A stretch of DNA of 64,000 nucleotides from Myxococcales bacterium (lineage in GTDB: Bacteria > Myxococcota_A > UBA9042 > UBA3505): positions 4,484 through 68,483 of the forward strand of contig PBVT01000100.1 of the NCBI GenBank assembly GCA_002728755.1, given 5' to 3'. Positions 1 to 64,000 of the stretch are shown here, in pieces. The translations under genes and the position numbers were made by a program. Numbering within the stretch: the stretch's first letter is position 1; every line of letters begins with the position of its first letter. The notes beneath the pieces were generated by a model. It was not told where the DNA came from and made no database searches. It worked only from the letters and a program-made list of their open reading frames with translations.

Positions 1-425
1 TTCTACGCCGGGGACTTCACCGATATTACCAATGTGTTCGAGCGTTTCCGCTCACTCTGGAGGGCTTCAAGGAATCCGTCTACGACTACACGGAAGACTC
101 CGGTTATTTTTTTGAATCGGGAATCAAAGACAGTACTCGATACATTCGCGACAACCACGAGCTTCTTGTCTACATCGCCGAAACCGTAGATGCGGCCGAT
201 ACAGCGGAACCCATCGTTCGAGAGACGGAGATCATGCTTGGCGGAAGCCGATCCGATGGAGCCCTTGATTTCCTGGTCTATGACCACGACGGCAAGCTCA
301 TGGATCGTAGTCCTTTCATGGCCTTCTCTGGAGATACGGTTGTAGGGTCGGCTCCCTACACTTGTATGAGCTGTCATATTATACCTGGAGAGTTCAGTTT
401 TGGACGGGTCTTTCCAGATATGTGA
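1..425 (+). CDS. C-terminal fragment of a protein truncated by the window edge; contains a CXXCH (CMSCH) c-type heme-binding motif near its C-terminus
   Basis: Plus-strand frame 3 is open from the window start to a TGA at 423-425. Its translation (…YTCMSCHIIPGEF) looks protein-like, whereas the overlapping minus-strand ORF 3..377 is Arg/Ser-rich and less so. Confidence 0.35.
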   Translation, partial: LRRGLHRYYQCVRAFPLTLEGFKESVYDYTEDSGYFFESGIKDSTRYIRDNHELLVYIAETVDAADTAEPIVRETEIMLGGSRSDGALDFLVYDHDGKLMDRSPFMAFSGDTVVGSAPYTCMSCHIIPGEFSFGRVFPDM

Positions 426-474
426 GCCAATCCCAAACGCCTACCAGAGCCCTCACCCAATACGGAGAAAGAGC

Positions 475-1713
475 GTGTATACACGAACCTATCTGCCTAT
501 CCTTTTCCTTCTTAGCCTTGGAATTTCCCCCCTGATGGCTTGTTCCGGAAATGGCGATACCGACGCCGACGTTTTGAGTGACGCTGGCACTGCTGAAGAC
601 ACCGAGACCACGGCTGAAACGGTAGATACGACAACCACCAACGATCCAGGCACAGCAACGGATAATGCCGACCCGGTAGATACCTCCATCTGTCCGCCGG
701 ATGACTGTGGCGGTTGGTATGTAGGAATTCCCCTGCCAGAGGCTCGCACACTTCATACCACAACTCTTCTGCCCGATGGCCGGCTTCTTGTTATAGGTGG
801 CTCCGATTCCAGTGAAACCCCCCTTACCCAATCCAAAATCTATGATCTGGAAGAGATGGAGTGGAAAAATACCGGCTCGATGAGTGCCTGGCGTGAATCA
901 CACCGAAGTGTACTCCTGAACGATGGACGTGTGCTCGCCATAGGCGGAAACCCGACCAGTCCGTCCCAGAGCGCAGAGATCTGGGATCCCGCGACCGGAT
1001 TCTTTGGTGGGGTCGCCAACCTCTCCGTAGGACGAAGCGGCCATACGGCCACCCTGCTTCCCAATGGTGAAGTACTCGTCGCTGGTGGAATTGGCGGAAC
1101 TCAGCTCAACACAACCGAGCGTTTTGATCCGGAGAACCATACATGGGCCGATGCGGATCCAATGAATGTTCCACGAGCGTACCATACAGCCACATCTCTG
1201 CCGGACGGTCGTATCCTTGTAACCGGAGGAACCACGGCTACAGGCCAGGAGAGTTCTAGCGCAGAAATCTACGATCCAGAGTCGGATTCATGGACCCCGA
1301 TTACCAGCATGAAAAAAGCACGGTATCGACACACGGCCAGCCTGTTAACCGATGGGCGCGTACTCGTAGCCGGCTCCTTCCAGCAGTCCAGCGCCGAGAT
1401 CTACGACCCAGAATCGAACACATGGACGACCGTCAATGATCTCCTTAAACCACGATATAACCACACTGCGACAGTCCTCCCAGATGGTCGGGTATTTATC
1501 GTCGGTGGGTACAATATGGCCGACCATAAGATTGGCAGCACTGAGATCTTCGACCCGGCCACCCTTAGCTTCACCGAAGGCGCACCTCTGAATACTCCTC
1601 GCGAGGAACACACAGCGACATGGATCGAAGCAGCTGGCCAACTCTATATTATTGGCGGCCGAGGACCCGAGGGGAACACTGATAGTGTAGAAATCTACAT
1701 CCCCGGGGAGTAA
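475..1713 (+). CDS. Kelch-repeat (galactose-oxidase-like beta-propeller) lipoprotein
   Basis: The ORF track gives 400..1713. A GTG at 475 lies after a GGAG Shine-Dalgarno and starts a lipoprotein signal (MYTRTYLPILFLLSLGISPLMAC). Downstream are repeated GG/DGR-type Kelch blades (LPDGRLLVIGG, LNDGRVLAIGG, LPNGEVLVAGG and others). Confidence 0.65.
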   Translation: MYTRTYLPILFLLSLGISPLMACSGNGDTDADVLSDAGTAEDTETTAETVDTTTTNDPGTATDNADPVDTSICPPDDCGGWYVGIPLPEARTLHTTTLLPDGRLLVIGGSDSSETPLTQSKIYDLEEMEWKNTGSMSAWRESHRSVLLNDGRVLAIGGNPTSPSQSAEIWDPATGFFGGVANLSVGRSGHTATLLPNGEVLVAGGIGGTQLNTTERFDPENHTWADADPMNVPRAYHTATSLPDGRILVTGGTTATGQESSSAEIYDPESDSWTPITSMKKARYRHTASLLTDGRVLVAGSFQQSSAEIYDPESNTWTTVNDLLKPRYNHTATVLPDGRVFIVGGYNMADHKIGSTEIFDPATLSFTEGAPLNTPREEHTATWIEAAGQLYIIGGRGPEGNTDSVEIYIPGE

Positions 1714-1937
1714 CCATAGACACCTCGACTTTGAGGTCTCTTAAGACCCAGGGGTTCACGCTGACCGCAAAATGCAGCGATTTTCCCTATGGATCAGAGC
1801 GGTTCCACTCGCGGGAATGCCGGCAAGCCCACAAAAAAACATGCCGAGCATGTGCCGGCCGTAAGCAACTGTTTTCAAACAGTATTCACAGGATAACGTG
1901 AAGCCTGTTTGGCGGCTAAATGTTGCACAAAATACGT

Positions 1938-1955
1938 GTTTCGACCGGTCGAAAC
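1938..1955. promoter_or_regulatory. Perfect 18-nt palindrome GTTTCGACCGGTCGAAAC, a candidate operator or activator site 7 nt upstream of the putative sigma54 -24 element
   Basis: Read directly from the sequence. It sits in a 313-nt intergenic region and is not followed by a T-run, so it is not an intrinsic terminator. Confidence 0.35.
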
Positions 1956-1961
1956 CAAACC

Positions 1962-1977
1962 TGGCACAGCCTATGCA
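1962..1977 (+). promoter_or_regulatory. Candidate sigma54 (-24/-12) promoter TGGCAC-N5-aTGCA upstream of the OMP gene
   Basis: TGGCACagcctATGCA has GG and GC spaced exactly 12 nt apart, as in the TGGCACG-N4-TTGCW consensus. It lies about 50 nt upstream of the ATG at 2027, and a sigma54 activator is encoded in the window. Confidence 0.4.
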
Positions 1978-2026
1978 ATATTGTCAGACCAGTTTGTATT
2001 TATTTTGGTTTTTTGTGAGGCTCATT

Positions 2027-2674
2027 ATGCGACGGATTCTAGTTATTATTGCAGTATTCTTTGTTCTTGCTCCCGGACTCGCACACGCCAAAGCCTTAGA
2101 TTGGTTTGGTATGGGTATTGGCACCGGTGGTGGATACCAACAAGCCTCCGGGATAGGAACTGACGCCTCCAGTGGCGTAATCTCTGAACTCAATGTTCGC
2201 GTCGATCTTCTCCAGGTACTGGGTGTCGATTTCGCGTACAATATGGGCGATCTAACAAATCCCGGCTCCCATGACGGATTAGTATATGACGCTCGTTACC
2301 GGCTCTCCGCTCTCCTACACGTCGTCCCTACGGGCGTAGGTTCCCTTTATCTCAAAGCAGGTATTGGCGGTCACCAGATGGACGAGATCGTACAGGTACA
2401 GTCTATGGGTAACTCCTATCACGCAGGTGGTGGATTGGAACTGTACATCGCCGGTGGTGTCGCTCTCTCCTTTGAATATCTGATGTTGTTACCGGGCGCG
2501 GCGAGCGTCGAGCGCGTCTTGTATGCATCCGAACAATCAAGCAACGATCCTTTTTCACAGACCTTTGGAGCTCTCTCGGCTGCGGAAGGTTTGGAATCAG
2601 GTCTCCCCCAATTGAGCGACTTCGTCAGCGCTAGTAACTTCCAGGCGACAACAAGCCTGAAATATTACTTCTGA
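2027..2674 (+). CDS. Small outer-membrane beta-barrel protein (OmpW/OmpA-like porin family)
   Basis: Start with signal peptide MRRILVIIAVFFVLAPGLAHA. The body has alternating amphipathic Gly/Tyr-rich beta-strand patterns and ends in a C-terminal aromatic (…KYYF) typical of OMP beta-barrels. The ORF-track start at 1898 is probably too far upstream. Confidence 0.55.
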   Translation: MRRILVIIAVFFVLAPGLAHAKALDWFGMGIGTGGGYQQASGIGTDASSGVISELNVRVDLLQVLGVDFAYNMGDLTNPGSHDGLVYDARYRLSALLHVVPTGVGSLYLKAGIGGHQMDEIVQVQSMGNSYHAGGGLELYIAGGVALSFEYLMLLPGAASVERVLYASEQSSNDPFSQTFGALSAAEGLESGLPQLSDFVSASNFQATTSLKYYF

Positions 2675-2718
2675 TTCTCCTCCAGTTTCTGCTCCACAAG
2701 GCGCGTATGACGAGTCAA

Positions 2719-2768
2719 ACGGCCGGGTCCCCTGTTGCTGGTGGGGCCCGGCCGTTCTTTCTTTTTTG
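2719..2768 (+). terminator. Rho-independent terminator after the OMP gene
   Basis: GC-rich hairpin ACGGCCGGGTCCCC…GGGGCCCGGCCGT followed by TCTTTCTTTTTTGG. Confidence 0.6.
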
Positions 2769-2839
2769 GGCTGTTCCGACAACGAAATTACTTTTAGGTT
2801 TGAAAAACATCGCGATTTGGAATAGATACGCCTCTCCTT

Positions 2840-2915
<76 letters not shown>

Positions 2916-2918
2916 GTG

Positions 2919-2953
2919 AATGCCCAACATCAATCAACTTGGTGTTGGGCATT
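2919..2953. terminator. Hairpin between the tRNA-Pro 3' end and the convergent mutase gene stop; possible bidirectional terminator
   Basis: AATGCCCAACA-(13 nt loop)-TGTTGGGCATT followed by TCTGTAT. Confidence 0.4.
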
Positions 2954-2968
2954 TCTGTATGGAGTGAA

Positions 2969-4642
2969 TCAGAGATACCCAGGATCGGTATAGCTGGTCC
3001 AGACGTCACGAAATACGTCGCTTATTTCACCGACCGTAGCGCCTGCTCGCGCCGCGTCGAGAACGGCCTCCATCAGATTATCGGTTCCCTCACAGGCGGC
3101 TCGTACTTTTTCGATCGCTTCTGCATGGGCCGCAACGTCACGGCGTTCTTTGAACTCTTTGAGTCTTTCCAGCTGGCTCGCCTCAACTTCCGTCTCGATC
3201 TCCAGCGTGGGTATGGACGACTCGTCGCTTTCGACATAGCGGTTCACGCCCACCATGATCTGGTCTTCATCTTCCAGCTGTCGTTGGAATTCATACGCGC
3301 TACGACCAATCTCTCGCTGGGGCCAGCCCTGCTCTACCGCCTCAACCATTCCACCCAGAGCATCAATCTTTTCGATAATTGCCAAGGCTTCGGCTTCCAT
3401 CCGGTTGGTGAGATCCTCTATGAAATACGAACCGGCGAGGGGATCAACCGTATTGGTCACACCCGTCTCATCGGCAATCAACTGTTGGGTGCGAAGCGCC
3501 AGCCGGGCCGCGTCTTCCGTGGGCAAGGCGTAGGTCTCATCCATGCTGTTTGTATGAAGAGACTGGGTCCCACCGAGTACAGCCGCGAGGGCCTGAATCG
3601 CCACCCGTACAACATTGTTCATCGGTTGCTGTGCGGTCAACGACACGCCCGCCGTCTGCGCATGCGTACGAAGCATCAACGACTTGGGGTTTTTGGCGTT
3701 GTACCGTGACTTCATAAGCCGCGCCCACAAGCGCCGTCCTGCTCGGAACTTGGCGATCTCTTCAAAGAAGTCGTTATGCACGTCAAAGAAGAAGGAAAGA
3801 CGAGGCGCAAAACTGTCCACATCGAGACCGGCCTCAATCCCTGAATCGACGTAGGCCAGCCCATCGGCCAGCGTAAAGGCCAGCTCCTGAACCGCCGTCG
3901 CTCCCGCCTCCCGAATATGGTAGCCACTAATCGAGATCGTATTCCAGCGCGGCATATGCTTGGTGCAATAGACGAGCATATCGCGAATAATACGCATGCT
4001 GGGACGGGGTGGTACGATCCACTCTTTCTGCGCGATAAACTCTTTCAAGATATCCGCTTGGAGAGTGCCCCCCAGCTTATCGGGTGTAATCCCACGCTTC
4101 TCGGCAACCGCAACGTAATAGGCCAAAAGGATAATTGCGGGTCCATTGATCGTCATCGACGTCGTGACCTTTGTAAGGTCAATCCCGTCGAATAAGCGCT
4201 CCATATCCTCCAGGGTGGCGACAGAGACACCTTCGCGGCCCACTTCTCCAAGACTAAGAGCGTGATCTGGATCGCGTCCCATGAGCGTCGGCATATCAAA
4301 AGCCGTCGACAATCCAGTCTGGCCGGCTTCAAGTAACATTTTGAAACGTCGATTCGTGTCCTCGGGCGTACCAAAACCAGCAAACATACGCATGGTCCAG
4401 AGTCGACCACGGTACATGGTGGGATACGGACCCCTGGTAAATGGATATTCTCCAGGCAGGCCAATCTGGTTCATATACTCTTCATCCAGATCTTCAGGAA
4501 CCCCCAGTAGGGGAACACTCAAACCCGACATGGTGGAAAAGGACGACTTCCTCTGTGTCCATTTTTCCGCTACATGTTTTTCCCATTCGGGAAGGGAAAT
4601 TGTCGAATCGTTGCCCTTGTCCGTCATTGGCCTACCCTTCAT
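2969..4642 (-). CDS. Methylmalonyl-CoA mutase family, catalytic (substrate-binding TIM-barrel) subunit without a fused B12-binding domain
   Basis: 557 aa. Conserved MCM catalytic-domain motifs are present (…[34 protein letters not shown]…[15 protein letters not shown]…). The length matches the stand-alone large subunits such as the IcmA/MeaA/McmA N-domain. Confidence 0.85.
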
Positions 4643-4748
4643 TTTTCGAAGGCTGATTTACCATGTATGACGTTGGAAACACAACGAAAAACAAGTGTAA
4701 TAACACGTCCCATACCCTCTGGAATCCCACAGAAACAGCGTATGCACG

Positions 4749-4777
4749 TTGACACTCAAGTTCGTCGCACGTAAAAG
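4749..4777 (+). promoter_or_regulatory. Sigma70-like promoter for nuoA: TTGACA-N17-TAAAAG
   Basis: Perfect -35 TTGACA at 4749-4754, a 17-nt spacer, and -10 TAAAAG at 4772-4777, placed 52 nt upstream of the nuoA ATG. Confidence 0.4.
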
Positions 4778-4793
4778 GGCGCTAGCGCCCTTT
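4774..4793. promoter_or_regulatory. Perfect 20-nt palindrome AAAGGGCGCTAGCGCCCTTT overlapping the -10/+1 region of the nuoA promoter; candidate operator or 5' UTR hairpin
   Basis: Read directly from the sequence. It lies between the divergent mutase and nuoA genes, so a terminator role is unlikely. Confidence 0.4.
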
Positions 4794-4828
4794 ATCGCAC
4801 TTCACGACCCGTCGTCCCAAGTGAACGA

Positions 4829-5209
4829 ATGAACCCTATATATGATCCATATCTACCTCTGGGTATTTTATTGCTCCTGGCCATCGGTCTTGGACTGGCA
4901 ATCATCTTCCTGAATGGCATTCTAGGTCCGAAGCGGATGTCGAAGGAAAAGTCCACTCCCTTCGAATGCGGGAATGATCCAGGAACAAATCCGCGTCAAC
5001 GATTCGACGTAAAGTTCTATCTCACAGCCTTATTCTTCATCATTTTTGATGTGGAAGTGGTCTTTCTCTTTCCCTGGGCAGTGCTTTATCGAGAGCAGTT
5101 GCTAGCAGGGAATGGCTGGTTTTTCTTTGCAGAGATGGTGTTCTTCCTTGGAATCCTGACGGTAGGCCTCGCCTATGTCTGGAAACGTGGCGCGTTGGAT
5201 TGGGAGTAG
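4829..5209 (+). CDS. nuoA: NADH-quinone oxidoreductase subunit A
   Basis: 126 aa with three TM helices and conserved NuoA motifs (PFECG…DVEVVFLFPWA). Confidence 0.9.
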   Translation: MNPIYDPYLPLGILLLLAIGLGLAIIFLNGILGPKRMSKEKSTPFECGNDPGTNPRQRFDVKFYLTALFFIIFDVEVVFLFPWAVLYREQLLAGNGWFFFAEMVFFLGILTVGLAYVWKRGALDWE

Positions 5210-5213
5210 AGTT

Positions 5214-5726
5214 ATGAGCGATGCCCTCGTCAAAGCTATACAGTCCCGCTTCGGAGACGCCGTCCTGGCCAGCCATGCTATGGCTGGCGACGATACCGTT
5301 ATCTTACGCAAGGACTCCCTGGTGGATGTCTGCCGGTATCTCCGAGAAGACCCATCGTGCCAGATGGAAATGTTGGTCGATGTCACGGCCGTCGATTGGC
5401 AGGATAAAAAAGAAGAACGCTTCGAGGTCGTGTATCACCTGCACAGCCTCTCGCTGAACCACCGTCTTCGAATCAAAGTCGGTGTATCCGAAGATGACCT
5501 TACTGTTCCAACCCTGACAGGGGTATGGCGTGGCGCCAATTGGCCGGAACGAGAAACCTGGGACATGTATGGGATTCGATTTGATGGACATCCCGATCTC
5601 CGAAGACTCCTTCTCTACCCAGAGTTTGAAGGTCATCCACTTCGGAAGGACTACCCCGTGCGCGGGTACCAACCACTGGTAGAGATGCCGTCTCTTCCTG
5701 TCGATCGCGAAGATTCTGAGGAGTAG
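5214..5726 (+). CDS. nuoC: NADH-quinone oxidoreductase subunit C (30 kDa)
   Basis: ATG at 5214 lies 5 nt after the nuoA stop. NuoC family motifs are present (…ERETWDMYGIRFDGHPDLRRLL…). Confidence 0.9.
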   Translation: MSDALVKAIQSRFGDAVLASHAMAGDDTVILRKDSLVDVCRYLREDPSCQMEMLVDVTAVDWQDKKEERFEVVYHLHSLSLNHRLRIKVGVSEDDLTVPTLTGVWRGANWPERETWDMYGIRFDGHPDLRRLLLYPEFEGHPLRKDYPVRGYQPLVEMPSLPVDREDSEE

Positions 5727-5733
5727 ATCGGCC

Positions 5734-6945
5734 ATGACTGTATACGGAAAAGAAGGACACACGACGGTTGACCATCTGCATACCCGCGAGATGGTGCTCA
5801 ATATGGGCCCATCCCACCCGGCCATGCACGGAACGGTCAAAATGATTCTCACCCTCGACGGGGAAACCATCAAAGATGCCGACATTCATGTGGGTTATCT
5901 TCATCGGGGATTCGAGAAGATGTGCGAGGAGCAGACCTGGAATCAGGTCATGCCCTATACAGATCGCCTCAACTACTCGTCGCCGCTGATCAATAATATG
6001 GGCTATGCGATGGCCGTAGAAAAGATCGCAGGCATCGAGATCACCCCACGGTGTCGATGGATTCGAACTCTAGCGTCTGAGCTAAGTCGCGTTACCGACC
6101 ACATCACCTGCATTGGTGCGCAGGCTCTCGAATTAGCAGCCTATTCTCCCTTCCTATACGGAGTCGAGGCTCGTGAGTTGCTCTACCAGCTCATCGAAGA
6201 GCTTACCGGCGCGCGACTCACAGTTAGCTATGCTCGTATTGGCGGGCTGCGACACGATCTGACGGATACTTTTGAGGCCCATTACCGCGAACGGTTACCT
6301 CGAATACATCAGCTCATGGAAGATGTTCACCGCCTGCTAACAAAGAATCGTATCTATTATGATCGTATGGCAGGAACAGGAGTCATCTCGGCAGAGGATG
6401 CCATCGACTATGGTTTCTCCGGCCCAGTACTACGCAGTACTGGCGTCGCCTATGATGTACGAAAAAATGCCCCCTATCTTGCGTATGGTGACGTCGACTT
6501 TGAAGTACCAGTCGGTAGTGAAGGGGATAATTACGACCGGTATCTGATCCGTGTTGAAGAGGTGAAACAATCTCTCAGCATCATCGATCAATGCTTCAAG
6601 AATATGCCCGACGGTCCCGTAAATATTGAAGACTGGAACGTGGTCCTGCCTCCGAAAGAAGAGGTCTACAACACCATTGAGGGGATGATCGCCCATTTCA
6701 AGATCATCATGCACGGAAGTGATATCCCCGAGGGGGAAGCGTACAGCTACGTGGAAGGTGCCAACGGTGAGTTGGGCTTCTATGTAGTCAGTGACGGCGG
6801 CCGTGGCCCATACAAAATGCACGTACGTGGACCGAGCCTGCATCTGATGCAGGGGATCCATGAAATGATGCTCGGCGGCATGATCGCCGACCTTGTACCT
6901 ACTTTCGACTCGATCAATATGATCGGGGGCGAAATTGATCGCTGA
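5734..6945 (+). CDS. nuoD: NADH-quinone oxidoreductase subunit D (49 kDa)
   Basis: 403 aa. Motifs LNMGPSHPAMHGT…RGFEK…DR and a C-terminal …HVRGPS match NuoD and [NiFe]-hydrogenase large-subunit homologues. Confidence 0.9.
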   Translation: MTVYGKEGHTTVDHLHTREMVLNMGPSHPAMHGTVKMILTLDGETIKDADIHVGYLHRGFEKMCEEQTWNQVMPYTDRLNYSSPLINNMGYAMAVEKIAGIEITPRCRWIRTLASELSRVTDHITCIGAQALELAAYSPFLYGVEARELLYQLIEELTGARLTVSYARIGGLRHDLTDTFEAHYRERLPRIHQLMEDVHRLLTKNRIYYDRMAGTGVISAEDAIDYGFSGPVLRSTGVAYDVRKNAPYLAYGDVDFEVPVGSEGDNYDRYLIRVEEVKQSLSIIDQCFKNMPDGPVNIEDWNVVLPPKEEVYNTIEGMIAHFKIIMHGSDIPEGEAYSYVEGANGELGFYVVSDGGRGPYKMHVRGPSLHLMQGIHEMMLGGMIADLVPTFDSINMIGGEIDR

Positions 6946-6954
6946 GTGATATCC

Positions 6955-8550
6955 ATGCCGACGCTGAAGATAAATGACCAAGAGGTTACCGTCGAACAGG
7001 GAACCACTGTACTCAAGGCCGCAGCCGAGACCGGAGTAGAGATCCCGACGTTCTGTTACCACCCGGGACTCTCCGCACCGGCCAACTGCCGTATGTGCCT
7101 TGTAGAGATTGACGGTGGTCGTGGTCCCCAACTCATGCCTGCCTGTTATACCCAGGCCGGTGAGGGTATGGACGTAAAAACGGACAGCCCCACGACGAAA
7201 GACGCGCAGAAGTCGGTGCTGGAATTCATCCTGCTCAACCACCCTGTGGATTGTCCCATATGTGACCAGGCAGGAGAATGTACTCTGCAGGATCACTACT
7301 TCGACTATTCGGCCCAACCCTCTCGACTTCGGCACACCAAGGTACATAAACCCAAGGTGAAGGTGCTGGGTCCCAACATTGTTCTGGATGCAGAGCGATG
7401 CATTCTATGTACTCGCTGCGTTCGGTTCTGTGATGAAGTCACCGAAACGCACGAACTACGCGTCACGCAGAGAGGGGACCATAGTGAGATCACAACCTTC
7501 CCTGGGCTCGATCTCGATAATAAGTATAGCCTTTGTACCGCAGATATTTGTCCCGTCGGTGCACTGACCAGCCGAGGATTCCGATTCAAGGCTCGTGTTT
7601 GGAACAACAAACGCACTAAGAGCGTCTGTGACCAATGCGCACGGAACTGCTCCACTTTTGTGGACACCCTTCGAAACGACGTCAAACGAGTCAGCCCTCG
7701 TACGAACGAAGAGGTCAACAGCTGGTGGGCCTGCGACGAGGGGCGTACTGCCTTCAAAAAATATCAGGAAGGCCGGTATCTGAAGGGAGTCATCTCCCAC
7801 GAAGGAACCACGAATGAGTTGGCACCATCGGATAGCTATCATCGCCTTGGAAGCCAGCTGAGCCAGACGGTAGAAGCCCACGGTGGAGAAGCCGTCGGTA
7901 TTCTTATTCACCCCTCCTGGTCGAACGAAGATATCTTTGTAGCGGCTCAATTCGCTATGGAGGCCGGCTTTAGCCTCTATGTGGGAGGACGGGCTACGGA
8001 TGGGTATGAAGACAACATCCTGATCCGTGGTGATAAGAACGCGAATCGATACGGTATGAACCTCATACTCGAGGCTATGGGAGTCAAACATGGTGGCGTG
8101 GATAGTCTGGCCGCCGCTATCGAGGCTGGCACCATCCGCACTCTTTTGATTCTGGATGGCGAACATGCCCTACCCGAATCCGTCATCACATCCATCGGCC
8201 AGGTTGAGAAAGTGATCGCATTGGCTGCTTGGCAAACACCCATTTTGGATGCTGCACATGTAATCGCGCCTACCCGCCTTGTGTATGAACGTGGTGGTAC
8301 CTTCGTAAATTTCGAAGGTCATATACAGCGGTTCCATAAGACGCAGATGCACGACGTCAATATTCTATCTCCTTGGCACGCCCTCTCGACCATCGCGCGA
8401 GCCGGTGGCTGGGATATGCAATACGATCGTATATCCGACGTCTTTGCTGGAATGGCGGAGATGGTCCCACGGTTTGCTGGGCTCGCCTATCAAGAATTGC
8501 CGGATGACGGAGTTACCACCGTCCAGGCCGCGTCTACAGGAGCGGTCTAA
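6955..8550 (+). CDS. nuoG: NADH-quinone oxidoreductase subunit G (75 kDa), short form
   Basis: N-terminal 2Fe-2S ferredoxin fold (CYHPGLSAPANCRMC), His-ligated 4Fe-4S motif (HPVDCPICDQAGEC) and CILCTRCVRFC are present. At 531 aa the C-terminal molybdopterin-like domain is much reduced. Confidence 0.85.
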   Translation: MPTLKINDQEVTVEQGTTVLKAAAETGVEIPTFCYHPGLSAPANCRMCLVEIDGGRGPQLMPACYTQAGEGMDVKTDSPTTKDAQKSVLEFILLNHPVDCPICDQAGECTLQDHYFDYSAQPSRLRHTKVHKPKVKVLGPNIVLDAERCILCTRCVRFCDEVTETHELRVTQRGDHSEITTFPGLDLDNKYSLCTADICPVGALTSRGFRFKARVWNNKRTKSVCDQCARNCSTFVDTLRNDVKRVSPRTNEEVNSWWACDEGRTAFKKYQEGRYLKGVISHEGTTNELAPSDSYHRLGSQLSQTVEAHGGEAVGILIHPSWSNEDIFVAAQFAMEAGFSLYVGGRATDGYEDNILIRGDKNANRYGMNLILEAMGVKHGGVDSLAAAIEAGTIRTLLILDGEHALPESVITSIGQVEKVIALAAWQTPILDAAHVIAPTRLVYERGGTFVNFEGHIQRFHKTQMHDVNILSPWHALSTIARAGGWDMQYDRISDVFAGMAEMVPRFAGLAYQELPDDGVTTVQAASTGAV

Positions 8551-9566
8551 TGACGACGTTAATCCTGTATGCCCTTCTCAAGATCGCCGGATTTGTTCTC
8601 GGATATGTAATGCTTACGGCGACTCTGCTGACGTGGATCGAACGTAAGCAGAGTGCCCTCGCACAGGACCGCATCGGTCCGGCTCGTGCATCGATTATGG
8701 GTCTACGCCTGGGCGGGCTACTCCATATTCCGGCCGACGCCATCAAGAGCTTCACCAAAGAAGACTTCATACCAGACACGCCGAACCCCTGGCTCTTCAA
8801 GTTTGCACCGGTAATCGCCTTTATCCCCGCGTTCGTTATGTTCGCAGTGATTCCCTTCGGCCCAGGAGATTTGATCATCAGCTCGGCTTCCTTTGGAGTC
8901 CTGTTCATACTCGCTGTGACAGGAATCTCCGTTTACGGGGCCACTCTCGCCGGCTGGGCTAGCAATAGCTCTCTATCCCTTCTCGGAGGGTTACGTGCCG
9001 CGGCCCAGATGATCTCGTATGAAGTTACGATGGGTTTAAGTCTTGTAGGCATATTCATGGTCTACGAAGATGTGAACCTGCAGAATGTGGTCATCCGACA
9101 GGGCTCCAACGTCCTAAATTGGGGGATCGTCACGCAACCTCTCGCGTTCTTCTTGTTCCTGGCCGCGGTCATCGCGGAGACAAAACGAGGTCCCTTTGAT
9201 GTGGCAGAAGGCGAAAGTGAGCTCGTCGCGGGTTATTTCACCGAATACAGCGCCATGCGCTTTGCCATGTTTATGCTCGGTGAATTCATCGCAATCGTAG
9301 GTGTATCGGCGGTCCTCGTGACCTTCTTCCTCGGTGGCTGGCAAGTCCCCGGCCTGGAAGAAACCGGCGGATGGTACACCGTCCTACAGGTCAGCGCGTT
9401 TGCGTTGAAGACCTGGTTCCTTTGCTGGCTCCAGCTTATGATACGCTGGACTCTGCCTCGTTTTCGCTATGACCAGATCATGCATCTGGGCTGGCGGATC
9501 CTCCTCCCCTTAAGCCTTCTGAACGTACTCGTAACGGGCATCGTTCTGGCCATTATCCACGGATAG
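8550..9566 (+). CDS. nuoH: NADH-quinone oxidoreductase subunit H
   Basis: 338 aa polytopic membrane protein with the NuoH/ND1 signature (…WIERKQSALAQDRIGP…EYSAMRFAMFMLGEF…). The ATG overlaps the nuoG TAA by 1 nt. Confidence 0.9.
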   Translation: MTTLILYALLKIAGFVLGYVMLTATLLTWIERKQSALAQDRIGPARASIMGLRLGGLLHIPADAIKSFTKEDFIPDTPNPWLFKFAPVIAFIPAFVMFAVIPFGPGDLIISSASFGVLFILAVTGISVYGATLAGWASNSSLSLLGGLRAAAQMISYEVTMGLSLVGIFMVYEDVNLQNVVIRQGSNVLNWGIVTQPLAFFLFLAAVIAETKRGPFDVAEGESELVAGYFTEYSAMRFAMFMLGEFIAIVGVSAVLVTFFLGGWQVPGLEETGGWYTVLQVSAFALKTWFLCWLQLMIRWTLPRFRYDQIMHLGWRILLPLSLLNVLVTGIVLAIIHG

Positions 9567-9571
9567 AAACC

Positions 9572-10126
9572 ATGACAGCGACCGTAAAAAAAGTGGAACG
9601 CGTCGTTCCCGATCTTGCGATGAAGGCCTATGTACCTGCCATTCTTGAGGGACTGGGTGTAACGACCCGGCACTTCGTGCAGAACCTTGGGAATCTCGTT
9701 TCGGGTCGCAAGAAGTCCAAGCGAGGAACGGAGGAGATCGCGACCATCCGATATCCCGACGAGAAGAGAGAATATCCACCTCGTTATCGCGGACACCATC
9801 GCTTGATGCGCCGTGAAGACGATCAAGTTCGATGTGTAGCCTGTTTCATGTGTTCGACCGCCTGCCCGGCCAACTGTATCTATATCGAGGCAGGGGAACA
9901 CGAAGATCCAACCATCGAAAAGTTCCCAGTGCGCTTCGACATCGACCATCTGGTCTGCATCTACTGCGGTATGTGCGAAGAAGCCTGCCCATGCGACGCA
10001 ATTCGAATGGACAGTGGTGAACATACCAAGCCCAAGTATTCACGCACGGACCAACGAGTGCATCTGGTTGACCTGCTGGAACGCGGCGGCCCCAGCATCG
10101 CCAAACAGGGCGGTCGTTTCAGCTGA
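9572..10126 (+). CDS. nuoI: NADH-quinone oxidoreductase subunit I (2x[4Fe-4S] ferredoxin)
   Basis: Two CxxCxxCxxxCP motifs (CVACFMCSTACP, CIYCGMCEEACP). Confidence 0.9.
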   Translation: MTATVKKVERVVPDLAMKAYVPAILEGLGVTTRHFVQNLGNLVSGRKKSKRGTEEIATIRYPDEKREYPPRYRGHHRLMRREDDQVRCVACFMCSTACPANCIYIEAGEHEDPTIEKFPVRFDIDHLVCIYCGMCEEACPCDAIRMDSGEHTKPKYSRTDQRVHLVDLLERGGPSIAKQGGRFS

Positions 10127-10133
10127 ACATTCC

Positions 10134-11069
10134 TCAGCCGGCGTGTTCCTGATCTTCTAGCCAACGCTCGAGATCAAGAGCGGCCTGACAGCCAAGACCA
10201 GCGGCGGTTACCGCTTGCCGGTAGCGATGATCGACACAATCGCCCGCAGCGAATACGCCCGGGATATTCGTCATCGTATGGTCTTCCGGAACGATATATC
10301 CAGATTCGTCCAGATCGATGATCCCACGGAAAATCTGGGTCGTCGGATCGTGACCGATGGCGAGGAACAATCCTTCCAACGCGATCGTAGACTCTTCACC
10401 GCTCTGGGTGTTTTCCACCTTAAGCCCTACGACCTCACGCCCGGTCTCGGTAAGCACTTCCGTGACGCTATGGTTCCAAAGGAACTCAATCTTGGGATTG
10501 GCCAACGCACGGTCTTGCATAATCTTGCTGGCGCGAAGCTTGTCGCGCCGATGAATCACGGTCACCTTGCTCGCAAATTTCGTCAGGAAGTTCGCCTCTT
10601 CCATGGCGGAATCACCACCACCGACAACGGCGATCTCTTTATCTTTAAAGAAGAACCCATCACAGGTTGCACAAGCCGAAACGCCGTAGCCCTTAAGGCG
10701 GGTTTCACTTTCAAGACCCAGCCAACGAGCCTGGGCGCCGGTCGCGATAATAACACCTCGACCCTTTACGACCTCCTGTTCGTCGACCGTGATGGCAAAC
10801 GGACTACTCGTAAAGTCCACAGATGTCGCAGAGCCGAACCGGCATTCGGTGCCAAAACGCTCAACCTGTTCCTTGAATTTCTGCATAAGCTCTGGGCCCA
10901 TAATCCCATCCGGAAATCCGGGATAGTTTTCCACGTCCGTGGTGATCATGAGCTGCCCACCCACCTCGATACCTTCGAGCAGCAGTACGCTGAGGTTGGC
11001 TCGTGAAGCATATAAGGCTGCGGTATAACCGGCTGGTCCGCTACCAAGAATTACAACATCGTAGATCAT
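10134..11069 (-). CDS. trxB: Thioredoxin-disulfide reductase
   Basis: FAD motif GSGPAGYTAA, redox-active CATCDGFF, NADPH motif; 311 aa. Confidence 0.9.
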   Translation of the reverse strand: MIYDVVILGSGPAGYTAALYASRANLSVLLLEGIEVGGQLMITTDVENYPGFPDGIMGPELMQKFKEQVERFGTECRFGSATSVDFTSSPFAITVDEQEVVKGRGVIIATGAQARWLGLESETRLKGYGVSACATCDGFFFKDKEIAVVGGGDSAMEEANFLTKFASKVTVIHRRDKLRASKIMQDRALANPKIEFLWNHSVTEVLTETGREVVGLKVENTQSGEESTIALEGLFLAIGHDPTTQIFRGIIDLDESGYIVPEDHTMTNIPGVFAAGDCVDHRYRQAVTAAGLGCQAALDLERWLEDQEHAG

Positions 11070-11117
11070 TCATCTCTCCATCTGGGAGTCACTCGCAGGA
11101 TTGGGCGAGCGCTCCGG

Positions 11118-11471
11118 TCATAGCAATTCTTCTATCCGCTCGGTTGGTCGAGCCACAACGGCCCGGTCACCTTGAATAACAATGGGTCGTTCGATCAGGC
11201 GTCTATGTTCCAACATGGCCGCCAGGATCACGCTATCTTCCGAATCGGTCGCGCTGAGTCCCAACTCGCGACTTATGGCCTCTTTACTGCGAAGCAGTTC
11301 TCCTGGCCGATAACCGAGAAGACCAAGCACCTGTTCGATATCATCCGCCGTTAAATCGGCGCTCATATACTCGAACACATCGGGTTCCATACCGCGATCG
11401 CGCAGGAAACCCAGGGCCGCACGTGACTTACTGCAACGAGGGTTGTGCCATACACGAAAACTAGCGCTCAT
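11118..11471 (-). CDS. ArsC/Spx-family protein (arsenate reductase/YffB-like)
   Basis: Family match on the motif VWHNPRCSKSR… over roughly 117 aa. Confidence 0.7.
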   Translation of the reverse strand: MSASFRVWHNPRCSKSRAALGFLRDRGMEPDVFEYMSADLTADDIEQVLGLLGYRPGELLRSKEAISRELGLSATDSEDSVILAAMLEHRRLIERPIVIQGDRAVVARPTERIEELL

Positions 11472-11601
11472 GAAGAAACTCCATTTCAACCGATCCCGAA
11501 GGGATCCGTGTCATAAATTCATCAATTACGCAACGGTGATTCACGTTCTCCACGGGCGGTGAACAATCGCCCCGTAGAGAGAGTCATGCGGAGCCCATAT
11601 T

Positions 11602-12195
11602 CTAATGCATAGCTGGGCGAAGAGGAGTCTCCAGAAGGATCTTTTTCTCCAACTCTTTCATCTCTGCAAAACGCTTCCGTGTCCGATCTGCATCTTCCAG
11701 ACGAGCCAAGTCGTAGAAGACTCGACCGTGGGTCGCTTCCGCGGAAGCAAAACGTCCGAACATCTCCTTCAGATCTGCATCGGGGTGGTGTTCTGCCAAT
11801 AGCTGTAACCGCTCACAGGATCGCGCCTCAATCAGGGCGGAAACGAGTAGACGATCGATATACCGCTCGATCCGTGTCCCCTCCACTTCATCGACCAGGG
11901 CCTTTGCATAGGGATCGCCAAGATCCGGACCGAGCTCCCATCCCCGATCCGTTATCTTTTGGTGCACCTCCGCAAAATGACCCAACTCTTCCTGCGCCAA
12001 TTCAGCCATGGCGGCTACAAGCTCTGTCTTCTCTGGATATCGAGAGATCAGGCTCAAAGCGGTGCCAGCGGCTTTTCTCTCGCAATGGGCATGATCCTTC
12101 AAGAGGGCTTCCGTATTCGCTAAAACCAATTGCAGCCATTCACGATCGTGTTGCGCTTTATCTGGTTGCATGGGTCTACTCCTTTCCAGGCCCAT
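11602..12195 (-). CDS. miaE: tRNA-(ms2io6A37)-hydroxylase MiaE-like ferritin-fold di-iron protein
   Basis: The motif DHAHCERKAA…EELGHFAE resembles the MiaE signature DHLxCExKAA / EExxH. Confidence 0.55.
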   Translation of the reverse strand: MGLERSRPMQPDKAQHDREWLQLVLANTEALLKDHAHCERKAAGTALSLISRYPEKTELVAAMAELAQEELGHFAEVHQKITDRGWELGPDLGDPYAKALVDEVEGTRIERYIDRLLVSALIEARSCERLQLLAEHHPDADLKEMFGRFASAEATHGRVFYDLARLEDADRTRKRFAEMKELEKKILLETPLRPAMH

Positions 12196-12928
12196 CGAAC
12201 GGCCGTTGCCCTGTGGCTATCAAACTCACGCCAAACGGGAGATTAATATGACGAAGGAGATGTCGCTCCCCTCCGAGGACCGATTCAAGAAGACCATTGA
12301 TGGCACGTGGCATTACCTTCACATCGCTTGAGGCTGCATCGCCCTCTTCCACCGTTTTCGACCCGATTAATCGCTGGGCAACCCGGACGGACGCGATGGG
12401 AGGAAATAGGAAAAAGTTGTAGTAGGAGATCCGCGGGACTTCAAAACCGCCCCCTTGAAGCAGGTTCTTGAAGGCCTTCTTTCGGTAGCGACGGTGATGA
12501 CCCAGCGCCACATCGTGCTCCGACCAGAGAAACTGCCAGGCGGGTACTGTGCTGATCAATATGCCCCCGGGCTTCAATATTCGATACAGCTCCTCTACTG
12601 CTTTCTCGGGATGTTCCAAATGCTCGAGGATGTCGAGACAAAAGATCAGATCGAACTGCTGGTCTTTCAGCGGAAGCTCTTCGGCGTTTGCCTGGATTAA
12701 TTCTGCGTTGGGTGCTCGTTCTCGGGCTAGTTCCAGACATAAAGCCGCGCGATCGATTCCCACAATCCGTGGTAGATGCGAGAGCCAACTCAAGGTTGTA
12801 CCGGGCCCACACCCCACATCGGCCACCCGCAGCTTTTCCAATCCACCGCCGACAGCATCGTTGGCCCAGTTCAGAATTACCCGACGGGTACCCCGAAACC
12901 AGAAGTGGCGGTCCATGACCGCCGCCAT
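12176..12928 (-). CDS. Class I SAM-dependent methyltransferase
   Basis: Motif I VADVGCGPGTT and post-I motif FDLIFCLDILEHL. The likely start is MAAVMDRHFWFRG, which avoids overlap with pepP. Confidence 0.75.
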   Translation of the reverse strand: MAAVMDRHFWFRGTRRVILNWANDAVGGGLEKLRVADVGCGPGTTLSWLSHLPRIVGIDRAALCLELARERAPNAELIQANAEELPLKDQQFDLIFCLDILEHLEHPEKAVEELYRILKPGGILISTVPAWQFLWSEHDVALGHHRRYRKKAFKNLLQGGGFEVPRISYYNFFLFPPIASVRVAQRLIGSKTVEEGDAASSDVKVMPRAINGLLESVLGGERHLLRHINLPFGVSLIATGQRPFDGPGKE

Positions 12929-12948
12929 CTGACGGATCTCGGAGGCCT

Positions 12949-14277
12949 TCACGACAGTACCGGCATTTCCAGTCCTGCCTCTTGCATCGTAGCTTCGATG
13001 TCTTCGCAGGTCTTCGGACAACTCGAAGTCAGATTCTCGTGTCCATCGGCCGTTACCAGAATGTCGTCTTCGATCCGGATACCGATACCTCGAAATGCTT
13101 CGGGCGCGTGCTCGTCATTCTCGGCGACATACAGACCCGGCTCGACGGTGAAAACCATATCAGGCTCGAACGGTCGAGGATCGGGACCCACGGCGTAGCT
13201 CCCTACATCGTGCACATCCAATCCCAGCCAATGACTCGTACGATGCATATAGTAGCGTCGGAAATCTCCACCATGGATTACATCCTGGAGGGTTGATTCG
13301 AAGAATCCCAGATCAAGAAGTCCCTGCGACAGAACTTCAATCACGCGGGAATGCAGAAGTTCCAGGGTTGCCCCTGGTTTCACCAGATCCAGGGCTTCTT
13401 GTTGTGCCTCAAGAACCAGGTTGTAGAGATCGCGCTGCGGTCCCGAGAACTTGCCATGGATGGGATAGGTCCGGGTTATATCCGATGCCATACACTCCAC
13501 TTCGCAACCGGCATCCACCAGAACCAGATCCCCGGAACAAAGCTTTTCCCGGTTGGTATCGTAGTGTAGAACGGTCGCGTTGGCGCCACCAGCAACAATA
13601 CTATTATAGGCATTGCCGGCACCACCATGGGAACGGAACCCGAATTCAATCGCACCCTGCAACTGGTACTCGTACAAACCAGGCTTAACCGATTGCATGC
13701 CCAGAACATGTCCTTTGACCGCGGCATCCGCCGCGCTACGAAGGAGCATATGATCTTTCTCGTCTTTGAAGAGTCGAAGCTCTGATAGGAACGAAGCCAG
13801 ATCGAGCCATACATCGGGGCCGGACCGATGCAATCGTGGGCGAGTCCAATGTCGACGAATCACGCCGATCAAAGTTTCATCCATCGATGTATTTCGGCCC
13901 AACTCATAGGCTATATGGTCAACATTGGTGAGGTATTTGGTGAGGGCTTCCGTCCAGGAGTCGATCTCCACCGCATGATCCATCCCATAGTCCGCGACAG
14001 CTCCCTCTGGACCTGCTCGGCGACCGGTCCACACCTCTTGTTCCGGGTTGCGAGGTTGCACTCCAAGAATAGAGAGAACCTCGTCGTCCGTCTTAACGAG
14101 CAATAAGATCGCGTCCGGTTCCGGGAACCCCGTCAGGTATTGGAAGTTGGAATCCTGGCGAAACGGGTACGTTACATCCGAATTCCGATCCGCAATACGC
14201 CCCCCGGGAATGACCGCCAATGTCCGGTCTGGAAGCATATTGAGAAGTTTCTTTCGGCGTTCGGCATATACGCTCAT
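12949..14277 (-). CDS. pepP: Xaa-Pro aminopeptidase (aminopeptidase P, M24B)
   Basis: 442 aa with an N-terminal creatinase-like domain and a pita-bread domain carrying metal ligands (…HRTSHWLGLDVHDV…). Confidence 0.85.
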   Translation of the reverse strand: MSVYAERRKKLLNMLPDRTLAVIPGGRIADRNSDVTYPFRQDSNFQYLTGFPEPDAILLLVKTDDEVLSILGVQPRNPEQEVWTGRRAGPEGAVADYGMDHAVEIDSWTEALTKYLTNVDHIAYELGRNTSMDETLIGVIRRHWTRPRLHRSGPDVWLDLASFLSELRLFKDEKDHMLLRSAADAAVKGHVLGMQSVKPGLYEYQLQGAIEFGFRSHGGAGNAYNSIVAGGANATVLHYDTNREKLCSGDLVLVDAGCEVECMASDITRTYPIHGKFSGPQRDLYNLVLEAQQEALDLVKPGATLELLHSRVIEVLSQGLLDLGFFESTLQDVIHGGDFRRYYMHRTSHWLGLDVHDVGSYAVGPDPRPFEPDMVFTVEPGLYVAENDEHAPEAFRGIGIRIEDDILVTADGHENLTSSCPKTCEDIEATMQEAGLEMPVLS

Positions 14278-14305
14278 CGTCCTACCTCAGTCTCAAACTA
14301 CAATC

Positions 14306-14725
14306 TTAGACCAGATCAAAACAGCTGAAGAAGTAGCCAACTTCGCGGGTCGCGCTCGTGGGGCTGTCGGATCCATGAACAGAATTCCGTTCAATGCTCT
14401 CGCCATATTGGTTACGAATGCTTCCGGACGGGGCGTCAGAGGGGTTTGTGGCCCCCATGGTTGAACGCCAATGTGTAATGGCGTCTTCCCGCTCCATGGC
14501 CAAGAGAACAACCGGGCCCGATGTCATAAAGGACACGAGGTCGTTGAAAAACGGTCGCTCACGATGCTCCGCATAAAAGCCCTCAGCCTGGTTCTGACTT
14601 AATAGCATTTGACGCATACCAACGACGCGAAATCCTTCATCCTCAATCCGTTGGATGATAGCACCCGTCAGGTTACGGGCCGTTGCGTCTGGCTTAATGA
14701 TTCCTAGGGTACGTTCGATCATCAT
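14306..14725 (-). CDS. ndk: Nucleoside diphosphate kinase
   Basis: MIERTLGIIKPDA… and the active-site region NSVHGSDS; about 140 aa from the internal Met. Confidence 0.9.
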   Translation of the reverse strand: MMIERTLGIIKPDATARNLTGAIIQRIEDEGFRVVGMRQMLLSQNQAEGFYAEHRERPFFNDLVSFMTSGPVVLLAMEREDAITHWRSTMGATNPSDAPSGSIRNQYGESIERNSVHGSDSPTSATREVGYFFSCFDLV

Positions 14726-14872
14726 GCACTCCTTCCATTGTGTGCAATAAAGCAAATGAAGAGCGCCGCTTTTAACAAGCCCAGGCCAGGCATGCAATGC
14801 CCCATCACAAAATCCCCTGATTTCGCGCCCCGTTTCGCAGTAATCACGAGTATCAGTAGTCGAAAAACCTAC

Positions 14873-16027
14873 TTATAGATGCGCGGGTTCTGCACCTGGA
14901 TCGTCTTTGTATTCGTTCTGTATCTCCAGAACCATAGCCCGTTTGTCGATAAACAGCTCTACCAATCGAGGGTCGAAATGTTTGCCCGACTCGGAGCGGA
15001 GATAGTCCAACGCCTTTTCAACCGGCCATGCTTCTTTATAACAGCGGCGCTGGGTCAGCGCGTCATAGACATCGACCAGCGCAACAATACGAGCCTCAAT
15101 AGCAATCTCATCCCCGGCCATCCCATCGGGATAACCCGAGCCGTCCCATTTCTCGTGATGGCGAAGTGCGATCTCACAGGCCATATCATCGGCCCGCGCT
15201 TCTTTGAGTAGATTGTAGCCAAAGGTCGTATGCCTTCGCATAATCGTAATTTCTTCTGCTGTCAGCTTACCCGGTTTCTTGAGAATAGAGGCCGGTAGAG
15301 CCACCTTTCCAACATCATGTAGGGATGCATACCGGAAAATGTTGCGGCTAGCCGCGGGCCCAAAACCGTGCGCCTCTCCAAGGATCTTCGAGTAATGACA
15401 GACACGGCGAATATGCATCCCCGTATCGGTGTCATTGAATTCGTTCGCTTTCTCGAGAGCGATGACCAGTCCCATGGTGATCTGTTCAAGCTCCCGCGTT
15501 CGGCCTCGCAGCTTCGCCTCCAGAGAACGAATCTCATTACGTAGACGTTGGTGATACAACTTCACACGAACCAGAGAGCGAACACGGGCCCGTAGCTCCA
15601 CCTCATGGCAGGGCCAGGTCATAAAACCATCGGCACCAACATAATAGGCACGAGATTTATCATCGATGGTGACAACCTCTCCCCACATGACGATGGGGAT
15701 ATGCTCCATCCGACGATTACCCTTTACCGTACGGCACAACTCGTAGCCGGCCATACGCTCCATTTCAGCGTCCACCAATAAGATGTCCGGCTTCTTTAGA
15801 ATGAGCTCTTCAAGGGCTCGTACTGGCCGGGACACCCGATGTACTGTGTAACCAAATGGCTCGAGGTAGCTCGCAATTTTATCGGCGATCTTTTCTCGAT
15901 CGGTTACGAGCAATATCAGATAGCTATTTGCAATCTGTACACCTGGAGGGCCTTGCGTTGGTTGGGGGTGATGTTCCGCATCATCCAACCAGATACTCTT
16001 CTGCAGGTTTTTCGTCTCTTCAGACAA
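14873..16027 (-). CDS. Response regulator with HD-GYP phosphodiesterase domain (RpfG-like)
   Basis: N-terminal REC domain (LLVDAEM…), then an HD domain (HDVGK) and a GYP motif (WDGSGYP). Confidence 0.85.
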   Translation of the reverse strand: MSEETKNLQKSIWLDDAEHHPQPTQGPPGVQIANSYLILLVTDREKIADKIASYLEPFGYTVHRVSRPVRALEELILKKPDILLVDAEMERMAGYELCRTVKGNRRMEHIPIVMWGEVVTIDDKSRAYYVGADGFMTWPCHEVELRARVRSLVRVKLYHQRLRNEIRSLEAKLRGRTRELEQITMGLVIALEKANEFNDTDTGMHIRRVCHYSKILGEAHGFGPAASRNIFRYASLHDVGKVALPASILKKPGKLTAEEITIMRRHTTFGYNLLKEARADDMACEIALRHHEKWDGSGYPDGMAGDEIAIEARIVALVDVYDALTQRRCYKEAWPVEKALDYLRSESGKHFDPRLVELFIDKRAMVLEIQNEYKDDPGAEPAHL

Positions 16028-16252
16028 CGCGGTATCCTTTTGATGAAACCGTGAGATCGAACCAATGCGCTAGATTATACGCTTGCAACAGCAATATCGT
16101 CCACCACAATCCGCGATACCTTACCAAATCTCAACGCCCAACCCACTTCGTCGGAATGAATCCCTTCTTTACACAACGAGCCGAAGGATGCTTTTCTTCG
16201 GCAAGATGCTCTGGCCGTATTCACGAATCGACTACCGGAAACTCGTACGAAG

Positions 16253-17659
16253 ATGACCGATAAGAAGGCACCAACAATAACATTCTCCATGCCGAGCACC
16301 GACGTTCGTCAATTCTACACCGGTGCCCTGATTGACGATAATGTGGATCGAACTCTGGAGCGGCTACAGAAAACAAGTACAAGCGAGACAGACCTCAAGG
16401 ATATGATCCAGAGGCTCGCTTTAAGCGCGCATCAGCTAAACAACTTGTACCGGCTCTCTATGAGCCTGGACCCAGCCAAAGGAGCCGCGAGTGTAGTTCA
16501 GACACTCGCAGAGACCTCCTTGCACGTATTCCGTAGCGACCGCGCGATGGTGGTCCTCTGTGATCCCAATACGGAACCTCAAATTGCGGCTCAGGCCTAC
16601 CTCAATGATGAGGACGACTTTGGAGATGGTCAGCAAGCATACGTTCGCGCTGTCATCGATACAGTCATCTCGACCGGCCAGGCCGTTGTGACCGCCAACG
16701 CGCCGCACGACAAACGGTTCTCAGCCAGTGAGAGCCTGGTACTACTTCGAATTCACTCCTTAATGGCGGCGCCTCTCCTGCTGGGAGATCAGTGTTTTGG
16801 TGTTCTTCAAGTGGATGACCGTAGACCAGGACTACGATTTGACGAGCCGGATCTCCGGTTCCTTGTCGCTATCGCCTCCATGGGAGCACAGGCGTACCAA
16901 CACGCTCGTCTCCTGGACAGTCAGAAGCAGACAATCGCCAAGTTACAACACGCACAGTCCCGATTGGTTCGCTCGGAGCAGCTGGCTATCGTGGGCCGTA
17001 CAGCCACCGCGTTGGCGCACGAGATCAAAAACCAGCTGGGCCCTATGGCTCTTCTGGACTTACTGAAAGAACGATTTCCCGACGACGAAGAAGTCCATGA
17101 ATGTGCAGAAATGATCCGTGATGCACAGCAGCGTATTCTTCGAATGGTCGAGGAAATGCGGGGATACGCCCATAAAGATCAGGAAGAAGAGTCGATTCCG
17201 CTAGTACCAACCAATCTTGTGGAATTAATCGAATCCGTAATCCGCTTTCTTCGCTTCGATGGGGAATGCCGGGACGTCCCTATCCACCTACGATGTGATG
17301 ATGTCTACATCGTCGACATCGAATCGGATCGATTCAAACAGGTTCTAGTTAACCTCATTCGAAATTCTGTGCAGGCTTTCCAGAGCACACCGGATGCCAG
17401 TCCACAGATCGCGATCACCGTATCCAGCGATAACGACGACCGGGTATGTATCGAGGTCCAGGACAATGGAGCGGGTATCCCCGCTGCGGTCCAACAACGT
17501 ATATTCGAACCCTTCTTTACCACCAAAGGTCTATCTGGGACCGGGTTGGGCCTCGACATCTGTCGTCAGATTATCCAACGACATAATGGGACGATCAGCT
17601 GCTCGTCCAAGATGGGCACTGGGACCACGATGCGGATCATGCTGCCTCTCGAAACATAA
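16253..17659 (+). CDS. GAF-domain sensor histidine kinase
   Basis: GAF regions, an H-box (HEIKNQLGPM), and N/G1/G2 HATPase motifs (NLIRNSVQA…DNGAGIP…GTGLGL). Confidence 0.85.
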   Translation: MTDKKAPTITFSMPSTDVRQFYTGALIDDNVDRTLERLQKTSTSETDLKDMIQRLALSAHQLNNLYRLSMSLDPAKGAASVVQTLAETSLHVFRSDRAMVVLCDPNTEPQIAAQAYLNDEDDFGDGQQAYVRAVIDTVISTGQAVVTANAPHDKRFSASESLVLLRIHSLMAAPLLLGDQCFGVLQVDDRRPGLRFDEPDLRFLVAIASMGAQAYQHARLLDSQKQTIAKLQHAQSRLVRSEQLAIVGRTATALAHEIKNQLGPMALLDLLKERFPDDEEVHECAEMIRDAQQRILRMVEEMRGYAHKDQEEESIPLVPTNLVELIESVIRFLRFDGECRDVPIHLRCDDVYIVDIESDRFKQVLVNLIRNSVQAFQSTPDASPQIAITVSSDNDDRVCIEVQDNGAGIPAAVQQRIFEPFFTTKGLSGTGLGLDICRQIIQRHNGTISCSSKMGTGTTMRIMLPLET

Positions 17660-17690
17660 TCATCGTAGGCTGTTCTCACACGGTGACTCT

Positions 17691-20474
17691 CTAGAAATTC
17701 GTCTCCATGGACGGACCGTCGACACCTGGTGTTCCTGCATTTCCAAGCGAAGCACCGCCGGACCCACCATAGCCACCTGCTCCATCAAGGCTGACGGTAT
17801 TATTGGGTGTCCCATAGATCTCCAGATCGATATTGCCCTGGCCGACAACAAAGATTCCGGCAGCAATACCGCCGGCACCACCGCCACCACCGGCACCATG
17901 ACCTCCATCACCGCCCTGGCCACCACGACCACCTTCACGAGCGCACCAATAGTCGGAACCAGCAGGACCTTCGCCTCCACCGGGTTTGCCATCTCCACCA
18001 AGTCCGCCGGTACCACCATTCCCGCCATTTCCTCCATCACCACCAAAGCCGGTCTCGACGTAATTATTCGTCAAAGACGGAACATTGGCTGGTGGAATCG
18101 ACCAGAACATAAAGATCCCAAAGGATCCTCCGCCACCAGTTCCCGCTTGTCCCCCTGTGCCACCGCAACCTCCAGAGCCACCGCCCCCACCGGAGCCTCC
18201 GAGGTCATCACCGTGCACATTATTAAAGGAACAATTCTTAATCTCTACGCCACTTCCAGCGCCGCCGCCGCCGCCGCCGCCGCCAGCACTACCGACAGTC
18301 CCATCGCTCCCTGGCGTCGGAACCCAGAGTCCCGTCCCATCGACGAACCCATCGGCATCCATTGCACCCGCGCCCGTATCTCCAGACGCGCCATCCACGC
18401 CGTCCATTCCGTCTTCTGCATCCCAGGGAAGATCGTTCGGCGGTGTCTTGCAACTACCGCAGTTACTCGGGGAGTGGTTCATATCGTAGCCCTTTTCACC
18501 ACCTTCGCCGCCGTTCTGATCCCAGAAGGTGCCGCCATTATTGGCGCCATCGCCACCATTTTCACCATCGGATGTGTCGGCCGGTGAATATAGGGGGCAT
18601 TGGCTATCTCCACCGTCACCACCGCTGACATCCACCTCACCACAACTTAGCTCTCCGCCCTCGCCCCCATCTGTCCAATGGGTCGAATTGCAGCTCTGGG
18701 TGTTGATATCTTGTGAGTCTACGCCTGCCCCACCATCGGCCCCGTCGGATCCTGCGTCACCATCGTAACCACGGACACCTTTACCACCGTCACCAGCAAT
18801 AATTCGGTTATCTCGAACCGTGAGAGCGGCCCCGCTATTCTTCACGTAGATACCATAGGAGCTACCGCTCGTATCCTTATTGTCACGCCCAAAAACCGTG
18901 AACCCACCAAAGACCGTCTCCTCTTCATTGATCCAGGCAGCATTGACTGCGCCCGGCATCGTCTCGGTGCCGTCTGTTCCCATAATGACGGTCTCGTAGA
19001 GGATCGGATCCCAGATTTGAAAGTCCCCAGAATATCCACCGAAGACGGAGACCCCGTTCAACAGTTCAATACTCCCATTATACACACCGGTAGCCACCAA
19101 AACATCGCGCTTGCCCACGTTGGCTGCCGTGTTAATAGCTGCTTGTATCGACAGCATCGGCTCCTCAATTGTTCCCGGATTGAAGTCGCTACCATTCTTG
19201 GCAACAAAAATAGCTACGTCGATCTCGCCATCCACACCATCACAATTGGTGTCACTGCCGTCCGCCGGACCGTCGAATGCGCTGTCATATGTGCACTCAC
19301 AACCATTGGACGGGTTTCCATCCACATCCAGATATCCATCATTACAGCTATACGTGCAGAAAGGCAGATCCGCAGATACGGAATCACATGCAGGGCCCGC
19401 GTTGGGGTAAATCAGAGACGCGCAGTTGATAGAGCAACTACCGCAATGAGATACCTGGTCATAGACTCCATCTTCGTTTCGAAAGCCTTCATCGATGACC
19501 CCATCACAGTTGTCGTCGATTTCGTTACATACCTCCTGGGGAAGATTACAGGGCCCCCAGCCGGCTGCCTCACATTGCTGAATCCCGGCACAAGTCGTCG
19601 CGGGCCCCCCTTCGGAGGGTTGAAAGGTCACCTCACAACCGATGGACAGGTTGGTATTCGCCCCATCACATTCACAGGAGTTTGTTGCGGGCACACAATA
19701 AGAGCCTTCGTCACCCGATGCATCACAGACGTAGCCGTCAATACAATCCGACGCGTTTTCACATGGGGGCGCGCAATAGTCCCCATCCACCAGCTCCACG
19801 CATTTTGATCCGAGCACCGGACACTCCGCATCCATCGTGCATGGCTGACAATTACTCGTGGTAAAGGGGCAACTCCCCATATCGGGTATACAACCCCGGA
19901 ACGATTCTCCAAGGACGGGATCCTCCAGGTCACCACAGGCATACCCGTCGGGACAGTTCACATCAGAACAGTCCACCGTACAGGCCTGGGTCCCCCCGAT
20001 ATTTAAACATCTACCACCGTTACAGGAGGTGTCGGCCTGGCAAGGCTCACATAACTTCTGGAAATTCGGGATACATAGAAAGATTGGATCACCGAGAGCA
20101 TTGGCGATGGATTTACAGGCAAAGCCATCCGGACAATCTTGAAGACATTGCACCGTACAGATGTAGCCATTTACGTTCTCAACACAGAAGCCAGAGTCAC
20201 AATCAGAATTTCCCTCACATGGAGAGCCAAAACCACCAGGTACAATCGGAATATCGGCCTCCTGGACATCGGGATCCGAACCATCCGCGTTGGCTATATC
20301 CTCTGCAACAGGCAACTCTCCATCGGACGTAGACGACACGTCAGACGCGGCATCCACAGCATCCAATAGAGCGTCACTCGGCACATCGGGAGCGATCTCT
20401 ACTCCCGAGCCGGAACAGCCTATCAACAATACAATACATACGCCCCAGCCCCATCTCATGACCCGTTCTGGCAT
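17691..20474 (-). CDS. Large secreted lipoprotein: acidic linker, Cys-rich (EGF-like/myxo-type) repeats, pectin-lyase-like beta-helix, Gly-rich C-terminal tail
   Basis: 927 aa. Lipobox LLIGCSG; more than 60 Cys arranged in CxxC…C modules; beta-helix-like segment (ATGVYNGSIELLNGVSVFGGYSG…); C-terminal GGxGG repeats. The abundant GGN codons create Pro-rich antisense shadow ORFs. Confidence 0.7.
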   Translation of the reverse strand: MPERVMRWGWGVCIVLLIGCSGSGVEIAPDVPSDALLDAVDAASDVSSTSDGELPVAEDIANADGSDPDVQEADIPIVPGGFGSPCEGNSDCDSGFCVENVNGYICTVQCLQDCPDGFACKSIANALGDPIFLCIPNFQKLCEPCQADTSCNGGRCLNIGGTQACTVDCSDVNCPDGYACGDLEDPVLGESFRGCIPDMGSCPFTTSNCQPCTMDAECPVLGSKCVELVDGDYCAPPCENASDCIDGYVCDASGDEGSYCVPATNSCECDGANTNLSIGCEVTFQPSEGGPATTCAGIQQCEAAGWGPCNLPQEVCNEIDDNCDGVIDEGFRNEDGVYDQVSHCGSCSINCASLIYPNAGPACDSVSADLPFCTYSCNDGYLDVDGNPSNGCECTYDSAFDGPADGSDTNCDGVDGEIDVAIFVAKNGSDFNPGTIEEPMLSIQAAINTAANVGKRDVLVATGVYNGSIELLNGVSVFGGYSGDFQIWDPILYETVIMGTDGTETMPGAVNAAWINEEETVFGGFTVFGRDNKDTSGSSYGIYVKNSGAALTVRDNRIIAGDGGKGVRGYDGDAGSDGADGGAGVDSQDINTQSCNSTHWTDGGEGGELSCGEVDVSGGDGGDSQCPLYSPADTSDGENGGDGANNGGTFWDQNGGEGGEKGYDMNHSPSNCGSCKTPPNDLPWDAEDGMDGVDGASGDTGAGAMDADGFVDGTGLWVPTPGSDGTVGSAGGGGGGGGAGSGVEIKNCSFNNVHGDDLGGSGGGGGSGGCGGTGGQAGTGGGGSFGIFMFWSIPPANVPSLTNNYVETGFGGDGGNGGNGGTGGLGGDGKPGGGEGPAGSDYWCAREGGRGGQGGDGGHGAGGGGGAGGIAAGIFVVGQGNIDLEIYGTPNNTVSLDGAGGYGGSGGASLGNAGTPGVDGPSMETNF

Positions 20475-20647
20475 ATACTTCCTCTCGAATATTCAGACCA
20501 AACTACGAATGTAGCCTAACAAATCTGCACCAGCCCGCCCAATTCCGGTTTTTAGCCATCCGAAAAACCATGAAATTAAACCTCCGAGTGGACAGACATC
20601 CCTCTGGCATGATTTCTATAAAAGTCGGACCCGCACAGAATTAGATT

Positions 20648-22450
20648 ATGGCAATACTGACGGTTCAAAAAGAGGCCGCTTCGGGAGAATTGTTGCGGCG
20701 TGCCGTATTCAAGCGTGTAACCACGATTGGGGCCGCCTCGGACTGCGATGTGGTGCTCGAAGGTGCCGACATCGGCGATCTTCATGCGATGATTATTCTG
20801 GAAGGAACGGGCTTTGACATTGTACGAGGCCCAGACACGAATAGCCTTCTCGTCAATGGACAGAAGAAGAAAAAAGCGACCCTCGAACACGGAACCAGCG
20901 TCTCTATTGGAGGATATGAGATCCGGTTTGATCTCTTTGATGACCGGGACCCCTCCCCTCCGGCACGCTCGGATGCACTGCTCGACGCATACCGCCGATT
21001 GCATCAGTTCAGTCTGCGGCTATCAGCGACAGAGAAAGTTGAACAACTCCTGGAACGTCTACTCGACGATGTGCTCGAGCTGGCAAATGCAGAGAAGGGC
21101 TTTATCTTCTTGATCAACGAGGACGAGCCTCAACAGTTGATCGCTCGTAATATCCGATCGCCGGACAAGTCCGAGTTGGAGCAAGAGGCCTGGAGCGACA
21201 CAATTGTGCAGGAAGTCATCGAGACACGAAAGCCTGTAATCGTCTCCGATGCCATGAACGACGACGTTTTCAAGAACTCCCTCAGCGTCGTCAATATGCG
21301 ACTCACATCCGTCCTATGTGTTCCATTGCTACATCAGGAGACGTTACTCGGCGTCTTATACCTGGGTAATAATAATATTGTGAGTCTCTTCACTCCGGAG
21401 ACCCTGTCCATCATCACAGTGTTCTCTGGTCAGGCAGCCCTTTTAATACAGTCGGCCCTGCATATGCAGGAACTTCGGAGTGACCGCGACCGACTCAAGG
21501 GCGAGATTGAACAAAGAAAATACGGCAATATTGTCGGGTCATCGGAGAAAATGCGCTCTGTTTTTCAGACGATAGAGCGAGTGTCTGCTACCGATCTACC
21601 GGTATTGATTGAAGGGGAAACTGGTACCGGCAAAGAGCTGGTCGCCGCAGAATTACACCGCCGTAGCACACGAAGCGAACAGGCCTTCGTGGCCCTCAAT
21701 TGTGGTGCAATCCCGGAAAACCTGCTCGAGAGTGAGCTCTTCGGACATGTCCGCGGTGCCTTCTCTGGGGCCGTTACCAATCATCGAGGCTTTTTCGAGC
21801 GAGCCGACGGGAGCACCCTTTTTCTCGACGAAATCGGAGAACTCCCGGTCAAACTTCAGGTGAAGCTGCTGCGTGTTCTGGAGGAAAAGATAGTACGACC
21901 GGTAGGGGCGGAGAAGGGTAAATCTATCGACGTACGGATCGTCGCGGCTACGAACCGAAACGTAGAAGAGCTGGTCAAGGAAGGATTATTTCGCGAAGAT
22001 TTATTCTATCGCCTCAACGGCATTCGGCTTGCTCTTCCGCCGTTACGCGATCGTGATGAGGACGTGGTGCTCATCGCGCGTGCTCTCCTCTCCATGTACG
22101 CCAAGGATATGAATTCTAACGTAAAGGGTTTTCACACCAGCGGTATTGCTGCCCTCCTGGCATTTGATTGGCCAGGCAACGTACGTCAGCTTGAGAACCG
22201 TATTCGAAAAGCTTTAATCCTGGCCGATGGCTCTCTTATCACCGATAAGGACCTCGGATTAGAGAATACAGAGATCGTCGCTGTGACCTCCCTATCCGAG
22301 GCCAAAGAACAATTCGCGCGAGATTACGTCTTGCGAATTTTGAACCTTAACAATGGGAATCGGGCCAAGACTGCGAAAGAGCTCGGAGTAGACCCGAGGA
22401 CGATTTACCGTTACCTAAATAAAGATACCCAGCCCCCCGATCCCTCCTGA
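20648..22450 (+). CDS. Sigma54-dependent transcriptional activator with N-terminal FHA and GAF domains
   Basis: FHA region (…TIGAASDCDVVLEG…), GAF domain, AAA+ sigma54-interaction domain (GETGTGKE…, GAFSGA motif, ESELFGH) and a C-terminal Fis-type HTH. Confidence 0.85.
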   Translation: MAILTVQKEAASGELLRRAVFKRVTTIGAASDCDVVLEGADIGDLHAMIILEGTGFDIVRGPDTNSLLVNGQKKKKATLEHGTSVSIGGYEIRFDLFDDRDPSPPARSDALLDAYRRLHQFSLRLSATEKVEQLLERLLDDVLELANAEKGFIFLINEDEPQQLIARNIRSPDKSELEQEAWSDTIVQEVIETRKPVIVSDAMNDDVFKNSLSVVNMRLTSVLCVPLLHQETLLGVLYLGNNNIVSLFTPETLSIITVFSGQAALLIQSALHMQELRSDRDRLKGEIEQRKYGNIVGSSEKMRSVFQTIERVSATDLPVLIEGETGTGKELVAAELHRRSTRSEQAFVALNCGAIPENLLESELFGHVRGAFSGAVTNHRGFFERADGSTLFLDEIGELPVKLQVKLLRVLEEKIVRPVGAEKGKSIDVRIVAATNRNVEELVKEGLFREDLFYRLNGIRLALPPLRDRDEDVVLIARALLSMYAKDMNSNVKGFHTSGIAALLAFDWPGNVRQLENRIRKALILADGSLITDKDLGLENTEIVAVTSLSEAKEQFARDYVLRILNLNNGNRAKTAKELGVDPRTIYRYLNKDTQPPDPS

Positions 22451-22472
22451 ACAGGGAACTGAACCAATTCGT

Positions 22473-22979
22473 ATGAGCCATCTTTTCGGACCACTTCTGA
22501 CATATCTGAGCCGCTCGTGCGCTCTTCTGGTCCTGTATGGAATGACGACAGGGTGCCTGATACCTGGACCTATCGAGGAAGAGGGGTCCCAAAACAATCC
22601 TCTGGTTGTACACCTGGAGGCGATATCTCCGTCGGCAGAGCTGAAAGTCTCTATGAATCGCGCCGATGGGACCGTCGTATTTTCTGTTCCCGAAGGATCG
22701 GCGGTCGAAGATCCGGATGGCGATCCCCTGATCTATGTCTGGTATCTGAACTATAATATTCTGGCACCATCGTTCGAGCTGGAGTTCAGTGACAGCTACC
22801 TTCTTAGCCCTTGCTCCAAAGAGATCTTCAAAAGCCAGGACTCTTTTACCCTGACGACCATTGTCAGCGACCGCCCCCTTCAGCTCGATTCCGAGCACCC
22901 TGATCTCCGAACCTTTGAGGAAGGGGCGTCCACGTTTACCGTTGATTGGGACATCGAGCTGTACGGTGATTGTCCATGA
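22473..22979 (+). CDS. Hypothetical lipoprotein
   Basis: Lipobox LVLYGMTTGC; starts 22 nt after the activator gene; no recognisable family. Confidence 0.5.
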   Translation: MSHLFGPLLTYLSRSCALLVLYGMTTGCLIPGPIEEEGSQNNPLVVHLEAISPSAELKVSMNRADGTVVFSVPEGSAVEDPDGDPLIYVWYLNYNILAPSFELEFSDSYLLSPCSKEIFKSQDSFTLTTIVSDRPLQLDSEHPDLRTFEEGASTFTVDWDIELYGDCP

Positions 22980-24652
22980 CCGCACGGTACCGGTTATTAC
23001 GTTCTATACCGTGCATAATCGTCCTCTTATCGCTGATACAGGGCTGCGGCGGCAGCGCTGTTACGCCACCGGACAAGGAATGTGATTCGCAAAACCCCTG
23101 CCCGGGCTTTACCCTCTGCCATCTTGAGGTCAATCGTTGTACAGCACCGGCGGCACTACCGGACGTCGTCTATATTGAAATCCAACCCGCCCCCAAGATC
23201 TATCCTCGTCTCCATATGTATTCACTGAGCACCGCCGAGATGCTGGCGGAGCCCGTGATAGGAGTGCAACTGGAACGACCCGTTCTTATGAGGGGCCGAC
23301 TGTACGAAACCAACAGTATTGGCCAAGCCAGCTCTTCCCTGCTGCCATCCACCGTCAGTCTTCTCCCAGAGAGCCAATCAGACCGTCCGCTTCCACGTAT
23401 GCTGGTTCGATCCCTTGGGGGTGAAGGTGTAGATAGCGATGGATTCCGTATCTGGCTCCAGCCCGACCAAACCTACACAATGGACGTCATCCCAGACAAA
23501 ACCGAACTTCCACCACTTCGTACAACCCAGGTTCTGGGTAATGAAGTAGAGGCGATCGTGGAGGTTGAAGTGCCCGGTATCAACTCCCTCTCACCGGTAC
23601 TCGTCGAACTGCGAGATCCCAACGATGTGTCGCTCACAGGCGCTGCGGTGGTGCTACACGATAGCGAAGGGGTTCGGGTCTCTGGCATGGCCTATACAGA
23701 TGAAAGCGGCTCGGCATTACTGCACCTGAACAAGGACGCCATCTCTCCTTTAACCGTCGTCGTTCGCGACCTCAACAACGCCCCCGGTAGCAGCTACGAG
23801 GCCGAGCTCGACATCGACCCGTTTGTTGGAGGGGACGCGGGTGTATTGACCGTGCCGGTCGATCCGCCCAGCCTGCTACAGATCATCGTGCGAGGAGAAG
23901 AGCCGGCCAAGAATGTTCCCATTCGTGGTGCGTTCATTACAGTGACAAGACTTACTCCGGGAATCCAACAGGTTGTACATCTGACCACGGACTCCGAGGG
24001 TGTAGCTTTCTTCGATCAACTACAGCCTGGGCTCCACATCGTCACCGCGTTGCCCCCACCAAACCAACCCTTCCAGGTGAGCACCCGCGCCATCTGGGTG
24101 CAGTCGAATCAGGAACATACGACACAACTTACCTGCCAACCTCGAATTCAAATGAATGGTGTGGTCTACACTTCACGCGGAGCTCTGTTATCTGGTTTCC
24201 GTGTTCGCGACCTGGCTCCTCTGAACCTTTCTCTCCCGCAACCGCATCGTATCGATCGCGGGACGGTCGCAACAACGGACGAAGGTGGCGTCTATGAGTT
24301 CCTTGTCGGTACGGGACAACACCAGGTGATCATCAACAGTCCTGACACATCCTACCCTCCGGAATTCCGAACCCTCGAAATCAGCCCGGAATTTCCGGAA
24401 GCGCTCATTACTCTCGATGTAGAACTGCCCGTTCCTTTCCTTCGCGTTTTTGAGCTTACCGATTTCGATGGAACTCCCTTGACGGGTGCTAACGTAAAGC
24501 TCGCGTGGCCCGACCCCGATGAGCCCACCGGCTTCTCTACCCAGACGGGGACATCCGACGCTGAGGGGCGGGTGTTATTCGCGCTACCAGGAATGGGTAA
24601 CGCTACCGAGAGCAGCGAAGACAGCGGGGCGCAAGCTGGTTTCGCCCCCTGA
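22970..24652 (+). CDS. Hypothetical lipoprotein with repeated CarboxypepD_reg-like (transthyretin/Ig-like) beta-sandwich domains
   Basis: Lipobox LSLIQGC. Repeated segments of the form GAxVxLxDxxGxxVxxxxTDxxGxAxF. Overlaps the preceding ORF by 10 nt, suggesting an operon. Confidence 0.5.
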   Translation: MSMTARYRLLRSIPCIIVLLSLIQGCGGSAVTPPDKECDSQNPCPGFTLCHLEVNRCTAPAALPDVVYIEIQPAPKIYPRLHMYSLSTAEMLAEPVIGVQLERPVLMRGRLYETNSIGQASSSLLPSTVSLLPESQSDRPLPRMLVRSLGGEGVDSDGFRIWLQPDQTYTMDVIPDKTELPPLRTTQVLGNEVEAIVEVEVPGINSLSPVLVELRDPNDVSLTGAAVVLHDSEGVRVSGMAYTDESGSALLHLNKDAISPLTVVVRDLNNAPGSSYEAELDIDPFVGGDAGVLTVPVDPPSLLQIIVRGEEPAKNVPIRGAFITVTRLTPGIQQVVHLTTDSEGVAFFDQLQPGLHIVTALPPPNQPFQVSTRAIWVQSNQEHTTQLTCQPRIQMNGVVYTSRGALLSGFRVRDLAPLNLSLPQPHRIDRGTVATTDEGGVYEFLVGTGQHQVIINSPDTSYPPEFRTLEISPEFPEALITLDVELPVPFLRVFELTDFDGTPLTGANVKLAWPDPDEPTGFSTQTGTSDAEGRVLFALPGMGNATESSEDSGAQAGFAP

Positions 24653-24661
24653 GAACATAGA

Positions 24662-24940
24662 CTACCGCTTCCCTTTGGTCGGTTTCTTTTTCTTCAAAGA
24701 TTTGCGGTAGACCGCTTCTGTTCGTCGACACATTGCGTCCGACATTGACCGGGAATCTTTCTTCAATCGTTTCGTGTATCGGGCACATAACTCGGGAGAC
24801 GGCCGTTTACTGCATACGGTGTCCAATAGTGCTTTACAGGAATCGGAGCTGCACCCTGCGCTCATCGTAAGAAAGAGCGCGAGAATCGTCGCCAGACCTC
24901 GCCCCTTTAGAGATAACGACCTCATGATTCCTTCTTCCAT
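24662..24940 (-). CDS. Small Lys-rich lipoprotein, hypothetical
   Basis: 92 aa; lipobox LTMSAGC; basic C-terminal tail. Confidence 0.4.
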   Translation of the reverse strand: MEEGIMRSLSLKGRGLATILALFLTMSAGCSSDSCKALLDTVCSKRPSPELCARYTKRLKKDSRSMSDAMCRRTEAVYRKSLKKKKPTKGKR

Positions 24941-26586
24941 TGTGCGCCTTCTTCAATCTCCGCAAGATACCGTTCTTGATCGCGTAGGACCCAGGTAGCA
25001 TCTCGCTCAAGAAGTTCCCCTATACGCTTAGACACGTCCTCGGCTATTGCCTTTCCCTGATCGGGCGCCAGAAAGAAAACACGTGTTCGGCGCCGCAAGA
25101 CATCCGATGTCGTCCGGGCAAAGCCTTCTCGAACCGCGGCATCGACATCCCCCCAAACATAGGGGAGCCCATCCACCAGACGTTTCATACCATCAGCCGT
25201 GGCCTCAAACGCCTCCAGATGGTTGCCCGCGCGGTTTCCATATGTTCGTAGAAAATGTTCGGCCTGGTCCGCATCCACTCCATACAGTTTCACCAACCGT
25301 TGCTGCGCAGATAGGACCTTCCCGAATTTTTCCAATCCTACGGCCTCCTTCAACGGAACCCGCGAAGTTCGACATTTTGTGGGTTGCCCTTTGCGCCACG
25401 TCTTCGTGACCCGAAGGAACGTATTCAACGCCTCCATCGCCATCGAGCGACAGGTCGTATATTTCCCACCACAGATCGTCACCACACCATCGGACCGGCT
25501 AAAGATCTCATGCTCCCTGCTGGTGCTATAGGCGCTCTTCCCCGGCTGATGCACAAGCGGACGAAGTCCCGCATACGTGGAGCATATATCGTCTTCTGTC
25601 AGCGCCAATTCCGAGAAATACTCCTGCACTGTCGCCATGAGGTATTCCACATCCTCCCGGCTCGCCTGCACATTGGAGGCATCTCCGTTGAAGTCGGTGT
25701 CCGTTGTCCCAAATAACGTCCCTGGGCCCCACGGAATCGCAAAATTAACACGACCGTCTACGACCGAATTCAACACGACGGCGTGTTCCAGAGGAAATCG
25801 GTCCCGGGCAAATACCAGGTGCGCCCCCTTTGTCGGGCGAACTCGACTCGTAGAAGACGCATCGTCCGCTCGCATCACATCATCCGTAAAGGGGCCCGCA
25901 GCATGGATCACACCTTGGACGCGCACCGTGAATTCGGCTCCTGTCTCTTCATCATGAAGACGGGCGGCGACCACCCTGTCATCCACCGTCTCTCCTCCAC
26001 GATATGTCATCTGATTCAAACAAACGGCCCCATACTTTACGGCATCTTTTATCATCGCGACGGTAAGCAGGGCATCATCCGCGCTTGCATCGTAATAGAA
26101 GCCCGCTCCCACCAGCCGTTGTTTTTTTAGTCGCGGTGAAAGGTTCGCCACCGCAGCTTTCCCAGGCATTCGGTGAAACTTATAACTCCGCCCAAGAGAG
26201 AGCACATCGTATAGCGTCAGGCCCAGACTGATCTCAAACATCGAGCGTCGGGCACCTTTGTAGATTGGGTATACAAAGGACAACGGTCGAACCAGATGGC
26301 CTGCTATTTTGGATAGCACTGCCCTCTCTCTCGTTGCCTCCATCACCAGGCCAAAATGTGCTTGTTCCAGGTACCGAATTCCACCGTGGATCAGCTTGGA
26401 GGAACGACTGCTGGTCGCGTGACCGAAATCAACCTTCTCCACCAGACATACAGGTATGCCACGCATCGCCGCATCGCGAGCGATACAGGCACCCGTAATG
26501 CCACCGCCCACTACGAGAAGCCATTCGCAATCGTCGCGTAACTTTGTCAGCGCTTCCGCTCGCCCGATTGTATGTGCAGACTCCAT
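24922..26586 (-). CDS. glpD: FAD-dependent glycerol-3-phosphate dehydrogenase
   Basis: FAD-binding fold VVGGGITGACIARD, GlpD family length of 554 aa, and a C-terminal alpha-helical domain. Confidence 0.8.
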   Translation of the reverse strand: MESAHTIGRAEALTKLRDDCEWLLVVGGGITGACIARDAAMRGIPVCLVEKVDFGHATSSRSSKLIHGGIRYLEQAHFGLVMEATRERAVLSKIAGHLVRPLSFVYPIYKGARRSMFEISLGLTLYDVLSLGRSYKFHRMPGKAAVANLSPRLKKQRLVGAGFYYDASADDALLTVAMIKDAVKYGAVCLNQMTYRGGETVDDRVVAARLHDEETGAEFTVRVQGVIHAAGPFTDDVMRADDASSTSRVRPTKGAHLVFARDRFPLEHAVVLNSVVDGRVNFAIPWGPGTLFGTTDTDFNGDASNVQASREDVEYLMATVQEYFSELALTEDDICSTYAGLRPLVHQPGKSAYSTSREHEIFSRSDGVVTICGGKYTTCRSMAMEALNTFLRVTKTWRKGQPTKCRTSRVPLKEAVGLEKFGKVLSAQQRLVKLYGVDADQAEHFLRTYGNRAGNHLEAFEATADGMKRLVDGLPYVWGDVDAAVREGFARTTSDVLRRRTRVFFLAPDQGKAIAEDVSKRIGELLERDATWVLRDQERYLAEIEEGAQWKKES

Positions 26587-26614
26587 CGTTTGTTTCGTCC
26601 TCGGGTTCTATCCT

Positions 26615-27421
26615 CTACCGATAGGCTTTTCGCCAGGCTGCAAAATCGGCCGGGAGCCGCTTCCCTGTAATTTTAATCAGGGCCTTATGTGCCCTGGACT
26701 TCACAAAGGAATTGGGATCCAACAACGACGCAATAAGATCCTGCACGGCCGCCTTAGCACGTAAATCCCGTAGGGCGCTAATAGCAGCCAGCTTCACTTC
26801 CGTCACGGGGTGGGTCAGTAATTTTCGTAGCGGTTCAATCGCGCGTTTGTCTCGGCGATCTCCAAGATACTTGGCCGCCTTCTCCAGAACACCGTCGTTT
26901 TTGTCCGTTGTAAGACGGTTCAAAAGTAGATCATTGAAACGCTTATCCTTACTCCGGCCAGCCGACGCGACCAGGTTGGTGCGAACATCGGGATCATGCT
27001 CCACATCTATCCTCTTTGCGATGGCCTCAACGACCGTCTGCGGGAGCTTCTTCTTGGCATCTTTATGTATACGCACCAGAAGTTTCCCACAATTGGAACG
27101 CACATTTGCGTGCGGGTGAGCCAGACCATTGATCAAGGCCGGCACCCCCTCACTCATGCGATTGCTCAATTTATCCAATACTGGTTTGGCTTCATGGGCC
27201 TCCACCAGAGACCCGATCAAAGCAACGATCTCCCGATCCGAACTAATAAATGGCGGGGGTGGAGGCTGCTTCCGGGGAGGTGTTTTCTCAGGGGCCTCAT
27301 CCTGTTGTATATCTTCACCTGGCTCCTGTGCTGAAGAACCCGTGTTGTCGTCTTTGGATTTTCCGCAGCTGATCAAAGCAATAAGACTGATCGCTACCAG
27401 AATCCTCATTTTGTCACGCAT
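26615..27421 (-). CDS. HEAT-repeat (PBS-lyase-like) lipoprotein
   Basis: Lipobox LIALISCG; several HEAT/PBS repeats (…DPDVRTNLVASAGR… and others). Confidence 0.65.
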   Translation of the reverse strand: MRDKMRILVAISLIALISCGKSKDDNTGSSAQEPGEDIQQDEAPEKTPPRKQPPPPPFISSDREIVALIGSLVEAHEAKPVLDKLSNRMSEGVPALINGLAHPHANVRSNCGKLLVRIHKDAKKKLPQTVVEAIAKRIDVEHDPDVRTNLVASAGRSKDKRFNDLLLNRLTTDKNDGVLEKAAKYLGDRRDKRAIEPLRKLLTHPVTEVKLAAISALRDLRAKAAVQDLIASLLDPNSFVKSRAHKALIKITGKRLPADFAAWRKAYR

Positions 27422-27516
27422 ATCTGACTCCTGATGATCCAACACCGTATCCGTAAAGGTGGAATCCGCCTACGTCAACTGGTTTTCGGTCCCCTGGCGA
27501 CAGGAGCCTTTAGACT

Positions 27517-28323
27517 TTAACGAGCCTGGGCAGCCTGTACGCTTCCGATAGGAACCACAGATTCCCATTTCAAAACGGCTGAGACCAGGCCCTCTGCTAT
27601 CAATTCTCGATAGGCAGGATCCTGTAATTTTTCCGCTTCTTCCACATTGGAAAGATAACCGACTTCGGCCACCACGGCTGGCATCATGGCTTCTTTAAGG
27701 ACCGCAAAAGACGCCTGCCGTAAACCCTGGTTACGCGCGCCGGTCGATGCGACGAGCTCTTCCAGAACCAGACGGCCAAAAGGAACCGAAATACGCTGCG
27801 AGGCTGCCAGTCGAAGTCCGTGCATAACGGAAGTAGGCATAATCGTTTGCGTAGATTCTACGAACCCGCCCTCTTCTCGTAATACGATTGCCTTCGCCTC
27901 TTCATCATGGCTAGCGGCCGCGAGAGAATATACTTCTATCCCGGCCCGACTCGGCGATGGATTCGAGTTCACATGGATAGAAACGAACAACTCAGCTCCT
28001 TTCTGATTGGCTTGCCTTGTTCGTTCTCGCAATCCAACAAATCGGTCCTCGGTCCGAGATAATATCGTCACATACCGCGTGTGTTTCTTGAGCAGTTTGG
28101 CCATACGTGTGGCGATATCCAGGCTGACATCCTTCTCCCGAAGACCATCCACGCCGACAGCGCCCGTATTCATACCACCATGTCCTGCATCGATATACAC
28201 GATCCGCATGGGTTGGTCGGACCGACCATTTGCAGGCTCGGTAGCAACGGAAAGGCTATGCCCTGATATTAGCAGGAACAAAAAGACCAGACGCATGGTT
28301 GCCCAATGACTCATAGCTAGCAT
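27517..28323 (-). CDS. N-acetylmuramoyl-L-alanine amidase (Amidase_3, AmiC-like)
   Basis: Signal peptide followed by DAGHGG…, SIHVNS and Zn ligands typical of Amidase_3. Confidence 0.85.
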   Translation of the reverse strand: MLAMSHWATMRLVFLFLLISGHSLSVATEPANGRSDQPMRIVYIDAGHGGMNTGAVGVDGLREKDVSLDIATRMAKLLKKHTRYVTILSRTEDRFVGLRERTRQANQKGAELFVSIHVNSNPSPSRAGIEVYSLAAASHDEEAKAIVLREEGGFVESTQTIMPTSVMHGLRLAASQRISVPFGRLVLEELVASTGARNQGLRQASFAVLKEAMMPAVVAEVGYLSNVEEAEKLQDPAYRELIAEGLVSAVLKWESVVPIGSVQAAQAR

Positions 28324-28436
28324 CGTAGACCAGCTCGAAACCCGGTCAAGATTTCCACTTCTTTGCGCTTGCTGGATTTATCATACCAACGCATAATGCC
28401 CGGCGAATACGAACCCAAACGCAGAAGGATGACTTC

Positions 28437-30326
28437 ATGAAGCGTCCATTATTCAACCTCCCCAGTCTTCTATTCCTCGCCTTCATGGTGACAGTACCGA
28501 CCATGAGCTCGGCTCGGGTCTCAAGGCAGACACGGAAAGAGGTCAACAAACGACTCCCAACCATGATCGATCTCGGTCGGCACAGCGGTGTACCGGCGGT
28601 ACGGGCTCGTGCCACGGAGCTGTGTATCCGATATCTACGTAAGCGTGCCGCGCAATGTATTAAGGACGGCGCAGCAGACCCCGCAACAGACGTTCGGATT
28701 GCGACTGCGCGCGCCCTGTATAAGGCCGGTAAAAGCAAACAGGCCAAAACGGTATTACGAGATCTCGTACGGAATCCACGTATCCGCTACCAGGGTGGCG
28801 TCGACAAATTATTTCGTCTGCCCAAAAAAGCCCAGAAGGTGGCGCGTGGGCATCTACTGAAATTGTTGAAAGATCCGAAGCTTCCGACACAGGCGGAGCG
28901 AATCCGAGAGATCGCACGCAGCGAAGACCCTTTTTCTCGATCCATCTTCGTGGCGGCAGCCCTTGGGAAAGCCGATCCACCGCGTTCCGACTTCAAAGCT
29001 CTGATCACATCGTTGAACCCCACAACAGACGAGAAGCTTCTGGGAACCTTCTTCAAACAAGGTGATGATGCCATGAAGTTCATGGTTCTTCATATCTACG
29101 ATAAAGTCTCCGCAAATACTGCGCTGCCAGATTTCCTCACCAAGTATCGTCCACGTCGAAATCGAGCATCTGCTCTTCGGAAGACCCTAGGCATTCTACT
29201 GGCCAAGCATCGTCATCCGGCTGCCCTCCCTCATCTTCTCGTCAGCCTGAAGAGTGCCAAAGAGAACGCAGAACAGGTCGAGCTGCTTATGGCAATGGCT
29301 TCCATCGCGAATTCGTCGGTGCATAAGCCGGTGATGAAATACACCAACAAAAACAAATCCCCGCCGGAAGTTCGCGTGGCCGCGTGGGCTATACTCATGC
29401 GTGCAGGCCATCCGCGCGGTCTCAAGCGTGTCGACCGCTGGCTTCGAAGTGATAAGCCCATCAAACGAACGATGGCAGCCGCTGCTCTGGGGCGCTCGAA
29501 AAAAGACGCCGCCATTCCAGAACTGTCTGGATTGCTGAACGATGGTGTCCCAGGCGTACGTAAATGGTCGGCCCAGGCGCTGGGTGAATTGGGTAAAGTC
29601 GATGCCATGGAGCCTCTCTTGCAAGCTCTGAATACCCAGTCTGATCAATCCGAACGACAGGTTATCGCGGATGCCCTCTTCCGAGTAGTTCCAACCAACC
29701 GACTGGAAGAAGTGTCTTTTGTTCTGATGGACACGAACCCAGACGTTCGAGCCACGGCCCTGGCCTCCTTCTCGGTCCAACGGGATGCTGCCCTTGTTCC
29801 GTTCCTTCAAAGTCTGCTTGGAAACACAGACGCCAACGTCCGCTCTCTCGCTTTGAAAGCGATCATGCTCACGGATCCCAAAGAGGGAATGCTGGCATTC
29901 AACCAGGCTATGTACTCCATGGATGGCTCCGTATTACCCACGTGGGTCGCAGAGCATGGCGAGAGCATCGCTCCCTATGTACGACAGGGGTTGACCTCTA
30001 CTCGACCGGCCTTTCTGGGATATGCCATCGACGCCTTGGCCGCATTACCGGCAAGTGCTCGTTTGGAGATTATCAAAGAAAGACTTGATAAAATGCGAAG
30101 CCACGAAGCTCGTGTACGGTTGATGGAGCTGCTGACTGAATCAAGTCGTACGCAGGCCATTCCCTTTCTGGAAAAGTACGTAACACACGCAGATCCAACG
30201 ACGCGGGCGACGGCAGCACGCCTTCTGGCTACAACGGGCCGCGGGATTGACCTCGTGATAACCGCCCTGAACGACAAGGACATTCTCGTTCAAATGACAG
30301 CCGCGGCAGCTCTCTTAAGTAACTGA
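28437..30326 (+). CDS. Secreted HEAT-repeat protein
   Basis: Signal peptide; at least 10 HEAT/PBS-lyase repeats (DPxxVRxxAxxAL pattern); 629 aa. Confidence 0.7.
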   Translation: MKRPLFNLPSLLFLAFMVTVPTMSSARVSRQTRKEVNKRLPTMIDLGRHSGVPAVRARATELCIRYLRKRAAQCIKDGAADPATDVRIATARALYKAGKSKQAKTVLRDLVRNPRIRYQGGVDKLFRLPKKAQKVARGHLLKLLKDPKLPTQAERIREIARSEDPFSRSIFVAAALGKADPPRSDFKALITSLNPTTDEKLLGTFFKQGDDAMKFMVLHIYDKVSANTALPDFLTKYRPRRNRASALRKTLGILLAKHRHPAALPHLLVSLKSAKENAEQVELLMAMASIANSSVHKPVMKYTNKNKSPPEVRVAAWAILMRAGHPRGLKRVDRWLRSDKPIKRTMAAAALGRSKKDAAIPELSGLLNDGVPGVRKWSAQALGELGKVDAMEPLLQALNTQSDQSERQVIADALFRVVPTNRLEEVSFVLMDTNPDVRATALASFSVQRDAALVPFLQSLLGNTDANVRSLALKAIMLTDPKEGMLAFNQAMYSMDGSVLPTWVAEHGESIAPYVRQGLTSTRPAFLGYAIDALAALPASARLEIIKERLDKMRSHEARVRLMELLTESSRTQAIPFLEKYVTHADPTTRATAARLLATTGRGIDLVITALNDKDILVQMTAAAALLSN

Positions 30327-30347
30327 TCTGAGGAGTATTCACCTCCA

Positions 30348-30989
30348 TTGACTCATTCGACTCGCCTACTGCTCCTACGACATGGTCCAACAGAATGGAA
30401 CCTGACTGGACGCTTCCAGGGGCAGACGGATGTGTCGTTGTCGGATGAAGGCAGAGACCTATGCAAGATCGTGGCACAGAACCTTGCAGATCTGCCCATT
30501 GATGCGGCATACGCGAGCAAGCTTTCCCGGTCGATTGAAACGGCAGAACGGGTCTTAGCCCACCACCAGCTGGAACCGATCCAGGAGCCTGGTTTGAGTG
30601 AACTCCATCTCGGCGCACTCGAAGGAAGCAATCGAGTCGAGGCGGAGGCCAAATACCCGGAAATCATGCACGCCTGGCGGAACAACCCCTCCCTTGTGCA
30701 GATGCCTGACGGGGAATCCATCGTTGCACTACAGGAACGGGTAACAGGCACTATCGAGCAGATCGTCGAACGACATCCCGGACAAACCGTATTGATCGTC
30801 AGTCATGTCTTTGCCAGCCTGGTCTACATCGCCCACGCCATTCGGTTACCTCTCGACGCATTCCCCCACCTCTGGCTGGACCCTCTCGGCCTCTCCCGGC
30901 TGGATTCGTTCCGGGGACGAGCACGGTTAAAGAGCCTGAATGAGCGGACTACAGTCCCCAATACACCTATAGAGTGGGCGGTGGACTGA
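30348..30989 (+). CDS. Histidine phosphatase family protein (phosphoglycerate-mutase-like)
   Basis: RHG catalytic motif LLLLRHGPTEWN; 213 aa. Confidence 0.8.
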   Translation: MTHSTRLLLLRHGPTEWNLTGRFQGQTDVSLSDEGRDLCKIVAQNLADLPIDAAYASKLSRSIETAERVLAHHQLEPIQEPGLSELHLGALEGSNRVEAEAKYPEIMHAWRNNPSLVQMPDGESIVALQERVTGTIEQIVERHPGQTVLIVSHVFASLVYIAHAIRLPLDAFPHLWLDPLGLSRLDSFRGRARLKSLNERTTVPNTPIEWAVD

Positions 30990-31470
30990 GCTCGCGAAGA
31001 CGCGCGACGGTTTTCCCTGGAATATTATGAAAACCGACAAGGCAATCGATATGGCGTTTTTGAACTCGAGCCACTTCACGATAGAAAAAGCACAACAACT
31101 TGGATGACAACGGCGATTGTGCTCGCTCCATGGAATGCAAATCATCACGAGAGATCGTGAGACATAGAGCCGCTTCCTTTGCGACGTAATCAAAAACGAG
31201 GTTAGGAGTATGACTTGTCGCCAGGGGCCCGACCAGGGACACAGGTTCAAGGGAGAAGTGTTCCACTCGACGATCGTGAGCGACCTCCTGGAACACACTG
31301 ATGACCCCCTCCACCAGAAGAAAGATCTCGGGAGAGAGCTTATCTGCGGTCATAATCATCTCACCCGTATTGAATTGCCGGGTATTGCACACCGCCGCGA
31401 ATAGATTCACTTCGCGATCATTGAGTCCAGCCTCGGCGGCAATTTGTTCTAAATACGAAGTGTTATTCAT
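30967..31470 (-). CDS. Cyclic-nucleotide-binding (CAP-family effector) domain protein
   Basis: cNMP-binding beta-roll pattern FNTGEMIMTADKLSPEIFLLVEGVISV; stand-alone domain. Confidence 0.55.
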   Translation of the reverse strand: MNNTSYLEQIAAEAGLNDREVNLFAAVCNTRQFNTGEMIMTADKLSPEIFLLVEGVISVFQEVAHDRRVEHFSLEPVSLVGPLATSHTPNLVFDYVAKEAALCLTISRDDLHSMERAQSPLSSKLLCFFYREVARVQKRHIDCLVGFHNIPGKTVARLRELSPPPTL

Positions 31471-31471
31471 G

Positions 31472-32020
31472 TCAGATCTTCGCCGTCTGAATATGTTTCA
31501 TGGTGAGCGCTTCAAAATGCGGCAACGCATTTTCCGGCTTAGAAAAGATCCCGTGAATACGTTCCGCAATACTCCCTGTGTTCTGCTCAAGCTCCACGGC
31601 CAGGACACGTGAGAGACGGGATACGGCACCATGGCCCGCTTTTCGAAGTTCTTCGAAACCGCTCATCTCCACACGAAAGATAAGCCCATCATTCATCATG
31701 ACTGCACGGTATGAATAGGGCGTTCCCGTCAAGAACTCTTCGCCGCCGACCACATGGCCAGCATCCACCTTACTTACCGTCAGCACATCATTGCTTGGGA
31801 GAGTATGCACCACCTTGGCGCGTCCCGAGATCAAGAATAAAAGCCCCAGCGGATGGTCACCCGCGTTAAAGAGAATGCTCCCCTCACGGGCATGATAGAG
31901 TCGGCTGACTCCTACAATCTCTGTGATTGCATCAGCATGGAGCCCTTCCAATAGAGGAACGGCTCGGACCAGCTTGCTATGATCTATTTCTGCGGCGTCC
32001 GTCATTCGACACATCACCAT
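31472..32020 (-). CDS. Cyclic-nucleotide-binding domain protein
   Basis: GSILFNAGDHPLGLLFLISGRAKVV matches a cNMP-binding fold. Separated from the downstream paralogue by 1 nt. Confidence 0.6.
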   Translation of the reverse strand: MVMCRMTDAAEIDHSKLVRAVPLLEGLHADAITEIVGVSRLYHAREGSILFNAGDHPLGLLFLISGRAKVVHTLPSNDVLTVSKVDAGHVVGGEEFLTGTPYSYRAVMMNDGLIFRVEMSGFEELRKAGHGAVSRLSRVLAVELEQNTGSIAERIHGIFSKPENALPHFEALTMKHIQTAKI

Positions 32021-32099
32021 CGGTATACATCCCGATGTTACGCCATCTCGCTAAGGCTGTCATGCTCGACGCGGCACTGGTCAAAGATCTGTTCCCAGA

Positions 32100-33560
32100 T
32101 TAGACGTCTGGCCAGGCCCCGGCCAGATCCGTAAGCAGGGGGCAGGAAATGTCCTGAAGGGAATCCATTCGATTCTTCAGGTCAGCAGCGAGCTCCTTGG
32201 CCTCGGCGGACACAGCGGAAGGGGCCGGGCCACCGCGGGTGGTCCGACGACGAAGCGATGCGTCGATATCAAGCCACCCCTCTACATCTTCTTCGAAGGC
32301 GGAATGAAGACTAGACAAATCCGATAGCTCTAGCTCCACCAGCCCACAATTCTTTTTTTCTGCTTGCGCCACCGCCGCACCGACCACCTCATGGGCCTGT
32401 CGAAACGGGACGCCTTTGGATACGAGATAATCCGCAAGATCCGTAGCGAGAAGATGGGGATCACTCATCACGGTCTCGCGACACCGCTCCTCAACAACCT
32501 CCATCCCCGCCACACATAAGGTCGCCAGAGCCAAGCAATCACGAAGAACATCAAAGGAATCAAAGAGAGCCTCTTTGTCCTCCTGTAGATCTTTATTATA
32601 GGCCATCGGAAGTGCCTTCAGCATGACCTGCATCTGCACCGCGTTTCCAATTAAGCGGGCCGACTTTCCTCGAACCAACTCAAGAGCGTCGGGGTTCTTC
32701 TTCTGTGGCATTAAACTCGAACCGGTACAACAGGCGTCCGGGAGATTAATATATCCGTGGGTCGGCGCAGCCCAGCTAATCAGGTCCTCGGCCAGGCGCG
32801 ATAAATGAACGCCAACCAGCGCCGACACCTGTTGGAATTCCACCAGGAGATCACGGTCCGCCACCGAGTCCATGCTATTCCTTGTGGGTCCACCCGCAAA
32901 TCCCAGCGTTTCCGCTACATACTCCCTATCCAATGGTAGGGGGGAGCCGGCCAGTGAACCACTCCCCAGAGGACAGAACCGGTTGCGCCTCTGCAGATCA
33001 CCGAAACGTTCCTCATCTCGAACCAGTGGAAACGTATGGGCCAAGAGGTGATGTCCAACGGTGACCGGCTGCGCTGCTTGTAGATGTGTCAATCCTACGA
33101 GTGGGACCGTAGCATTGGCTTCAGCCTGCGAGACGAGCGCATTCGTAAGCTTCAAGATACCAGTTCGTATCTCCGAAACGGCATCGCGTAGCCAGAGGAG
33201 CTCGTCGAGAGCTACCTGATCGTTGCGACTCCGACCGGCATGGAGCCGACCCGCCAGATCCGCACCGACCACATCACGTAATTCATGTTCCACGTGGGTG
33301 TGAATGTCCTCAAGTGTATCCGTGTATTCGACTTCACCGGCCACAAACCGGTTTAGAACACCGATCAGGCCATCCTCCATCTGTTCCGCCTGTTCCGACG
33401 ATAAGAGACCGATACGTCCAAGCATGCGGGCATGGGCAATGGACCCAAGAATATCCTGTGCCAGCAGGCGGCAGTCGAAACCGATGGATGCATTCACTCG
33501 TAAGAGAAGGCTATCGGGTGGCTCACTGAAACGTCCTCCCCACATTCTATCGTCAGACAT
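32100..33560 (-). CDS. argH: Argininosuccinate lyase
   Basis: MWGGRFSE… and fumarate-lyase signature GSSLMPQKKNPD. Start ATG at 33560-33558 overlaps the upstream OMP stop codon by 1 nt. Confidence 0.9.
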   Translation of the reverse strand: MSDDRMWGGRFSEPPDSLLLRVNASIGFDCRLLAQDILGSIAHARMLGRIGLLSSEQAEQMEDGLIGVLNRFVAGEVEYTDTLEDIHTHVEHELRDVVGADLAGRLHAGRSRNDQVALDELLWLRDAVSEIRTGILKLTNALVSQAEANATVPLVGLTHLQAAQPVTVGHHLLAHTFPLVRDEERFGDLQRRNRFCPLGSGSLAGSPLPLDREYVAETLGFAGGPTRNSMDSVADRDLLVEFQQVSALVGVHLSRLAEDLISWAAPTHGYINLPDACCTGSSLMPQKKNPDALELVRGKSARLIGNAVQMQVMLKALPMAYNKDLQEDKEALFDSFDVLRDCLALATLCVAGMEVVEERCRETVMSDPHLLATDLADYLVSKGVPFRQAHEVVGAAVAQAEKKNCGLVELELSDLSSLHSAFEEDVEGWLDIDASLRRRTTRGGPAPSAVSAEAKELAADLKNRMDSLQDISCPLLTDLAGAWPDV

Positions 33561-35311
33561 CAGAACACCCATCCCAGAAAGCCCTGGAGCCGCATAGCCC
33601 AGTCCGCTTCCTTGTCCGAAGAACCACTGGAGTTTTCGGACAACAGATTAAACGCCGCTCCTGGAAATAGAAATCCCATGGAGACTCCCCAACGATATCG
33701 ACCAACCTCTTCAAACAACGCCTGTACATCGACTTCAAACCCAAGAAACTCGGACTGACCTGGCGTTCCCTGGGGCTCCATTGCGAAAGCACCCTCCAAC
33801 CCCAACCGGATGCCACGCGTCCGCGTAACGTCCGGTTCAAAGTCATATTGCAGCCAGGGTTTCAGGTACCAGGCGTTCGAGATACCCCCGATAACTTCAT
33901 AAAAGAGAATCTGATCCACTCGAAAGTCTCGATCGAAATGAAAGGTAGACAGGGTCGAATCGGGGGACTCGTTCGTAGCACCTTGATGAACCGAGCTATA
34001 GCCAAAGGACTGGTCCGGATCGCCCGTGGCCAGGCCGGCATCGACCCCTATGGTAAGGCTTCGATTCATCAGGCTATAGGACGAGGTCATCGCCAACCCC
34101 AGCTGACGAAGGTCCTGCGTCGCATCCGCTCCGGAGTCGGACGAGACGCTACCAAACACATAGGCGGCCTCAAATTCCATCGTAAACAGATTGTTCCCCA
34201 CAGGACTCCAATCCAGTCGAGCCCAGAGATCTGGCATATGGACCTCGCCCACCTGATTAGTCGTACCATCAAGGTCCCAGGAGCGATAACTGTACATAAG
34301 GCCCCAATCCAAACGTGGAGACCGTTCGCCTAAGAGCACTCGAGGCGCAGACCAATCGTGCTGTCGATTGGAAAGGCTCAGGGTGATCTGATGGCCATTC
34401 TTATACTCGGACTCGCCGACTCCCTGCCCCAACAACTCGGCGGCCTGCGCACGGGCCGTTGATGTTTCAAACCAGTCCACATCATCCATCAACCAGTCAT
34501 AGTTGTAGCCCAGGGCAAGATGATAGCCGAGACCGGGTAACTGAGCTTCCAGAACCAGCCGGTCCTCCACATCACCAAAGTCATTATTAAAGGCATTGCC
34601 GGAGTTGTAGACCAGCCCCATACCCCAATGGTGCGACTGGCGTCCGAACCGTAGGGATCCGAACCCGTTCTTGAGAGTCAGAAAAAGTTCGCGGGTCCGA
34701 ATCGAATCGCGCCAGCCGTTCACTCCGGACACAGGAGTTTCCTGGCCACCAGAGAGTGCCTCTATCGGTTGCTGTGGATCTCCAGCGACGGGAGTGCTCC
34801 CCATTACAAAGTTGTCGAAGAGATCAAAGCCCGCGACGACTTTCAGATGGTCACCGACATATAGAGCGGGGCGATACCGGAACCGGAAATTCACCCCCGC
34901 ACGTGCGTCGTTATCGGTTGGCCCAACCTGGTCAGAGAATGGGTTTCCACCGCTAGTACTATTGATCACATTCTCGGTTGTAGGCGGAAGAATCGCGCTC
35001 GTACCCACCGTTTGCCCAGCCACGATGTCGGACGTTCCAAGATGGAGGCGATACATCAAGTCGGGCCGTACTCGAAACATCCCATGATGTTCAAATCGGA
35101 AATAGGATGGACGCAGCTCAGCTGGAGCCATAGGAGTGGTGTCCGGAGTGATTTGCTCCGTAGAATCGGTCGGTGTCGCCGACGCCTCCGTCACCTCTTT
35201 TGTGTCAACTACCGGTGCGGATGGCGGCTGGGCGGACGCTCCCCCCACGCTCATTACAAAAACGAGCGAGACGAAAACCACCACGATGCGGGTGCAGGCG
35301 GACATAGGCAC
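33560..35311 (-). CDS. Large outer-membrane beta-barrel protein, function unknown
   Basis: Signal peptide with Ala-x-Ala cleavage site; Ser/Thr/Pro-rich linker; Gly/Tyr/Trp-rich strand pattern; C-terminal …LGWVF. Confidence 0.5.
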   Translation of the reverse strand: MPMSACTRIVVVFVSLVFVMSVGGASAQPPSAPVVDTKEVTEASATPTDSTEQITPDTTPMAPAELRPSYFRFEHHGMFRVRPDLMYRLHLGTSDIVAGQTVGTSAILPPTTENVINSTSGGNPFSDQVGPTDNDARAGVNFRFRYRPALYVGDHLKVVAGFDLFDNFVMGSTPVAGDPQQPIEALSGGQETPVSGVNGWRDSIRTRELFLTLKNGFGSLRFGRQSHHWGMGLVYNSGNAFNNDFGDVEDRLVLEAQLPGLGYHLALGYNYDWLMDDVDWFETSTARAQAAELLGQGVGESEYKNGHQITLSLSNRQHDWSAPRVLLGERSPRLDWGLMYSYRSWDLDGTTNQVGEVHMPDLWARLDWSPVGNNLFTMEFEAAYVFGSVSSDSGADATQDLRQLGLAMTSSYSLMNRSLTIGVDAGLATGDPDQSFGYSSVHQGATNESPDSTLSTFHFDRDFRVDQILFYEVIGGISNAWYLKPWLQYDFEPDVTRTRGIRLGLEGAFAMEPQGTPGQSEFLGFEVDVQALFEEVGRYRWGVSMGFLFPGAAFNLLSENSSGSSDKEADWAMRLQGFLGWVF

Positions 35312-35365
35312 TCCAGACCAAAACGTTCCGCCAATAAATCCACCCTACTCCAACCTGTCAACTGA

Positions 35366-37255
35366 TCATGCGATGTTGCGTAACGCGGATCTTCGGTTCA
35401 CGGGGTCCACGGGGATCCCCACTGCACCGAGAGCATCGTACATTTCCAGCTTGGAAAAGGGCTTCTGAAGGAAGTGTACCGCCCCGTATTCATTATTGAA
35501 TTCCTGCAAGTCGGGATAGTCGGAACTATCACCTGTAACCAGGACTGGAAGACGCGGGAAACGAGCCCGGATTTCCGCAAGAAATGAGCTCGACGCCCCG
35601 TTGGTAATGGACGGATCAATGACGACGAGATCAAGTCGAACAAAGGAGTTGAGCTGTTCGAGAACAGGTCCGGTCGTACTCGACACCTGGGCTAAATACC
35701 CGAGGCGAGTAAGGTGAGACAACAATGTCCCCGCTACAATATGGTTCTCTTCTATGACCCATACCAAAGGACGCCGGAAACGAGTCGTCATTCTACCGGT
35801 CGTGCCGCTGGTCTCGGTTCGGGACTCCCCAATGGCAGGAAGGTGAATCTGTAGGCCACCTCCAGGATAGGACATGGTTCCTTCGGCCTGACTGATATGA
35901 CCGCCGGCCTCTTCGACCAGGGCCTCGATCATCTCCAACCGATAGGCTGCAGCCCTTGCGTTTCGATTCGAATCCGTTGAGCTCGTGCGATCCTGCGTAC
36001 CCCACAGACCAGTCGTTGAGCCCGAGTCACGTGTCGTAATCTGTACTCCGGGAATGCCATCTGGTGTTACAGATGCAGAGAACTGAATGAGGATACCGCC
36101 CCGGGAACCGACGGATGCAAGTCCACGCATCGTAAGATGAAGAACGATTCGGTCCAATGACGACTGGGATATCTTCAAATAGGGAAGGTCCGACGGAACC
36201 ATAAAACGTAGCCCTACCTCTCTGGGTAGAATCCGCTGCAACACTTCAACCTGACGTCTGCGGGTTGTGTCAGCGTCAGCTATGACCTGACCATGCCGTG
36301 TATCGTTGCCTTGAAAACCCATCACGTAACGACCGATCTGACCCACTCGACGGCATCCATCCACGACGGTATTCAGATCGTCGAACGCAGGTGTTCCCGG
36401 GTCCGTCTCACATAGTAGTTTCTGCACCGTCATCTGGGCGACGGTCATGCTGTCTACCAACTCATGGGCTATGCCATTTGCAAGAATCCCAAAACGGTCA
36501 CTGGTCTCTGCGGTTGAGGCGATGGACTCCAGGCGAGACTTTCGGGTTACATCGGCAATAACAACAACCTGCGCAATCCCACGTAAGAAAGCCAACCGTT
36601 GCGTAAATGCACGTACCTTAAGGGTTCTAGGTCCAACAGGAGTCTCCAATTCGACGATCTCGACGCGCCCCACTCCAGACGCCAGGAGATCTTCTAATGG
36701 GGGGATTGCCTCCATAAGGCAGCGTAGGTTTATTTGTGCAGACTCGTTCGGAAAAATGCGCTCGACCAGGCGCTTGAAATTGACGTTCTCGTATCGAATA
36801 CGACCTTTGAGATCGAATCGCACAATCGCCACATCCATGGCGTTACATAATTCTTGTTCGTACCCTTCAAATGCACGGATACCCAGACCATATTGGCCCG
36901 CCATTGTCTGTTGGGTCGATTTCACACCGACCATAAACCGTCGCCCAAGAGTCAGGATCACAAGAATACCACTCAATACAACGCCACTACCGGATACCAG
37001 CAGAAGAAAGCCACGGGTTGAACCGAACGCTGGCACCTGCTCTGAGCCAAATAAAAGACCTAGATAGAGGACAAGAACCGCCCAATGCAGAATTAATGTC
37101 CGAAACAGAGTGGAGCCATCCGCGTCTCGTAAGAGCCGGGCGGACGGCGTCAGAGGTGCGGTCAGATGTGTGGATATATTCATAATACCGCCAACAACCA
37201 GATGCGAGAGAGAACCCAAAACCAACGACAAGAAGGTATTCGGATCCAGGCGCAA
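35366..37255 (-). CDS. Hybrid sensor histidine kinase/response regulator (membrane sensor-HisKA-HATPase-REC)
   Basis: N-terminal TM helices, H-box IAHELVDSM, HATPase region and a C-terminal REC domain (LVVIDPS…). Confidence 0.8.
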   Translation of the reverse strand: MRLDPNTFLSLVLGSLSHLVVGGIMNISTHLTAPLTPSARLLRDADGSTLFRTLILHWAVLVLYLGLLFGSEQVPAFGSTRGFLLLVSGSGVVLSGILVILTLGRRFMVGVKSTQQTMAGQYGLGIRAFEGYEQELCNAMDVAIVRFDLKGRIRYENVNFKRLVERIFPNESAQINLRCLMEAIPPLEDLLASGVGRVEIVELETPVGPRTLKVRAFTQRLAFLRGIAQVVVIADVTRKSRLESIASTAETSDRFGILANGIAHELVDSMTVAQMTVQKLLCETDPGTPAFDDLNTVVDGCRRVGQIGRYVMGFQGNDTRHGQVIADADTTRRRQVEVLQRILPREVGLRFMVPSDLPYLKISQSSLDRIVLHLTMRGLASVGSRGGILIQFSASVTPDGIPGVQITTRDSGSTTGLWGTQDRTSSTDSNRNARAAAYRLEMIEALVEEAGGHISQAEGTMSYPGGGLQIHLPAIGESRTETSGTTGRMTTRFRRPLVWVIEENHIVAGTLLSHLTRLGYLAQVSSTTGPVLEQLNSFVRLDLVVIDPSITNGASSSFLAEIRARFPRLPVLVTGDSSDYPDLQEFNNEYGAVHFLQKPFSKLEMYDALGAVGIPVDPVNRRSALRNIA

Positions 37256-37339
37256 GAAACTTGAATGCTGAACAGGAACGCGCCCTAAATGCTGTGCTCG
37301 TCGTTCGTTCCATTGACAGAGCCCCCATCGACACCATAG

Positions 37340-38119
37340 GTGAGGTCCATGCGAAACAGGAACAAACTACGCTCCCTGATCAAAACCTTTCGCGTCGACG
37401 AGAACGACACGAAAGCAAAGGGATCCGACCAGGTGTTGATCGGGGGAGATCTCCGCACTGTTATTCAGAGCAGTCAGTCCCCTCTGACGGGCTCCAACGT
37501 TGTAGACAGCATACGTGATGAAGAATCTGTGCATCGGTTCCTTGCCCAACTCGCGGACTATGAGCAGGTCTCCCTCGAAATCGGCTCCGCTACCGGCACA
37601 TTTGCTGTCCAGGCGGCGGCTAACGAACCCAACACATTATTTCTAGCGTCCGAAGTTCGTCAGGTCCTACTACGAAAAGCACAGAAGAAACGAGCACATC
37701 AGAACCTGGAAAACCTGTTCCTTATGCTTGGTGATGTTCGTCTACAATTGCCGCCATTACTTTCGAACGGTCCTATCTTTCACCGAATCTTTATTCTTTT
37801 CCCCGATCCATGGTGGAAACGACGGCATTGGAAACGACGACTTTTTCAACCTGGCTTTTTGTCGTTTCTCGCGACGGCCGTGCACATGGAAGGCCTCGTC
37901 GTATTGAAAAGTGATGTGGAAGAATATCGAGATCAGGCGAAAAAGCTTGTGGACTCCTGCCCCTATTTCCGTATCGTGAGCGACCCAGCGATTGAGGAAT
38001 ACGTGGCCGCAATGCCTCCGAGCCGACGCCAAAAGGAGCTCGTTGACGCGGACCTTCCCATCTACACGCTGGTTCTACAGCGCACGGAAAATCCCCAATT
38101 CAGCTCTGATGACGTCTAA
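37340..38119 (+). CDS. trmB: tRNA (guanine46-N7)-methyltransferase
   Basis: EIGSATGTFAV… and FPDPWWKRRHWKRR, which is the TrmB FPDPWxKxRHxKRR signature. Confidence 0.8.
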   Translation: MRSMRNRNKLRSLIKTFRVDENDTKAKGSDQVLIGGDLRTVIQSSQSPLTGSNVVDSIRDEESVHRFLAQLADYEQVSLEIGSATGTFAVQAAANEPNTLFLASEVRQVLLRKAQKKRAHQNLENLFLMLGDVRLQLPPLLSNGPIFHRIFILFPDPWWKRRHWKRRLFQPGFLSFLATAVHMEGLVVLKSDVEEYRDQAKKLVDSCPYFRIVSDPAIEEYVAAMPPSRRQKELVDADLPIYTLVLQRTENPQFSSDDV

Positions 38120-38178
38120 GACTAGACCGCACCCCCTTCTATCCTATATAGGCTCGGTCTGTTCTTGATTTCGGCTAG

Positions 38179-40275
38179 ATGGAGACGAATGCGATGACTG
38201 GCATGGCTATCGGCATGATCGTGCTTCTCACTGTAGGGCTCGGCATATTTACGACTCTACTCACCCAGAAAACTCTCGTCTTATTAGGGGCGACCCCTGA
38301 CGACCGGTTCTCCAATTTCCGGGAGCGTATAGATCGAGTGATTGTCTATATGTTCGGTCAGAAACGTATGTTCAAAGAGCCCAAGAGCGGCCTTATGCAT
38401 GCGATCCTGTTTTGGGGTTTCTGCGTCATCAGCCTGCGAACCATCACTCTATTTGCCATGGCGTTTTCTAGCCAGGGCTTTGAGTACCATCTACCGGGAC
38501 TTGGCGAAGGTGCTCTAGGTAATATGTACGCCCTGACCAAGGATATCCTTGCGTTTCTGGTGCTCCTCATGGTCATCGGGGCTGCTATACGGCGTATGAG
38601 TTACCGCCCAGACCGTTTGACTCCGAGTGGTGAGGCGATACTGATTCTGGTCTTCATCGGTATTCTGATGCTTACGGACTTTCTCCTCGATGGAGCCCGG
38701 TTCCTGGGCCAGATGGAGGCTGGGGCCCTGAGCGCAGAAGGGCAAATGAGCCCTGTAGGACGGACATTCGCGAACATCTACGCAGCGCTGGGATACAGCG
38801 CGGCTGAGGCTATGAGTGTGGGCAAAGTCGCCTACTGGATTCACTGCGCGGTCATTCTCGCCTTCCTGAATCTACTGCCAAAATCGAAACACTTTCACGT
38901 TATTACTGTGTTCTTTAACATCCTCTTCTCGAAGACAGAGCCGGCCGGTGCCATTCGGCCAATTGAAAACCTCGAGGAACAGGAAACCTTTGGCGTGTCC
39001 AAGGTAGAACAGTTCAGCTGGAAGCAACTTCTGGATGTATATTCTTGTACGGAATGTGGGCGATGTGAGGTCAATTGTCCGGCCTGGCATACTGGCAAGC
39101 CCCTGAGCCCCAAGGTTCTGATTAAGGACATCCTTGAAAATCTGCACCATCACGAAAAACGTATCATCTCCGAACAGAATGTGGTCGGTACTCTGGTCAA
39201 TCGAATCCGAGGTCAGGAAACGGAACCTCCCACGGCGGACCCCTTTACCCCTGTGGAACCAGACCTCATCAGCCAGGTAAATGAGGACGTCATCTGGTCT
39301 TGCACCACTTGCCGCTCATGCGAAGAGAATTGTCCGCTGCTTATCACTCATGTGGACAAGATTATTGATATGCGCCGGCACCTTGTATTGATGGAGAGCA
39401 GCTTCTCCAAAGAGGTCGGTCAGGCCCTTCGTAACCTGGAGCAAAAGTCGAACCCATGGGGATTGCCCATTGCAGACCGCGGTAATTGGGCAACGGATCT
39501 GGATGTACCAACTCTTAGTGAAAACCCAGACGCCGAATATCTTTTCTTTGTTGGTTGTGCCGGCTGTTACGACGAACGCTCGAGTCGGGTTTCAGCAGCA
39601 GTCGTTCGCATTCTAAAAGAGGCGGGTATCGATTTTGCCATACTTGGTAAGGAAGAGGGATGCACTGGAGATCCCGCTAGAAGAATCGGTAACGAATATC
39701 TGTACCAACTCCAGGCCCAACAAAATATCGATACGATGCAGGGCTATAATGTGAAGAAGGTCATCACGACCTGCCCCCATTGTTTCAACACGATCAAAAA
39801 CGAATACCCTCAGTTAGGTGGGGACTTCGAGGTGGAGCATCATACAGATATGGTCTTCCGATTCCTCGATGAAGGCCGCATCACACCCACGCAGGAACTG
39901 GACTTGCCAAGCCGGAACTCCGAGGAGACCCGGGTTACCTATCACGACTCCTGCTATCTGGGCCGTTATAATGAGGTGTACGATAGCCCCAGAGATACTC
40001 TGAAGGCGATCCCCGGAACCAATGTCGTAGAGATGGAACAGAGTCGTGAAAACGGATTCTGCTGTGGTGCTGGTGGAGCGCGCTGGCTGATGGAAGAACA
40101 TATGGGTACACGTGTTAACCAGGAGCGTGTGCGACAGGCCATGGAAGTGAAACCGGACGTCATTGCAACGGCATGTCCCTATTGCACAATGATGTTGGAA
40201 GACGGCCTCAACGAAACCGGTGAAGACCAGGTCGTTGTCGCAGATGTCGCAGAGCTGGTCGCGAACTCATTATAG
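38179..40275 (+). CDS. Membrane-anchored Fe-S oxidoreductase: N-terminal polytopic domain with conserved His (HdrE/NarI-like) fused to an HdrD/GlpC-like domain with two 4Fe-4S and two CCG motifs
   Basis: 5-6 predicted TM helices with His in the membrane; CTECGRCEVNCP and CTTCRSCEENCP; CCG domains (CPHCFNT…, CCGAGG…); 698 aa. Confidence 0.7.
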   Translation: METNAMTGMAIGMIVLLTVGLGIFTTLLTQKTLVLLGATPDDRFSNFRERIDRVIVYMFGQKRMFKEPKSGLMHAILFWGFCVISLRTITLFAMAFSSQGFEYHLPGLGEGALGNMYALTKDILAFLVLLMVIGAAIRRMSYRPDRLTPSGEAILILVFIGILMLTDFLLDGARFLGQMEAGALSAEGQMSPVGRTFANIYAALGYSAAEAMSVGKVAYWIHCAVILAFLNLLPKSKHFHVITVFFNILFSKTEPAGAIRPIENLEEQETFGVSKVEQFSWKQLLDVYSCTECGRCEVNCPAWHTGKPLSPKVLIKDILENLHHHEKRIISEQNVVGTLVNRIRGQETEPPTADPFTPVEPDLISQVNEDVIWSCTTCRSCEENCPLLITHVDKIIDMRRHLVLMESSFSKEVGQALRNLEQKSNPWGLPIADRGNWATDLDVPTLSENPDAEYLFFVGCAGCYDERSSRVSAAVVRILKEAGIDFAILGKEEGCTGDPARRIGNEYLYQLQAQQNIDTMQGYNVKKVITTCPHCFNTIKNEYPQLGGDFEVEHHTDMVFRFLDEGRITPTQELDLPSRNSEETRVTYHDSCYLGRYNEVYDSPRDTLKAIPGTNVVEMEQSRENGFCCGAGGARWLMEEHMGTRVNQERVRQAMEVKPDVIATACPYCTMMLEDGLNETGEDQVVVADVAELVANSL

Positions 40276-40286
40276 ATCGAACGAGT

Positions 40287-41225
40287 TCAGGATTTACGTA
40301 ATAGCTCTACGATTTTCGGCCCATGTCGCATACCGTAGAGTTCATCCAACTCCCGGATACCCATTGGGCTGGTTACATTGATCTCCGTCAGGTACGGACC
40401 AATGATATCGATACCAATGAAACGTTGCCCGCGGGATTCCAGATCGTCGATCAATGCGGCTACAATTTCTTTATCACGAGAGTTGAGACTAACCTGATGT
40501 GCGGTCGCGCCCTGGCTTAGGTTGCCACGAAAATCCCCCTCGGGAGGGACTCGCACAAAGGCTCCTATCACTTCACGATCTGTCAGCAGAATGCGCTTGT
40601 CTCCGTTCATAGCCTCCTCGATGAAGGCCTGCACCATTACACGCTCCGTACCGCTTTTCGTCGCCTGTTCCACAATCTGTGCGAGATTTGGATCATCACG
40701 CCGAACGAGTTGAACACCTCTTCCTCCCATCAGGTCGAGAGGTTTACAGATCGCGTGCTCTGGCTGCGCGCGAATAAAATCCATGATGACAGCCGGGTTT
40801 CGGCTGATCGATGTCGCGGGGCAAAGCTCTGGAAACTGCAAGGCATAGACCTTCTCATTACAATCTCTAAGCCCCTGGGGTCCGTTTATTACGCCCACAC
40901 CCAACCGTTCGGCAGCCTCCAAAACGTAGGTTGCATAGATATACTCCATATTAAACGGCGGATCTTTACGCATGAAGATCCTCCCAAAATCCTGGAGCTT
41001 AACCTTCGCTGGAGGATCAACTGATATTGCGTTCTGCAGGGGATTGCACTGCCCAAACCGATACCCTGTAGCCCATGGCCCCGAGTCGATATCCAGGTGC
41101 ATTTCATCCAGCGTGGTGTACCAGGCCTCATCACCCAATTCGACAACAGCCTCCACGATCGCCAGGCTGGTATCCGACTCCCATTTGAGCTGCTCAAGAG
41201 GGTCGAGAACAAAAAGCCATCTCAC
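40287..41225 (-). CDS. gshB: Glutathione synthetase (ATP-grasp)
   Basis: Colinear with E. coli GshB (MRKDPPF…, QxLRDCNEK, DGDKR, GIDIIG…LTEINVTSP). Confidence 0.85.
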   Translation of the reverse strand: MRWLFVLDPLEQLKWESDTSLAIVEAVVELGDEAWYTTLDEMHLDIDSGPWATGYRFGQCNPLQNAISVDPPAKVKLQDFGRIFMRKDPPFNMEYIYATYVLEAAERLGVGVINGPQGLRDCNEKVYALQFPELCPATSISRNPAVIMDFIRAQPEHAICKPLDLMGGRGVQLVRRDDPNLAQIVEQATKSGTERVMVQAFIEEAMNGDKRILLTDREVIGAFVRVPPEGDFRGNLSQGATAHQVSLNSRDKEIVAALIDDLESRGQRFIGIDIIGPYLTEINVTSPMGIRELDELYGMRHGPKIVELLRKS

Positions 41226-42004
41226 GAGGTTGGCTCCAACATGATCGATAAATCTTTGTACTGGTAGCTGGCTATCTTTCCACTGGCATCCATCTGAAGG
41301 ATGCCACCACTACCAGCGCCACCCAGATGAATGGTTCCGTTGCCCATATCCGTAATTGTCAGTTGTCCAAGCTCGCCTGTGCGCGGCTCAATTACCGGCA
41401 AGGTGCCACCGGCTGCCTTCGCTCTCCTATAGGCCAATTGAACGAGAAAGATCTGCGTGGGATCAAAAGGTATCGTTGCGTTCGATGCTTCCAACTTCCG
41501 CACCTTCACGCCCGACCCCTCACTACGAAACAGCAGCCTGCTTTTTTCTCGGCTTATAATTATAAATTGTAAAGACACACCGGCTTGCCACCAACCGCGA
41601 TACTTTTCGAAAACACCCGCTTTCGAAAACTCGATATGGTGCTTTTCCGACTTGCCATACAGTCGACTCTTCTTCTTTTTCTTCAGGGCCTTAAACTCCT
41701 CAATCGCGATACCCTTCTTAAAAGAACGCTGAATCGAACCTCCGAAGATTTTACCGGAGTGGTTCGAACGCACTTCCTTAAAGCGTGCCGCGCCGACCTG
41801 GAGCCCATCCTTCATAGCGACAAAACGACTGGCCCGAAGAACCGTCGGTTCTGGCATCTTTTCTTCTTCTTTCGAATCCGATGCTGGGGGTTGTTCCGTT
41901 TGCGCCAATCCCAGGGTGGCAAAAAGAGTCATTCCCAGTGTCAGAAACAAACAGATTGCCCATCGGCGATTGGCAGTTTTTTTTATTTTTTTACAAAAAA
42001 CCAA
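41222..42004 (-). CDS. Hypothetical secreted protein
   Basis: Signal peptide and Lys-rich segment; overlaps gshB by 4 nt; no recognised family. Confidence 0.4.
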   Translation of the reverse strand: MVFCKKIKKTANRRWAICLFLTLGMTLFATLGLAQTEQPPASDSKEEEKMPEPTVLRASRFVAMKDGLQVGAARFKEVRSNHSGKIFGGSIQRSFKKGIAIEEFKALKKKKKSRLYGKSEKHHIEFSKAGVFEKYRGWWQAGVSLQFIIISREKSRLLFRSEGSGVKVRKLEASNATIPFDPTQIFLVQLAYRRAKAAGGTLPVIEPRTGELGQLTITDMGNGTIHLGGAGSGGILQMDASGKIASYQYKDLSIMLEPTS

Positions 42005-42290
42005 TTTTCTTCTCAGACCTCAGACTACACTTTTACCAGCAGAGCCGTACACAAGCCAGAAACACTCAAGTCAAAACATATAATCCCATCCTATCCAACG
42101 TTTAGTTCGACAAACCAACGAATGAAATGATCTGCGTTCAACGCCACAAGCCAGAAAGTTAAACATCGTGTATCATACGGATACGACTACTTTTTTTGAC
42201 ACGAGGCCATTCCGGCCCAAAAATCGGCGCAGGTGGTTTCTACAATTTGAATATGGGGCAAGGCGGGTAACGCCGCTCGGCGGAGCAACA

Positions 42291-43346
42291 TTGGCAAGCA
42301 AGAATCTACTAGGGGTTGATATCGGTTCTCACACCATTAAGGTGGTGGAGATCAGTCAGACTAAGAAGAATGTGGAACTTCTTCGGTTTGGAGTGGCGGA
42401 GCTCCCATCGGACGCTATCGTGGACGGCGCGTTTGTGAACTTCCCTGTCGTAGTAGAGCGATTACGCGAGCTGCTTCGTAAACATAAGTTCAAGCAGAAG
42501 CGATGTGCCCTGGCCATTAGTGGAACAGCTGTCATCGTGAAGAAGATCAGTCTTCCGCAGATGACGGAAGATGAGCTCCAGGAAAGTGTGCAGTGGGAAG
42601 CGGAACAGTACATTCCCTTCGATATCAAAGACGTGAATGTTGACGTTGAAGTTCTGAACCAACATCCGGGTCAGGGACAAATGGATGTTCTACTCGTCGC
42701 CGCCAAGAAACAGGTCATTAATGATCATGTGGCGGTAGCCAGAGATGCTGGGCTGAGCCCAACAGTGATGGACGTCACAACCTTCACGGCCCAAAACTGT
42801 CTGGAATTGAATTACGGTAACTTCCCGAACGAGGTTGTCGCTCTCGTAAATATCGGGGCATCCAGCATCAACCTGAATGTCTTGGCTGATGGGACAACGG
42901 CCTTCACTCGGGACATCCTGGTGGGCTCTAGCGTAATCACGGAAGAAATCCAGAAGCGATTCAATCTCCCGTGGGATGAAGCGGAGCGATACAAAACTCG
43001 TACGCCCGATCAATTACCGAATCAGAGCCTCGCGCGCGAAATAAAGAAACTTGTAAAACGCGTAAGTGATACACTTGCTACGGAGTTGCAACGATCCCTT
43101 GATTTCTTTGCAGCTACAACAGCAAATATGCAGATAGCCAAAGTATACCTCTCCGGTGGAGGCGCAATGAATCCAGAGCTTGTGTCCGTAATTTCGGACC
43201 GCCTGGCCTTGCCCACGGAGATCGTCAACCCATTCCAGAACATCACGATCAACCCGAAGTTCGTAGACTTAGAGCTGCTGCGACATCACGCGGCACAACC
43301 GGCGGTGGCCGTAGGTCTGGCTTTACGACGGCAGGATGAACAATGA
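42291..43346 (+). CDS. pilM: Type IV pilus assembly protein PilM (actin-like ATPase)
   Basis: LLGVDIGSHTIKVVE… A TTG start at 42291 gives MASKNLLGVDIG, a canonical PilM N-terminus; the ORF-track start at 42168 is too far upstream. Confidence 0.85.
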   Translation: MASKNLLGVDIGSHTIKVVEISQTKKNVELLRFGVAELPSDAIVDGAFVNFPVVVERLRELLRKHKFKQKRCALAISGTAVIVKKISLPQMTEDELQESVQWEAEQYIPFDIKDVNVDVEVLNQHPGQGQMDVLLVAAKKQVINDHVAVARDAGLSPTVMDVTTFTAQNCLELNYGNFPNEVVALVNIGASSINLNVLADGTTAFTRDILVGSSVITEEIQKRFNLPWDEAERYKTRTPDQLPNQSLAREIKKLVKRVSDTLATELQRSLDFFAATTANMQIAKVYLSGGGAMNPELVSVISDRLALPTEIVNPFQNITINPKFVDLELLRHHAAQPAVAVGLALRRQDEQ

Positions 43347-44065
43347 TTCGCATTAACCTATTACCCGTACGCGAGCGACGAAAACGTCGTGCTGGAGCGC
43401 AACTCCTGGTCATTGGAGCTGCACTCCTCTTCGGACAGGTATATGGGCTTCAAATGGTCCATCAGCAGAAGAGCTCTCGCGTAGAAAAAATGCGAAAGCA
43501 GCTCAGAAAAACGCTCAATACAAATAAGAACCTTGAGGAGATCAAATCCGCTGCTACAGCAAAGGAAAGTGAACTCAAGAAGGTCAAGAATCAACTCAAG
43601 TCCTATACAAAACTTGAGGCCTACCGTTCCGGACCGGCCAATATGCTGCTTTTCCTCTCTTATGCTTTGAAAGTGCGTGCGTCTGACAACACCACCGCAC
43701 CCAAAGATGGGATTGGTAGCAAGATGGAAAAGAAGGCATTAACTTCCGCTGGTTGGCGCGTGATTCGTCGAGAAGATCCGGAGACGAACCTGGAGATCCC
43801 CGAATGGGACCCAAACCAGATCTGGATACGCAAACTCATACAGATGGAAGACGGTCTGGTGATCGAAGGTGTCGCTATCAATCATGAGTCGGTCGCTGAA
43901 TTCAGTCGTCGCTTAAGTACCGGCCCCTTCTTCCCGGAAATGAGACAAGTACAACAAAAGGAATTTCTCGATACACGTCTTGCACGCAAGACCATCCAAT
44001 ATCGGCTGGAATCCAAGATCGATTATGAACTTCCGGAATTGCCCGACGAGCCCGAACCTAACTAA
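43343..44065 (+). CDS. pilN: Type IV pilus assembly protein PilN
   Basis: MIRINLLP N-terminus, a single TM helix, and an ATGA overlap with pilM. Confidence 0.85.
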   Translation: MIRINLLPVRERRKRRAGAQLLVIGAALLFGQVYGLQMVHQQKSSRVEKMRKQLRKTLNTNKNLEEIKSAATAKESELKKVKNQLKSYTKLEAYRSGPANMLLFLSYALKVRASDNTTAPKDGIGSKMEKKALTSAGWRVIRREDPETNLEIPEWDPNQIWIRKLIQMEDGLVIEGVAINHESVAEFSRRLSTGPFFPEMRQVQQKEFLDTRLARKTIQYRLESKIDYELPELPDEPEPN

Positions 44066-44089
44066 TACCTAAGAGTAGATTCGAAAATT

Positions 44090-44893
44090 ATGGGTGCATT
44101 TCAAGAACAAATCCAAAGACTTTCGTCCCTGAGTATGGGCTCGAAGATACTGGCGTTTGTAGTCATATCACTACTCATCGATGCCGGTTTCTATCTGACC
44201 AGAATCAAACCCGCTCAGGGTGAGTTGGAGCAGATGTCCCGTGAGATTCGGAACAAGGGTCGAAAGAATAATACTTTAGAAAAGCAAGGGTTCGACAAGA
44301 AACTGAAAACCGCTTCTCTGAAGATCGAAGAAATCGAACGTGAACTCGCCAAACGAGAAGAGACCCTTCCCAAAGAGGAACGTATCGAAGAGCTCATCTC
44401 GGACCTGGAAAAACTCGCAGCCGTAAGTAATTTACAAGTTGGAGCCTACACTCGTCTGGCAAAGACCGTCTTTACTGGTGGTGGCACAAAAAAGAAGAAA
44501 AGGAAGAGCAAACAGAAGTTCGGACTGGTGCCAGTACAGATGAATGTTGAGGGGACAACAGAGAATCTCCTCAAATTCTTCTTATTATTGGGTAATCCGG
44601 ATGGAATGAAACGACTGGTAAGCATCAGTGATCTCCAGATCTCGTGGGCCAACCCATCTTTGGGCCAGAGAGGTGACTCTGTATTCGAGAACTGCGGACT
44701 GACCGACCAGGAACAAAATCTAGTAGATGATGAACGCCTCCGCCTCTCTCATAAAGAGCTGGTGGCGAAGTTAGAAGGCCTTTTGACGCAGGTATGTATT
44801 GAGAGACAGGGGCAAATCAAAGCCCAATTTACCGTAAACGCCTTCCAGCAGTTGAGCAAAGAGGAATTACGGCGCCTTAAAACTAAAAGATAA
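44090..44893 (+). CDS. pilO: Type IV pilus assembly protein PilO
   Basis: Single TM helix, coiled coil, and synteny with the rest of the pil block. Confidence 0.75.
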   Translation: MGAFQEQIQRLSSLSMGSKILAFVVISLLIDAGFYLTRIKPAQGELEQMSREIRNKGRKNNTLEKQGFDKKLKTASLKIEEIERELAKREETLPKEERIEELISDLEKLAAVSNLQVGAYTRLAKTVFTGGGTKKKKRKSKQKFGLVPVQMNVEGTTENLLKFFLLLGNPDGMKRLVSISDLQISWANPSLGQRGDSVFENCGLTDQEQNLVDDERLRLSHKELVAKLEGLLTQVCIERQGQIKAQFTVNAFQQLSKEELRRLKTKR

Positions 44894-44908
44894 GAATAGA
44901 GCGCGTAT

Positions 44909-45622
44909 ATGAAACAAATAATTCGACATACCCTGCTTTTTATTCTGGCCATTCTCATCGCATTTGCCACGGTTTCGTGTGGGGGCTCCGAGACAAAGAG
45001 CCTCAAAGAAAAAGACCGTGTTGTCGAAGCACGAAAGCAAAGTTCCGGCACAAAGACTCGTAGTAAGAAGTCAAAAAAGCGCCGAAAGAAAAAGAAGAAA
45101 AAATCCGGGGAAGAGTTGACTGGCCCATGGGCCTCCTACGCCAAGTATTTTGAGAAGTATCGCATACGTGGAACCAAATATGGTGTAACCAAGCCTGGCT
45201 TCTTCCACGATCCCTTCCGTCCTCGACTGAGTTTACTCCCCGACCGTCAGCGAACTGTCGATCTACTAACCAAACTGCAGCCGCTGGCCAGTGCTGGTGA
45301 TGGAGACGGAACCGATAGTGGCGAAACGATAGAAAAGACACCTCTTCAGCTGTATGCATTGGATCAATACCGTGTCACGATGATCAAGACCGGAATCATC
45401 CGGGCTGAGGCCGCACTCGTAGACCCCGACGGTCGTCTATGGACGATCAATATCGGGGATTCCGTAGGGAGCAACCGGGAATATGTGGAAGAGATTCGTC
45501 AATACGAAGTTCTTTTCCGTCGTCCTGGCCATCTCGAGCCCATTACAAAAAGCTTGAAGCCTCCGATTCTGGAGCTCGTCAAAAAATCAGACGAACATCT
45601 CCTTATGGAGGTCGGTCGATAA
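44909..45622 (+). CDS. pilP: Type IV pilus lipoprotein PilP
   Basis: Lipobox TVSCGGS, Lys-rich linker, C-terminal beta domain, and synteny. Confidence 0.7.
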   Translation: MKQIIRHTLLFILAILIAFATVSCGGSETKSLKEKDRVVEARKQSSGTKTRSKKSKKRRKKKKKKSGEELTGPWASYAKYFEKYRIRGTKYGVTKPGFFHDPFRPRLSLLPDRQRTVDLLTKLQPLASAGDGDGTDSGETIEKTPLQLYALDQYRVTMIKTGIIRAEAALVDPDGRLWTINIGDSVGSNREYVEEIRQYEVLFRRPGHLEPITKSLKPPILELVKKSDEHLLMEVGR

Positions 45623-45801
45623 AATCGACCCTCTTTCGAGCAAACATAGCGCGTGAAGGTTGGTTGTGGATCCATTTCTGCACCCAAACAAATCAGCAAA
45701 CTCGATGTCTAACGACACGATTTTGAATGAAATTCACCTATTTTTTTGACGGTTTGTCGAGGCAGGCTACGATTTTAAGTACGCATCGAGAGGAGTGTTT
45801 G

Positions 45802-48800
45802 ATGTTTCATCGCAGCCAAATTATTCGGCTGGTAGGGGTACTATCAGGTATATTTCTGTGTATTGGACTCGCTAATGGCGCTCCAAACCAGGAAACCGGC
45901 CTCAATCAGATTGAAAAAATAGACCGGCAAGAAGAAGATAATCTGACCCGGTTACAGATCCATTGTTCAAAAGAGCCGACGTTCACGGTGTTTCGTTTAC
46001 ACGATCCCGTTCGAGTCATCATCGACGTCATTGGCGCGAAGACTCTCGACTCCGGAACAGCATATACCGTTCAGAATGGGGTGATCGATCAAATTGAGCA
46101 CCGAACCTTCTCTCGGGACGGACAATCCATTGGACGTATAACAATCGGTCTATATGAAACGACTGCATACGACGTAAAGCGTAATGGCAATACAATTGAA
46201 CTCCTCATCGATGCTGCCAAACGTCGACAAAGCAATCCGACCAACACCAACGAAGAAATTGAAATACAGCGTCGTGAGCTTGAGCAATTACAATCTCGTA
46301 TCACGACCGAAACCAGCAAAATTGATTCGCTTCTCTCCGAACGAGCCAAGTTATCGGCGAAGCAGGAGAAACTCCAAGGCCAGATTTCAAAGCTGGAATC
46401 CAAACGCGCATACAGTGGTGAATTGCAGCAGAAGGTCTCTGAATACGAGACACGCCTGACGGAGCTCCAATCCAAGATGGCTACCTCTGTAGCCCGACAT
46501 GGTGCCTTACGCGATGCTGTAGCTACCATACGCCGCCTGGAGAACGATCAGGCTCAACTCGCCAAAGAGCTCAAATCCGCGCGCTCGGAACAAACCGATG
46601 CTCGGACTACGATGATTCGTATAAACCGAGAATTGACCCAGACGCGTTCCCAACTTGAGAAACGAGAAACTACTCTCGTTACGGCTCAATCGAAACTCAA
46701 TAAATTGCGAACCAAGAATGGCGAACTCTCCGACCGTGTAAATAAAGCGGAAACAGACGCAGAAAACGCCAACAAAAGATTACGTACAATTCGCGAAGAG
46801 TCAGACGAAAGCCTCGCTATGGCCGATAAGCGAATTCGAAGTCTGTCGAGCCGAATCTCGGATGCAAAACAACGCCTCGCCCGTACAGAAAAGACCGAAC
46901 AAACATATGTAGAGCAGACAAAGAAGCTTAAGACTCTTGAAGCTACTCTTCGATCCCAGTTGGTGAAGGAAAAGGGACTGCGCGCGCAACGTGAGCAGGC
47001 GCTCAAAAAGAGTAATAAGGAATCAAAGAAAGCCCAGAAGGCTCTGGAAACCGCGCTAACCCAGCAGAAGAAACATGAAAAGCGCGTACGCAAGGCCTAC
47101 GAAGAAAGAATTACCAAACTCGAAGCACGTTTGGTTGCTCAGAAGAAGTTGCGCGAAACCCAGAAACTCGCGGCTCGTGCTCGTGCCATCCTGGAAGCAC
47201 GCTCCATGGTCACGAAAGAGCTCGAACAGCTTATGAAGAAACGTGACAAGACTGCCAAGGTCGTCACCGATTTAACGGAAAAACGAAAACAATACGAAAC
47301 CGAGATCGCAACCATCGAGTCCGCGATCAAGTCTCGTCAGACAGAAGTACGTACCGCCGAGAAAAAACAAAAGAAGGCATTCGCGAAACTCGAGACCTTG
47401 AATACACGTATCGGTAAGGCGGAGAACACGATCCAGGAATTGGATAGTCAGCGTTCCACATTGCGCACAGAGCTCGCCCAGTTGCGCCAGCAAACCGATA
47501 AATTACGTGCCAAACGAGTCGAGCGCCAAAACAACCTTCAGGAGTTACAAAATAAGAACCAACGCCTCAGCGCGCACGTAGATGAGCTACAGACAAGCCT
47601 CAGCGCGTTAACTAAGCGTATGGATTCCGAACGCCAACAACACGACCGGACTGTTGTTGGTATGAGCGCAGAGCGTTCTGTCCTGAAGAAAAAGATTATG
47701 ACCCTCGAAGAGGCTAACTCCATCGACAAGGCTCAGGTCGAACAACTGCAAGCAAAGATTAAGTCGCTCTCTGATAACCTGAATGGTGCGGAACAATCCT
47801 ATCGCCAAACAATCCAGGCCGTAGAGAAAGAGCGTGCCGCTCTCCGCACGAGAGTTACCAACCTACAGACTCAGCTTACGGGAAATACCACTGGGCCAAT
47901 CCAGAACGAACAGGTGGCACAATTACGGGCAATGCTCGCAGCCGTACAACAAACCGCAGCCGACGAGCGCGACGCAGCTACCCGCCGCGCCAAAACAGAG
48001 GTCGAGCAGTACCAGGTCGAAATACAAAGACTCACTGGCATCTTAAAGAAAGCGCAGGGCACAGCGGACACAACCTCTCCGATCATGCCCACCTTGCAAA
48101 AACACCTGAATACCGCACACACCCAGCTCAAAACCGCGGAGACCGAGCTCATCGAGCGTAGCCGGGAAGCAGTAAAGGCTCGCGCAAGCGCTGTCCAGGC
48201 TCATGAAGAGAGTGCACGACTTCGCTCCGAAGTACAGTCTCTAAAGACCCAGTTGGACAACGCCAGCAGCTCTCGCGTGCAGCGAGTTCTCTCTCTGGAA
48301 AAACAAATTAGTGATCTGCGCACACAACTAAAGGCGCAGAGTCATACGAAAACGAAAGCGAAAAAATACCAGACACAAAAAGTGCAGGTCACCGTACAAC
48401 GGCTCGAGGCTGAGCTAGCAACCCTACGGTCCCAGCTCCGTACAGCACGCACCGAAAAGGTCGCCGTACAAGAGACCGCACAAGAAGAGAAAAAGAAGAG
48501 TGAAAAACTGGCTATGAGGGCCGACGAATACCGGACCAAAGCAGAGGAATTCAAGGCCAACGCGAGCCGACTCAAGACGGAAGCGAACGAACTCCGAACC
48601 AGAATCCAAAACCTCGAAAACGGTCAGCAGGGAAAAGCCGCTGCTGAATTACGTCAATTCCTTGAAGCGGCCGAACGTGCGGGTCGCATCGCCAGGGCGA
48701 AAGCTGCTTCAATGAAGGCCGCAGCCCAGAAATGGCAAACCGAAGCCAATCGCTCCCACCAAGCCAAAGAGCGAGCAATGGCCGACAAGAAACGCGCACA

Positions 48801-50709
48801 GGTACTCGCCCAGAAGAGCCTTGATGAAGTACAAAGATTACGCCATCAAGCACAAAATCTCCGTGCGAAGTTAAAGGAAACGGGATCAGCCCAGATCAAA
48901 GATATACGTTTCGAAAGTCCCAAAGAAGGACCTCGCGTAGTCATTACCGCAACGTCAGCATTTGAATACGACATCACTGAGCGAGGTGATTACCTGGACC
49001 TCCGTATTCGAAACGCCAACCTTCCCAATCATCTCGAACGAATTCTCGATACCCGCGCCTTTGGTGGGCCTATCGCAGAAATCGCAACGTACGCCGACAC
49101 ATCCGACAAGACTCTCGTACATGTAAGGGTCACTCGCTCGGGTCCATCCAAAGGTGGCATCATCAGTGGTGGTAAGCAGTTGGTATGGGCTTTCAGTCCA
49201 ACCAGCGAGGGAATGGCTCAGACGGAAACTACGGAAGGCAAGGCCCGCTGGGGCGTACATGGAGTGGCTTCTGCCAGTTATAATCATCAGCCAGGTGGAC
49301 CGCCTTCCGCGGCACCCACCGGTGGTAGTTCACAGGCCAGCTCCTCCCCCGCTACGGGAAATTATCAGTATATTGATCCTTACTTCGGACGCCGTCGTAA
49401 GAAACGCAAATACCGCGGCCGCAAGATCAATCTTACGATCAAAGATGCGGATATCCTCCACGTACTCACCTTCCTCGCCAAAGAAGGAAACATCAATATC
49501 ATCACGAGTGAGGAAGTGGTCGGGACCGTATCCTTCCATTTCGAGAATATCCCCTGGGATCTTGCACTCGAGATGGTCTTGAAATCCAAAGGATTGGCCT
49601 ACAGGCAGGAAGAGTCCGTATATCGAATCGCGTTGGCCGATAGTATTCAGAAAGAATACGAGCGTGAAGCCGAGATCAAGAAGAAGGTCCAGGAATTCAA
49701 ACAGCTCGTTGTAAAGCTAATCCCCCTTAGTTACGCGGAAGGAAAAAAGGTCGCGGAACGAGTCGCTGAAATTCTCTCTACGAAGGGAACCGTCGGTGTC
49801 GACGAACGCACAAACACCCTGATCGTAAAAGATGTAGAAGAACATATCCTCGCGGCAGAAGACCTTGTCCACCGACTGGATACCCAGACACCCCAGGTCT
49901 TAATTGAGGCTCGAATCGTTGAAGCCACAGACACCTTCTCCACCGAGCTTGGTGTTCAGTTTGGTGGTAGCACCCAATACGCTCCAATCTACGGTAATGA
50001 AACAGGCCTGATGTTTCCCGGCGTAGTCGGTGTTTCCGGTGGTGCCGACGATCCTCTCGCTCCTGAATTCGGATTAATCTCCGGTGATGCGCCAAACTTC
50101 GCGATCAACATGCCAGCAACCGCCGGTCTCGGCTCTGGTGGGGCCCTGTCCCTCACTCTCGCGAGCATTAATGGAGCGAGTACTTTGAATCTGCGCTTAT
50201 CCGCTGCAGAAGAAGAAGGGAAGGTAAAGATCATCTCCAGTCCACGCGTATCTACGATGGATAATGTACAGGCAAGTATCGAACAAGGTGTCTCGATCCC
50301 CATCAGTGTCGTGAGTGCGAACGGTGTAAACACGCAGTTCTTCCAGGCCGATCTGAAACTAGACGTAACACCACACGTTACTCCAGACGCCATGATCTCC
50401 ATGAAGGTTGATATTCAGAAGAATGAGCCTGATTTTGGACAGCGAGGTTCGTCTGGTAATCCCACGATCCAGAGGAAAGAAGCACATACTCAGCTTCTCG
50501 TGAAGGACGGTGAAACGGCTGTTATCGGTGGTATCTTTACTCGAAACACATCCATCGGTGAGAAACGCATCCCGTTCCTCGGTAGCCTGCCCCTTCTGGG
50601 TTGGATGTTCCGGAATAAGTCCAAGGTCGATAAGAGAAGCGAACTGTTGATCTTCATCACACCCCGCATCGTAAATCGGGAAGCGTCCAAGCCCAAGACC
50701 GATAAGTAA
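45802..50709 (+). CDS. pilQ: Type IV pilus secretin PilQ with two AMIN domains separated by an ~880-residue coiled-coil insertion
   Basis: ATG at 45802 lies after AGGAG. Signal peptide, then AMIN-1 (~45940-46250), continuous heptad-rich coiled coil (~46255-48897), AMIN-2 (~48898-49150), Gly/Ser linker, N0/N1 domains from ~49426, and a C-terminal secretin domain (…GETAVIGG…RIPFLGSLPLLGWMF…LLIFITPRIV). One uninterrupted ORF of 4.9 kb. Confidence 0.85.
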   Translation: MFHRSQIIRLVGVLSGIFLCIGLANGAPNQETGLNQIEKIDRQEEDNLTRLQIHCSKEPTFTVFRLHDPVRVIIDVIGAKTLDSGTAYTVQNGVIDQIEHRTFSRDGQSIGRITIGLYETTAYDVKRNGNTIELLIDAAKRRQSNPTNTNEEIEIQRRELEQLQSRITTETSKIDSLLSERAKLSAKQEKLQGQISKLESKRAYSGELQQKVSEYETRLTELQSKMATSVARHGALRDAVATIRRLENDQAQLAKELKSARSEQTDARTTMIRINRELTQTRSQLEKRETTLVTAQSKLNKLRTKNGELSDRVNKAETDAENANKRLRTIREESDESLAMADKRIRSLSSRISDAKQRLARTEKTEQTYVEQTKKLKTLEATLRSQLVKEKGLRAQREQALKKSNKESKKAQKALETALTQQKKHEKRVRKAYEERITKLEARLVAQKKLRETQKLAARARAILEARSMVTKELEQLMKKRDKTAKVVTDLTEKRKQYETEIATIESAIKSRQTEVRTAEKKQKKAFAKLETLNTRIGKAENTIQELDSQRSTLRTELAQLRQQTDKLRAKRVERQNNLQELQNKNQRLSAHVDELQTSLSALTKRMDSERQQHDRTVVGMSAERSVLKKKIMTLEEANSIDKAQVEQLQAKIKSLSDNLNGAEQSYRQTIQAVEKERAALRTRVTNLQTQLTGNTTGPIQNEQVAQLRAMLAAVQQTAADERDAATRRAKTEVEQYQVEIQRLTGILKKAQGTADTTSPIMPTLQKHLNTAHTQLKTAETELIERSREAVKARASAVQAHEESARLRSEVQSLKTQLDNASSSRVQRVLSLEKQISDLRTQLKAQSHTKTKAKKYQTQKVQVTVQRLEAELATLRSQLRTARTEKVAVQETAQEEKKKSEKLAMRADEYRTKAEEFKANASRLKTEANELRTRIQNLENGQQGKAAAELRQFLEAAERAGRIARAKAASMKAAAQKWQTEANRSHQAKERAMADKKRAQVLAQKSLDEVQRLRHQAQNLRAKLKETGSAQIKDIRFESPKEGPRVVITATSAFEYDITERGDYLDLRIRNANLPNHLERILDTRAFGGPIAEIATYADTSDKTLVHVRVTRSGPSKGGIISGGKQLVWAFSPTSEGMAQTETTEGKARWGVHGVASASYNHQPGGPPSAAPTGGSSQASSSPATGNYQYIDPYFGRRRKKRKYRGRKINLTIKDADILHVLTFLAKEGNINIITSEEVVGTVSFHFENIPWDLALEMVLKSKGLAYRQEESVYRIALADSIQKEYEREAEIKKKVQEFKQLVVKLIPLSYAEGKKVAERVAEILSTKGTVGVDERTNTLIVKDVEEHILAAEDLVHRLDTQTPQVLIEARIVEATDTFSTELGVQFGGSTQYAPIYGNETGLMFPGVVGVSGGADDPLAPEFGLISGDAPNFAINMPATAGLGSGGALSLTLASINGASTLNLRLSAAEEEGKVKIISSPRVSTMDNVQASIEQGVSIPISVVSANGVNTQFFQADLKLDVTPHVTPDAMISMKVDIQKNEPDFGQRGSSGNPTIQRKEAHTQLLVKDGETAVIGGIFTRNTSIGEKRIPFLGSLPLLGWMFRNKSKVDKRSELLIFITPRIVNREASKPKTDK

Positions 50710-50740
50710 GGGTACGACTCTTCATTCGAGCGCTCGAGCC

Positions 50741-51301
50741 ATGGGTAGCCGAATCGTAATCGTCGGAATGATGGGAGTGGGTAAAACCACTGTAGGTGCT
50801 CAATTAGCTCAGATCATGGAACGCGGTTTCTCCGACCTTGATGCGCTCGTATGCGAGCTGGACTCTACAGGCCGTACTATCGGAGACATTATACGAGAAG
50901 ATGGGGAACAAACCTTCCGCGAGATGGAGCTCCATGCGTTTCAATCCTGGATGGAAAACGCGCATTATGAGACTGGGGTCCTGGCAACAGGTGGAGGACT
51001 TGTGACACAATCTGGTGCTAGAGCCTTACTACAACAACCTGATGTTCTGGTTATCTGGCTTACAGCAACAGTCGCCGTTCTTTCCGAACGATTAGGTGCG
51101 TCGCCCGGAATCGAACGTCCCCTTTTAGATGGTGGCCCGTCCCTCAACGCCCGGATGAAAGAATTAATCGCAAATCGATACACTCTCTACGAATCCGTTG
51201 CTGATATAGTCGTCGATACAACGACTTTGAACCCGGACATCATCGTACAGAAATTATGGGGACAGATTTCCAAGGGAAAGGAACCATGTCCCGTTTCGTA
51301 G
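50741..51301 (+). CDS. aroK: Shikimate kinase
   Basis: Walker A GMMGVGKTTVG and the pil-aroK-aroB synteny. Confidence 0.85.
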   Translation: MGSRIVIVGMMGVGKTTVGAQLAQIMERGFSDLDALVCELDSTGRTIGDIIREDGEQTFREMELHAFQSWMENAHYETGVLATGGGLVTQSGARALLQQPDVLVIWLTATVAVLSERLGASPGIERPLLDGGPSLNARMKELIANRYTLYESVADIVVDTTTLNPDIIVQKLWGQISKGKEPCPVS

Positions 51302-52386
51302 TATCCGCATCCACAGGTTCCTACCCGGTCTTCGTTCAAAGCGATGTTCCAGGCATCAAAGAGATTCCAGAACATCTATTCGCCAACGACGGCCGAATAA
51401 TTCTAATCACAGATGAACGTGTCGCAGGGTTCCATGGAGCGACCATCGAAAAACACCTCGTGGGACTTGGATTCCATCCTGTTGTTTTGACAGTTCCAGC
51501 GGGCGAACGCGCTAAGAAGCCGAATACCGTAATCCGACTCTGTCGTGAAATGTTACAACATGGTGCCCAAAGAGGGACCCCGGTATGTGGGTTTGGAGGG
51601 GGGGTCGTCGGTGATATCGCCGGATTCGTCGCGAGCATCTATATGCGGGGAGTGCCACTCCTACATATCCCAACGACACTACTTGCCCAGGTCGATAGTA
51701 GCGTAGGCGGTAAGACGGGGGTCGATCTACCCGAAGGCAAAAATCTCATCGGCACGTTCTGGGCCCCCTCTTTCGTGTGGAGTTGTACATCCTTTCTTTC
51801 ATCTCTCCCGGCCCGAAGGGTAAGAGAAGGGCTCTCGGAAGCCTTGAAATATGGCTACATCGCTCGGCCCGACCTATTGGACCGGTGTCTACAGATCCCC
51901 CCCCGCTCCCCCAACGAGGACCCGGACCGATTATCGAACTTTGTCTTCGACTGTATCTCAGTAAAAGCTGATGTCGTAACCAAGGACGAACACGAAAAAG
52001 GTCTACGAGAAATTCTGAATTTCGGCCATACCATTGGTCACGGGATCGAGCGTATCATGGGCTATCGAAAAATAACCCACGGAGAGGCTGTCGCAATTGG
52101 AATGGTCGCCGAATTGGCCCTCGGTGAAGTCCTCGGAGTTAGCCCCAAAGGAATTGCTCAGGACGCGAGTGAACGCCTCTCTAGGATCGGCCTTCCCACA
52201 ATGATCCCATCAGGCATCGACGCCCAAACTCTTGTCGAAGCCGTGTCTCACGACAAGAAAAACGTCGGCAAAAAACGTACAATTATCACGATATCGACCC
52301 CGGGTACTCCAGAACGGATTCAACTAACCGATAGAGAATTACTCAAAAACTTGAACTTAGCCCAATGTGCGGTGATAAATAGATAA
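51286..52386 (+). CDS. aroB: 3-dehydroquinate synthase
   Basis: GGGVVGDIAGF…, VDSSVGGKTG… and HxxGH metal ligands. The start at 51286 has an SD and overlaps aroK by 16 nt. Confidence 0.9.
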   Translation: MSRFVVSASTGSYPVFVQSDVPGIKEIPEHLFANDGRIILITDERVAGFHGATIEKHLVGLGFHPVVLTVPAGERAKKPNTVIRLCREMLQHGAQRGTPVCGFGGGVVGDIAGFVASIYMRGVPLLHIPTTLLAQVDSSVGGKTGVDLPEGKNLIGTFWAPSFVWSCTSFLSSLPARRVREGLSEALKYGYIARPDLLDRCLQIPPRSPNEDPDRLSNFVFDCISVKADVVTKDEHEKGLREILNFGHTIGHGIERIMGYRKITHGEAVAIGMVAELALGEVLGVSPKGIAQDASERLSRIGLPTMIPSGIDAQTLVEAVSHDKKNVGKKRTIITISTPGTPERIQLTDRELLKNLNLAQCAVINR

Positions 52387-52399
52387 GGGAAAAAAAGTT

Positions 52400-53200
52400 A
52401 TGAATCCGCAACAGTATTTACAGAAGAAACTCATGAAGCCGGTCATAGTCCTACTATCGATCATTTCTTGTCTTTTCGCCTGCGTAGCCGAGAAGCCACA
52501 TGTTATGTTTATACATGGCAATGCACGGCTGGATCTCGAATTGAATGCATGCGCCATCGGGTCAGCAAGCCTCGATATCAAAACTATCGGATGGGGAGTG
52601 CTGGATCTGAATCTGTCACGGGAATACCAGATGAATACGATTGTCGAGAATAAGACGATCGCGAGTGAGACGATTCCCGGTGTAAATCCACTGCAGATCA
52701 ATAACAACACGATACAGGTGTCCGTGGTTCGTTTCGATTACCGTGTACCGGACGCCGACACCGGAGGACCGGTGGTCGATGTTCCCCAGACGACTATCAT
52801 TCGACATCTACCGGACTCGATTGAATCGCAATCCTTACGGATGCTCTCTTTCCCGTCCATCGATCCGAATGTCGCCGACGTTCTTCTGAATGGACCCAAC
52901 TCCAAAGCATATTGGGCAAGTCAGCCCGTCGAGAACCAGGTACCACCTGTTGAAATTCTCGTCGATATACAGGTTGAAGGTGTTCTAGTGGATGGCACAT
53001 TAGTACGGTCCAACCGGTTCACCTACCCCATCTATGTATGTAAGGGTTGTCTCCTGGACGATTCTCCTGCGGACTGCACTGCACCGCCGACGACAGATAT
53101 ACCATGTGTCTTCGGTCAGGATGACGTCGTGGACTGCCGCCTTTGCTATAATTTAAAGGGCGATCTGGACCTCTGCGATCCAAACCAGCTGTCCTTTTAA
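52400..53200 (+). CDS. Hypothetical lipoprotein with Cys-rich C-terminus
   Basis: Lipobox SCLFAC; eight C-terminal Cys; no recognised family. Confidence 0.45.
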   Translation: MNPQQYLQKKLMKPVIVLLSIISCLFACVAEKPHVMFIHGNARLDLELNACAIGSASLDIKTIGWGVLDLNLSREYQMNTIVENKTIASETIPGVNPLQINNNTIQVSVVRFDYRVPDADTGGPVVDVPQTTIIRHLPDSIESQSLRMLSFPSIDPNVADVLLNGPNSKAYWASQPVENQVPPVEILVDIQVEGVLVDGTLVRSNRFTYPIYVCKGCLLDDSPADCTAPPTTDIPCVFGQDDVVDCRLCYNLKGDLDLCDPNQLSF

Positions 53201-53274
53201 GAGGCGGAAAAACTAGCACTGGATCGAACGGTTCAACTCTTGCTATGGTCTTCCCATACTCAGTATGGCTAACC

Positions 53275-53589
53275 ATGACGCAACGAGATACCATTCGCCG
53301 CCAGGACATTCATATCGCGGGACGCAGGCTCACCATACAGACGGACCGAGACACCGAGGTTCTTGAGAGCATCTGTGATTACGTGAATGCTCGCTACAAC
53401 GAAGTACAGGCAACTCCGGGGCTTTCTCAGGCCAATCAGAGTGTAATGTTAGCCTTGTGCATCGCAGAGGATCTATTCGCGGAACGGCAGCTGCACAACC
53501 AGAAGATCGGCCGTGTGCGCAGAGAAGCGAACCAAATCCTCCAGCGACTGGAAAATCTCACCTCGCCAGCAGAGCCCGACTCGGAATAG
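53275..53589 (+). CDS. zapA: Cell division protein ZapA
   Basis: About 105 aa, internal start MTQRD…, ZapA-like I…G-x-Y-xI pattern and C-terminal coiled coil; sits next to 5-FCL as in many bacteria. Confidence 0.65.
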   Translation: MTQRDTIRRQDIHIAGRRLTIQTDRDTEVLESICDYVNARYNEVQATPGLSQANQSVMLALCIAEDLFAERQLHNQKIGRVRREANQILQRLENLTSPAEPDSE

Positions 53590-53630
53590 CCCCACCCGGA
53601 TGTGGGTATTTGGCGAAACCGAATCTTCTA

Positions 53631-54206
53631 ATGGACAAGAATCGAAAAGAGATTCGCGCACATTTCGATGCGTTGCGTAACGCTCTCTCGACGGCCGAAC
53701 AAACCGCTTCTAGCGAACAACTATGTCGTCTTTTGGCAGAGCTTCCAGAGATCCAGAGAGCAACACATGTGGCCGGTTATTTTCCGGTTCGAGGTGAAAT
53801 CGATGTTCGGCCCCTTTTAGAGGAGCTCCTCCAACGCGGTGTCCAAGTCTATCTTCCCATCATCGATGGTAAAGACCTGTTATTTGGTCGAATCACAACA
53901 CTCGACCCTGCAGACCTTTCACTCGGCCCCTTTGGTATTCCTGCCCCGTCGACAGGGGCGGAACCGCTCACGTCTCTCGATGCCGTACTTATACCAGGCG
54001 TGGCGTTTGATCATGAGGGGAATCGAATGGGTCGCGGTGGAGGCTATTTCGACCGTGCCTTAATGAATGCTTCGGACCGCCCCTGCCGCATCGGAGTGGC
54101 ATATTCATGCCAGATAGAGACCAATGGCTTGCATGCAGAGACACATGATGTTCCCATGCACATCGTTATGACCAATACTGGAAAAATCTACCCTCCAGGC
54201 CCCTGA
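53631..54206 (+). CDS. 5-formyltetrahydrofolate cyclo-ligase
   Basis: Internal ATG at 53631; family motif …[13 protein letters not shown]. Confidence 0.8.
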
Positions 54207-54219
54207 TCGTGATAGCAAC

Positions 54220-55518
54220 GTGAGCGAAATGAGCCAAGATACAGTCCAAGAACTTCCCCCCGAAATACAACAGGAGGTGGACCGCCAGGTTGCGGCCCTC
54301 TGCGGAGGGGTTATCGATCTTCATACCGAGGCTGATTTACGGTCAAAACTCGCACGAAGTCTCCAGGAGAATCGACCGCTACGCATTAAATTAGGGGCCG
54401 ATCCCACCGCGCCGGATATTCATCTCGGTCACGCCGTCGTATTAACAAAACTCCGGCAATTTCAAGAGCTTGGTCACCGTGTCATATTCTTGATTGGAGA
54501 TTTCACAGCACGAATCGGCGACCCGAGCGGAAAGAAAGAGATGCGGCCGATGCTCGACGAGGCCGCCATCGCTGAAAATGCGAACACATACACCAAGCAG
54601 GTGTTCAAGATTCTCAACCCGGACCAGACGGAGATACGCTTCAATAGTGAATGGATGGGAAAACTGAACGCTGCTGGCGTGGTTTCGTTAGCTGCCAATA
54701 TGACCGTGGCCCGAATGTTGGAGCGCGATGATTTTGAGAAGCGCTATACAGAAGGTCGGCCCATCGGTATTCACGAATTCCTATATCCCCTGGTACAGGG
54801 CTACGACTCCGTTGCTCTTGAAGCCGACGTGGAGATCGGTGGTAGCGACCAGTTGTTTAACCTTCTGGTAGGACGTGAGCTCCAGAAAAGTCATGGCCAG
54901 GAACCACAGGTCGTCATGACCGTGCCTCTACTCGAAGGAATCGACGCTCGTTTCGAGAATGGAAAGATCGTTGGCGCCAAGATGTCCAAATCACTCGGGA
55001 ACTATGTAGGAATCGAAGAGGCTCCTGAAGCGCAATTTGGTAAATTGATGTCCATCTCAGACCCACTGATGTGGCGCTATTACCGACTGTTGTCGGGGAA
55101 GTCCTCGACTGAAATCGATGCAATGCAAAAAGGGGTCGAGGAAGAGACGATTCACCCGATGGCCGCGAAAAAGGGGCTGGCTCATCTCCTGGTACAACGT
55201 TTCCATAGTCCGGAAGCTGCAGACCGAGCACAACAGGACTTTGAAACCCGCTTCTCGAAACGAGAAATTCCAACCGACCTCCCCGAATTCGAAATTGAGG
55301 CGACAGTCGACGATGGCGCTGGCCTCATACATATTCTTCGTGAAGCGAAATTGGCCTCAAGTGGTAAAGAAGCCCGCCGTTCCTGCCAACAGGGTGCCGT
55401 ACGGATCGAAGGCGAGAAAATAACGGACCCCAACTATGTGCTCACCCCTGGCTCCCAGGTCGTGGTCCAGGTGGGCCGTCGCAAAATGGCGCGCATTACC
55501 GTGATCGCGAAGAGCTGA
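54220..55518 (+). CDS. tyrS: Tyrosine--tRNA ligase
   Basis: Class I HIGH variant (HLGH), KMSKS, and a C-terminal S4-like domain; 432 aa. Confidence 0.9.
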
Positions 55519-55594
55519 GACGAATCGTAAAGATCGGTTTTGATCCTGGTGCGTATGTACCTTCATCGACATGTTCCCCGATGGAGGTTCCCCA

Positions 55595-58114
55595 ATGCAC
55601 CGAACAATCCGAATAAGCGTTCCACTCTGGGCGCTCCTAGCCATATTCTTCCTAACCAATAGCGCCCTCGCCCGCACGGTCGTAGCACCCCCTGACAAAA
55701 CACAAGATGCCGGTACGTTAGAGGCATCGTCCGCCGACGGTGAAGAGGTGGGCCGTTTTCCTTTGCAGCACACCGACGTGAAGGCCGAAATCTCGGGCTT
55801 CATAACACGTGTCACAGTTACACAATTTTATGAGAACCCTTTCGATAAGACGATCGAGGCTATCTATACCTTCCCGCTGCCTGACGGAGCCGCAGTCGAC
55901 CGAATGGACATGTTGATTGGTGACCGGAAAATTGCCGGTCAGATCAAGAAGCGAGCCGAAGCCAAGGCTATCTATGATGCCGCCAAACAACAGGGACGGA
56001 CGGCATCTCTGCTGACCCAGGAGCGTGCCAATATATTCACGCAGGCCCTGGCCAATATTCATCCTGGCGATAAGGTTCGTATTCAAATCAGTTATGTTGA
56101 GACCCTGGTATACGAAGACGGCCGATATACGTTCCGCTTCCCGATGGTTGTTGGACCTCGCTATATACCCGGCGCACCGCTCGTACAAAACCAGGCGGGT
56201 AGTGGCTGGGCTCAGGATACCAGTCTTGTACCCGATGCATCACGGATCACTCCCCCGGTCCTGAAGCCAGGACAACGTTCGGGGCACGACATCTCCGTTT
56301 CCGTGAAGCTAGACGCCGGTGTACCCATTCACAAACTCTCTACTCCCTCCCACAACATCTCCAACAAAAAGCACAGCGCGTCTAGACGCTCCGTGCTGCT
56401 CGACCCAAGCGATAGCATTCCCAATAAAGATTTTGTTCTTCATTACCACGTCGCCGGTAAACGACCCGAGCTCGCCGTACTGGCTCAAAACGATCCCGAG
56501 AATGGCGGTCATTTCATGCTTCTCGTTCAGCCCAAAGCCGACTTCCGCCTCAAAGAAATCACGCCCAAAGAGATGGTCTTTGTTGTGGACAACTCAGGCT
56601 CCATGAGTGGTCAGCCGATGGCCGCATGTAAGGGCCTGGTGCGTAAGGCTCTTAAAGAGATGAACCCAGATGATACCTTCCAGATTCTTCGTTTCTCCGA
56701 GCGAGCGAGCGGTATGGCCCGGGCTCCCATTGCCAACACCCCGGCCAACGTAAAGCGTGGGCTGAAATATATAGACAGCATGCGTGGTATGGGCGGCACC
56801 AATATGATCGAAGGTATCAAAGCCGCATTGGATATCCCCGAAGACTCCGATCGTATGCGCGTAGTCTGGTTCCTTACCGACGGCTATATCGGTAACGACG
56901 ACCAGATCCTTGCTGCCATCCAACAAAAGATTGGTAACGCTCGTCTATTCGCCCTGGGCGTGGGCTCAAGCCCCAACACCTATCTACTCAATAACATGGC
57001 ATGGAATGGTCGTGGAGCGGTCGATTTCATTCGCCCAAACCAGAAAGCACAGGCTTTCGTGGACCGATTCTACAACCGTATCAGCAGCCCATACCTCACC
57101 GATATCAAGATCGATTGGAAGGGCCTTGAGGTAGAGGAAGTCCTGCCAAAACGTATTCCTGACCTCTATACGGGGCAACCCCTCGTAGTGTATGGCCGAT
57201 ACAAGAAGGGTGGTAGAGCCCGTGTCGTGGTCAACGGAAAGATCCGCGGCCGGAACCATTCCTTCCCGGTGTCCGTCACCCTCCCCTCTGGCACCACCGA
57301 GCAAGAGTCCATCGGTGCGATCTGGGCGCGCAATAAGATCAAGCGTCTCAACACCTCTCTGCTGGCTCGCTACAATCGTAACCTCGACAAGAAGGCCGTC
57401 GTTGAAGAAATCACAGACGTAGCTCTGCGCTATCGCCTGATGAGCCAATACACAGCCTTCGTCGCTGTAGAGAAGACGGTTCGACGTAAACCCGATGGCA
57501 CCATCGAAACCGTGGTACAGCCCGTCGAAATGCCAGAATTCGTATCCCACAAGGGTGTATTCGGTCGTGGAGCCGGCACTCGCTCGTCTATTCGCTCCTA
57601 TAAACGCCAGGGTTCTGTTCAACTCTACAACCACGCCCCTACGGGTCAGGCACACGGCATGGGCCGCGGCTATAGCGGTAGCGGCAGCGGTGGCGGTGGC
57701 ATAGGCGTTGGACATAGCGGATTAAAAGGAGTGGGGTCTGTAGCTCCACCCACCCCGAAAGAAGAAAACAGTCTGGACAAGGAATCTGGTATCGCCAAAA
57801 CCGCTGGTGTCAAAGTGAAGATCAGCACCATACAAGGCGGTAGCTCCAATGCTCGCAAAGAGTTGAGCAAGCTGGTTTCACTTGGATTACGAAAAAGACA
57901 AGGCTGCCTACAACGCCGTAGTGAGTCCAAAGCGTCCCATATGCGAATCAAGCTCACATTCGCAGCCGACGGCACCGTGGCTGATGTCGATATACTCGAC
58001 CAGGGCACAGTCGGAAATCTGACCGTACGCTGTCTACTCTTCGCACTGAAGACGATCTACACCCCTACACTGAGCGGACAGACATTTAAGCTATCGCTGA
58101 ATGTCTCCCCATAA
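55595..58114 (+). CDS. Secreted VIT (vault/inter-alpha-trypsin) + von Willebrand factor A domain protein
   Basis: GGAGG SD before the ATG at 55595; signal peptide; VIT domain; vWA MIDAS motif DNSGSMSG; Gly-rich region and C-terminal domain. Confidence 0.8.
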   Translation: MHRTIRISVPLWALLAIFFLTNSALARTVVAPPDKTQDAGTLEASSADGEEVGRFPLQHTDVKAEISGFITRVTVTQFYENPFDKTIEAIYTFPLPDGAAVDRMDMLIGDRKIAGQIKKRAEAKAIYDAAKQQGRTASLLTQERANIFTQALANIHPGDKVRIQISYVETLVYEDGRYTFRFPMVVGPRYIPGAPLVQNQAGSGWAQDTSLVPDASRITPPVLKPGQRSGHDISVSVKLDAGVPIHKLSTPSHNISNKKHSASRRSVLLDPSDSIPNKDFVLHYHVAGKRPELAVLAQNDPENGGHFMLLVQPKADFRLKEITPKEMVFVVDNSGSMSGQPMAACKGLVRKALKEMNPDDTFQILRFSERASGMARAPIANTPANVKRGLKYIDSMRGMGGTNMIEGIKAALDIPEDSDRMRVVWFLTDGYIGNDDQILAAIQQKIGNARLFALGVGSSPNTYLLNNMAWNGRGAVDFIRPNQKAQAFVDRFYNRISSPYLTDIKIDWKGLEVEEVLPKRIPDLYTGQPLVVYGRYKKGGRARVVVNGKIRGRNHSFPVSVTLPSGTTEQESIGAIWARNKIKRLNTSLLARYNRNLDKKAVVEEITDVALRYRLMSQYTAFVAVEKTVRRKPDGTIETVVQPVEMPEFVSHKGVFGRGAGTRSSIRSYKRQGSVQLYNHAPTGQAHGMGRGYSGSGSGGGGIGVGHSGLKGVGSVAPPTPKEENSLDKESGIAKTAGVKVKISTIQGGSSNARKELSKLVSLGLRKRQGCLQRRSESKASHMRIKLTFAADGTVADVDILDQGTVGNLTVRCLLFALKTIYTPTLSGQTFKLSLNVSP

Positions 58115-58128
58115 CTCTCCTCCCTATG

Positions 58129-58170
58129 CAGGGGCCCCGTTTCTTCGGAGACGGGGCCCTTTGTATTTTT
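58129..58170 (+). terminator. Rho-independent terminator shared by the convergent VIT-vWA and TSP3 genes
   Basis: AGGGGCCCCGT-loop-ACGGGGCCCT followed by TTGTATTTTTGG. Confidence 0.65.
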
Positions 58171-58172
58171 GG

Positions 58173-60236
58173 TCAAGAGCCGCAGGCGTCGCCAATCCCA
58201 TCCATATTGGTGTCTGCTTGGTCCGGGTTCCATATCCACGGGCAGTTATCTAAAGCGTCGACAATGCCATCTTCGTCGTTATCTCCCCCACAATGGTCGC
58301 CTATACCGTCGCCATTCGCGTCCTGCTGATCGGGGTTTGCTATCCATCGACAGTTATCATCGCCGTTATTTACCCCATCACCATCCCAATCGTTCTCACA
58401 GAGGTCGCCAGCGCCATCACCGTCTGTGTCCACTTGGTCTTCATTCGAGACAAGCACGCAGTTGTCGTCGTCGTCAGAAACTCCGTCCCCGTCCAGATCA
58501 TTTTCACAGGCATCACCCTGTCCATTGAAGTTGTTATCGTTCTGATCTGGGTTGGCCACCAGGAAGCAATTATCACATTGGTTCCCGACACCATCTAGAT
58601 CCAGATCGTGTTGTAGCGGATTCGTATACCAGACACAGTTGTCATTCGCGTCTACGACGGAGTCTCCGTCCCAGTCACTACATACATCACCATGTTGATC
58701 ATTGTTCCAGTCCTGTTGCCCTGGATTAAAGACTCCTGGGCAGTTGTCGGTCTGGTTGGGGATGCCATCATTATCAAAATCGGATTCACAAGCGTCGCCT
58801 ACCCCATTGGCGTTGGCATCTTCCTGATACGGGTTCGGTATGAACATGCAGTTATCCTCATCATTCACCACACCGTCGCCATCCAGATCATTCTCACACA
58901 CATCTCCATTTCCATCGCCATCCGTATCGGTCTGGTCTGGATTGTAGACTAGTGGACAGTTGTCTTCTGGGTTCAGAATCGCGTCGCCGTCGAAGTCAAA
59001 AGCACAGGCGTCTCCCTGGCCATCCCAATTGGAGTCCTGTTGGGTCGGGTTCGGCACAAGGAAACAGTTGTCACAGAAGTTTCCAATGCCATCAGCATCG
59101 GTATCTTCCTGGGCCGGATTGTCCCAGAACGGACAATTATCGAAGGCGTCGACAAAGCCATCCCCGTCAAAATCGCTGCATGCATCACCTTTCCCATCGA
59201 AGTTCCAATCCTCCTGGTCTGGATTCGATGCCAGGATACAATTGTCGAGCTGGTCGGGTACCCCATCGAGATCTGTGTCGGTCTCACAGGCATCACCAAT
59301 ACCGTTAAGGTTCGCATCGGTCTGATCGGTGTTGGGTACGAAGGGACAATTATCTTCAGAGTTGTTCACTCCGTCACCGTCCCAGTCGTTTTCACAGAGG
59401 TCTCCCTGACCGTCACCATCACTGTCTTGCTGGTCCGTATTTGCGACTACAGGACAGTTATCTTCTTCGTCGGGAATACCGTCATCATCGTAGTCCTGAA
59501 TACAGGCGTCTCCGAAGGGGTATGGCGTGCTCTGCTCCTGGTCGGGATTCGGAACAACCGGACAATTATCGCAGATATCTCCGACCTGGTCCCCGTCAGA
59601 ATCTGCCTGACCTGGGTTGTGCGTCAATGGACAATTATCATCCTCGTCCGGCACATCGTCCCCATCACTATCGGGAGTCTCCGTACACGTTCCTGAACAT
59701 ACGACATAGGGACAGCCCTCTTCGTCTTCTAACCATTCACAGGGCTGCGCAGCATCGCATAGCACGCCTTTCGACCCGTTGGGGAAACACTCACATCCCA
59801 CGGGACCAACAGGTCCACATTCATTGGGGATGATGGGTGGCTCCCAGGTATCCTCTTCTGGAACAGAACCCTCATCGGCTGAAGAGCCAGTATCCGATGG
59901 TGTGCCCGTATCCGATGGTTCCGTGCTGTCTGGCTCACCACCGGTATCGAGTTCCTCTGTAATATCCTCCGTCGACGTCCCAGGATCTGTATCCTGAACA
60001 TCGTCTCCCCCAGTCGTTGGCATACATAGGGCATCAATACATTGCTCGTTCGATAAGCAATCTGTGTCGTCTGTGCATCCACCCATTGCAGGAGGAGGAA
60101 GACATTGGCCACCACTGCATACAAAGTTGTCCGGGCACTCATCCGCCGCGCCACATTGGGAAGAAACGTCACTCCCACCACAACCTAGAAGAACGAGAGC
60201 CGCACTTAGGAATACGAAGCTAGCGATGCGACCCAT
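58173..60236 (-). CDS. Thrombospondin type-3 repeat (Ca-binding) lipoprotein
   Basis: Lipobox LVLLGCGG from the internal start MGRIASF…; more than 20 tandem TSP3 repeats (DxDxDGxxDxxDNCPxxxNPdQxD). The start coordinate is approximate because my hand count and the ORF-track frame disagree by 1 nt. Confidence 0.75.
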   Translation of the reverse strand: MGRIASFVFLSAALVLLGCGGSDVSSQCGAADECPDNFVCSGGQCLPPPAMGGCTDDTDCLSNEQCIDALCMPTTGGDDVQDTDPGTSTEDITEELDTGGEPDSTEPSDTGTPSDTGSSADEGSVPEEDTWEPPIIPNECGPVGPVGCECFPNGSKGVLCDAAQPCEWLEDEEGCPYVVCSGTCTETPDSDGDDVPDEDDNCPLTHNPGQADSDGDQVGDICDNCPVVPNPDQEQSTPYPFGDACIQDYDDDGIPDEEDNCPVVANTDQQDSDGDGQGDLCENDWDGDGVNNSEDNCPFVPNTDQTDANLNGIGDACETDTDLDGVPDQLDNCILASNPDQEDWNFDGKGDACSDFDGDGFVDAFDNCPFWDNPAQEDTDADGIGNFCDNCFLVPNPTQQDSNWDGQGDACAFDFDGDAILNPEDNCPLVYNPDQTDTDGDGNGDVCENDLDGDGVVNDEDNCMFIPNPYQEDANANGVGDACESDFDNDGIPNQTDNCPGVFNPGQQDWNNDQHGDVCSDWDGDSVVDANDNCVWYTNPLQHDLDLDGVGNQCDNCFLVANPDQNDNNFNGQGDACENDLDGDGVSDDDDNCVLVSNEDQVDTDGDGAGDLCENDWDGDGVNNGDDNCRWIANPDQQDANGDGIGDHCGGDNDEDGIVDALDNCPWIWNPDQADTNMDGIGDACGS

Positions 60237-60306
60237 AATGGAGACCTCCATCCATACCGATGGATGCAGCATAGCAAATAATGGCCCAGCACAACACCCG
60301 GACGCC

Positions 60307-61866
60307 CTAGAGAGGGATATTACCGTGCTTTTTCGATGGATTGCTGTCGCGTTTATTTTGCAGGTCCTCCAGGGCACGAATCAATCGAGGTCGTGTCTCT
60401 CGAGGGCGAATCACTGCATCAATATAACCCAACTCGGCGACCTTGAATGGATTCGCAAAGGTCTCTCGATAGTCGTCGACGAAGTCCGCCCGCGTCTTCT
60501 CTGGATCGTCCGACTCCGCGATCTCCTTTCGATACACTATATTCACCGCACCCTCCGGTCCCATAACGGCGACCTCTGCGAGGGGATAGGCAAAGTTATA
60601 ATCCGCCCGAATATGCTTGGATGCCATCACATCATAGGCTCCACCGTAGGCCTTCCGGGTAATCACGGTCACCTTCGGTACAGTCGCCTCTGCATAGGCG
60701 TAAAGAAGCTTGGCACCATGGCGAATGATGCCTCCGAATTCCTGTTCTGTACCGGGTAGGAACCCCGGCACATCGACCAGGGTAACGATCGGAACATTGA
60801 AGGCATCGCAGAGACGTACAAACCGCGCACCTTTCACAGACGCATCAATGTCGAGGCAGCCCGCCAGATGCATCGGCTGGTTGCCGACAATACCCACCGA
60901 CCGACCGCCTAGCCGACCGAATCCAACGACCAGGTTCTTGGCATATCCGGCATGAACCTCTAGAAAGCGGCCTTCGTCTACGATCCGACTTATGAGGTCG
61001 GTCATATCGTAGGGTTTATTGGGCTCAACAGGTACCAGGTTGTCCAGCTCGGGATCCTCTCGGTCCGACGGGTCCTCGGTACTTTGCATCGGCGGATCCT
61101 GCATATTATTGCTAGGCAGATAGTCCAGAAGCTCTCGGACTAGGGCCAGAGCCGCCCTCTCATTATCTACCGCAAAATGGGCCACACCCGACCGCGTGGC
61201 ATGGGTCGTCGCCCCACCCAACTCTTCCTTGGAGACCTCTTCATGGGTCACAGTCCGAATGACCTCAGGTCCGGTGATGAACATATGAGAGGTCTCACGT
61301 ACCATCACCACGAAGTCCGTAATCGCCGGAGAATACACAGCTCCACCAGCGCAAGGCCCAAGGATCAGGCTGATCTGTGGGATGACGCCACTCGCCATGG
61401 TATTTCGAAGGAATATATCCGCGTAACCCGCCAGGGACACAACTCCTTCCTGGATACGTGCACCACCCGAGTCGTTTAACCCAACGACCGGGGCACCAAC
61501 TTTCATGGCGAGATCCATGATCTTACAGATTTTTCGGGCATAGGCCCCCGATAGAGAGCCGCCAAAGACGGTGAAATCCTGGGCGAATAGATAGACCTGA
61601 CGGCCATCCACGCGAGCAGATCCTGTCACGACGCCATCTCCCGGGATTTTCTTCTTCTCCATCGAGAAGTCACTGCACCCGTGAACAACCAGTTTATCGA
61701 TCTCTTCGAAAGAGCCTGGGTCCACAAACGCATCAATCCGCTCACGAGCCGTTAATTTCCCAGCCGCGTGCTGTTTATCGATACGTTCTTGACCACCGCC
61801 GAGTTCCGCCTGTCGCTCAAGCGCTTCCAAACGGGTTTCCGTGTGCGTGGAGTCGGCCATACTCAC
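60307..61866 (-). CDS. pccB: Acyl-CoA carboxylase carboxyltransferase subunit (propionyl-CoA carboxylase beta chain/methylmalonyl-CoA carboxyltransferase family)
   Basis: 519 aa with tandem crotonase-like CT domains and conserved PccB/AccD5 motifs. Confidence 0.85.
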
Positions 61867-61983
61867 CCCAATTTATTGGTCCCGGCGGGCAGAAAACCCA
61901 CCTTGGATTATTCGTTCAGACACACTACTTATCACGCCAGCGGAGAAATTCGCCACTCCAGCTATTCAGCGTACTGTGCGGCA

Positions 61984-62478
61984 TCACTCCTGATGCATAA
62001 ACGGAGATACGAAGTCTTCCGGCTTCACGCAAAGCACTGGGCATGGAGAGTCGCGGACGACACGTTCCGTGACCGTACCCATCACACGAGCCTTCACACC
62101 AGAGCCGCCGTCAGCCCCCATAACAATAAGATCGACATCGTTCGAGCAGGCGAACTTCACGATCTCTGCGTGGGGCTTACCACCAAGAATGCTCACTTTG
62201 ACTTTTCGGCGGTCAACTTCGGCGATACCGCCTTTATCGAATAATTCATTGATACGACGGCGAACACCTGTCTCAAGTCGTGCAAGCTCCTCAGCCACGG
62301 CTTCTACCTTATCAAAGGACGAGTCGAGGGCTGAGATCGAATCCGGCACATGCAGGATATGCGTTTCCGCGTCGAAGATACGAGAGAATCGTATGCCCGT
62401 ATAAAAGGCCCTACGACTCGAGTTTGAAAAATCCACAGGGATTAGCAAGCGCTGGATTTGCAGTGGGTTCAAGGTCAT
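61984..62478 (-). CDS. Universal stress protein (UspA family)
   Basis: ATP-binding motif VMGADGGSG…; 164 aa. Confidence 0.8.
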   Translation of the reverse strand: MTLNPLQIQRLLIPVDFSNSSRRAFYTGIRFSRIFDAETHILHVPDSISALDSSFDKVEAVAEELARLETGVRRRINELFDKGGIAEVDRRKVKVSILGGKPHAEIVKFACSNDVDLIVMGADGGSGVKARVMGTVTERVVRDSPCPVLCVKPEDFVSPFMHQE

Positions 62479-62543
62479 CGAAAGATTCGCTCCTATATTG
62501 GCGCATACTACGAACAGCTAAGGGACGTAGCGAAAAAACGTAC

Positions 62544-63869
62544 TTAGAAGGACAGGTTCATATCGTAGGAATTAGAGTCCCCAGCAAAGCCGTTTACACG
62601 AATGTAATACGTACCCGACTGGGTCGTCGTATAGGTGAGCACTTCGCCATCTTGCGCACTAACCGCCGAAGCCACTGGTTGCTGAAGGTTGCCCGAATAG
62701 TACAAGCGTACATCCAGATCACCCTCGTCATTGGCAAACGCCAACGTCACCTCGACCTGTTTACCAGCGGTCGTATCAAATGCATACCAATCCAATTCAA
62801 ACGGACAGATCGCCAGATTGGAGATATCGCCGGGCTCTATACTGGCCGCCTGGACGGGGTTGTTATTCGGCTCATAGGCATCTTCCAGGCAAAGCTCTAC
62901 CACATCAACGGTTGTCGGTGTGGCGTTGTTGTTTTCATTGGACTCGGCCACTTGATCGTAGGGATCGGCCACGATAACCAGATGATTCGGTCCGACTGGG
63001 CTATCCACTGGAACCGTTACCTTCTGCGATAGGGTGATAACCTCCTTCGAACCGATTCCACCTTCTATATCGCTATAGTAGATCTCCTGGTCACCGGGAT
63101 CGAAGACATCGTCCGCTGAGAGATAGACCGCAAAATCCACCGAAGGCGCCGAGTTGATGCACTGGTTTTCCAATGTGAAGTTCAGGAAAGTATCTTCGCC
63201 CTGTACCACCGAATACGGATAGGGAGTGACCTCACCGACAATGAGATCCGTACCGGATGTCCCATCGATAAATATGGAATAGTCATAATCCTGTAGGACG
63301 ATGCTTCCCGTCTTGGGTCTTACAAGGAGATAGTATACCTGCGACTCTGTCAGGCTTAGTGATGTTGAGCCGTTGCCCACAACCGCTTGCACCACGCTAC
63401 CACCGACCTCATCAAATAGCTCTAGCCGAAGCAATGCGCCTGCATGGTGGAGTGTAAAGGTCACCAGAGAGTCCGCCGGTACGTATACGCTGTAGATATC
63501 TTTATCTTCCTTACACAGGGTAAGCTCATTCGAGCCACATCCCAGCAAGGTCGCCTCTGAAAAGTCCCAATTGGGCTCATAGGAATCGGCTACACAGATA
63601 TCGGTTGTGAGAGGTTCGCTTATGGAGATCCCAAGATTATAGGAGAAGGGAGCTGGTTCCGCCCCACCGCCAGAGTGATACACATGAACGAAATAGGTAC
63701 CTGCCGTAAACACATACGGTAACCCAACCGTTGGGCTGTTCCCCGATGTCGCCGACTCGATTACGGTGATTCCGTTGGGAGCCACCAACTCGATATAGAC
63801 CGCTCCGTGAACCGGATCACTATCGAACGTGGCCTGCGCAAGAATGGACGTGCCTACGTCGAGGTTCAC
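62544..63869 (-). CDS. Secreted protein with pre-peptidase C-terminal (PPC)-like beta-sandwich domains
   Basis: C-terminal …YYIRVNGFAGDSNSYDMNLSF is PPC-like. The N-terminus may extend upstream toward the window end. Confidence 0.5.
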   Translation of the reverse strand: MNLDVGTSILAQATFDSDPVHGAVYIELVAPNGITVIESATSGNSPTVGLPYVFTAGTYFVHVYHSGGGAEPAPFSYNLGISISEPLTTDICVADSYEPNWDFSEATLLGCGSNELTLCKEDKDIYSVYVPADSLVTFTLHHAGALLRLELFDEVGGSVVQAVVGNGSTSLSLTESQVYYLLVRPKTGSIVLQDYDYSIFIDGTSGTDLIVGEVTPYPYSVVQGEDTFLNFTLENQCINSAPSVDFAVYLSADDVFDPGDQEIYYSDIEGGIGSKEVITLSQKVTVPVDSPVGPNHLVIVADPYDQVAESNENNNATPTTVDVVELCLEDAYEPNNNPVQAASIEPGDISNLAICPFELDWYAFDTTAGKQVEVTLAFANDEGDLDVRLYYSGNLQQPVASAVSAQDGEVLTYTTTQSGTYYIRVNGFAGDSNSYDMNLSF

Positions 63870-64000
63870 TGCATACCAGTCGTCGAGCTCAGGACATACC
63901 GTCAGGTTCGGGTATTGGGCGCTCTCCGCAGGTAGAAAACTCGCGTTCTGGAAACTACCGTTTGGCTCGTAACTATCATCACTACATGCCAGATCCGGGT

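Follow-up and report, generated by a model that had tools for sequence, protein, structure and literature searches.

A nuoB-less nuoA-C-D-G-H-I cluster from an uncultured marine bacterium labelled as Myxococcota very probably encodes part of a split-type complex I

In the 64 kb stretch of DNA analysed here (the window), six tightly packed genes in the order nuoA-C-D-G-H-I occupy positions 4829-10126 of the plus strand, flanked by a divergently oriented methylmalonyl-CoA mutase gene on one side and by convergent trxB on the other, and raise the question of whether such a partial set, with its short NuoG, belongs to an ordinary proton-pumping complex I. An initial annotation had regarded the cluster as fragmentary and the retention of NuoG without NuoEF as unusual. 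Gene identities were taken from Pfam and NCBIfam searches, and the family matches for all six nuo genes and trxB agree with the gene calls of that annotation:

2969..4642, minus strand: methylmalonyl-CoA mutase large-subunit gene (PF01642, E = 2e-223), divergent, a non-complex I gene that bounds the cluster on its 5' side
4643..4828, no strand: divergent intergenic region of 186 bp from the mutase gene to nuoA, inspected as sequence
4829..5209, plus strand: nuoA, membrane subunit, 126 aa (PF00507, E = 4e-37; 41% identity to E. coli NuoA)
5214..5726, plus strand: nuoC, 30 kDa subunit, 170 aa (PF00329, E = 5e-50; TIGR01961, 153.9 bits against a cut-off of 122.45)
5734..6945, plus strand: nuoD, 49 kDa quinone-site subunit, 403 aa (NF004739, 482 bits against 360; TIGR01962, 470.5 against 459.35)
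6955..8550, plus strand: nuoG, compact 75 kDa-type subunit, 531 aa (PF13510, PF10588, PF22117; TIGR01973, 382 bits against a cut-off of 470)
8550..9566, plus strand: nuoH, membrane subunit of the quinone channel, 338 aa (PF00146, E = 1e-104; NF004741, 306.5 bits against 305)
9572..10126, plus strand: nuoI, subunit binding the two 4Fe-4S clusters N6a and N6b, 184 aa (matched by several NuoI models, all below cut-off; 42% identity to E. coli NuoI)
10134..11069, minus strand: trxB (thioredoxin reductase), 311 aa (TIGR01292, 400.9 bits against 343.45), convergent, likewise a non-complex I gene, bounding the cluster on its 3' side

Successive genes of the cluster are separated by 4, 7, 9, -1 and 5 nt, spacing that is consistent with a single operon; at the nuoG-nuoH junction, TAATG, the nuoG stop and the nuoH ATG share 1 nt, and the stops of nuoI and trxB are 7 nt apart. 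The gap from the nuoA stop to nuoC is 4 nt, not 5 nt as first reported, and leaves no room for nuoB, while nuoG follows nuoD directly with nothing in between, both as the initial annotation had seen. The nuoG frame is open from a GTG at 6946, and the called ATG at 6955 yields the 531-aa protein. Judging by position, the nuo promoter presumably lies in the mutase-nuoA intergenic region; no sigma-70-like consensus site was found in these 186 bp.

The NCBI labels of the protein cluster and its relatives are Myxococcales, Myxococcota or Deltaproteobacteria, and the host label is that of the depositors ('Myxococcales bacterium' for MBR58980.1 and for the related locus L002). Neighbouring genes encode Kelch, FHA/sigma-54 activator, PilQ and TSP3 proteins, all of which are common in myxobacterial genomes.

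The six proteins are orthologous to subunits of the canonical 14-subunit complex I (E. coli Nuo, T. thermophilus Nqo and the mitochondrial core), with which they share the NuoG fold and the Fe-S and quinone ligands, although the window's genes are not colinear with the other eight and NuoG is shorter. Identity to the E. coli subunits is 31-42% for all six. NuoD and NuoH pass the complex I equivalog cut-offs of NCBIfam and fall far short of those for Fpo (FpoD, 343 against 600; FpoH, 248 against 475), and the quinone-binding residues of NuoD are kept, with H32 and Y81 aligning with H224 and Y273 of E. coli NuoCD. NuoG and NuoI fall under their equivalog cut-offs, NuoG because it is short; the top NCBIfam matches of NuoI are nonetheless NuoI models (NF004536, 100.9 bits; TIGR01971, 95.6 bits).

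All six reading frames are intact. In comparison with the second species represented by L002 (dS 1.2-2.0), dN/dS is 0.025 for nuoA, 0.044 for nuoC, 0.017 for nuoD, 0.038 for nuoG, 0.033 for nuoH and 0.021 for nuoI. Values this low show that every gene of the cluster is under very strong purifying selection, and the genes look functional.

The short NuoG had been read as lacking most of the C-terminal MoCo-like domain. Residues are indeed missing, but "most" was an overstatement, with about 315 residues of the domain kept. The AlphaFold model (pLDDT 88.5) finds complex I 75 kDa/NuoG/Nqo3 chains as its top fold matches and aligns with the mitochondrial 75 kDa subunit from end to end (TM-score 0.72-0.74 when the 531-aa NuoG sets the normalising length); the missing residues are internal deletions and a short C-terminal trim. 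The protein is shorter by roughly 160 residues than the mitochondrial subunit, by about 250 than Thermus Nqo3 and by about 380 than E. coli NuoG. Its length is typical of its relatives, as the initial annotation had allowed it might be: the best 120 homologues measure 503-604 aa (coverage at least 91% in all 120), NuoG in 11 colinear A-to-N operons measures 499-557 aa and immediately follows nuoE-F, and the mean in clade C of complex I is 493 aa (Spero et al., 2015, mBio 6:e00389-15). On this comparison, a compact NuoG of 531 aa is what this enzyme lineage normally has and is not a truncation. The window resembles clade C in its NuoG class (about 500-560 aa; the mitochondrial, Thermus and E. 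coli counterparts have 690-910 aa) and in having NuoC and NuoD as separate proteins, a likeness of length and gene form.

The ligands for clusters N1b, N4, N5 and N7 are all present in NuoG. Among 36 homologues, C34/45/48/64, H96/C100/103/109, C149/152/155/199 and C225/228/232 are invariant, and C260, the fourth residue of the N7 motif (CxxCxxxC-x27-C), is kept in at least 90%. Spero et al. (2015) describe the N7 motif as common among clades D and E, which have a long NuoG, whereas here it occurs in a short one.

The eight remaining genes are not at the locus, in agreement with the initial annotation. Across all 64 kb of the window, searches for NuoB, E, F and J-N were negative both by tblastn with the E. 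coli proteins (E <= 0.01) and by phmmer against a six-frame translation, and an HMM derived from 120 NuoB sequences of the Myxococcota type gave no match there (top score, E = 0.8). Separation of complex I genes is itself documented: they are not colocalised in 14% of the genomes encoding the enzyme (Spero et al., 2015), and in myxobacteria they form two clusters, nuoEFJKLMN and nuoIHGDBA (Thomas et al., 2008, PLoS One 3:e2103, PMC2330069). The window matches the latter arrangement in its Myxococcota label and compact NuoG, in having nuoA, C, D, G, H and I together in the same order with nuoG right after nuoD, and in the absence of nuoE, F and J-N from the cluster. It is unlike the published arrangement in lacking nuoB; the formula nuoIHGDBA names B and omits C, so the nuoB-less form departs from the publication, and no description of a nuoB-less myxobacterial cluster was found in Thomas et al. 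(2008) or in the other complex I literature examined. The window also shares with the 11-subunit NuoEFG-less enzymes (Chlorobi, cyanobacterial NDH-1, Desulfitobacterium) the presence of quinone-module genes without adjoining nuoE or nuoF. However, those enzymes have no NuoG, and their clusters include nuoB and nuoJ-N, the opposite of the window cluster on all three points, and this type was rejected.

The same arrangement recurs beyond the window. In every Myxococcota-type locus compared, A-(B)-C-D-G-H-I stands apart from nuoE-F-J-K-L-M-N, and nuoG after nuoD without nuoE, F and J-N is seen in 12 related lineages or loci. The initial reading of a fragmentary or unusual cluster is thus not supported, and, the split being both published and recurrent, finding nuoG away from nuoEF is normal for the myxobacterial group. 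An independent Tara Oceans contig (L001) carries an identical A-C-D-G-H-I cluster (100% identity), and L002 carries the nuoB-less cluster with an 87% identical NuoG; both share the window's flanks, with the mutase gene on the 5' side and trxB on the 3' side. The nuoB-less form is also present in two lineages at a greater distance, L063/L064 (NuoG 52% identical) and L153-155, and in a 9.29 Mb contig (L058, record OW818691.1) that is probably a whole chromosome, and it occurs in five lineages altogether, with a clean nuoA-nuoC gap of 3-4 nt in every such locus. These boundaries, the same on independent assemblies and on the 9.29 Mb contig, exclude an assembly gap as the cause of the missing genes, an explanation that the initial annotation had kept in reserve. 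By contrast, nuoB is in the cluster in seven of the loci compared: L059, L060 and L062 read A-B-C-D-G-H-I followed by non-nuo genes, L147 reads A-B-C-D-G-H followed by a DnaJ gene with no nuoI called, and L065-L067 agree with the split arrangement up to the limit of the contig or blast map. The flanking genes of the cluster vary between lineages.

Overall, the six genes very probably form one operon and encode part of a canonical proton-pumping complex I of the myxobacterial split type, with the remaining subunits encoded elsewhere; the cluster is ordinary for myxobacteria except that nuoB has moved out of it. In the uncultured marine host, labelled as Myxococcota, the operon would thus contribute part of an NADH:quinone oxidoreductase. 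The bulk of its quinone-reducing module would consist of NuoC, NuoD and NuoI, the membrane heel with the quinone channel would consist of NuoA and NuoH, and NuoG would be the Fe-S subunit wiring the flavoprotein to the quinone-reducing module. By analogy with cultured myxobacteria, from whose literature the second cluster nuoE-F-J-K-L-M-N is known (Thomas et al., 2008), we infer both the presence and the location of the missing genes: a second cluster elsewhere in the genome is expected to encode the NADH-oxidising NuoE/NuoF and the antiporter-like NuoJ-N arm, and nuoB, which encodes the subunit carrying cluster N2, is likewise expected at another site, with a single gene as the likeliest form. 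The full enzyme would then be assembled from the products of separate loci. This corresponds to the first alternative of the initial annotation, that the missing genes lie elsewhere, which we judge to be the right one. Stand-alone Myxococcota-type nuoB genes with no nuo neighbours do occur in other genomes (L145/L146, L150 and L151/L152); the stand-alone nuoB clade, in genomes of 71-73% GC, was tied to no genome carrying the nuoB-less cluster.

It is unlikely, and supported by nothing observed here, that the six genes are instead a paralogous partial module, with a full complex I operon elsewhere and the window providing alternative versions of the quinone module, heel and NuoG that borrow NuoB, NuoEF and NuoJ-N. 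Some myxobacteria do have extra nuo clusters, such as the third, green-sulfur-bacterium-like one of A. dehalogenans (Thomas et al., 2008), and the view of this genome is that of the 64 kb window. However, in cultured myxobacteria A-(B)-C-D-G-H-I is half of the sole myxobacteria-type enzyme and not a spare (Thomas et al., 2008). In a neighbour-joining tree, moreover, the NuoD proteins of split clusters form one group apart from those of the sampled colinear A-to-N operons, and the very strong purifying selection indicated for the six genes fits a primary enzyme.

We consider it very unlikely that the complex dispenses with NuoEF and that NuoG serves as the electron entry for a donor other than NADH, in the manner of Campylobacter, Fpo or cyanobacterial NDH-1. 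The physical separation of nuoG from nuoEF in this lineage and the absence of nuoEF within 64 kb would be compatible with such an enzyme, and alternative-donor variants of complex I are known (Spero et al., 2015). Those variants, however, lack NuoG or remodel it, whereas the NuoG described here has every ligand of N1b, N4 and N5, the set that takes up electrons from NuoF, and the same compact NuoG type is encoded directly after nuoEF in colinear operons. In addition, cultured myxobacteria with the split have nuoEF in their second cluster (Thomas et al., 2008), and no candidate gene for an alternative input is linked to the cluster in any lineage compared, the flanks being different. A related proposal, highly improbable in our view, is that the nuoB-less lineages assemble a new type of enzyme, in which the A-C-D-G-H-I set would keep NuoG without a flavoprotein, the compact NuoG would dock another donor, and NuoB would come from a separately regulated gene. 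An assembly or binning artefact, or a decaying, non-functional remnant, is scarcely credible: the source is a metagenome-assembled genome, a kind of assembly in which chimaeras can arise, but the recurrence of the boundaries from the mutase gene through nuoA...nuoI to trxB on the independent Tara assembly and in a second species, the same gene order in the 9.29 Mb contig, the clean nuoA-nuoC gap across nuoB-less loci, and dN/dS values of 0.02-0.04 with every frame intact all argue against it.

Taken as part of a split-type complex I, the locus carries small weight for complex I biology, being an uncultured marine case of an organisation described in 2008 and of a NuoG size class described in 2015. 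It does call for caution in annotation, as pipelines that require colocalised nuo genes or a NuoG above the full-length equivalog cut-off (382 against 470 bits here) would miscall such genomes. The new detail is one of gene order: nuoB lies outside the cluster in at least five lineages, a further fragmentation of the operon.

The nuo genes in the window, A-C-D-G-H-I, most probably make up one portion of a complex I gene set that is split between loci, in an uncultured marine bacterium labeled as a myxobacterium. The ORF list, together with Pfam and NCBIfam scans of the window, established six co-directional nuo genes, which lie between a divergent gene upstream of nuoA and a convergent gene downstream of nuoI:

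2969-4642, minus strand, methylmalonyl-CoA mutase gene
4829-5209, plus strand, nuoA
5214-5726, plus strand, nuoC
5734-6945, plus strand, nuoD
6955-8550, plus strand, nuoG (531 aa from its ATG; frame open from a GTG at 6946)
8550-9566, plus strand, nuoH
9572-10126, plus strand, nuoI
10134-11069, minus strand, trxB

Adjacent nuo genes are separated, in order, by 4, 7, 9, -1, and 5 nt and therefore form one compact operon; nuoC lies 4 nt beyond the nuoA stop, not 5 nt after nuoA as given in the initial annotation. An exact protein match was obtained for the ATG-start version of NuoG and none for the protein read from the GTG. Scanning the cluster for promoters and terminators gave no signal over the shuffled expectation.

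The lack of nuoB, nuoE, nuoF, and nuoJ-N in this cluster, as initially annotated, was borne out by dedicated searches: none of these genes was detected in the 64 kb window by tblastn with E. coli proteins or by phmmer against the six-frame translation, and a NuoB HMM built from 120 Myxococcota-type sequences returned only noise against that translation. A NuoE "hit" at 2-112 (E = 0.03) was rejected because its frame is stop-ridden.

Past the nuo cluster, trxB is followed on the minus strand (10134-13021) by an ArsC/Spx-family gene, miaE, and a gene for a class I methyltransferase. In the distant lineage L153-155, a trxB-like gene (L153 17887-18825) is likewise located downstream of the nuoB-less nuo cluster, at a distance of approximately 4.5 kb, a loose recurrence of the nuo-trxB linkage. 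Elsewhere, the window encodes a very long PilQ-type secretin (1660 aa; 45727-50709, plus strand) with AMIN, STN, Secretin_N, and Secretin domains, in a region of unusually strong AT skew (0.28-0.33). PilQ of M. xanthus has about 900 aa, and the secretin in the window looks much longer. Upstream of it, at 42168-45622, four co-directional small ORFs occupy the position expected for pilMNOP and are candidates for those genes. A protein of 734 aa that has ten thrombospondin type-3 repeats (58173-60377, minus strand) adjoins an 847-aa VIT and von Willebrand A protein (55571-58114, plus strand).

The nuo cluster is neither an artefact nor a remnant. An independently assembled Tara Oceans contig (L001) encodes a NuoG identical over all 531 aa, with the same neighbors, and a MAG of a different species, "Myxococcales bacterium CB27_Tmax.121" (L002), shares the layout of mutase gene, A-C-D-G-H-I, and trxB, its NuoG being 87% identical. 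Compared with L002, all six nuo genes of the window have a dN/dS of 0.017-0.044 at a dS of 1.2-2.0, indicating strong purifying selection in every one of them.

Among the matches listed, the closest NuoG homologs are all labeled Myxococcota, Myxococcales, or Deltaproteobacteria, and the gene context around NuoG homologs takes two forms, with nuoB in the cluster or without it. The order A-B-C-D-G-H-I followed by unrelated genes is found in three loci (L059, L060, and L062); L065-L067 agree with it as far as the contig or blast map extends, and in L147 a DnaJ gene comes after A-B-C-D-G-H, with no nuoI called. The nuoB-less form, A-C-D-G-H-I, is present in five lineages (the window, L001, L002, L063/L064, L153-155, and L058), and L058 sits on OW818691.1, a 9.29 Mb record that is probably a whole chromosome. 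Assemblies that carry the cluster include WGS project MDTE01, the MAG with MBR58980.1, CAUZEG01, and OW818691.1 (GCA_942493285.1). In both forms, nuoE, nuoF, and nuoJ-N are absent within 10 kb of all these nuo loci. The complex I genes of myxobacteria were described as two separate clusters, written nuoEFJKLMN and nuoIHGDBA, by Thomas et al. (2008; PMC2330069), and nuo genes are non-colocalized in 14% of complex I-encoding genomes (Spero et al., 2015; PMC4453560). Because relatives and literature agree, it is a known state in this group that nuoG lies apart from nuoEF and the quinone module apart from nuoJ-N, and a NuoG kept without NuoEF, initially considered unusual, is not so here. By analogy with the relatives, we infer that the partner genes would be present in the genome of this organism.

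Several neighboring observations concern other loci. Approximately 2 kb upstream of the nuo cluster on OW818691.1 lies a six-gene Mrp-type cation/proton antiporter cluster (L058 1-5818), consisting of a fused MbhD/MbhE/MnhB-type large subunit gene followed by Oxidored_q2, Proton_antipo_M, MnhE, MrpF, and MnhG genes. A Planctomycetia MAG (L003 10001-12760) encodes a short NuoG, 42% identical to that of the window, followed by nuoH, with no further nuo gene detected in the flanking 10 kb to each side. An Oligoflexales MAG (L013 6616-11970) has another non-canonical nuo arrangement, with a fused nuoCD followed by E, F, G, and I; nuoH was not detected between G and I.

The 531-aa NuoG is a clade-typical compact form. 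The initial annotation described it as short; the best 120 database matches are 503-604 aa long with query coverage of at least 91%, and the mean NuoG length in one complex I clade, clade C, is 493 aa (Spero et al., 2015). In colinear A-to-N operons from a metagenome scan, NuoG directly follows nuoE-F, and in 11 of these operons it is 499-557 aa long with the N7 motif present; therefore, the compact form functions alongside the flavoprotein. Across 36 aligned homologs, the ligands of N1b (C34, C45, C48, and C64), N5 (H96, C100, C103, and C109), and N4 (C149, C152, C155, and C199) are conserved, and in the N7 motif, CxxCxxxC-x27-C, C225, C228, and C232 are invariant and C260 nearly so. N7 was reported to be common in clades with the longest NuoG and may be needed to stabilize large NuoG subunits (Spero et al., 2015), whereas here the motif (residues 225-260) is conserved in a short NuoG family. 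The AlphaFold model has high confidence (pLDDT 88.5, pTM 0.86), and structurally it best matches the 75 kDa/NuoG/Nqo3 chains in solved structures of complex I, with query-normalized TM-scores of 0.72-0.74 and alignments extending over the whole target. In a sequence alignment with the mitochondrial subunit, residues 6-302 pair with 8-302 and 434-507 with 552-625. The protein is thus short of approximately 160 residues, some 120 of them central in the molybdopterin-like domain and some 40 C-terminal, and it does not lack most of that domain, contrary to what was initially proposed.

NuoD and NuoH exceed the NCBIfam cut-offs for complex I equivalogs, and the Fpo models score far under their own cut-offs. 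NuoD keeps both quinone ligands, with H32 and Y81 aligning with E. coli H224 and Y273; unlike antibiotic-producing Myxococcales, in which this His is changed to Ser (Degli Esposti, 2015), the His is retained. In a neighbor-joining NuoD tree, the window, L002, and L063 form one group, with L058 outside it.

Two NuoB protein searches yielded no nuoB for any genome with the nuoB-less cluster, and neither set of 120 best matches contained the NuoB of OW818691.1. In a metagenome scan with Myxococcota NuoB, most of the loci recovered were colinear A-to-N operons or A-B-C-D-G-H-I clusters; the others included a nuoB-nuoC pair with no further nuo gene within 10 kb (L120 9893-10958) and one solitary nuoB flanked by an FKBP isomerase gene and two-component system genes (L114 9974-10528). 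The latter was rejected as a lead on the nuoB of this lineage, its relatives being labeled Bdellovibrionota. Five contigs, two NCBI MAGs among them, carry members of a clade of monocistronic Myxococcota-type nuoB (P0228, P0236, and P0239), none with nuo neighbors:

L145 10001-10552 and L146 9297-9848, stand-alone nuoB
L150 10001-10546, stand-alone nuoB
L151 9231-9785 and L152 8864-9418, stand-alone nuoB

These NuoB share 81-85% identity with one another or with in-cluster NuoB. Their DNA has 71-73% GC, compared with 53% in the organism of the window, and its tetranucleotide similarity to the window is low (r = 0.45); therefore, these genes are not from that organism. No genome was found to combine a nuoB of this clade with a nuoB-less cluster. 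Stand-alone nuoB is thus a real configuration in other genomes, which does not prove it for the lineage of the window. For M. xanthus nuoB, a literature search by locus tags gave no further detail. We found no description of nuoB relocation, a minor variant of gene order, in the cited complex I literature; the split and the short NuoG have both been described before.

Follow-up and report, generated by a model that had tools for sequence, protein, structure and literature searches.

What purpose is served by 888 residues of largely helical sequence placed between the two AMIN domains of a PilQ protein? PilQ is among the best-studied outer-membrane channels, and the AMIN domains are believed to work near the pore, via short flexible linkers, docking the type IV pilus (T4P) machine on septal or polar peptidoglycan. 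The question is raised by a pilus locus lying in a 64,000-nucleotide stretch of DNA (the window) from a Myxococcales bacterium (contig PBVT01000100.1, positions 4,484 to 68,483). The locus comprises the following genes:

42168 to 43346, + strand: pilM (Pfam PilM_2, E = 2.9e-81)
43343 to 44065, + strand: pilN, 240 aa (Pfam PilN, E = 2.1e-06)
44090 to 44893, + strand: pilO, 267 aa (Pfam PilO, E = 7.1e-08)
44909 to 45622, + strand: putative pilP, 237 aa (named solely for its place between pilO and pilQ)
45802 to 50709, + strand: pilQ, 1635 aa plus stop codon (ORF listing, Pfam, NCBIfam)
50741 to 51301, + strand: aroK, shikimate kinase (Pfam SKI, E = 1.1e-33)
51256 to 52386, + strand: aroB, 3-dehydroquinate synthase (Pfam DHQ_synthase and DHQS_C)

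Residues 1-106 of PilN are collinear with M. xanthus PilN (225 aa in structure 3jc8; E = 5e-12), and PilO matches its M. xanthus counterpart (205 aa, 3jc8; E = 6e-4). The putative PilP has a lipoprotein-like N-terminus (…ATVSC-GG) followed by a poly-Lys/Arg tract and finds no match in Pfam, NCBIfam or PDB; its positional equivalent in a Kofleriaceae-type locus (L005) gives a faint PilP match. Thus, of the complete pilMNOPQ-aroK-aroB block announced in an earlier reading of this DNA made from sequence only, PilM, PilN, PilO and the two aro genes are upheld by Pfam, and PilP is positional. The pilM-N-O-(P)-Q order, followed by aroK and aroB, recurs at three further loci, encoding an 82%-identical orthologue (L004), the Kofleriaceae-type homologue (L005) and a 2249-residue giant (L006). 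No conserved candidate partner gene is apparent across the four loci compared.

A six-frame ORF listing shows a single open frame (45727-50709, + strand) spanning pilQ. The ATG at 45802 has GAGAGGAG directly upstream, and translation from this codon yields 1635 residues, the length of the database copy and the length given in the sequence-only reading. An NCBI copy (MBR59013.1) is 1660 residues long, starting at an upstream ATG. A coiled-coil gene might have been fused to a normal pilQ by chimeric assembly or by a frameshift that escaped notice. In relatives, contigs do frequently break off within the rod (L001, L002 and many “partial” entries), indicating that the region is hard to assemble. 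Against an artefact, the identical 1635-residue protein is present on at least four independently assembled contigs from different sources, the 82%-identical orthologue (P0002) is found in two independent assemblies, a 2249-residue relative occurs on nine contigs, and about 100 diverse homologues have the same layout. Moreover, stop codons are absent within the giant frame, the spacer shows a dN/dS of 0.08 (see below), and a search for repetitive DNA in the spacer region returned none, one trivial 19-bp match excepted. Recovery of the same protein from several independent assemblies rules out an artefact; a mis-join or frameshift, the danger flagged in the earlier reading, is already refuted by the assemblies and by orthologues that keep the layout, short of read mapping. 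One contig (L001) initially counted as a third lineage was dropped from that role, as it belongs to the same lineage as P0002 and counts solely as an independent assembly of that orthologue. The protein of the window is deposited as a “hypothetical protein” and many of its relatives as “partial” PilQ, so that the giant spacer is easily overlooked.

The protein consists of a signal peptide, a first AMIN domain, a helical region, a second AMIN domain, a disordered linker and the N0/N1/secretin portion, as follows:

45802 to 45879, + strand: predicted Sec signal peptide (residues 1-26; cleavage site placed by eye behind ...LANG)
45901 to 46221, + strand: AMIN1, distal (residues 34-140 by custom HMM; Pfam AMIN, residues 40-128)
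46252 to 48879, + strand: heptad-periodic helical spacer (residues 151-1026; periodicity, register tracking, AF2)
47881 to 47904, + strand: helix break 1, TGNTTGPI (residues 694-701; Gly/Pro positions; loop in both AF2 runs)
48061 to 48090, + strand: helix break 2, TADTTSPIMP (residues 754-763; Pro760 and Pro763; loop in both AF2 runs)
48622 to 48633, + strand: helix break 3, NGQQ (residues 941-944; Gly941 and Gly944; turn in both AF2 runs)
48886 to 49206, + strand: AMIN2, proximal (residues 1029-1135; custom HMM; AF2 pLDDT 80-89)
49207 to 49416, + strand: Gly/Pro/Ser-rich disordered linker with a basic patch at its end (residues 1136-1205; sequence; AF2 pLDDT 30-41)
49417 to 50676, + strand: N0(STN)-N1(Secretin_N)-secretin core (residues 1206-1625; TIGR02515, Pfam)

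The C-terminal part leaves little ambiguity. The PilQ model TIGR02515 is matched over its whole length (positions 1-428 of 428, residues 1206-1625) with 410.7 bits against a cut-off of 284.35, Pfam Secretin (PF00263) scores 162 bits (cut-off 27.5; E = 1e-47; residues 1468-1624) and Secretin_N 37.9 bits (cut-off 28.2). STN, at 26.0 bits, falls slightly below its 28.4 cut-off, in a region covered by TIGR02515. The protein remains below cut-off with the GspD, SctC and MshL models. It aligns to PilQ structures from residue ~1200 on, N0 region included, the closest being M. xanthus PilQ (3jc8, E = 1e-138). On these matches, the protein is a genuine type IVa pilus secretin PilQ, with the normal N0/N1/secretin C-terminus described earlier. 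Pfam AMIN recognizes two stretches (38 bits, cut-off 20.5). In AF2 models AMIN1 is a beta-sandwich (pLDDT 75-86), and the AMIN2 model retrieves, by Foldseek, the B2 domain of Neisseria PilQ (E = 9e-6), the AMIN domain of AmiC and M. xanthus PilQ. AMIN1 is the distal and AMIN2 the proximal putative peptidoglycan-binding domain. Their inner boundaries, estimated by the sequence-only reading at ~46250 and ~48898, are close to those set by the custom HMM (46221 and 48886).

The stretch between the AMIN domains is rich in Ala, Glu, Lys, Arg, Leu, Gln and Thr and contains only three prolines (699, 760 and 763). Its hydrophobic residues recur with a period of 3.5 (z = 16.7 relative to shuffled sequences) and with the 7/3 harmonic (2.33; z = 7.6), and there is no excess at other periods. 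Tracking the heptad register along the spacer required about 10 shifts. Positions a and d are occupied by Leu, Ile, Val, Met, Phe, Tyr or Trp in 55% of cases, as opposed to 35% in shuffled sequence processed with the same tracker, the proportion rising to 70-78% when Ala is counted. AF2 predicts ~90% of the spacer to be helical. These properties vindicate the description of some 880 intervening residues as coiled-coil type; the contrary outcome, a region devoid of coiled-coil character, is at odds with the strong heptad periodicity. With Leu/Ile/Val at ~18% and strong heptad phasing, a single alpha-helix (ER/K) domain is ruled out. At the coiled-coil rise of 0.1485 nm per residue, 876 residues in extended form would measure about 130 nm, in agreement with the prior estimate of more than 100 nm for a single straight coil. 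The resemblance to SMC or myosin noted previously does exist, and is generic to coiled coils: it lies below every family cut-off (60.8 bits versus 567 for SMC/Rad50 arms). Identity with SMC, Rad50 or myosin is ruled out, the protein having no ATPase head, hinge or zinc hook, being flanked by AMIN domains and periplasmic. When submitted to Foldseek, the helical part found no significant match; the AMIN domain alone did. A repeat origin of the rod was considered and dropped, the spacer having neither tandem DNA repeats nor internal protein repeats (only weak off-diagonal self-matches).

A census of complete relatives (131 representatives of 50%-identity clusters) revealed that the architecture is widespread. 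At least 97 of them have a Pro-poor, heptad-bearing spacer of 198 to 1502 residues; the remaining 34, Myxococcus included, have a Pro-rich linker of 14-119 residues after AMIN1. The distribution is bimodal: the short linkers average 13.7% Pro with no heptad signal, the long ones 1.3% Pro with a median z of 7.3. In all 97 cases the long spacer follows AMIN1. The spacer of the window falls in the upper part of the range and is not the longest. Breaks (Pro or Gly-Gly) are only about two per family spacer, and the longest unbroken segment has a median of 442 residues, reaching 1028. A recurrent hairpin module of ~53 residues, entertained for the family, was dropped in view of the few breaks and of segment lengths showing no preference. 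A few Ala-rich relatives with low z (e.g., P0119, z = 0.3) could differ from the coiled-coil type. The sources that were traced are metagenome-assembled genomes (MAGs) of “Myxococcales”, “Deltaproteobacteria”, “Myxococcota” and Kofleriaceae; a cultured carrier sought among 26 clusters and 120 named matches was not found, all being MAGs and metagenomes. A literature search found no paper describing the AMIN1-coiled coil-AMIN2 architecture in PilQ. The supplements of a 2018 survey of myxobacterial pili give Pfam architectures, with protein lengths absent from those supplements. The giant-spacer PilQ family is therefore a large one, from uncultured myxobacteria, of which we could not find a description in the literature. 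The earlier statement that no such secretins were known holds for published descriptions; it does not hold for the proteins themselves, given the 97 or more clusters sharing the layout.

M. xanthus PilQ (3jc8/3jc9) provides the natural term of comparison. It shares the N0-N1-secretin core and the pilMNOPQ operon with the protein of the window. It differs in being 901 residues long, with three AMIN domains instead of two separated by an 888-residue coiled coil, and in having linkers of 69-119 residues that are Pro/Ala-rich (13-22% Pro) with no heptad signal. Its AMIN domains, joined by flexible linkers, are needed to bring the protein to the septum and the poles, where they were proposed to bind the peptidoglycan (Herfurth et al. 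2023, PMC10653833). Between long and short forms, identity is 28% for the first AMIN domains and 26.5% for the last ones, compared to 15-20% in cross-comparisons; in 69% of pairs, conservation is higher in AMIN1 than in the last AMIN. These identities show both AMIN1 and AMIN2 (the last AMIN of this protein) to be orthologues of their counterparts in Myxococcus-type PilQ, ruling out the fusion of a foreign N-terminal module, made up of an AMIN and a coil, to PilQ. The rod is accordingly an expanded linker 1. What had been called an insertion is thus real as an extra region, and is better viewed as a linker between AMIN1 and AMIN2 that has been expanded or replaced, the middle AMIN having usually been lost.

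Does selection act on the rod? Compared to the 82%-identical orthologue, the spacer shows a dN/dS of 0.08 at a dS of about 2.2 (saturated), the secretin core one of 0.026; identity is 74% in the spacer and 96% in the core. Spacer length is 888 versus 887 residues, the sole indel being a one-residue change at position 752/753, just ahead of helix break 2. Break 1 is also a break in the orthologue. Taken together, these comparisons show that the rod is under purifying selection, in sequence as well as in length. They bear on the idea that the spacer is an expandable low-complexity linker, selected solely for helicity and solubility and otherwise neutral. Such a linker would account for the continuous range of lengths (198-1502 residues), the frequent indels, the weak phylogenetic signal of length among long forms (Spearman 0.18) and the much faster evolution of the spacer relative to the core. 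It fits poorly with the low dN/dS and with the conservation of length in the face of saturated dS. Furthermore, heptad phase and the a/d asymmetry described below are kept across 97 lineages, the long or short state is clustered on the phylogeny (12 changes versus about 30 expected), and 880 extra residues per protomer are costly to make and export. We therefore deem neutral expansion an unlikely explanation.

The composition of the core positions hints at how the rods might associate. In the spacer of the window, Ile and Val make up 26% of a positions and 6% of d positions, although the heptad tracker scored a and d identically; the same bias (a > d) is seen in 80 of the 97 family members. 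Attractive g-e' charge pairs outnumber repulsive ones (1436 to 805), and indel lengths are multiples of 7 in 30 of 107 cases, about 15 being expected. The core-position statistics favour rods of adjacent protomers pairing in parallel and in register. Identical chains could pair in register, which would make it easy for length to drift freely among close relatives.

Structure prediction points to a second arrangement. Modelled as a monomer by AF2 (pLDDT 77), residues 600-1140 form helices of 51 and 52 residues, followed by three of 86, 89 and 83 residues, and two of the turns in this model coincide with independently placed register shifts; break 3 adjoins the shift at 944/945. The near-equal length of consecutive helices suggests intramolecular antiparallel packing, with a fold-back of residues 643-1026, and a structure reduced in this way would measure roughly 40 nm. 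Instead of pairing with a neighbour, the C-terminal third of the rod may thus form a helical hairpin plus a three-helix bundle. The two AF2 runs differ on residues 761-940, modelled as one helix in the first and as two in the second. Over the N-terminal ~470-545 residues of the spacer, Pro and Gly-Gly breaks are absent and the confidence of the monomer model is low. The a/d asymmetry is seen in both the N- and the C-terminal segments, the only difference being a higher Ala content in the C-terminal core, so that it does not separate the parallel-rod from the folded model. The predicted structure is either an extended parallel coil of ~130 nm or a set of antiparallel bundles of ~40 nm.

We propose, with a probability of about one half, that the rod acts in the periplasm as a spacer or tether, holding the distal AMIN1 anchor tens of nanometers away from the pore, along the sacculus. 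In this proposal, the almost proline-free helical rod of ~880 residues that has replaced the Pro-rich flexible linker (14-119 residues) would keep the conserved AMIN1 wall anchor tens of nanometers off the secretin pore. PilN (240 versus 225 residues) and PilO (267 versus 205) are near-ordinary in length, an indirect sign that the periplasm is probably of ordinary width; if so, a rod at right angles to the envelope would not fit, and an orientation roughly along the sacculus is required. Solved PilQ structures are rings of 12 to 15 subunits. A ring of this size would bear a set of rod outriggers that would widen the peptidoglycan footprint of the pilus machine. The distance allowed between the pore and the peptidoglycan recognized by AMIN domains in M. 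xanthus, at septum or pole, would be set by the rods. The roughly 7-fold range of rod lengths and their fast change between close relatives (697 versus 442 residues at a core distance of 0.044) argue against a precise ruler.

A coil separating a wall-binding domain from an outer-membrane channel has precedents. SlpA, Omp-alpha and OmpM combine an N-terminal wall-associating domain, a coil of variable length and a C-terminal outer-membrane beta-barrel (bioRxiv 10.1101/2022.05.18.492506). Those proteins use SLH domains and a trimeric porin-like barrel, as opposed to AMIN and secretin; no SLH or OMBB domain was found by Pfam or NCBIfam in the PilQ of the window. Their coil is perpendicular and much shorter (45 nm predicted for Omp-alpha; bioRxiv 10.1101/2022.05.18.492506), and there is no second wall-binding domain between coil and barrel. 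They are not homologous to the PilQ of the window and serve as an analogy only. By the same token, the rod might be a vertical spacer, its ~40-nm bundles standing perpendicular in a thick or multilayered envelope. The fold-back into helices of equal length predicted by AF2 is compatible with this, and SlpA-type connectors show that coil length can follow envelope spacing (bioRxiv 10.1101/2022.05.18.492506). However, the rod has an AMIN domain on either side, and a vertical bridge would be expected to join two different layers. PilN and PilO are near-ordinary in length, differences of hundreds of residues between close relatives are implausible as a reflection of envelope thickness, and the long unbroken segments of the family (median 442 residues, up to 1028) also speak against it. 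We regard a vertical arrangement as highly unlikely.

Other known proteins are more distant. Braun's lipoprotein, Lpp, is also a coiled coil of the periplasm; it connects the outer membrane with peptidoglycan, its length setting a spacing. Unlike the rod described here, it is a 58-residue trimer, lipid-anchored, covalently bound to peptidoglycan, perpendicular and not part of a secretin. In Thermus thermophilus PilQ, the periplasmic part is greatly enlarged by extra N-domain rings; these are globular and stacked along the pilus axis, as opposed to a coil between AMIN domains. A delta-proteobacterial AMIN domain fused to a TolA-like charged helical region was reported as architecture viii, separate from PilQ (architecture iv), with no mention of a secretin bearing a charged helix or of its lengths or heptads (de Souza et al. 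2008, PMC2572700). Some Ala/Glu/Lys-rich members of the present family, such as P0013, have a composition like that of TolA domain II.

The charge of the rod brings up a further possibility. The spacer of the window has a net charge of +63, and 73 of the 97 long-spacer members are positive, up to +23 per 100 residues. A basic rod could bind polyanions such as DNA, anionic peptidoglycan or exopolysaccharide, for example in DNA uptake or secretion. This charge is not conserved: values range from -5 to +23 per 100 residues (median +1.9), 24 of the 97 members being neutral or acidic. Positive charge is rejected as a defining property for this reason, and polyanion binding appears exceedingly improbable as the function of the rod.

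Finally, the rods of different rings, alone or together with a partner, might form a peptidoglycan-attached lattice at the pole, a cytoskeleton-like periplasmic element organizing many machines. Each ring would offer 12-15 long rods with sticky cores; if extended, these would reach ~130 nm, comparable to the size of the cell pole, and the unbroken N-terminal segment is modelled with low confidence, as though a partner were absent from the model. Yet the fast divergence of the rod in sequence and length (33-54% identity between relatives with cores about 90% alike) is hard to fit to a specific lattice, there is no evidence of contacts between rings, and the four loci compared revealed no conserved partner gene. 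We consider such a scaffold rather improbable. Somewhat less so, and still doubtful, is an extended form of the tether proposal, whereby parallel rods of 30 to 220 nm, radiating along the sacculus to their AMIN1 anchors, would constitute an unrecognised periplasmic system of uncultured Myxococcota. If this were true, pilus machines would be connected by the rods with remote peptidoglycan, and perhaps with one another, forming a polar network that positions the machines and bears the load of retraction: a cytoskeleton-like element built into an outer-membrane channel.

The long-spacer PilQ family is large, selected and phylogenetically coherent, and between its conserved first AMIN domain and the pore lie hundreds of residues of coiled coil, up to 1500. 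Its existence implies a mode of wall anchoring or machine positioning that is absent from current models of the T4P machine, and indicates that coiled-coil wall connectors occur beyond the SLH-type proteins of deep-branching bacteria. With spacers ranging from 198 to 1502 residues, the family constitutes a natural length series for relating the reach of the anchor to pilus placement, spacing and force transmission.

The six-frame ORF list of the window contains a single long open frame at 45727-50709 (+). The ATG at 45802, preceded at suitable spacing by GAGAGGAG, gives a product of 1635 amino acids (aa), and the database copy of the protein has this same sequence. The NCBI copy (MBR59013.1, 1660 aa; a "hypothetical protein" from a Myxococcales bacterium MAG) begins at an upstream ATG. 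Pfam recognised a Secretin domain (E = 1e-47), along with Secretin_N, STN and two separate stretches of AMIN. The NCBIfam PilQ model, TIGR02515, scored 410.7 bits (cut-off 284.35) over residues 1206-1625; the GspD, SctC and MshL models stayed below their own cut-offs, and the best solved relative was M. xanthus PilQ (3jc8, E = 1e-138). Every testable mark of a PilQ was thus found, and the protein is therefore PilQ; the Pfam and TIGR02515 scans bear out the sequence-only reading of a 1635-aa PilQ with AMIN, N0/N1 and secretin domains.

Genes around pilQ in the window
Upstream of pilQ: pilM, pilN and pilO, assigned by Pfam
44909-45622 (+): ORF at the PilP position, assigned by position only
45802-50709 (+): pilQ
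50741-52386 (+): aroK (shikimate kinase) and aroB (3-dehydroquinate synthase), downstream of pilQ

The product of the ORF at the PilP position opens with a signal resembling that of a lipoprotein (…ATVSC), after which comes an extremely basic poly-Lys/Arg tract, KKSKKRRKKKKKKS. It matched no Pfam, NCBIfam or PDB family and is therefore PilP by position only. Thus, of the complete pilMNOPQ-aroK-aroB block proposed earlier, pilM, pilN, pilO, aroK and aroB stand on their own matches and PilP on its place. The C-terminal part of this ORF resembles a small beta domain, and its positional counterpart in L005, the locus of a Kofleriaceae-type 1349-aa homologue, gave only a faint PilP match. Linkage of pilQ, aroK and aroB is kept in all four loci compared. 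The two aro genes are separate and overlapping in the window, and fused into one 511-541-aa protein in L005 (11050-12585) and in L006 (13754-15379), the locus of a 2249-aa PilQ. Beyond aroB lies a 266-aa ORF without family match (52400-53200 (+)), conserved as 267 aa in L004, the locus of an 82%-identical PilQ orthologue, and in L001, a second assembly of that lineage. It is adjoined by zapA (53245-53589 (+), Pfam E = 9e-11). An 847-aa protein with VIT and von Willebrand A domains (55571-58114 (+)) has a conserved counterpart at the corresponding place in L004.

AMIN domains of the window PilQ (borders set by a custom AMIN HMM)
Residues 34-140: AMIN1
Residues 1029-1135: AMIN2

The 888 residues between these domains include only three prolines (699, 760, 763) and consist mostly of A, E, K, R, L, Q and T. 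A rod that binds polyanions is a less likely reading of this segment than the wall-bound tether considered below. Measured against shuffled controls, hydrophobic residues recur with z = 16.7 at a period of 3.5 and z = 7.6 at the 7/3 harmonic, with no excess at unrelated periods. A simple register tracker followed heptads from residue 151 to 1026 through about ten shifts, placing LIVMFYW at 55% of a and d positions (35% when shuffled sequence was tracked in the same way). In AlphaFold2 (AF2) models about 90% of the spacer is helical, and the AMIN domain on either side is a confidently predicted beta-sandwich. Structural matches to the second of these were the B2 domain of Neisseria PilQ, the AMIN domain of AmiC, and M. 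xanthus PilQ. The periodicity and the modelled helix uphold the proposed heptad-type coiled coil between two AMIN domains. With the textbook coiled-coil rise (0.1485 nm per residue), a length of about 130 nm would follow for 876 residues, in agreement with the earlier estimate of more than 100 nm for a straight rod. The SMC- or myosin-like appearance noted earlier goes no further than generic coiled-coil similarity, which is also what the sub-threshold matches to SMC and Rad50 models reflect.

Sequence statistics carry signals for parallel pairing. Ile and Val occupy a over d positions by 31 to 8 in the window protein, where Leu dominates at d, and a exceeds d in 80 of 97 relatives. Attractive g-e′ charge pairs outnumber repulsive ones by 22:10 in the window protein and 1436:805 in the family. 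Both features, the a/d asymmetry and the attractive g-e′ pairs, are well-established hallmarks of coiled coils with two parallel strands; heptad scoring treated a and d alike, so the asymmetries were not built in. The AF2 model of residues 600-1140 (pLDDT 77) breaks into helices of 51, 52, 86, 89 and 83 residues, with turns at Pro/Gly sites and at 847-851, as would be expected if a hairpin led into a bundle of three helices beside AMIN2. Two of the turns match independently found register shifts (854/855, 944/945). In a first AF2 run residues 761-940 formed one helix, and the N-terminal turns, with pLDDT below 50, were placed in sequence that favours helix. Both runs were of the monomer, to which partner chains are invisible. 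The a/d asymmetry occurs in both rod halves and so does not discriminate between parallel pairing and fold-back. Ala is more frequent in the core of the C-terminal part. Family spacers have only about two Pro or Gly-Gly breaks each and a median longest unbroken segment of 442 residues. The estimated length would be about 130 nm for an extended rod and about 40 nm for a chain of bundles; even if folded most compactly, the rod is still far longer than the distance from outer membrane to wall. A lattice of rods connecting separate machines is again less likely than the tether.

An assembly artefact joining a coiled-coil gene to pilQ is effectively excluded. At least four contigs of different origin (21.6, 57, 86 and 93.5 kb) carry the identical protein, and the orthologue in L004, with the gene order of the window, was recovered a second time by independent assembly in another MAG (L001), on a contig that stops inside the rod. 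A Tara Oceans fragment falls in the same 90%-identity cluster as the window PilQ. In the comparison of the window with L004, synonymous changes have reached saturation (dS about 2.2), and dN/dS is 0.08 in the spacer, 0.042 in AMIN1 and 0.026 in the secretin core. The sole indel between the two PilQ proteins is one residue, at 752/753, directly before a Pro/Gly break. Neither tandem repeats in the DNA nor significant repeats within the protein were found in the rod region. The mis-join or frameshift that might have undone the architecture was thus not found, given the repeated contigs and the spacer dN/dS. A neutral, expandable linker is less likely than the tether.

When residues 436-1635 were searched exhaustively against 1.84 billion cluster representatives, the best 150 matches included many very long PilQ proteins of up to 2249 aa. 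From these and a second match list, 131 proteins were retained that carry two or more AMIN domains, one of them N-terminal; among the matches listed, spacer length after AMIN1 is bimodal.

Spacer classes among the 131 proteins
Short class (n = 34, Myxococcaceae included): 14-119 aa, mean Pro 13.7%, no heptad signal
Long class (n = 97): 198-1502 aa, mean Pro 1.3%, median z = 7.3, z > 3 in 85%

The long spacer directly follows the first AMIN in all 97 long forms among the matches listed. The window spacer lies in the upper range of the class, and at least four representatives exceed 1200 residues. The 2249-aa PilQ is present on nine contigs; it and the Kofleriaceae-type 1349-aa homologue lie in pilMNOPQ-aroK/B context. 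All members whose source was looked up are MAG or metagenome sequences (labelled Myxococcales, Deltaproteobacteria, Myxococcota or Kofleriaceae), with no cultured carrier among them. Long PilQ homologues, a search for which had been proposed, are therefore plentiful. Many relatives are deposited as "partial" PilQ or lie on contigs that end within the rod (L001 1-2873; L002, another relative's contig, 1-1506); these, with the "hypothetical protein" label, indicate that the architecture is systematically under-reported. Rod-coding DNA (46500-49000) has unremarkable GC content and a very strong AT skew, 0.32-0.43, on the coding strand (about 0.0-0.2 in the flanks), a signature that might flag such rods in raw sequence. 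One 976-aa relative (P0162) has a 243-residue spacer after AMIN1 with 21% Pro and net charge -60; this long linker, acidic and rich in Pro, is not a coiled coil but a third way to lengthen linker 1.

Between long and short forms, AMIN domains resemble one another most when they stand at like positions (first 28%, last 26.5%, middle 27% identity; cross-comparisons 15-20%), so the rod is an elaborated AMIN1-AMIN2 linker. Fusion of a foreign module is ruled out by this orthology, and the "insertion" of the sequence-only reading holds for the presence of the rod and not for its origin. The middle AMIN has usually been lost in long forms. Conservation is somewhat higher in AMIN1 than in the last AMIN (69% of pairs). 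Long and short states cluster on the secretin-core tree (12 parsimony changes vs about 30 when permuted, minimum 25). Spacer length is labile within the long class: in pairs separated by a core distance of 0.04-0.1 it varies by 135-255 residues, and spacer identity is only 33-54% in close pairs (core distance 0.04-0.18). Indel sizes favour multiples of seven (30 of 107 vs about 15 expected), which fits heptad constraints, though the enrichment and the periodicity are not wholly independent of each other.

The coiled-coil rod is a robust, widespread feature of PilQ for which no description was found in the literature covered. A 2008 paper reported AMIN with TolA-like charged helices in delta-proteobacteria, an architecture apart from PilQ (PMC2572700). 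Neither that paper, a 2018 myxobacterial pilus survey, a 2023 study of PilQ localisation (PMC10653833) nor a 2025 secretin paper mentions a PilQ coiled coil, and full-text queries combining secretin or PilQ with coiled coil, in a coverage excluding most subscription journals, gave nothing relevant. Absence from the literature is thus probable, not proven; the earlier remark that no secretin with such an insertion was known probably stands as to publications but not as to sequences, given the 97 long-spacer PilQ among the matches listed.

The closest functional analogy is SlpA/Omp-alpha, in which a wall-binding SLH domain is joined by a coiled coil of lineage-variable length to an outer-membrane barrel; its domains are unrelated to those of PilQ, and the geometry must differ. 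PilN and PilO have 240 and 267 aa in the window (PilO, 44090-44893) against 225 and 205 in M. xanthus. Lengths this near suggest that the periplasm is probably ordinary and that the rod cannot stand upright, making a vertical spacer less likely. PilN in L006 (4462-5550) has 362 aa, and alignment-complex proteins may co-vary with the rod. In M. xanthus, the AMIN domains of PilQ, connected by flexible linkers, are needed to recruit the secretin to septum and poles and are proposed to bind septal and polar peptidoglycan (PMC10653833). In the window protein a stiff helical element separates the conserved distal AMIN1 from the pore-proximal AMIN. The most economical reading of this architecture takes the rod as an outrigger, or tether, that runs along the sacculus and is anchored to peptidoglycan. 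Such an outrigger would widen the machine's footprint on the wall and would set the distance permitted between the pore and the AMIN1 binding site.
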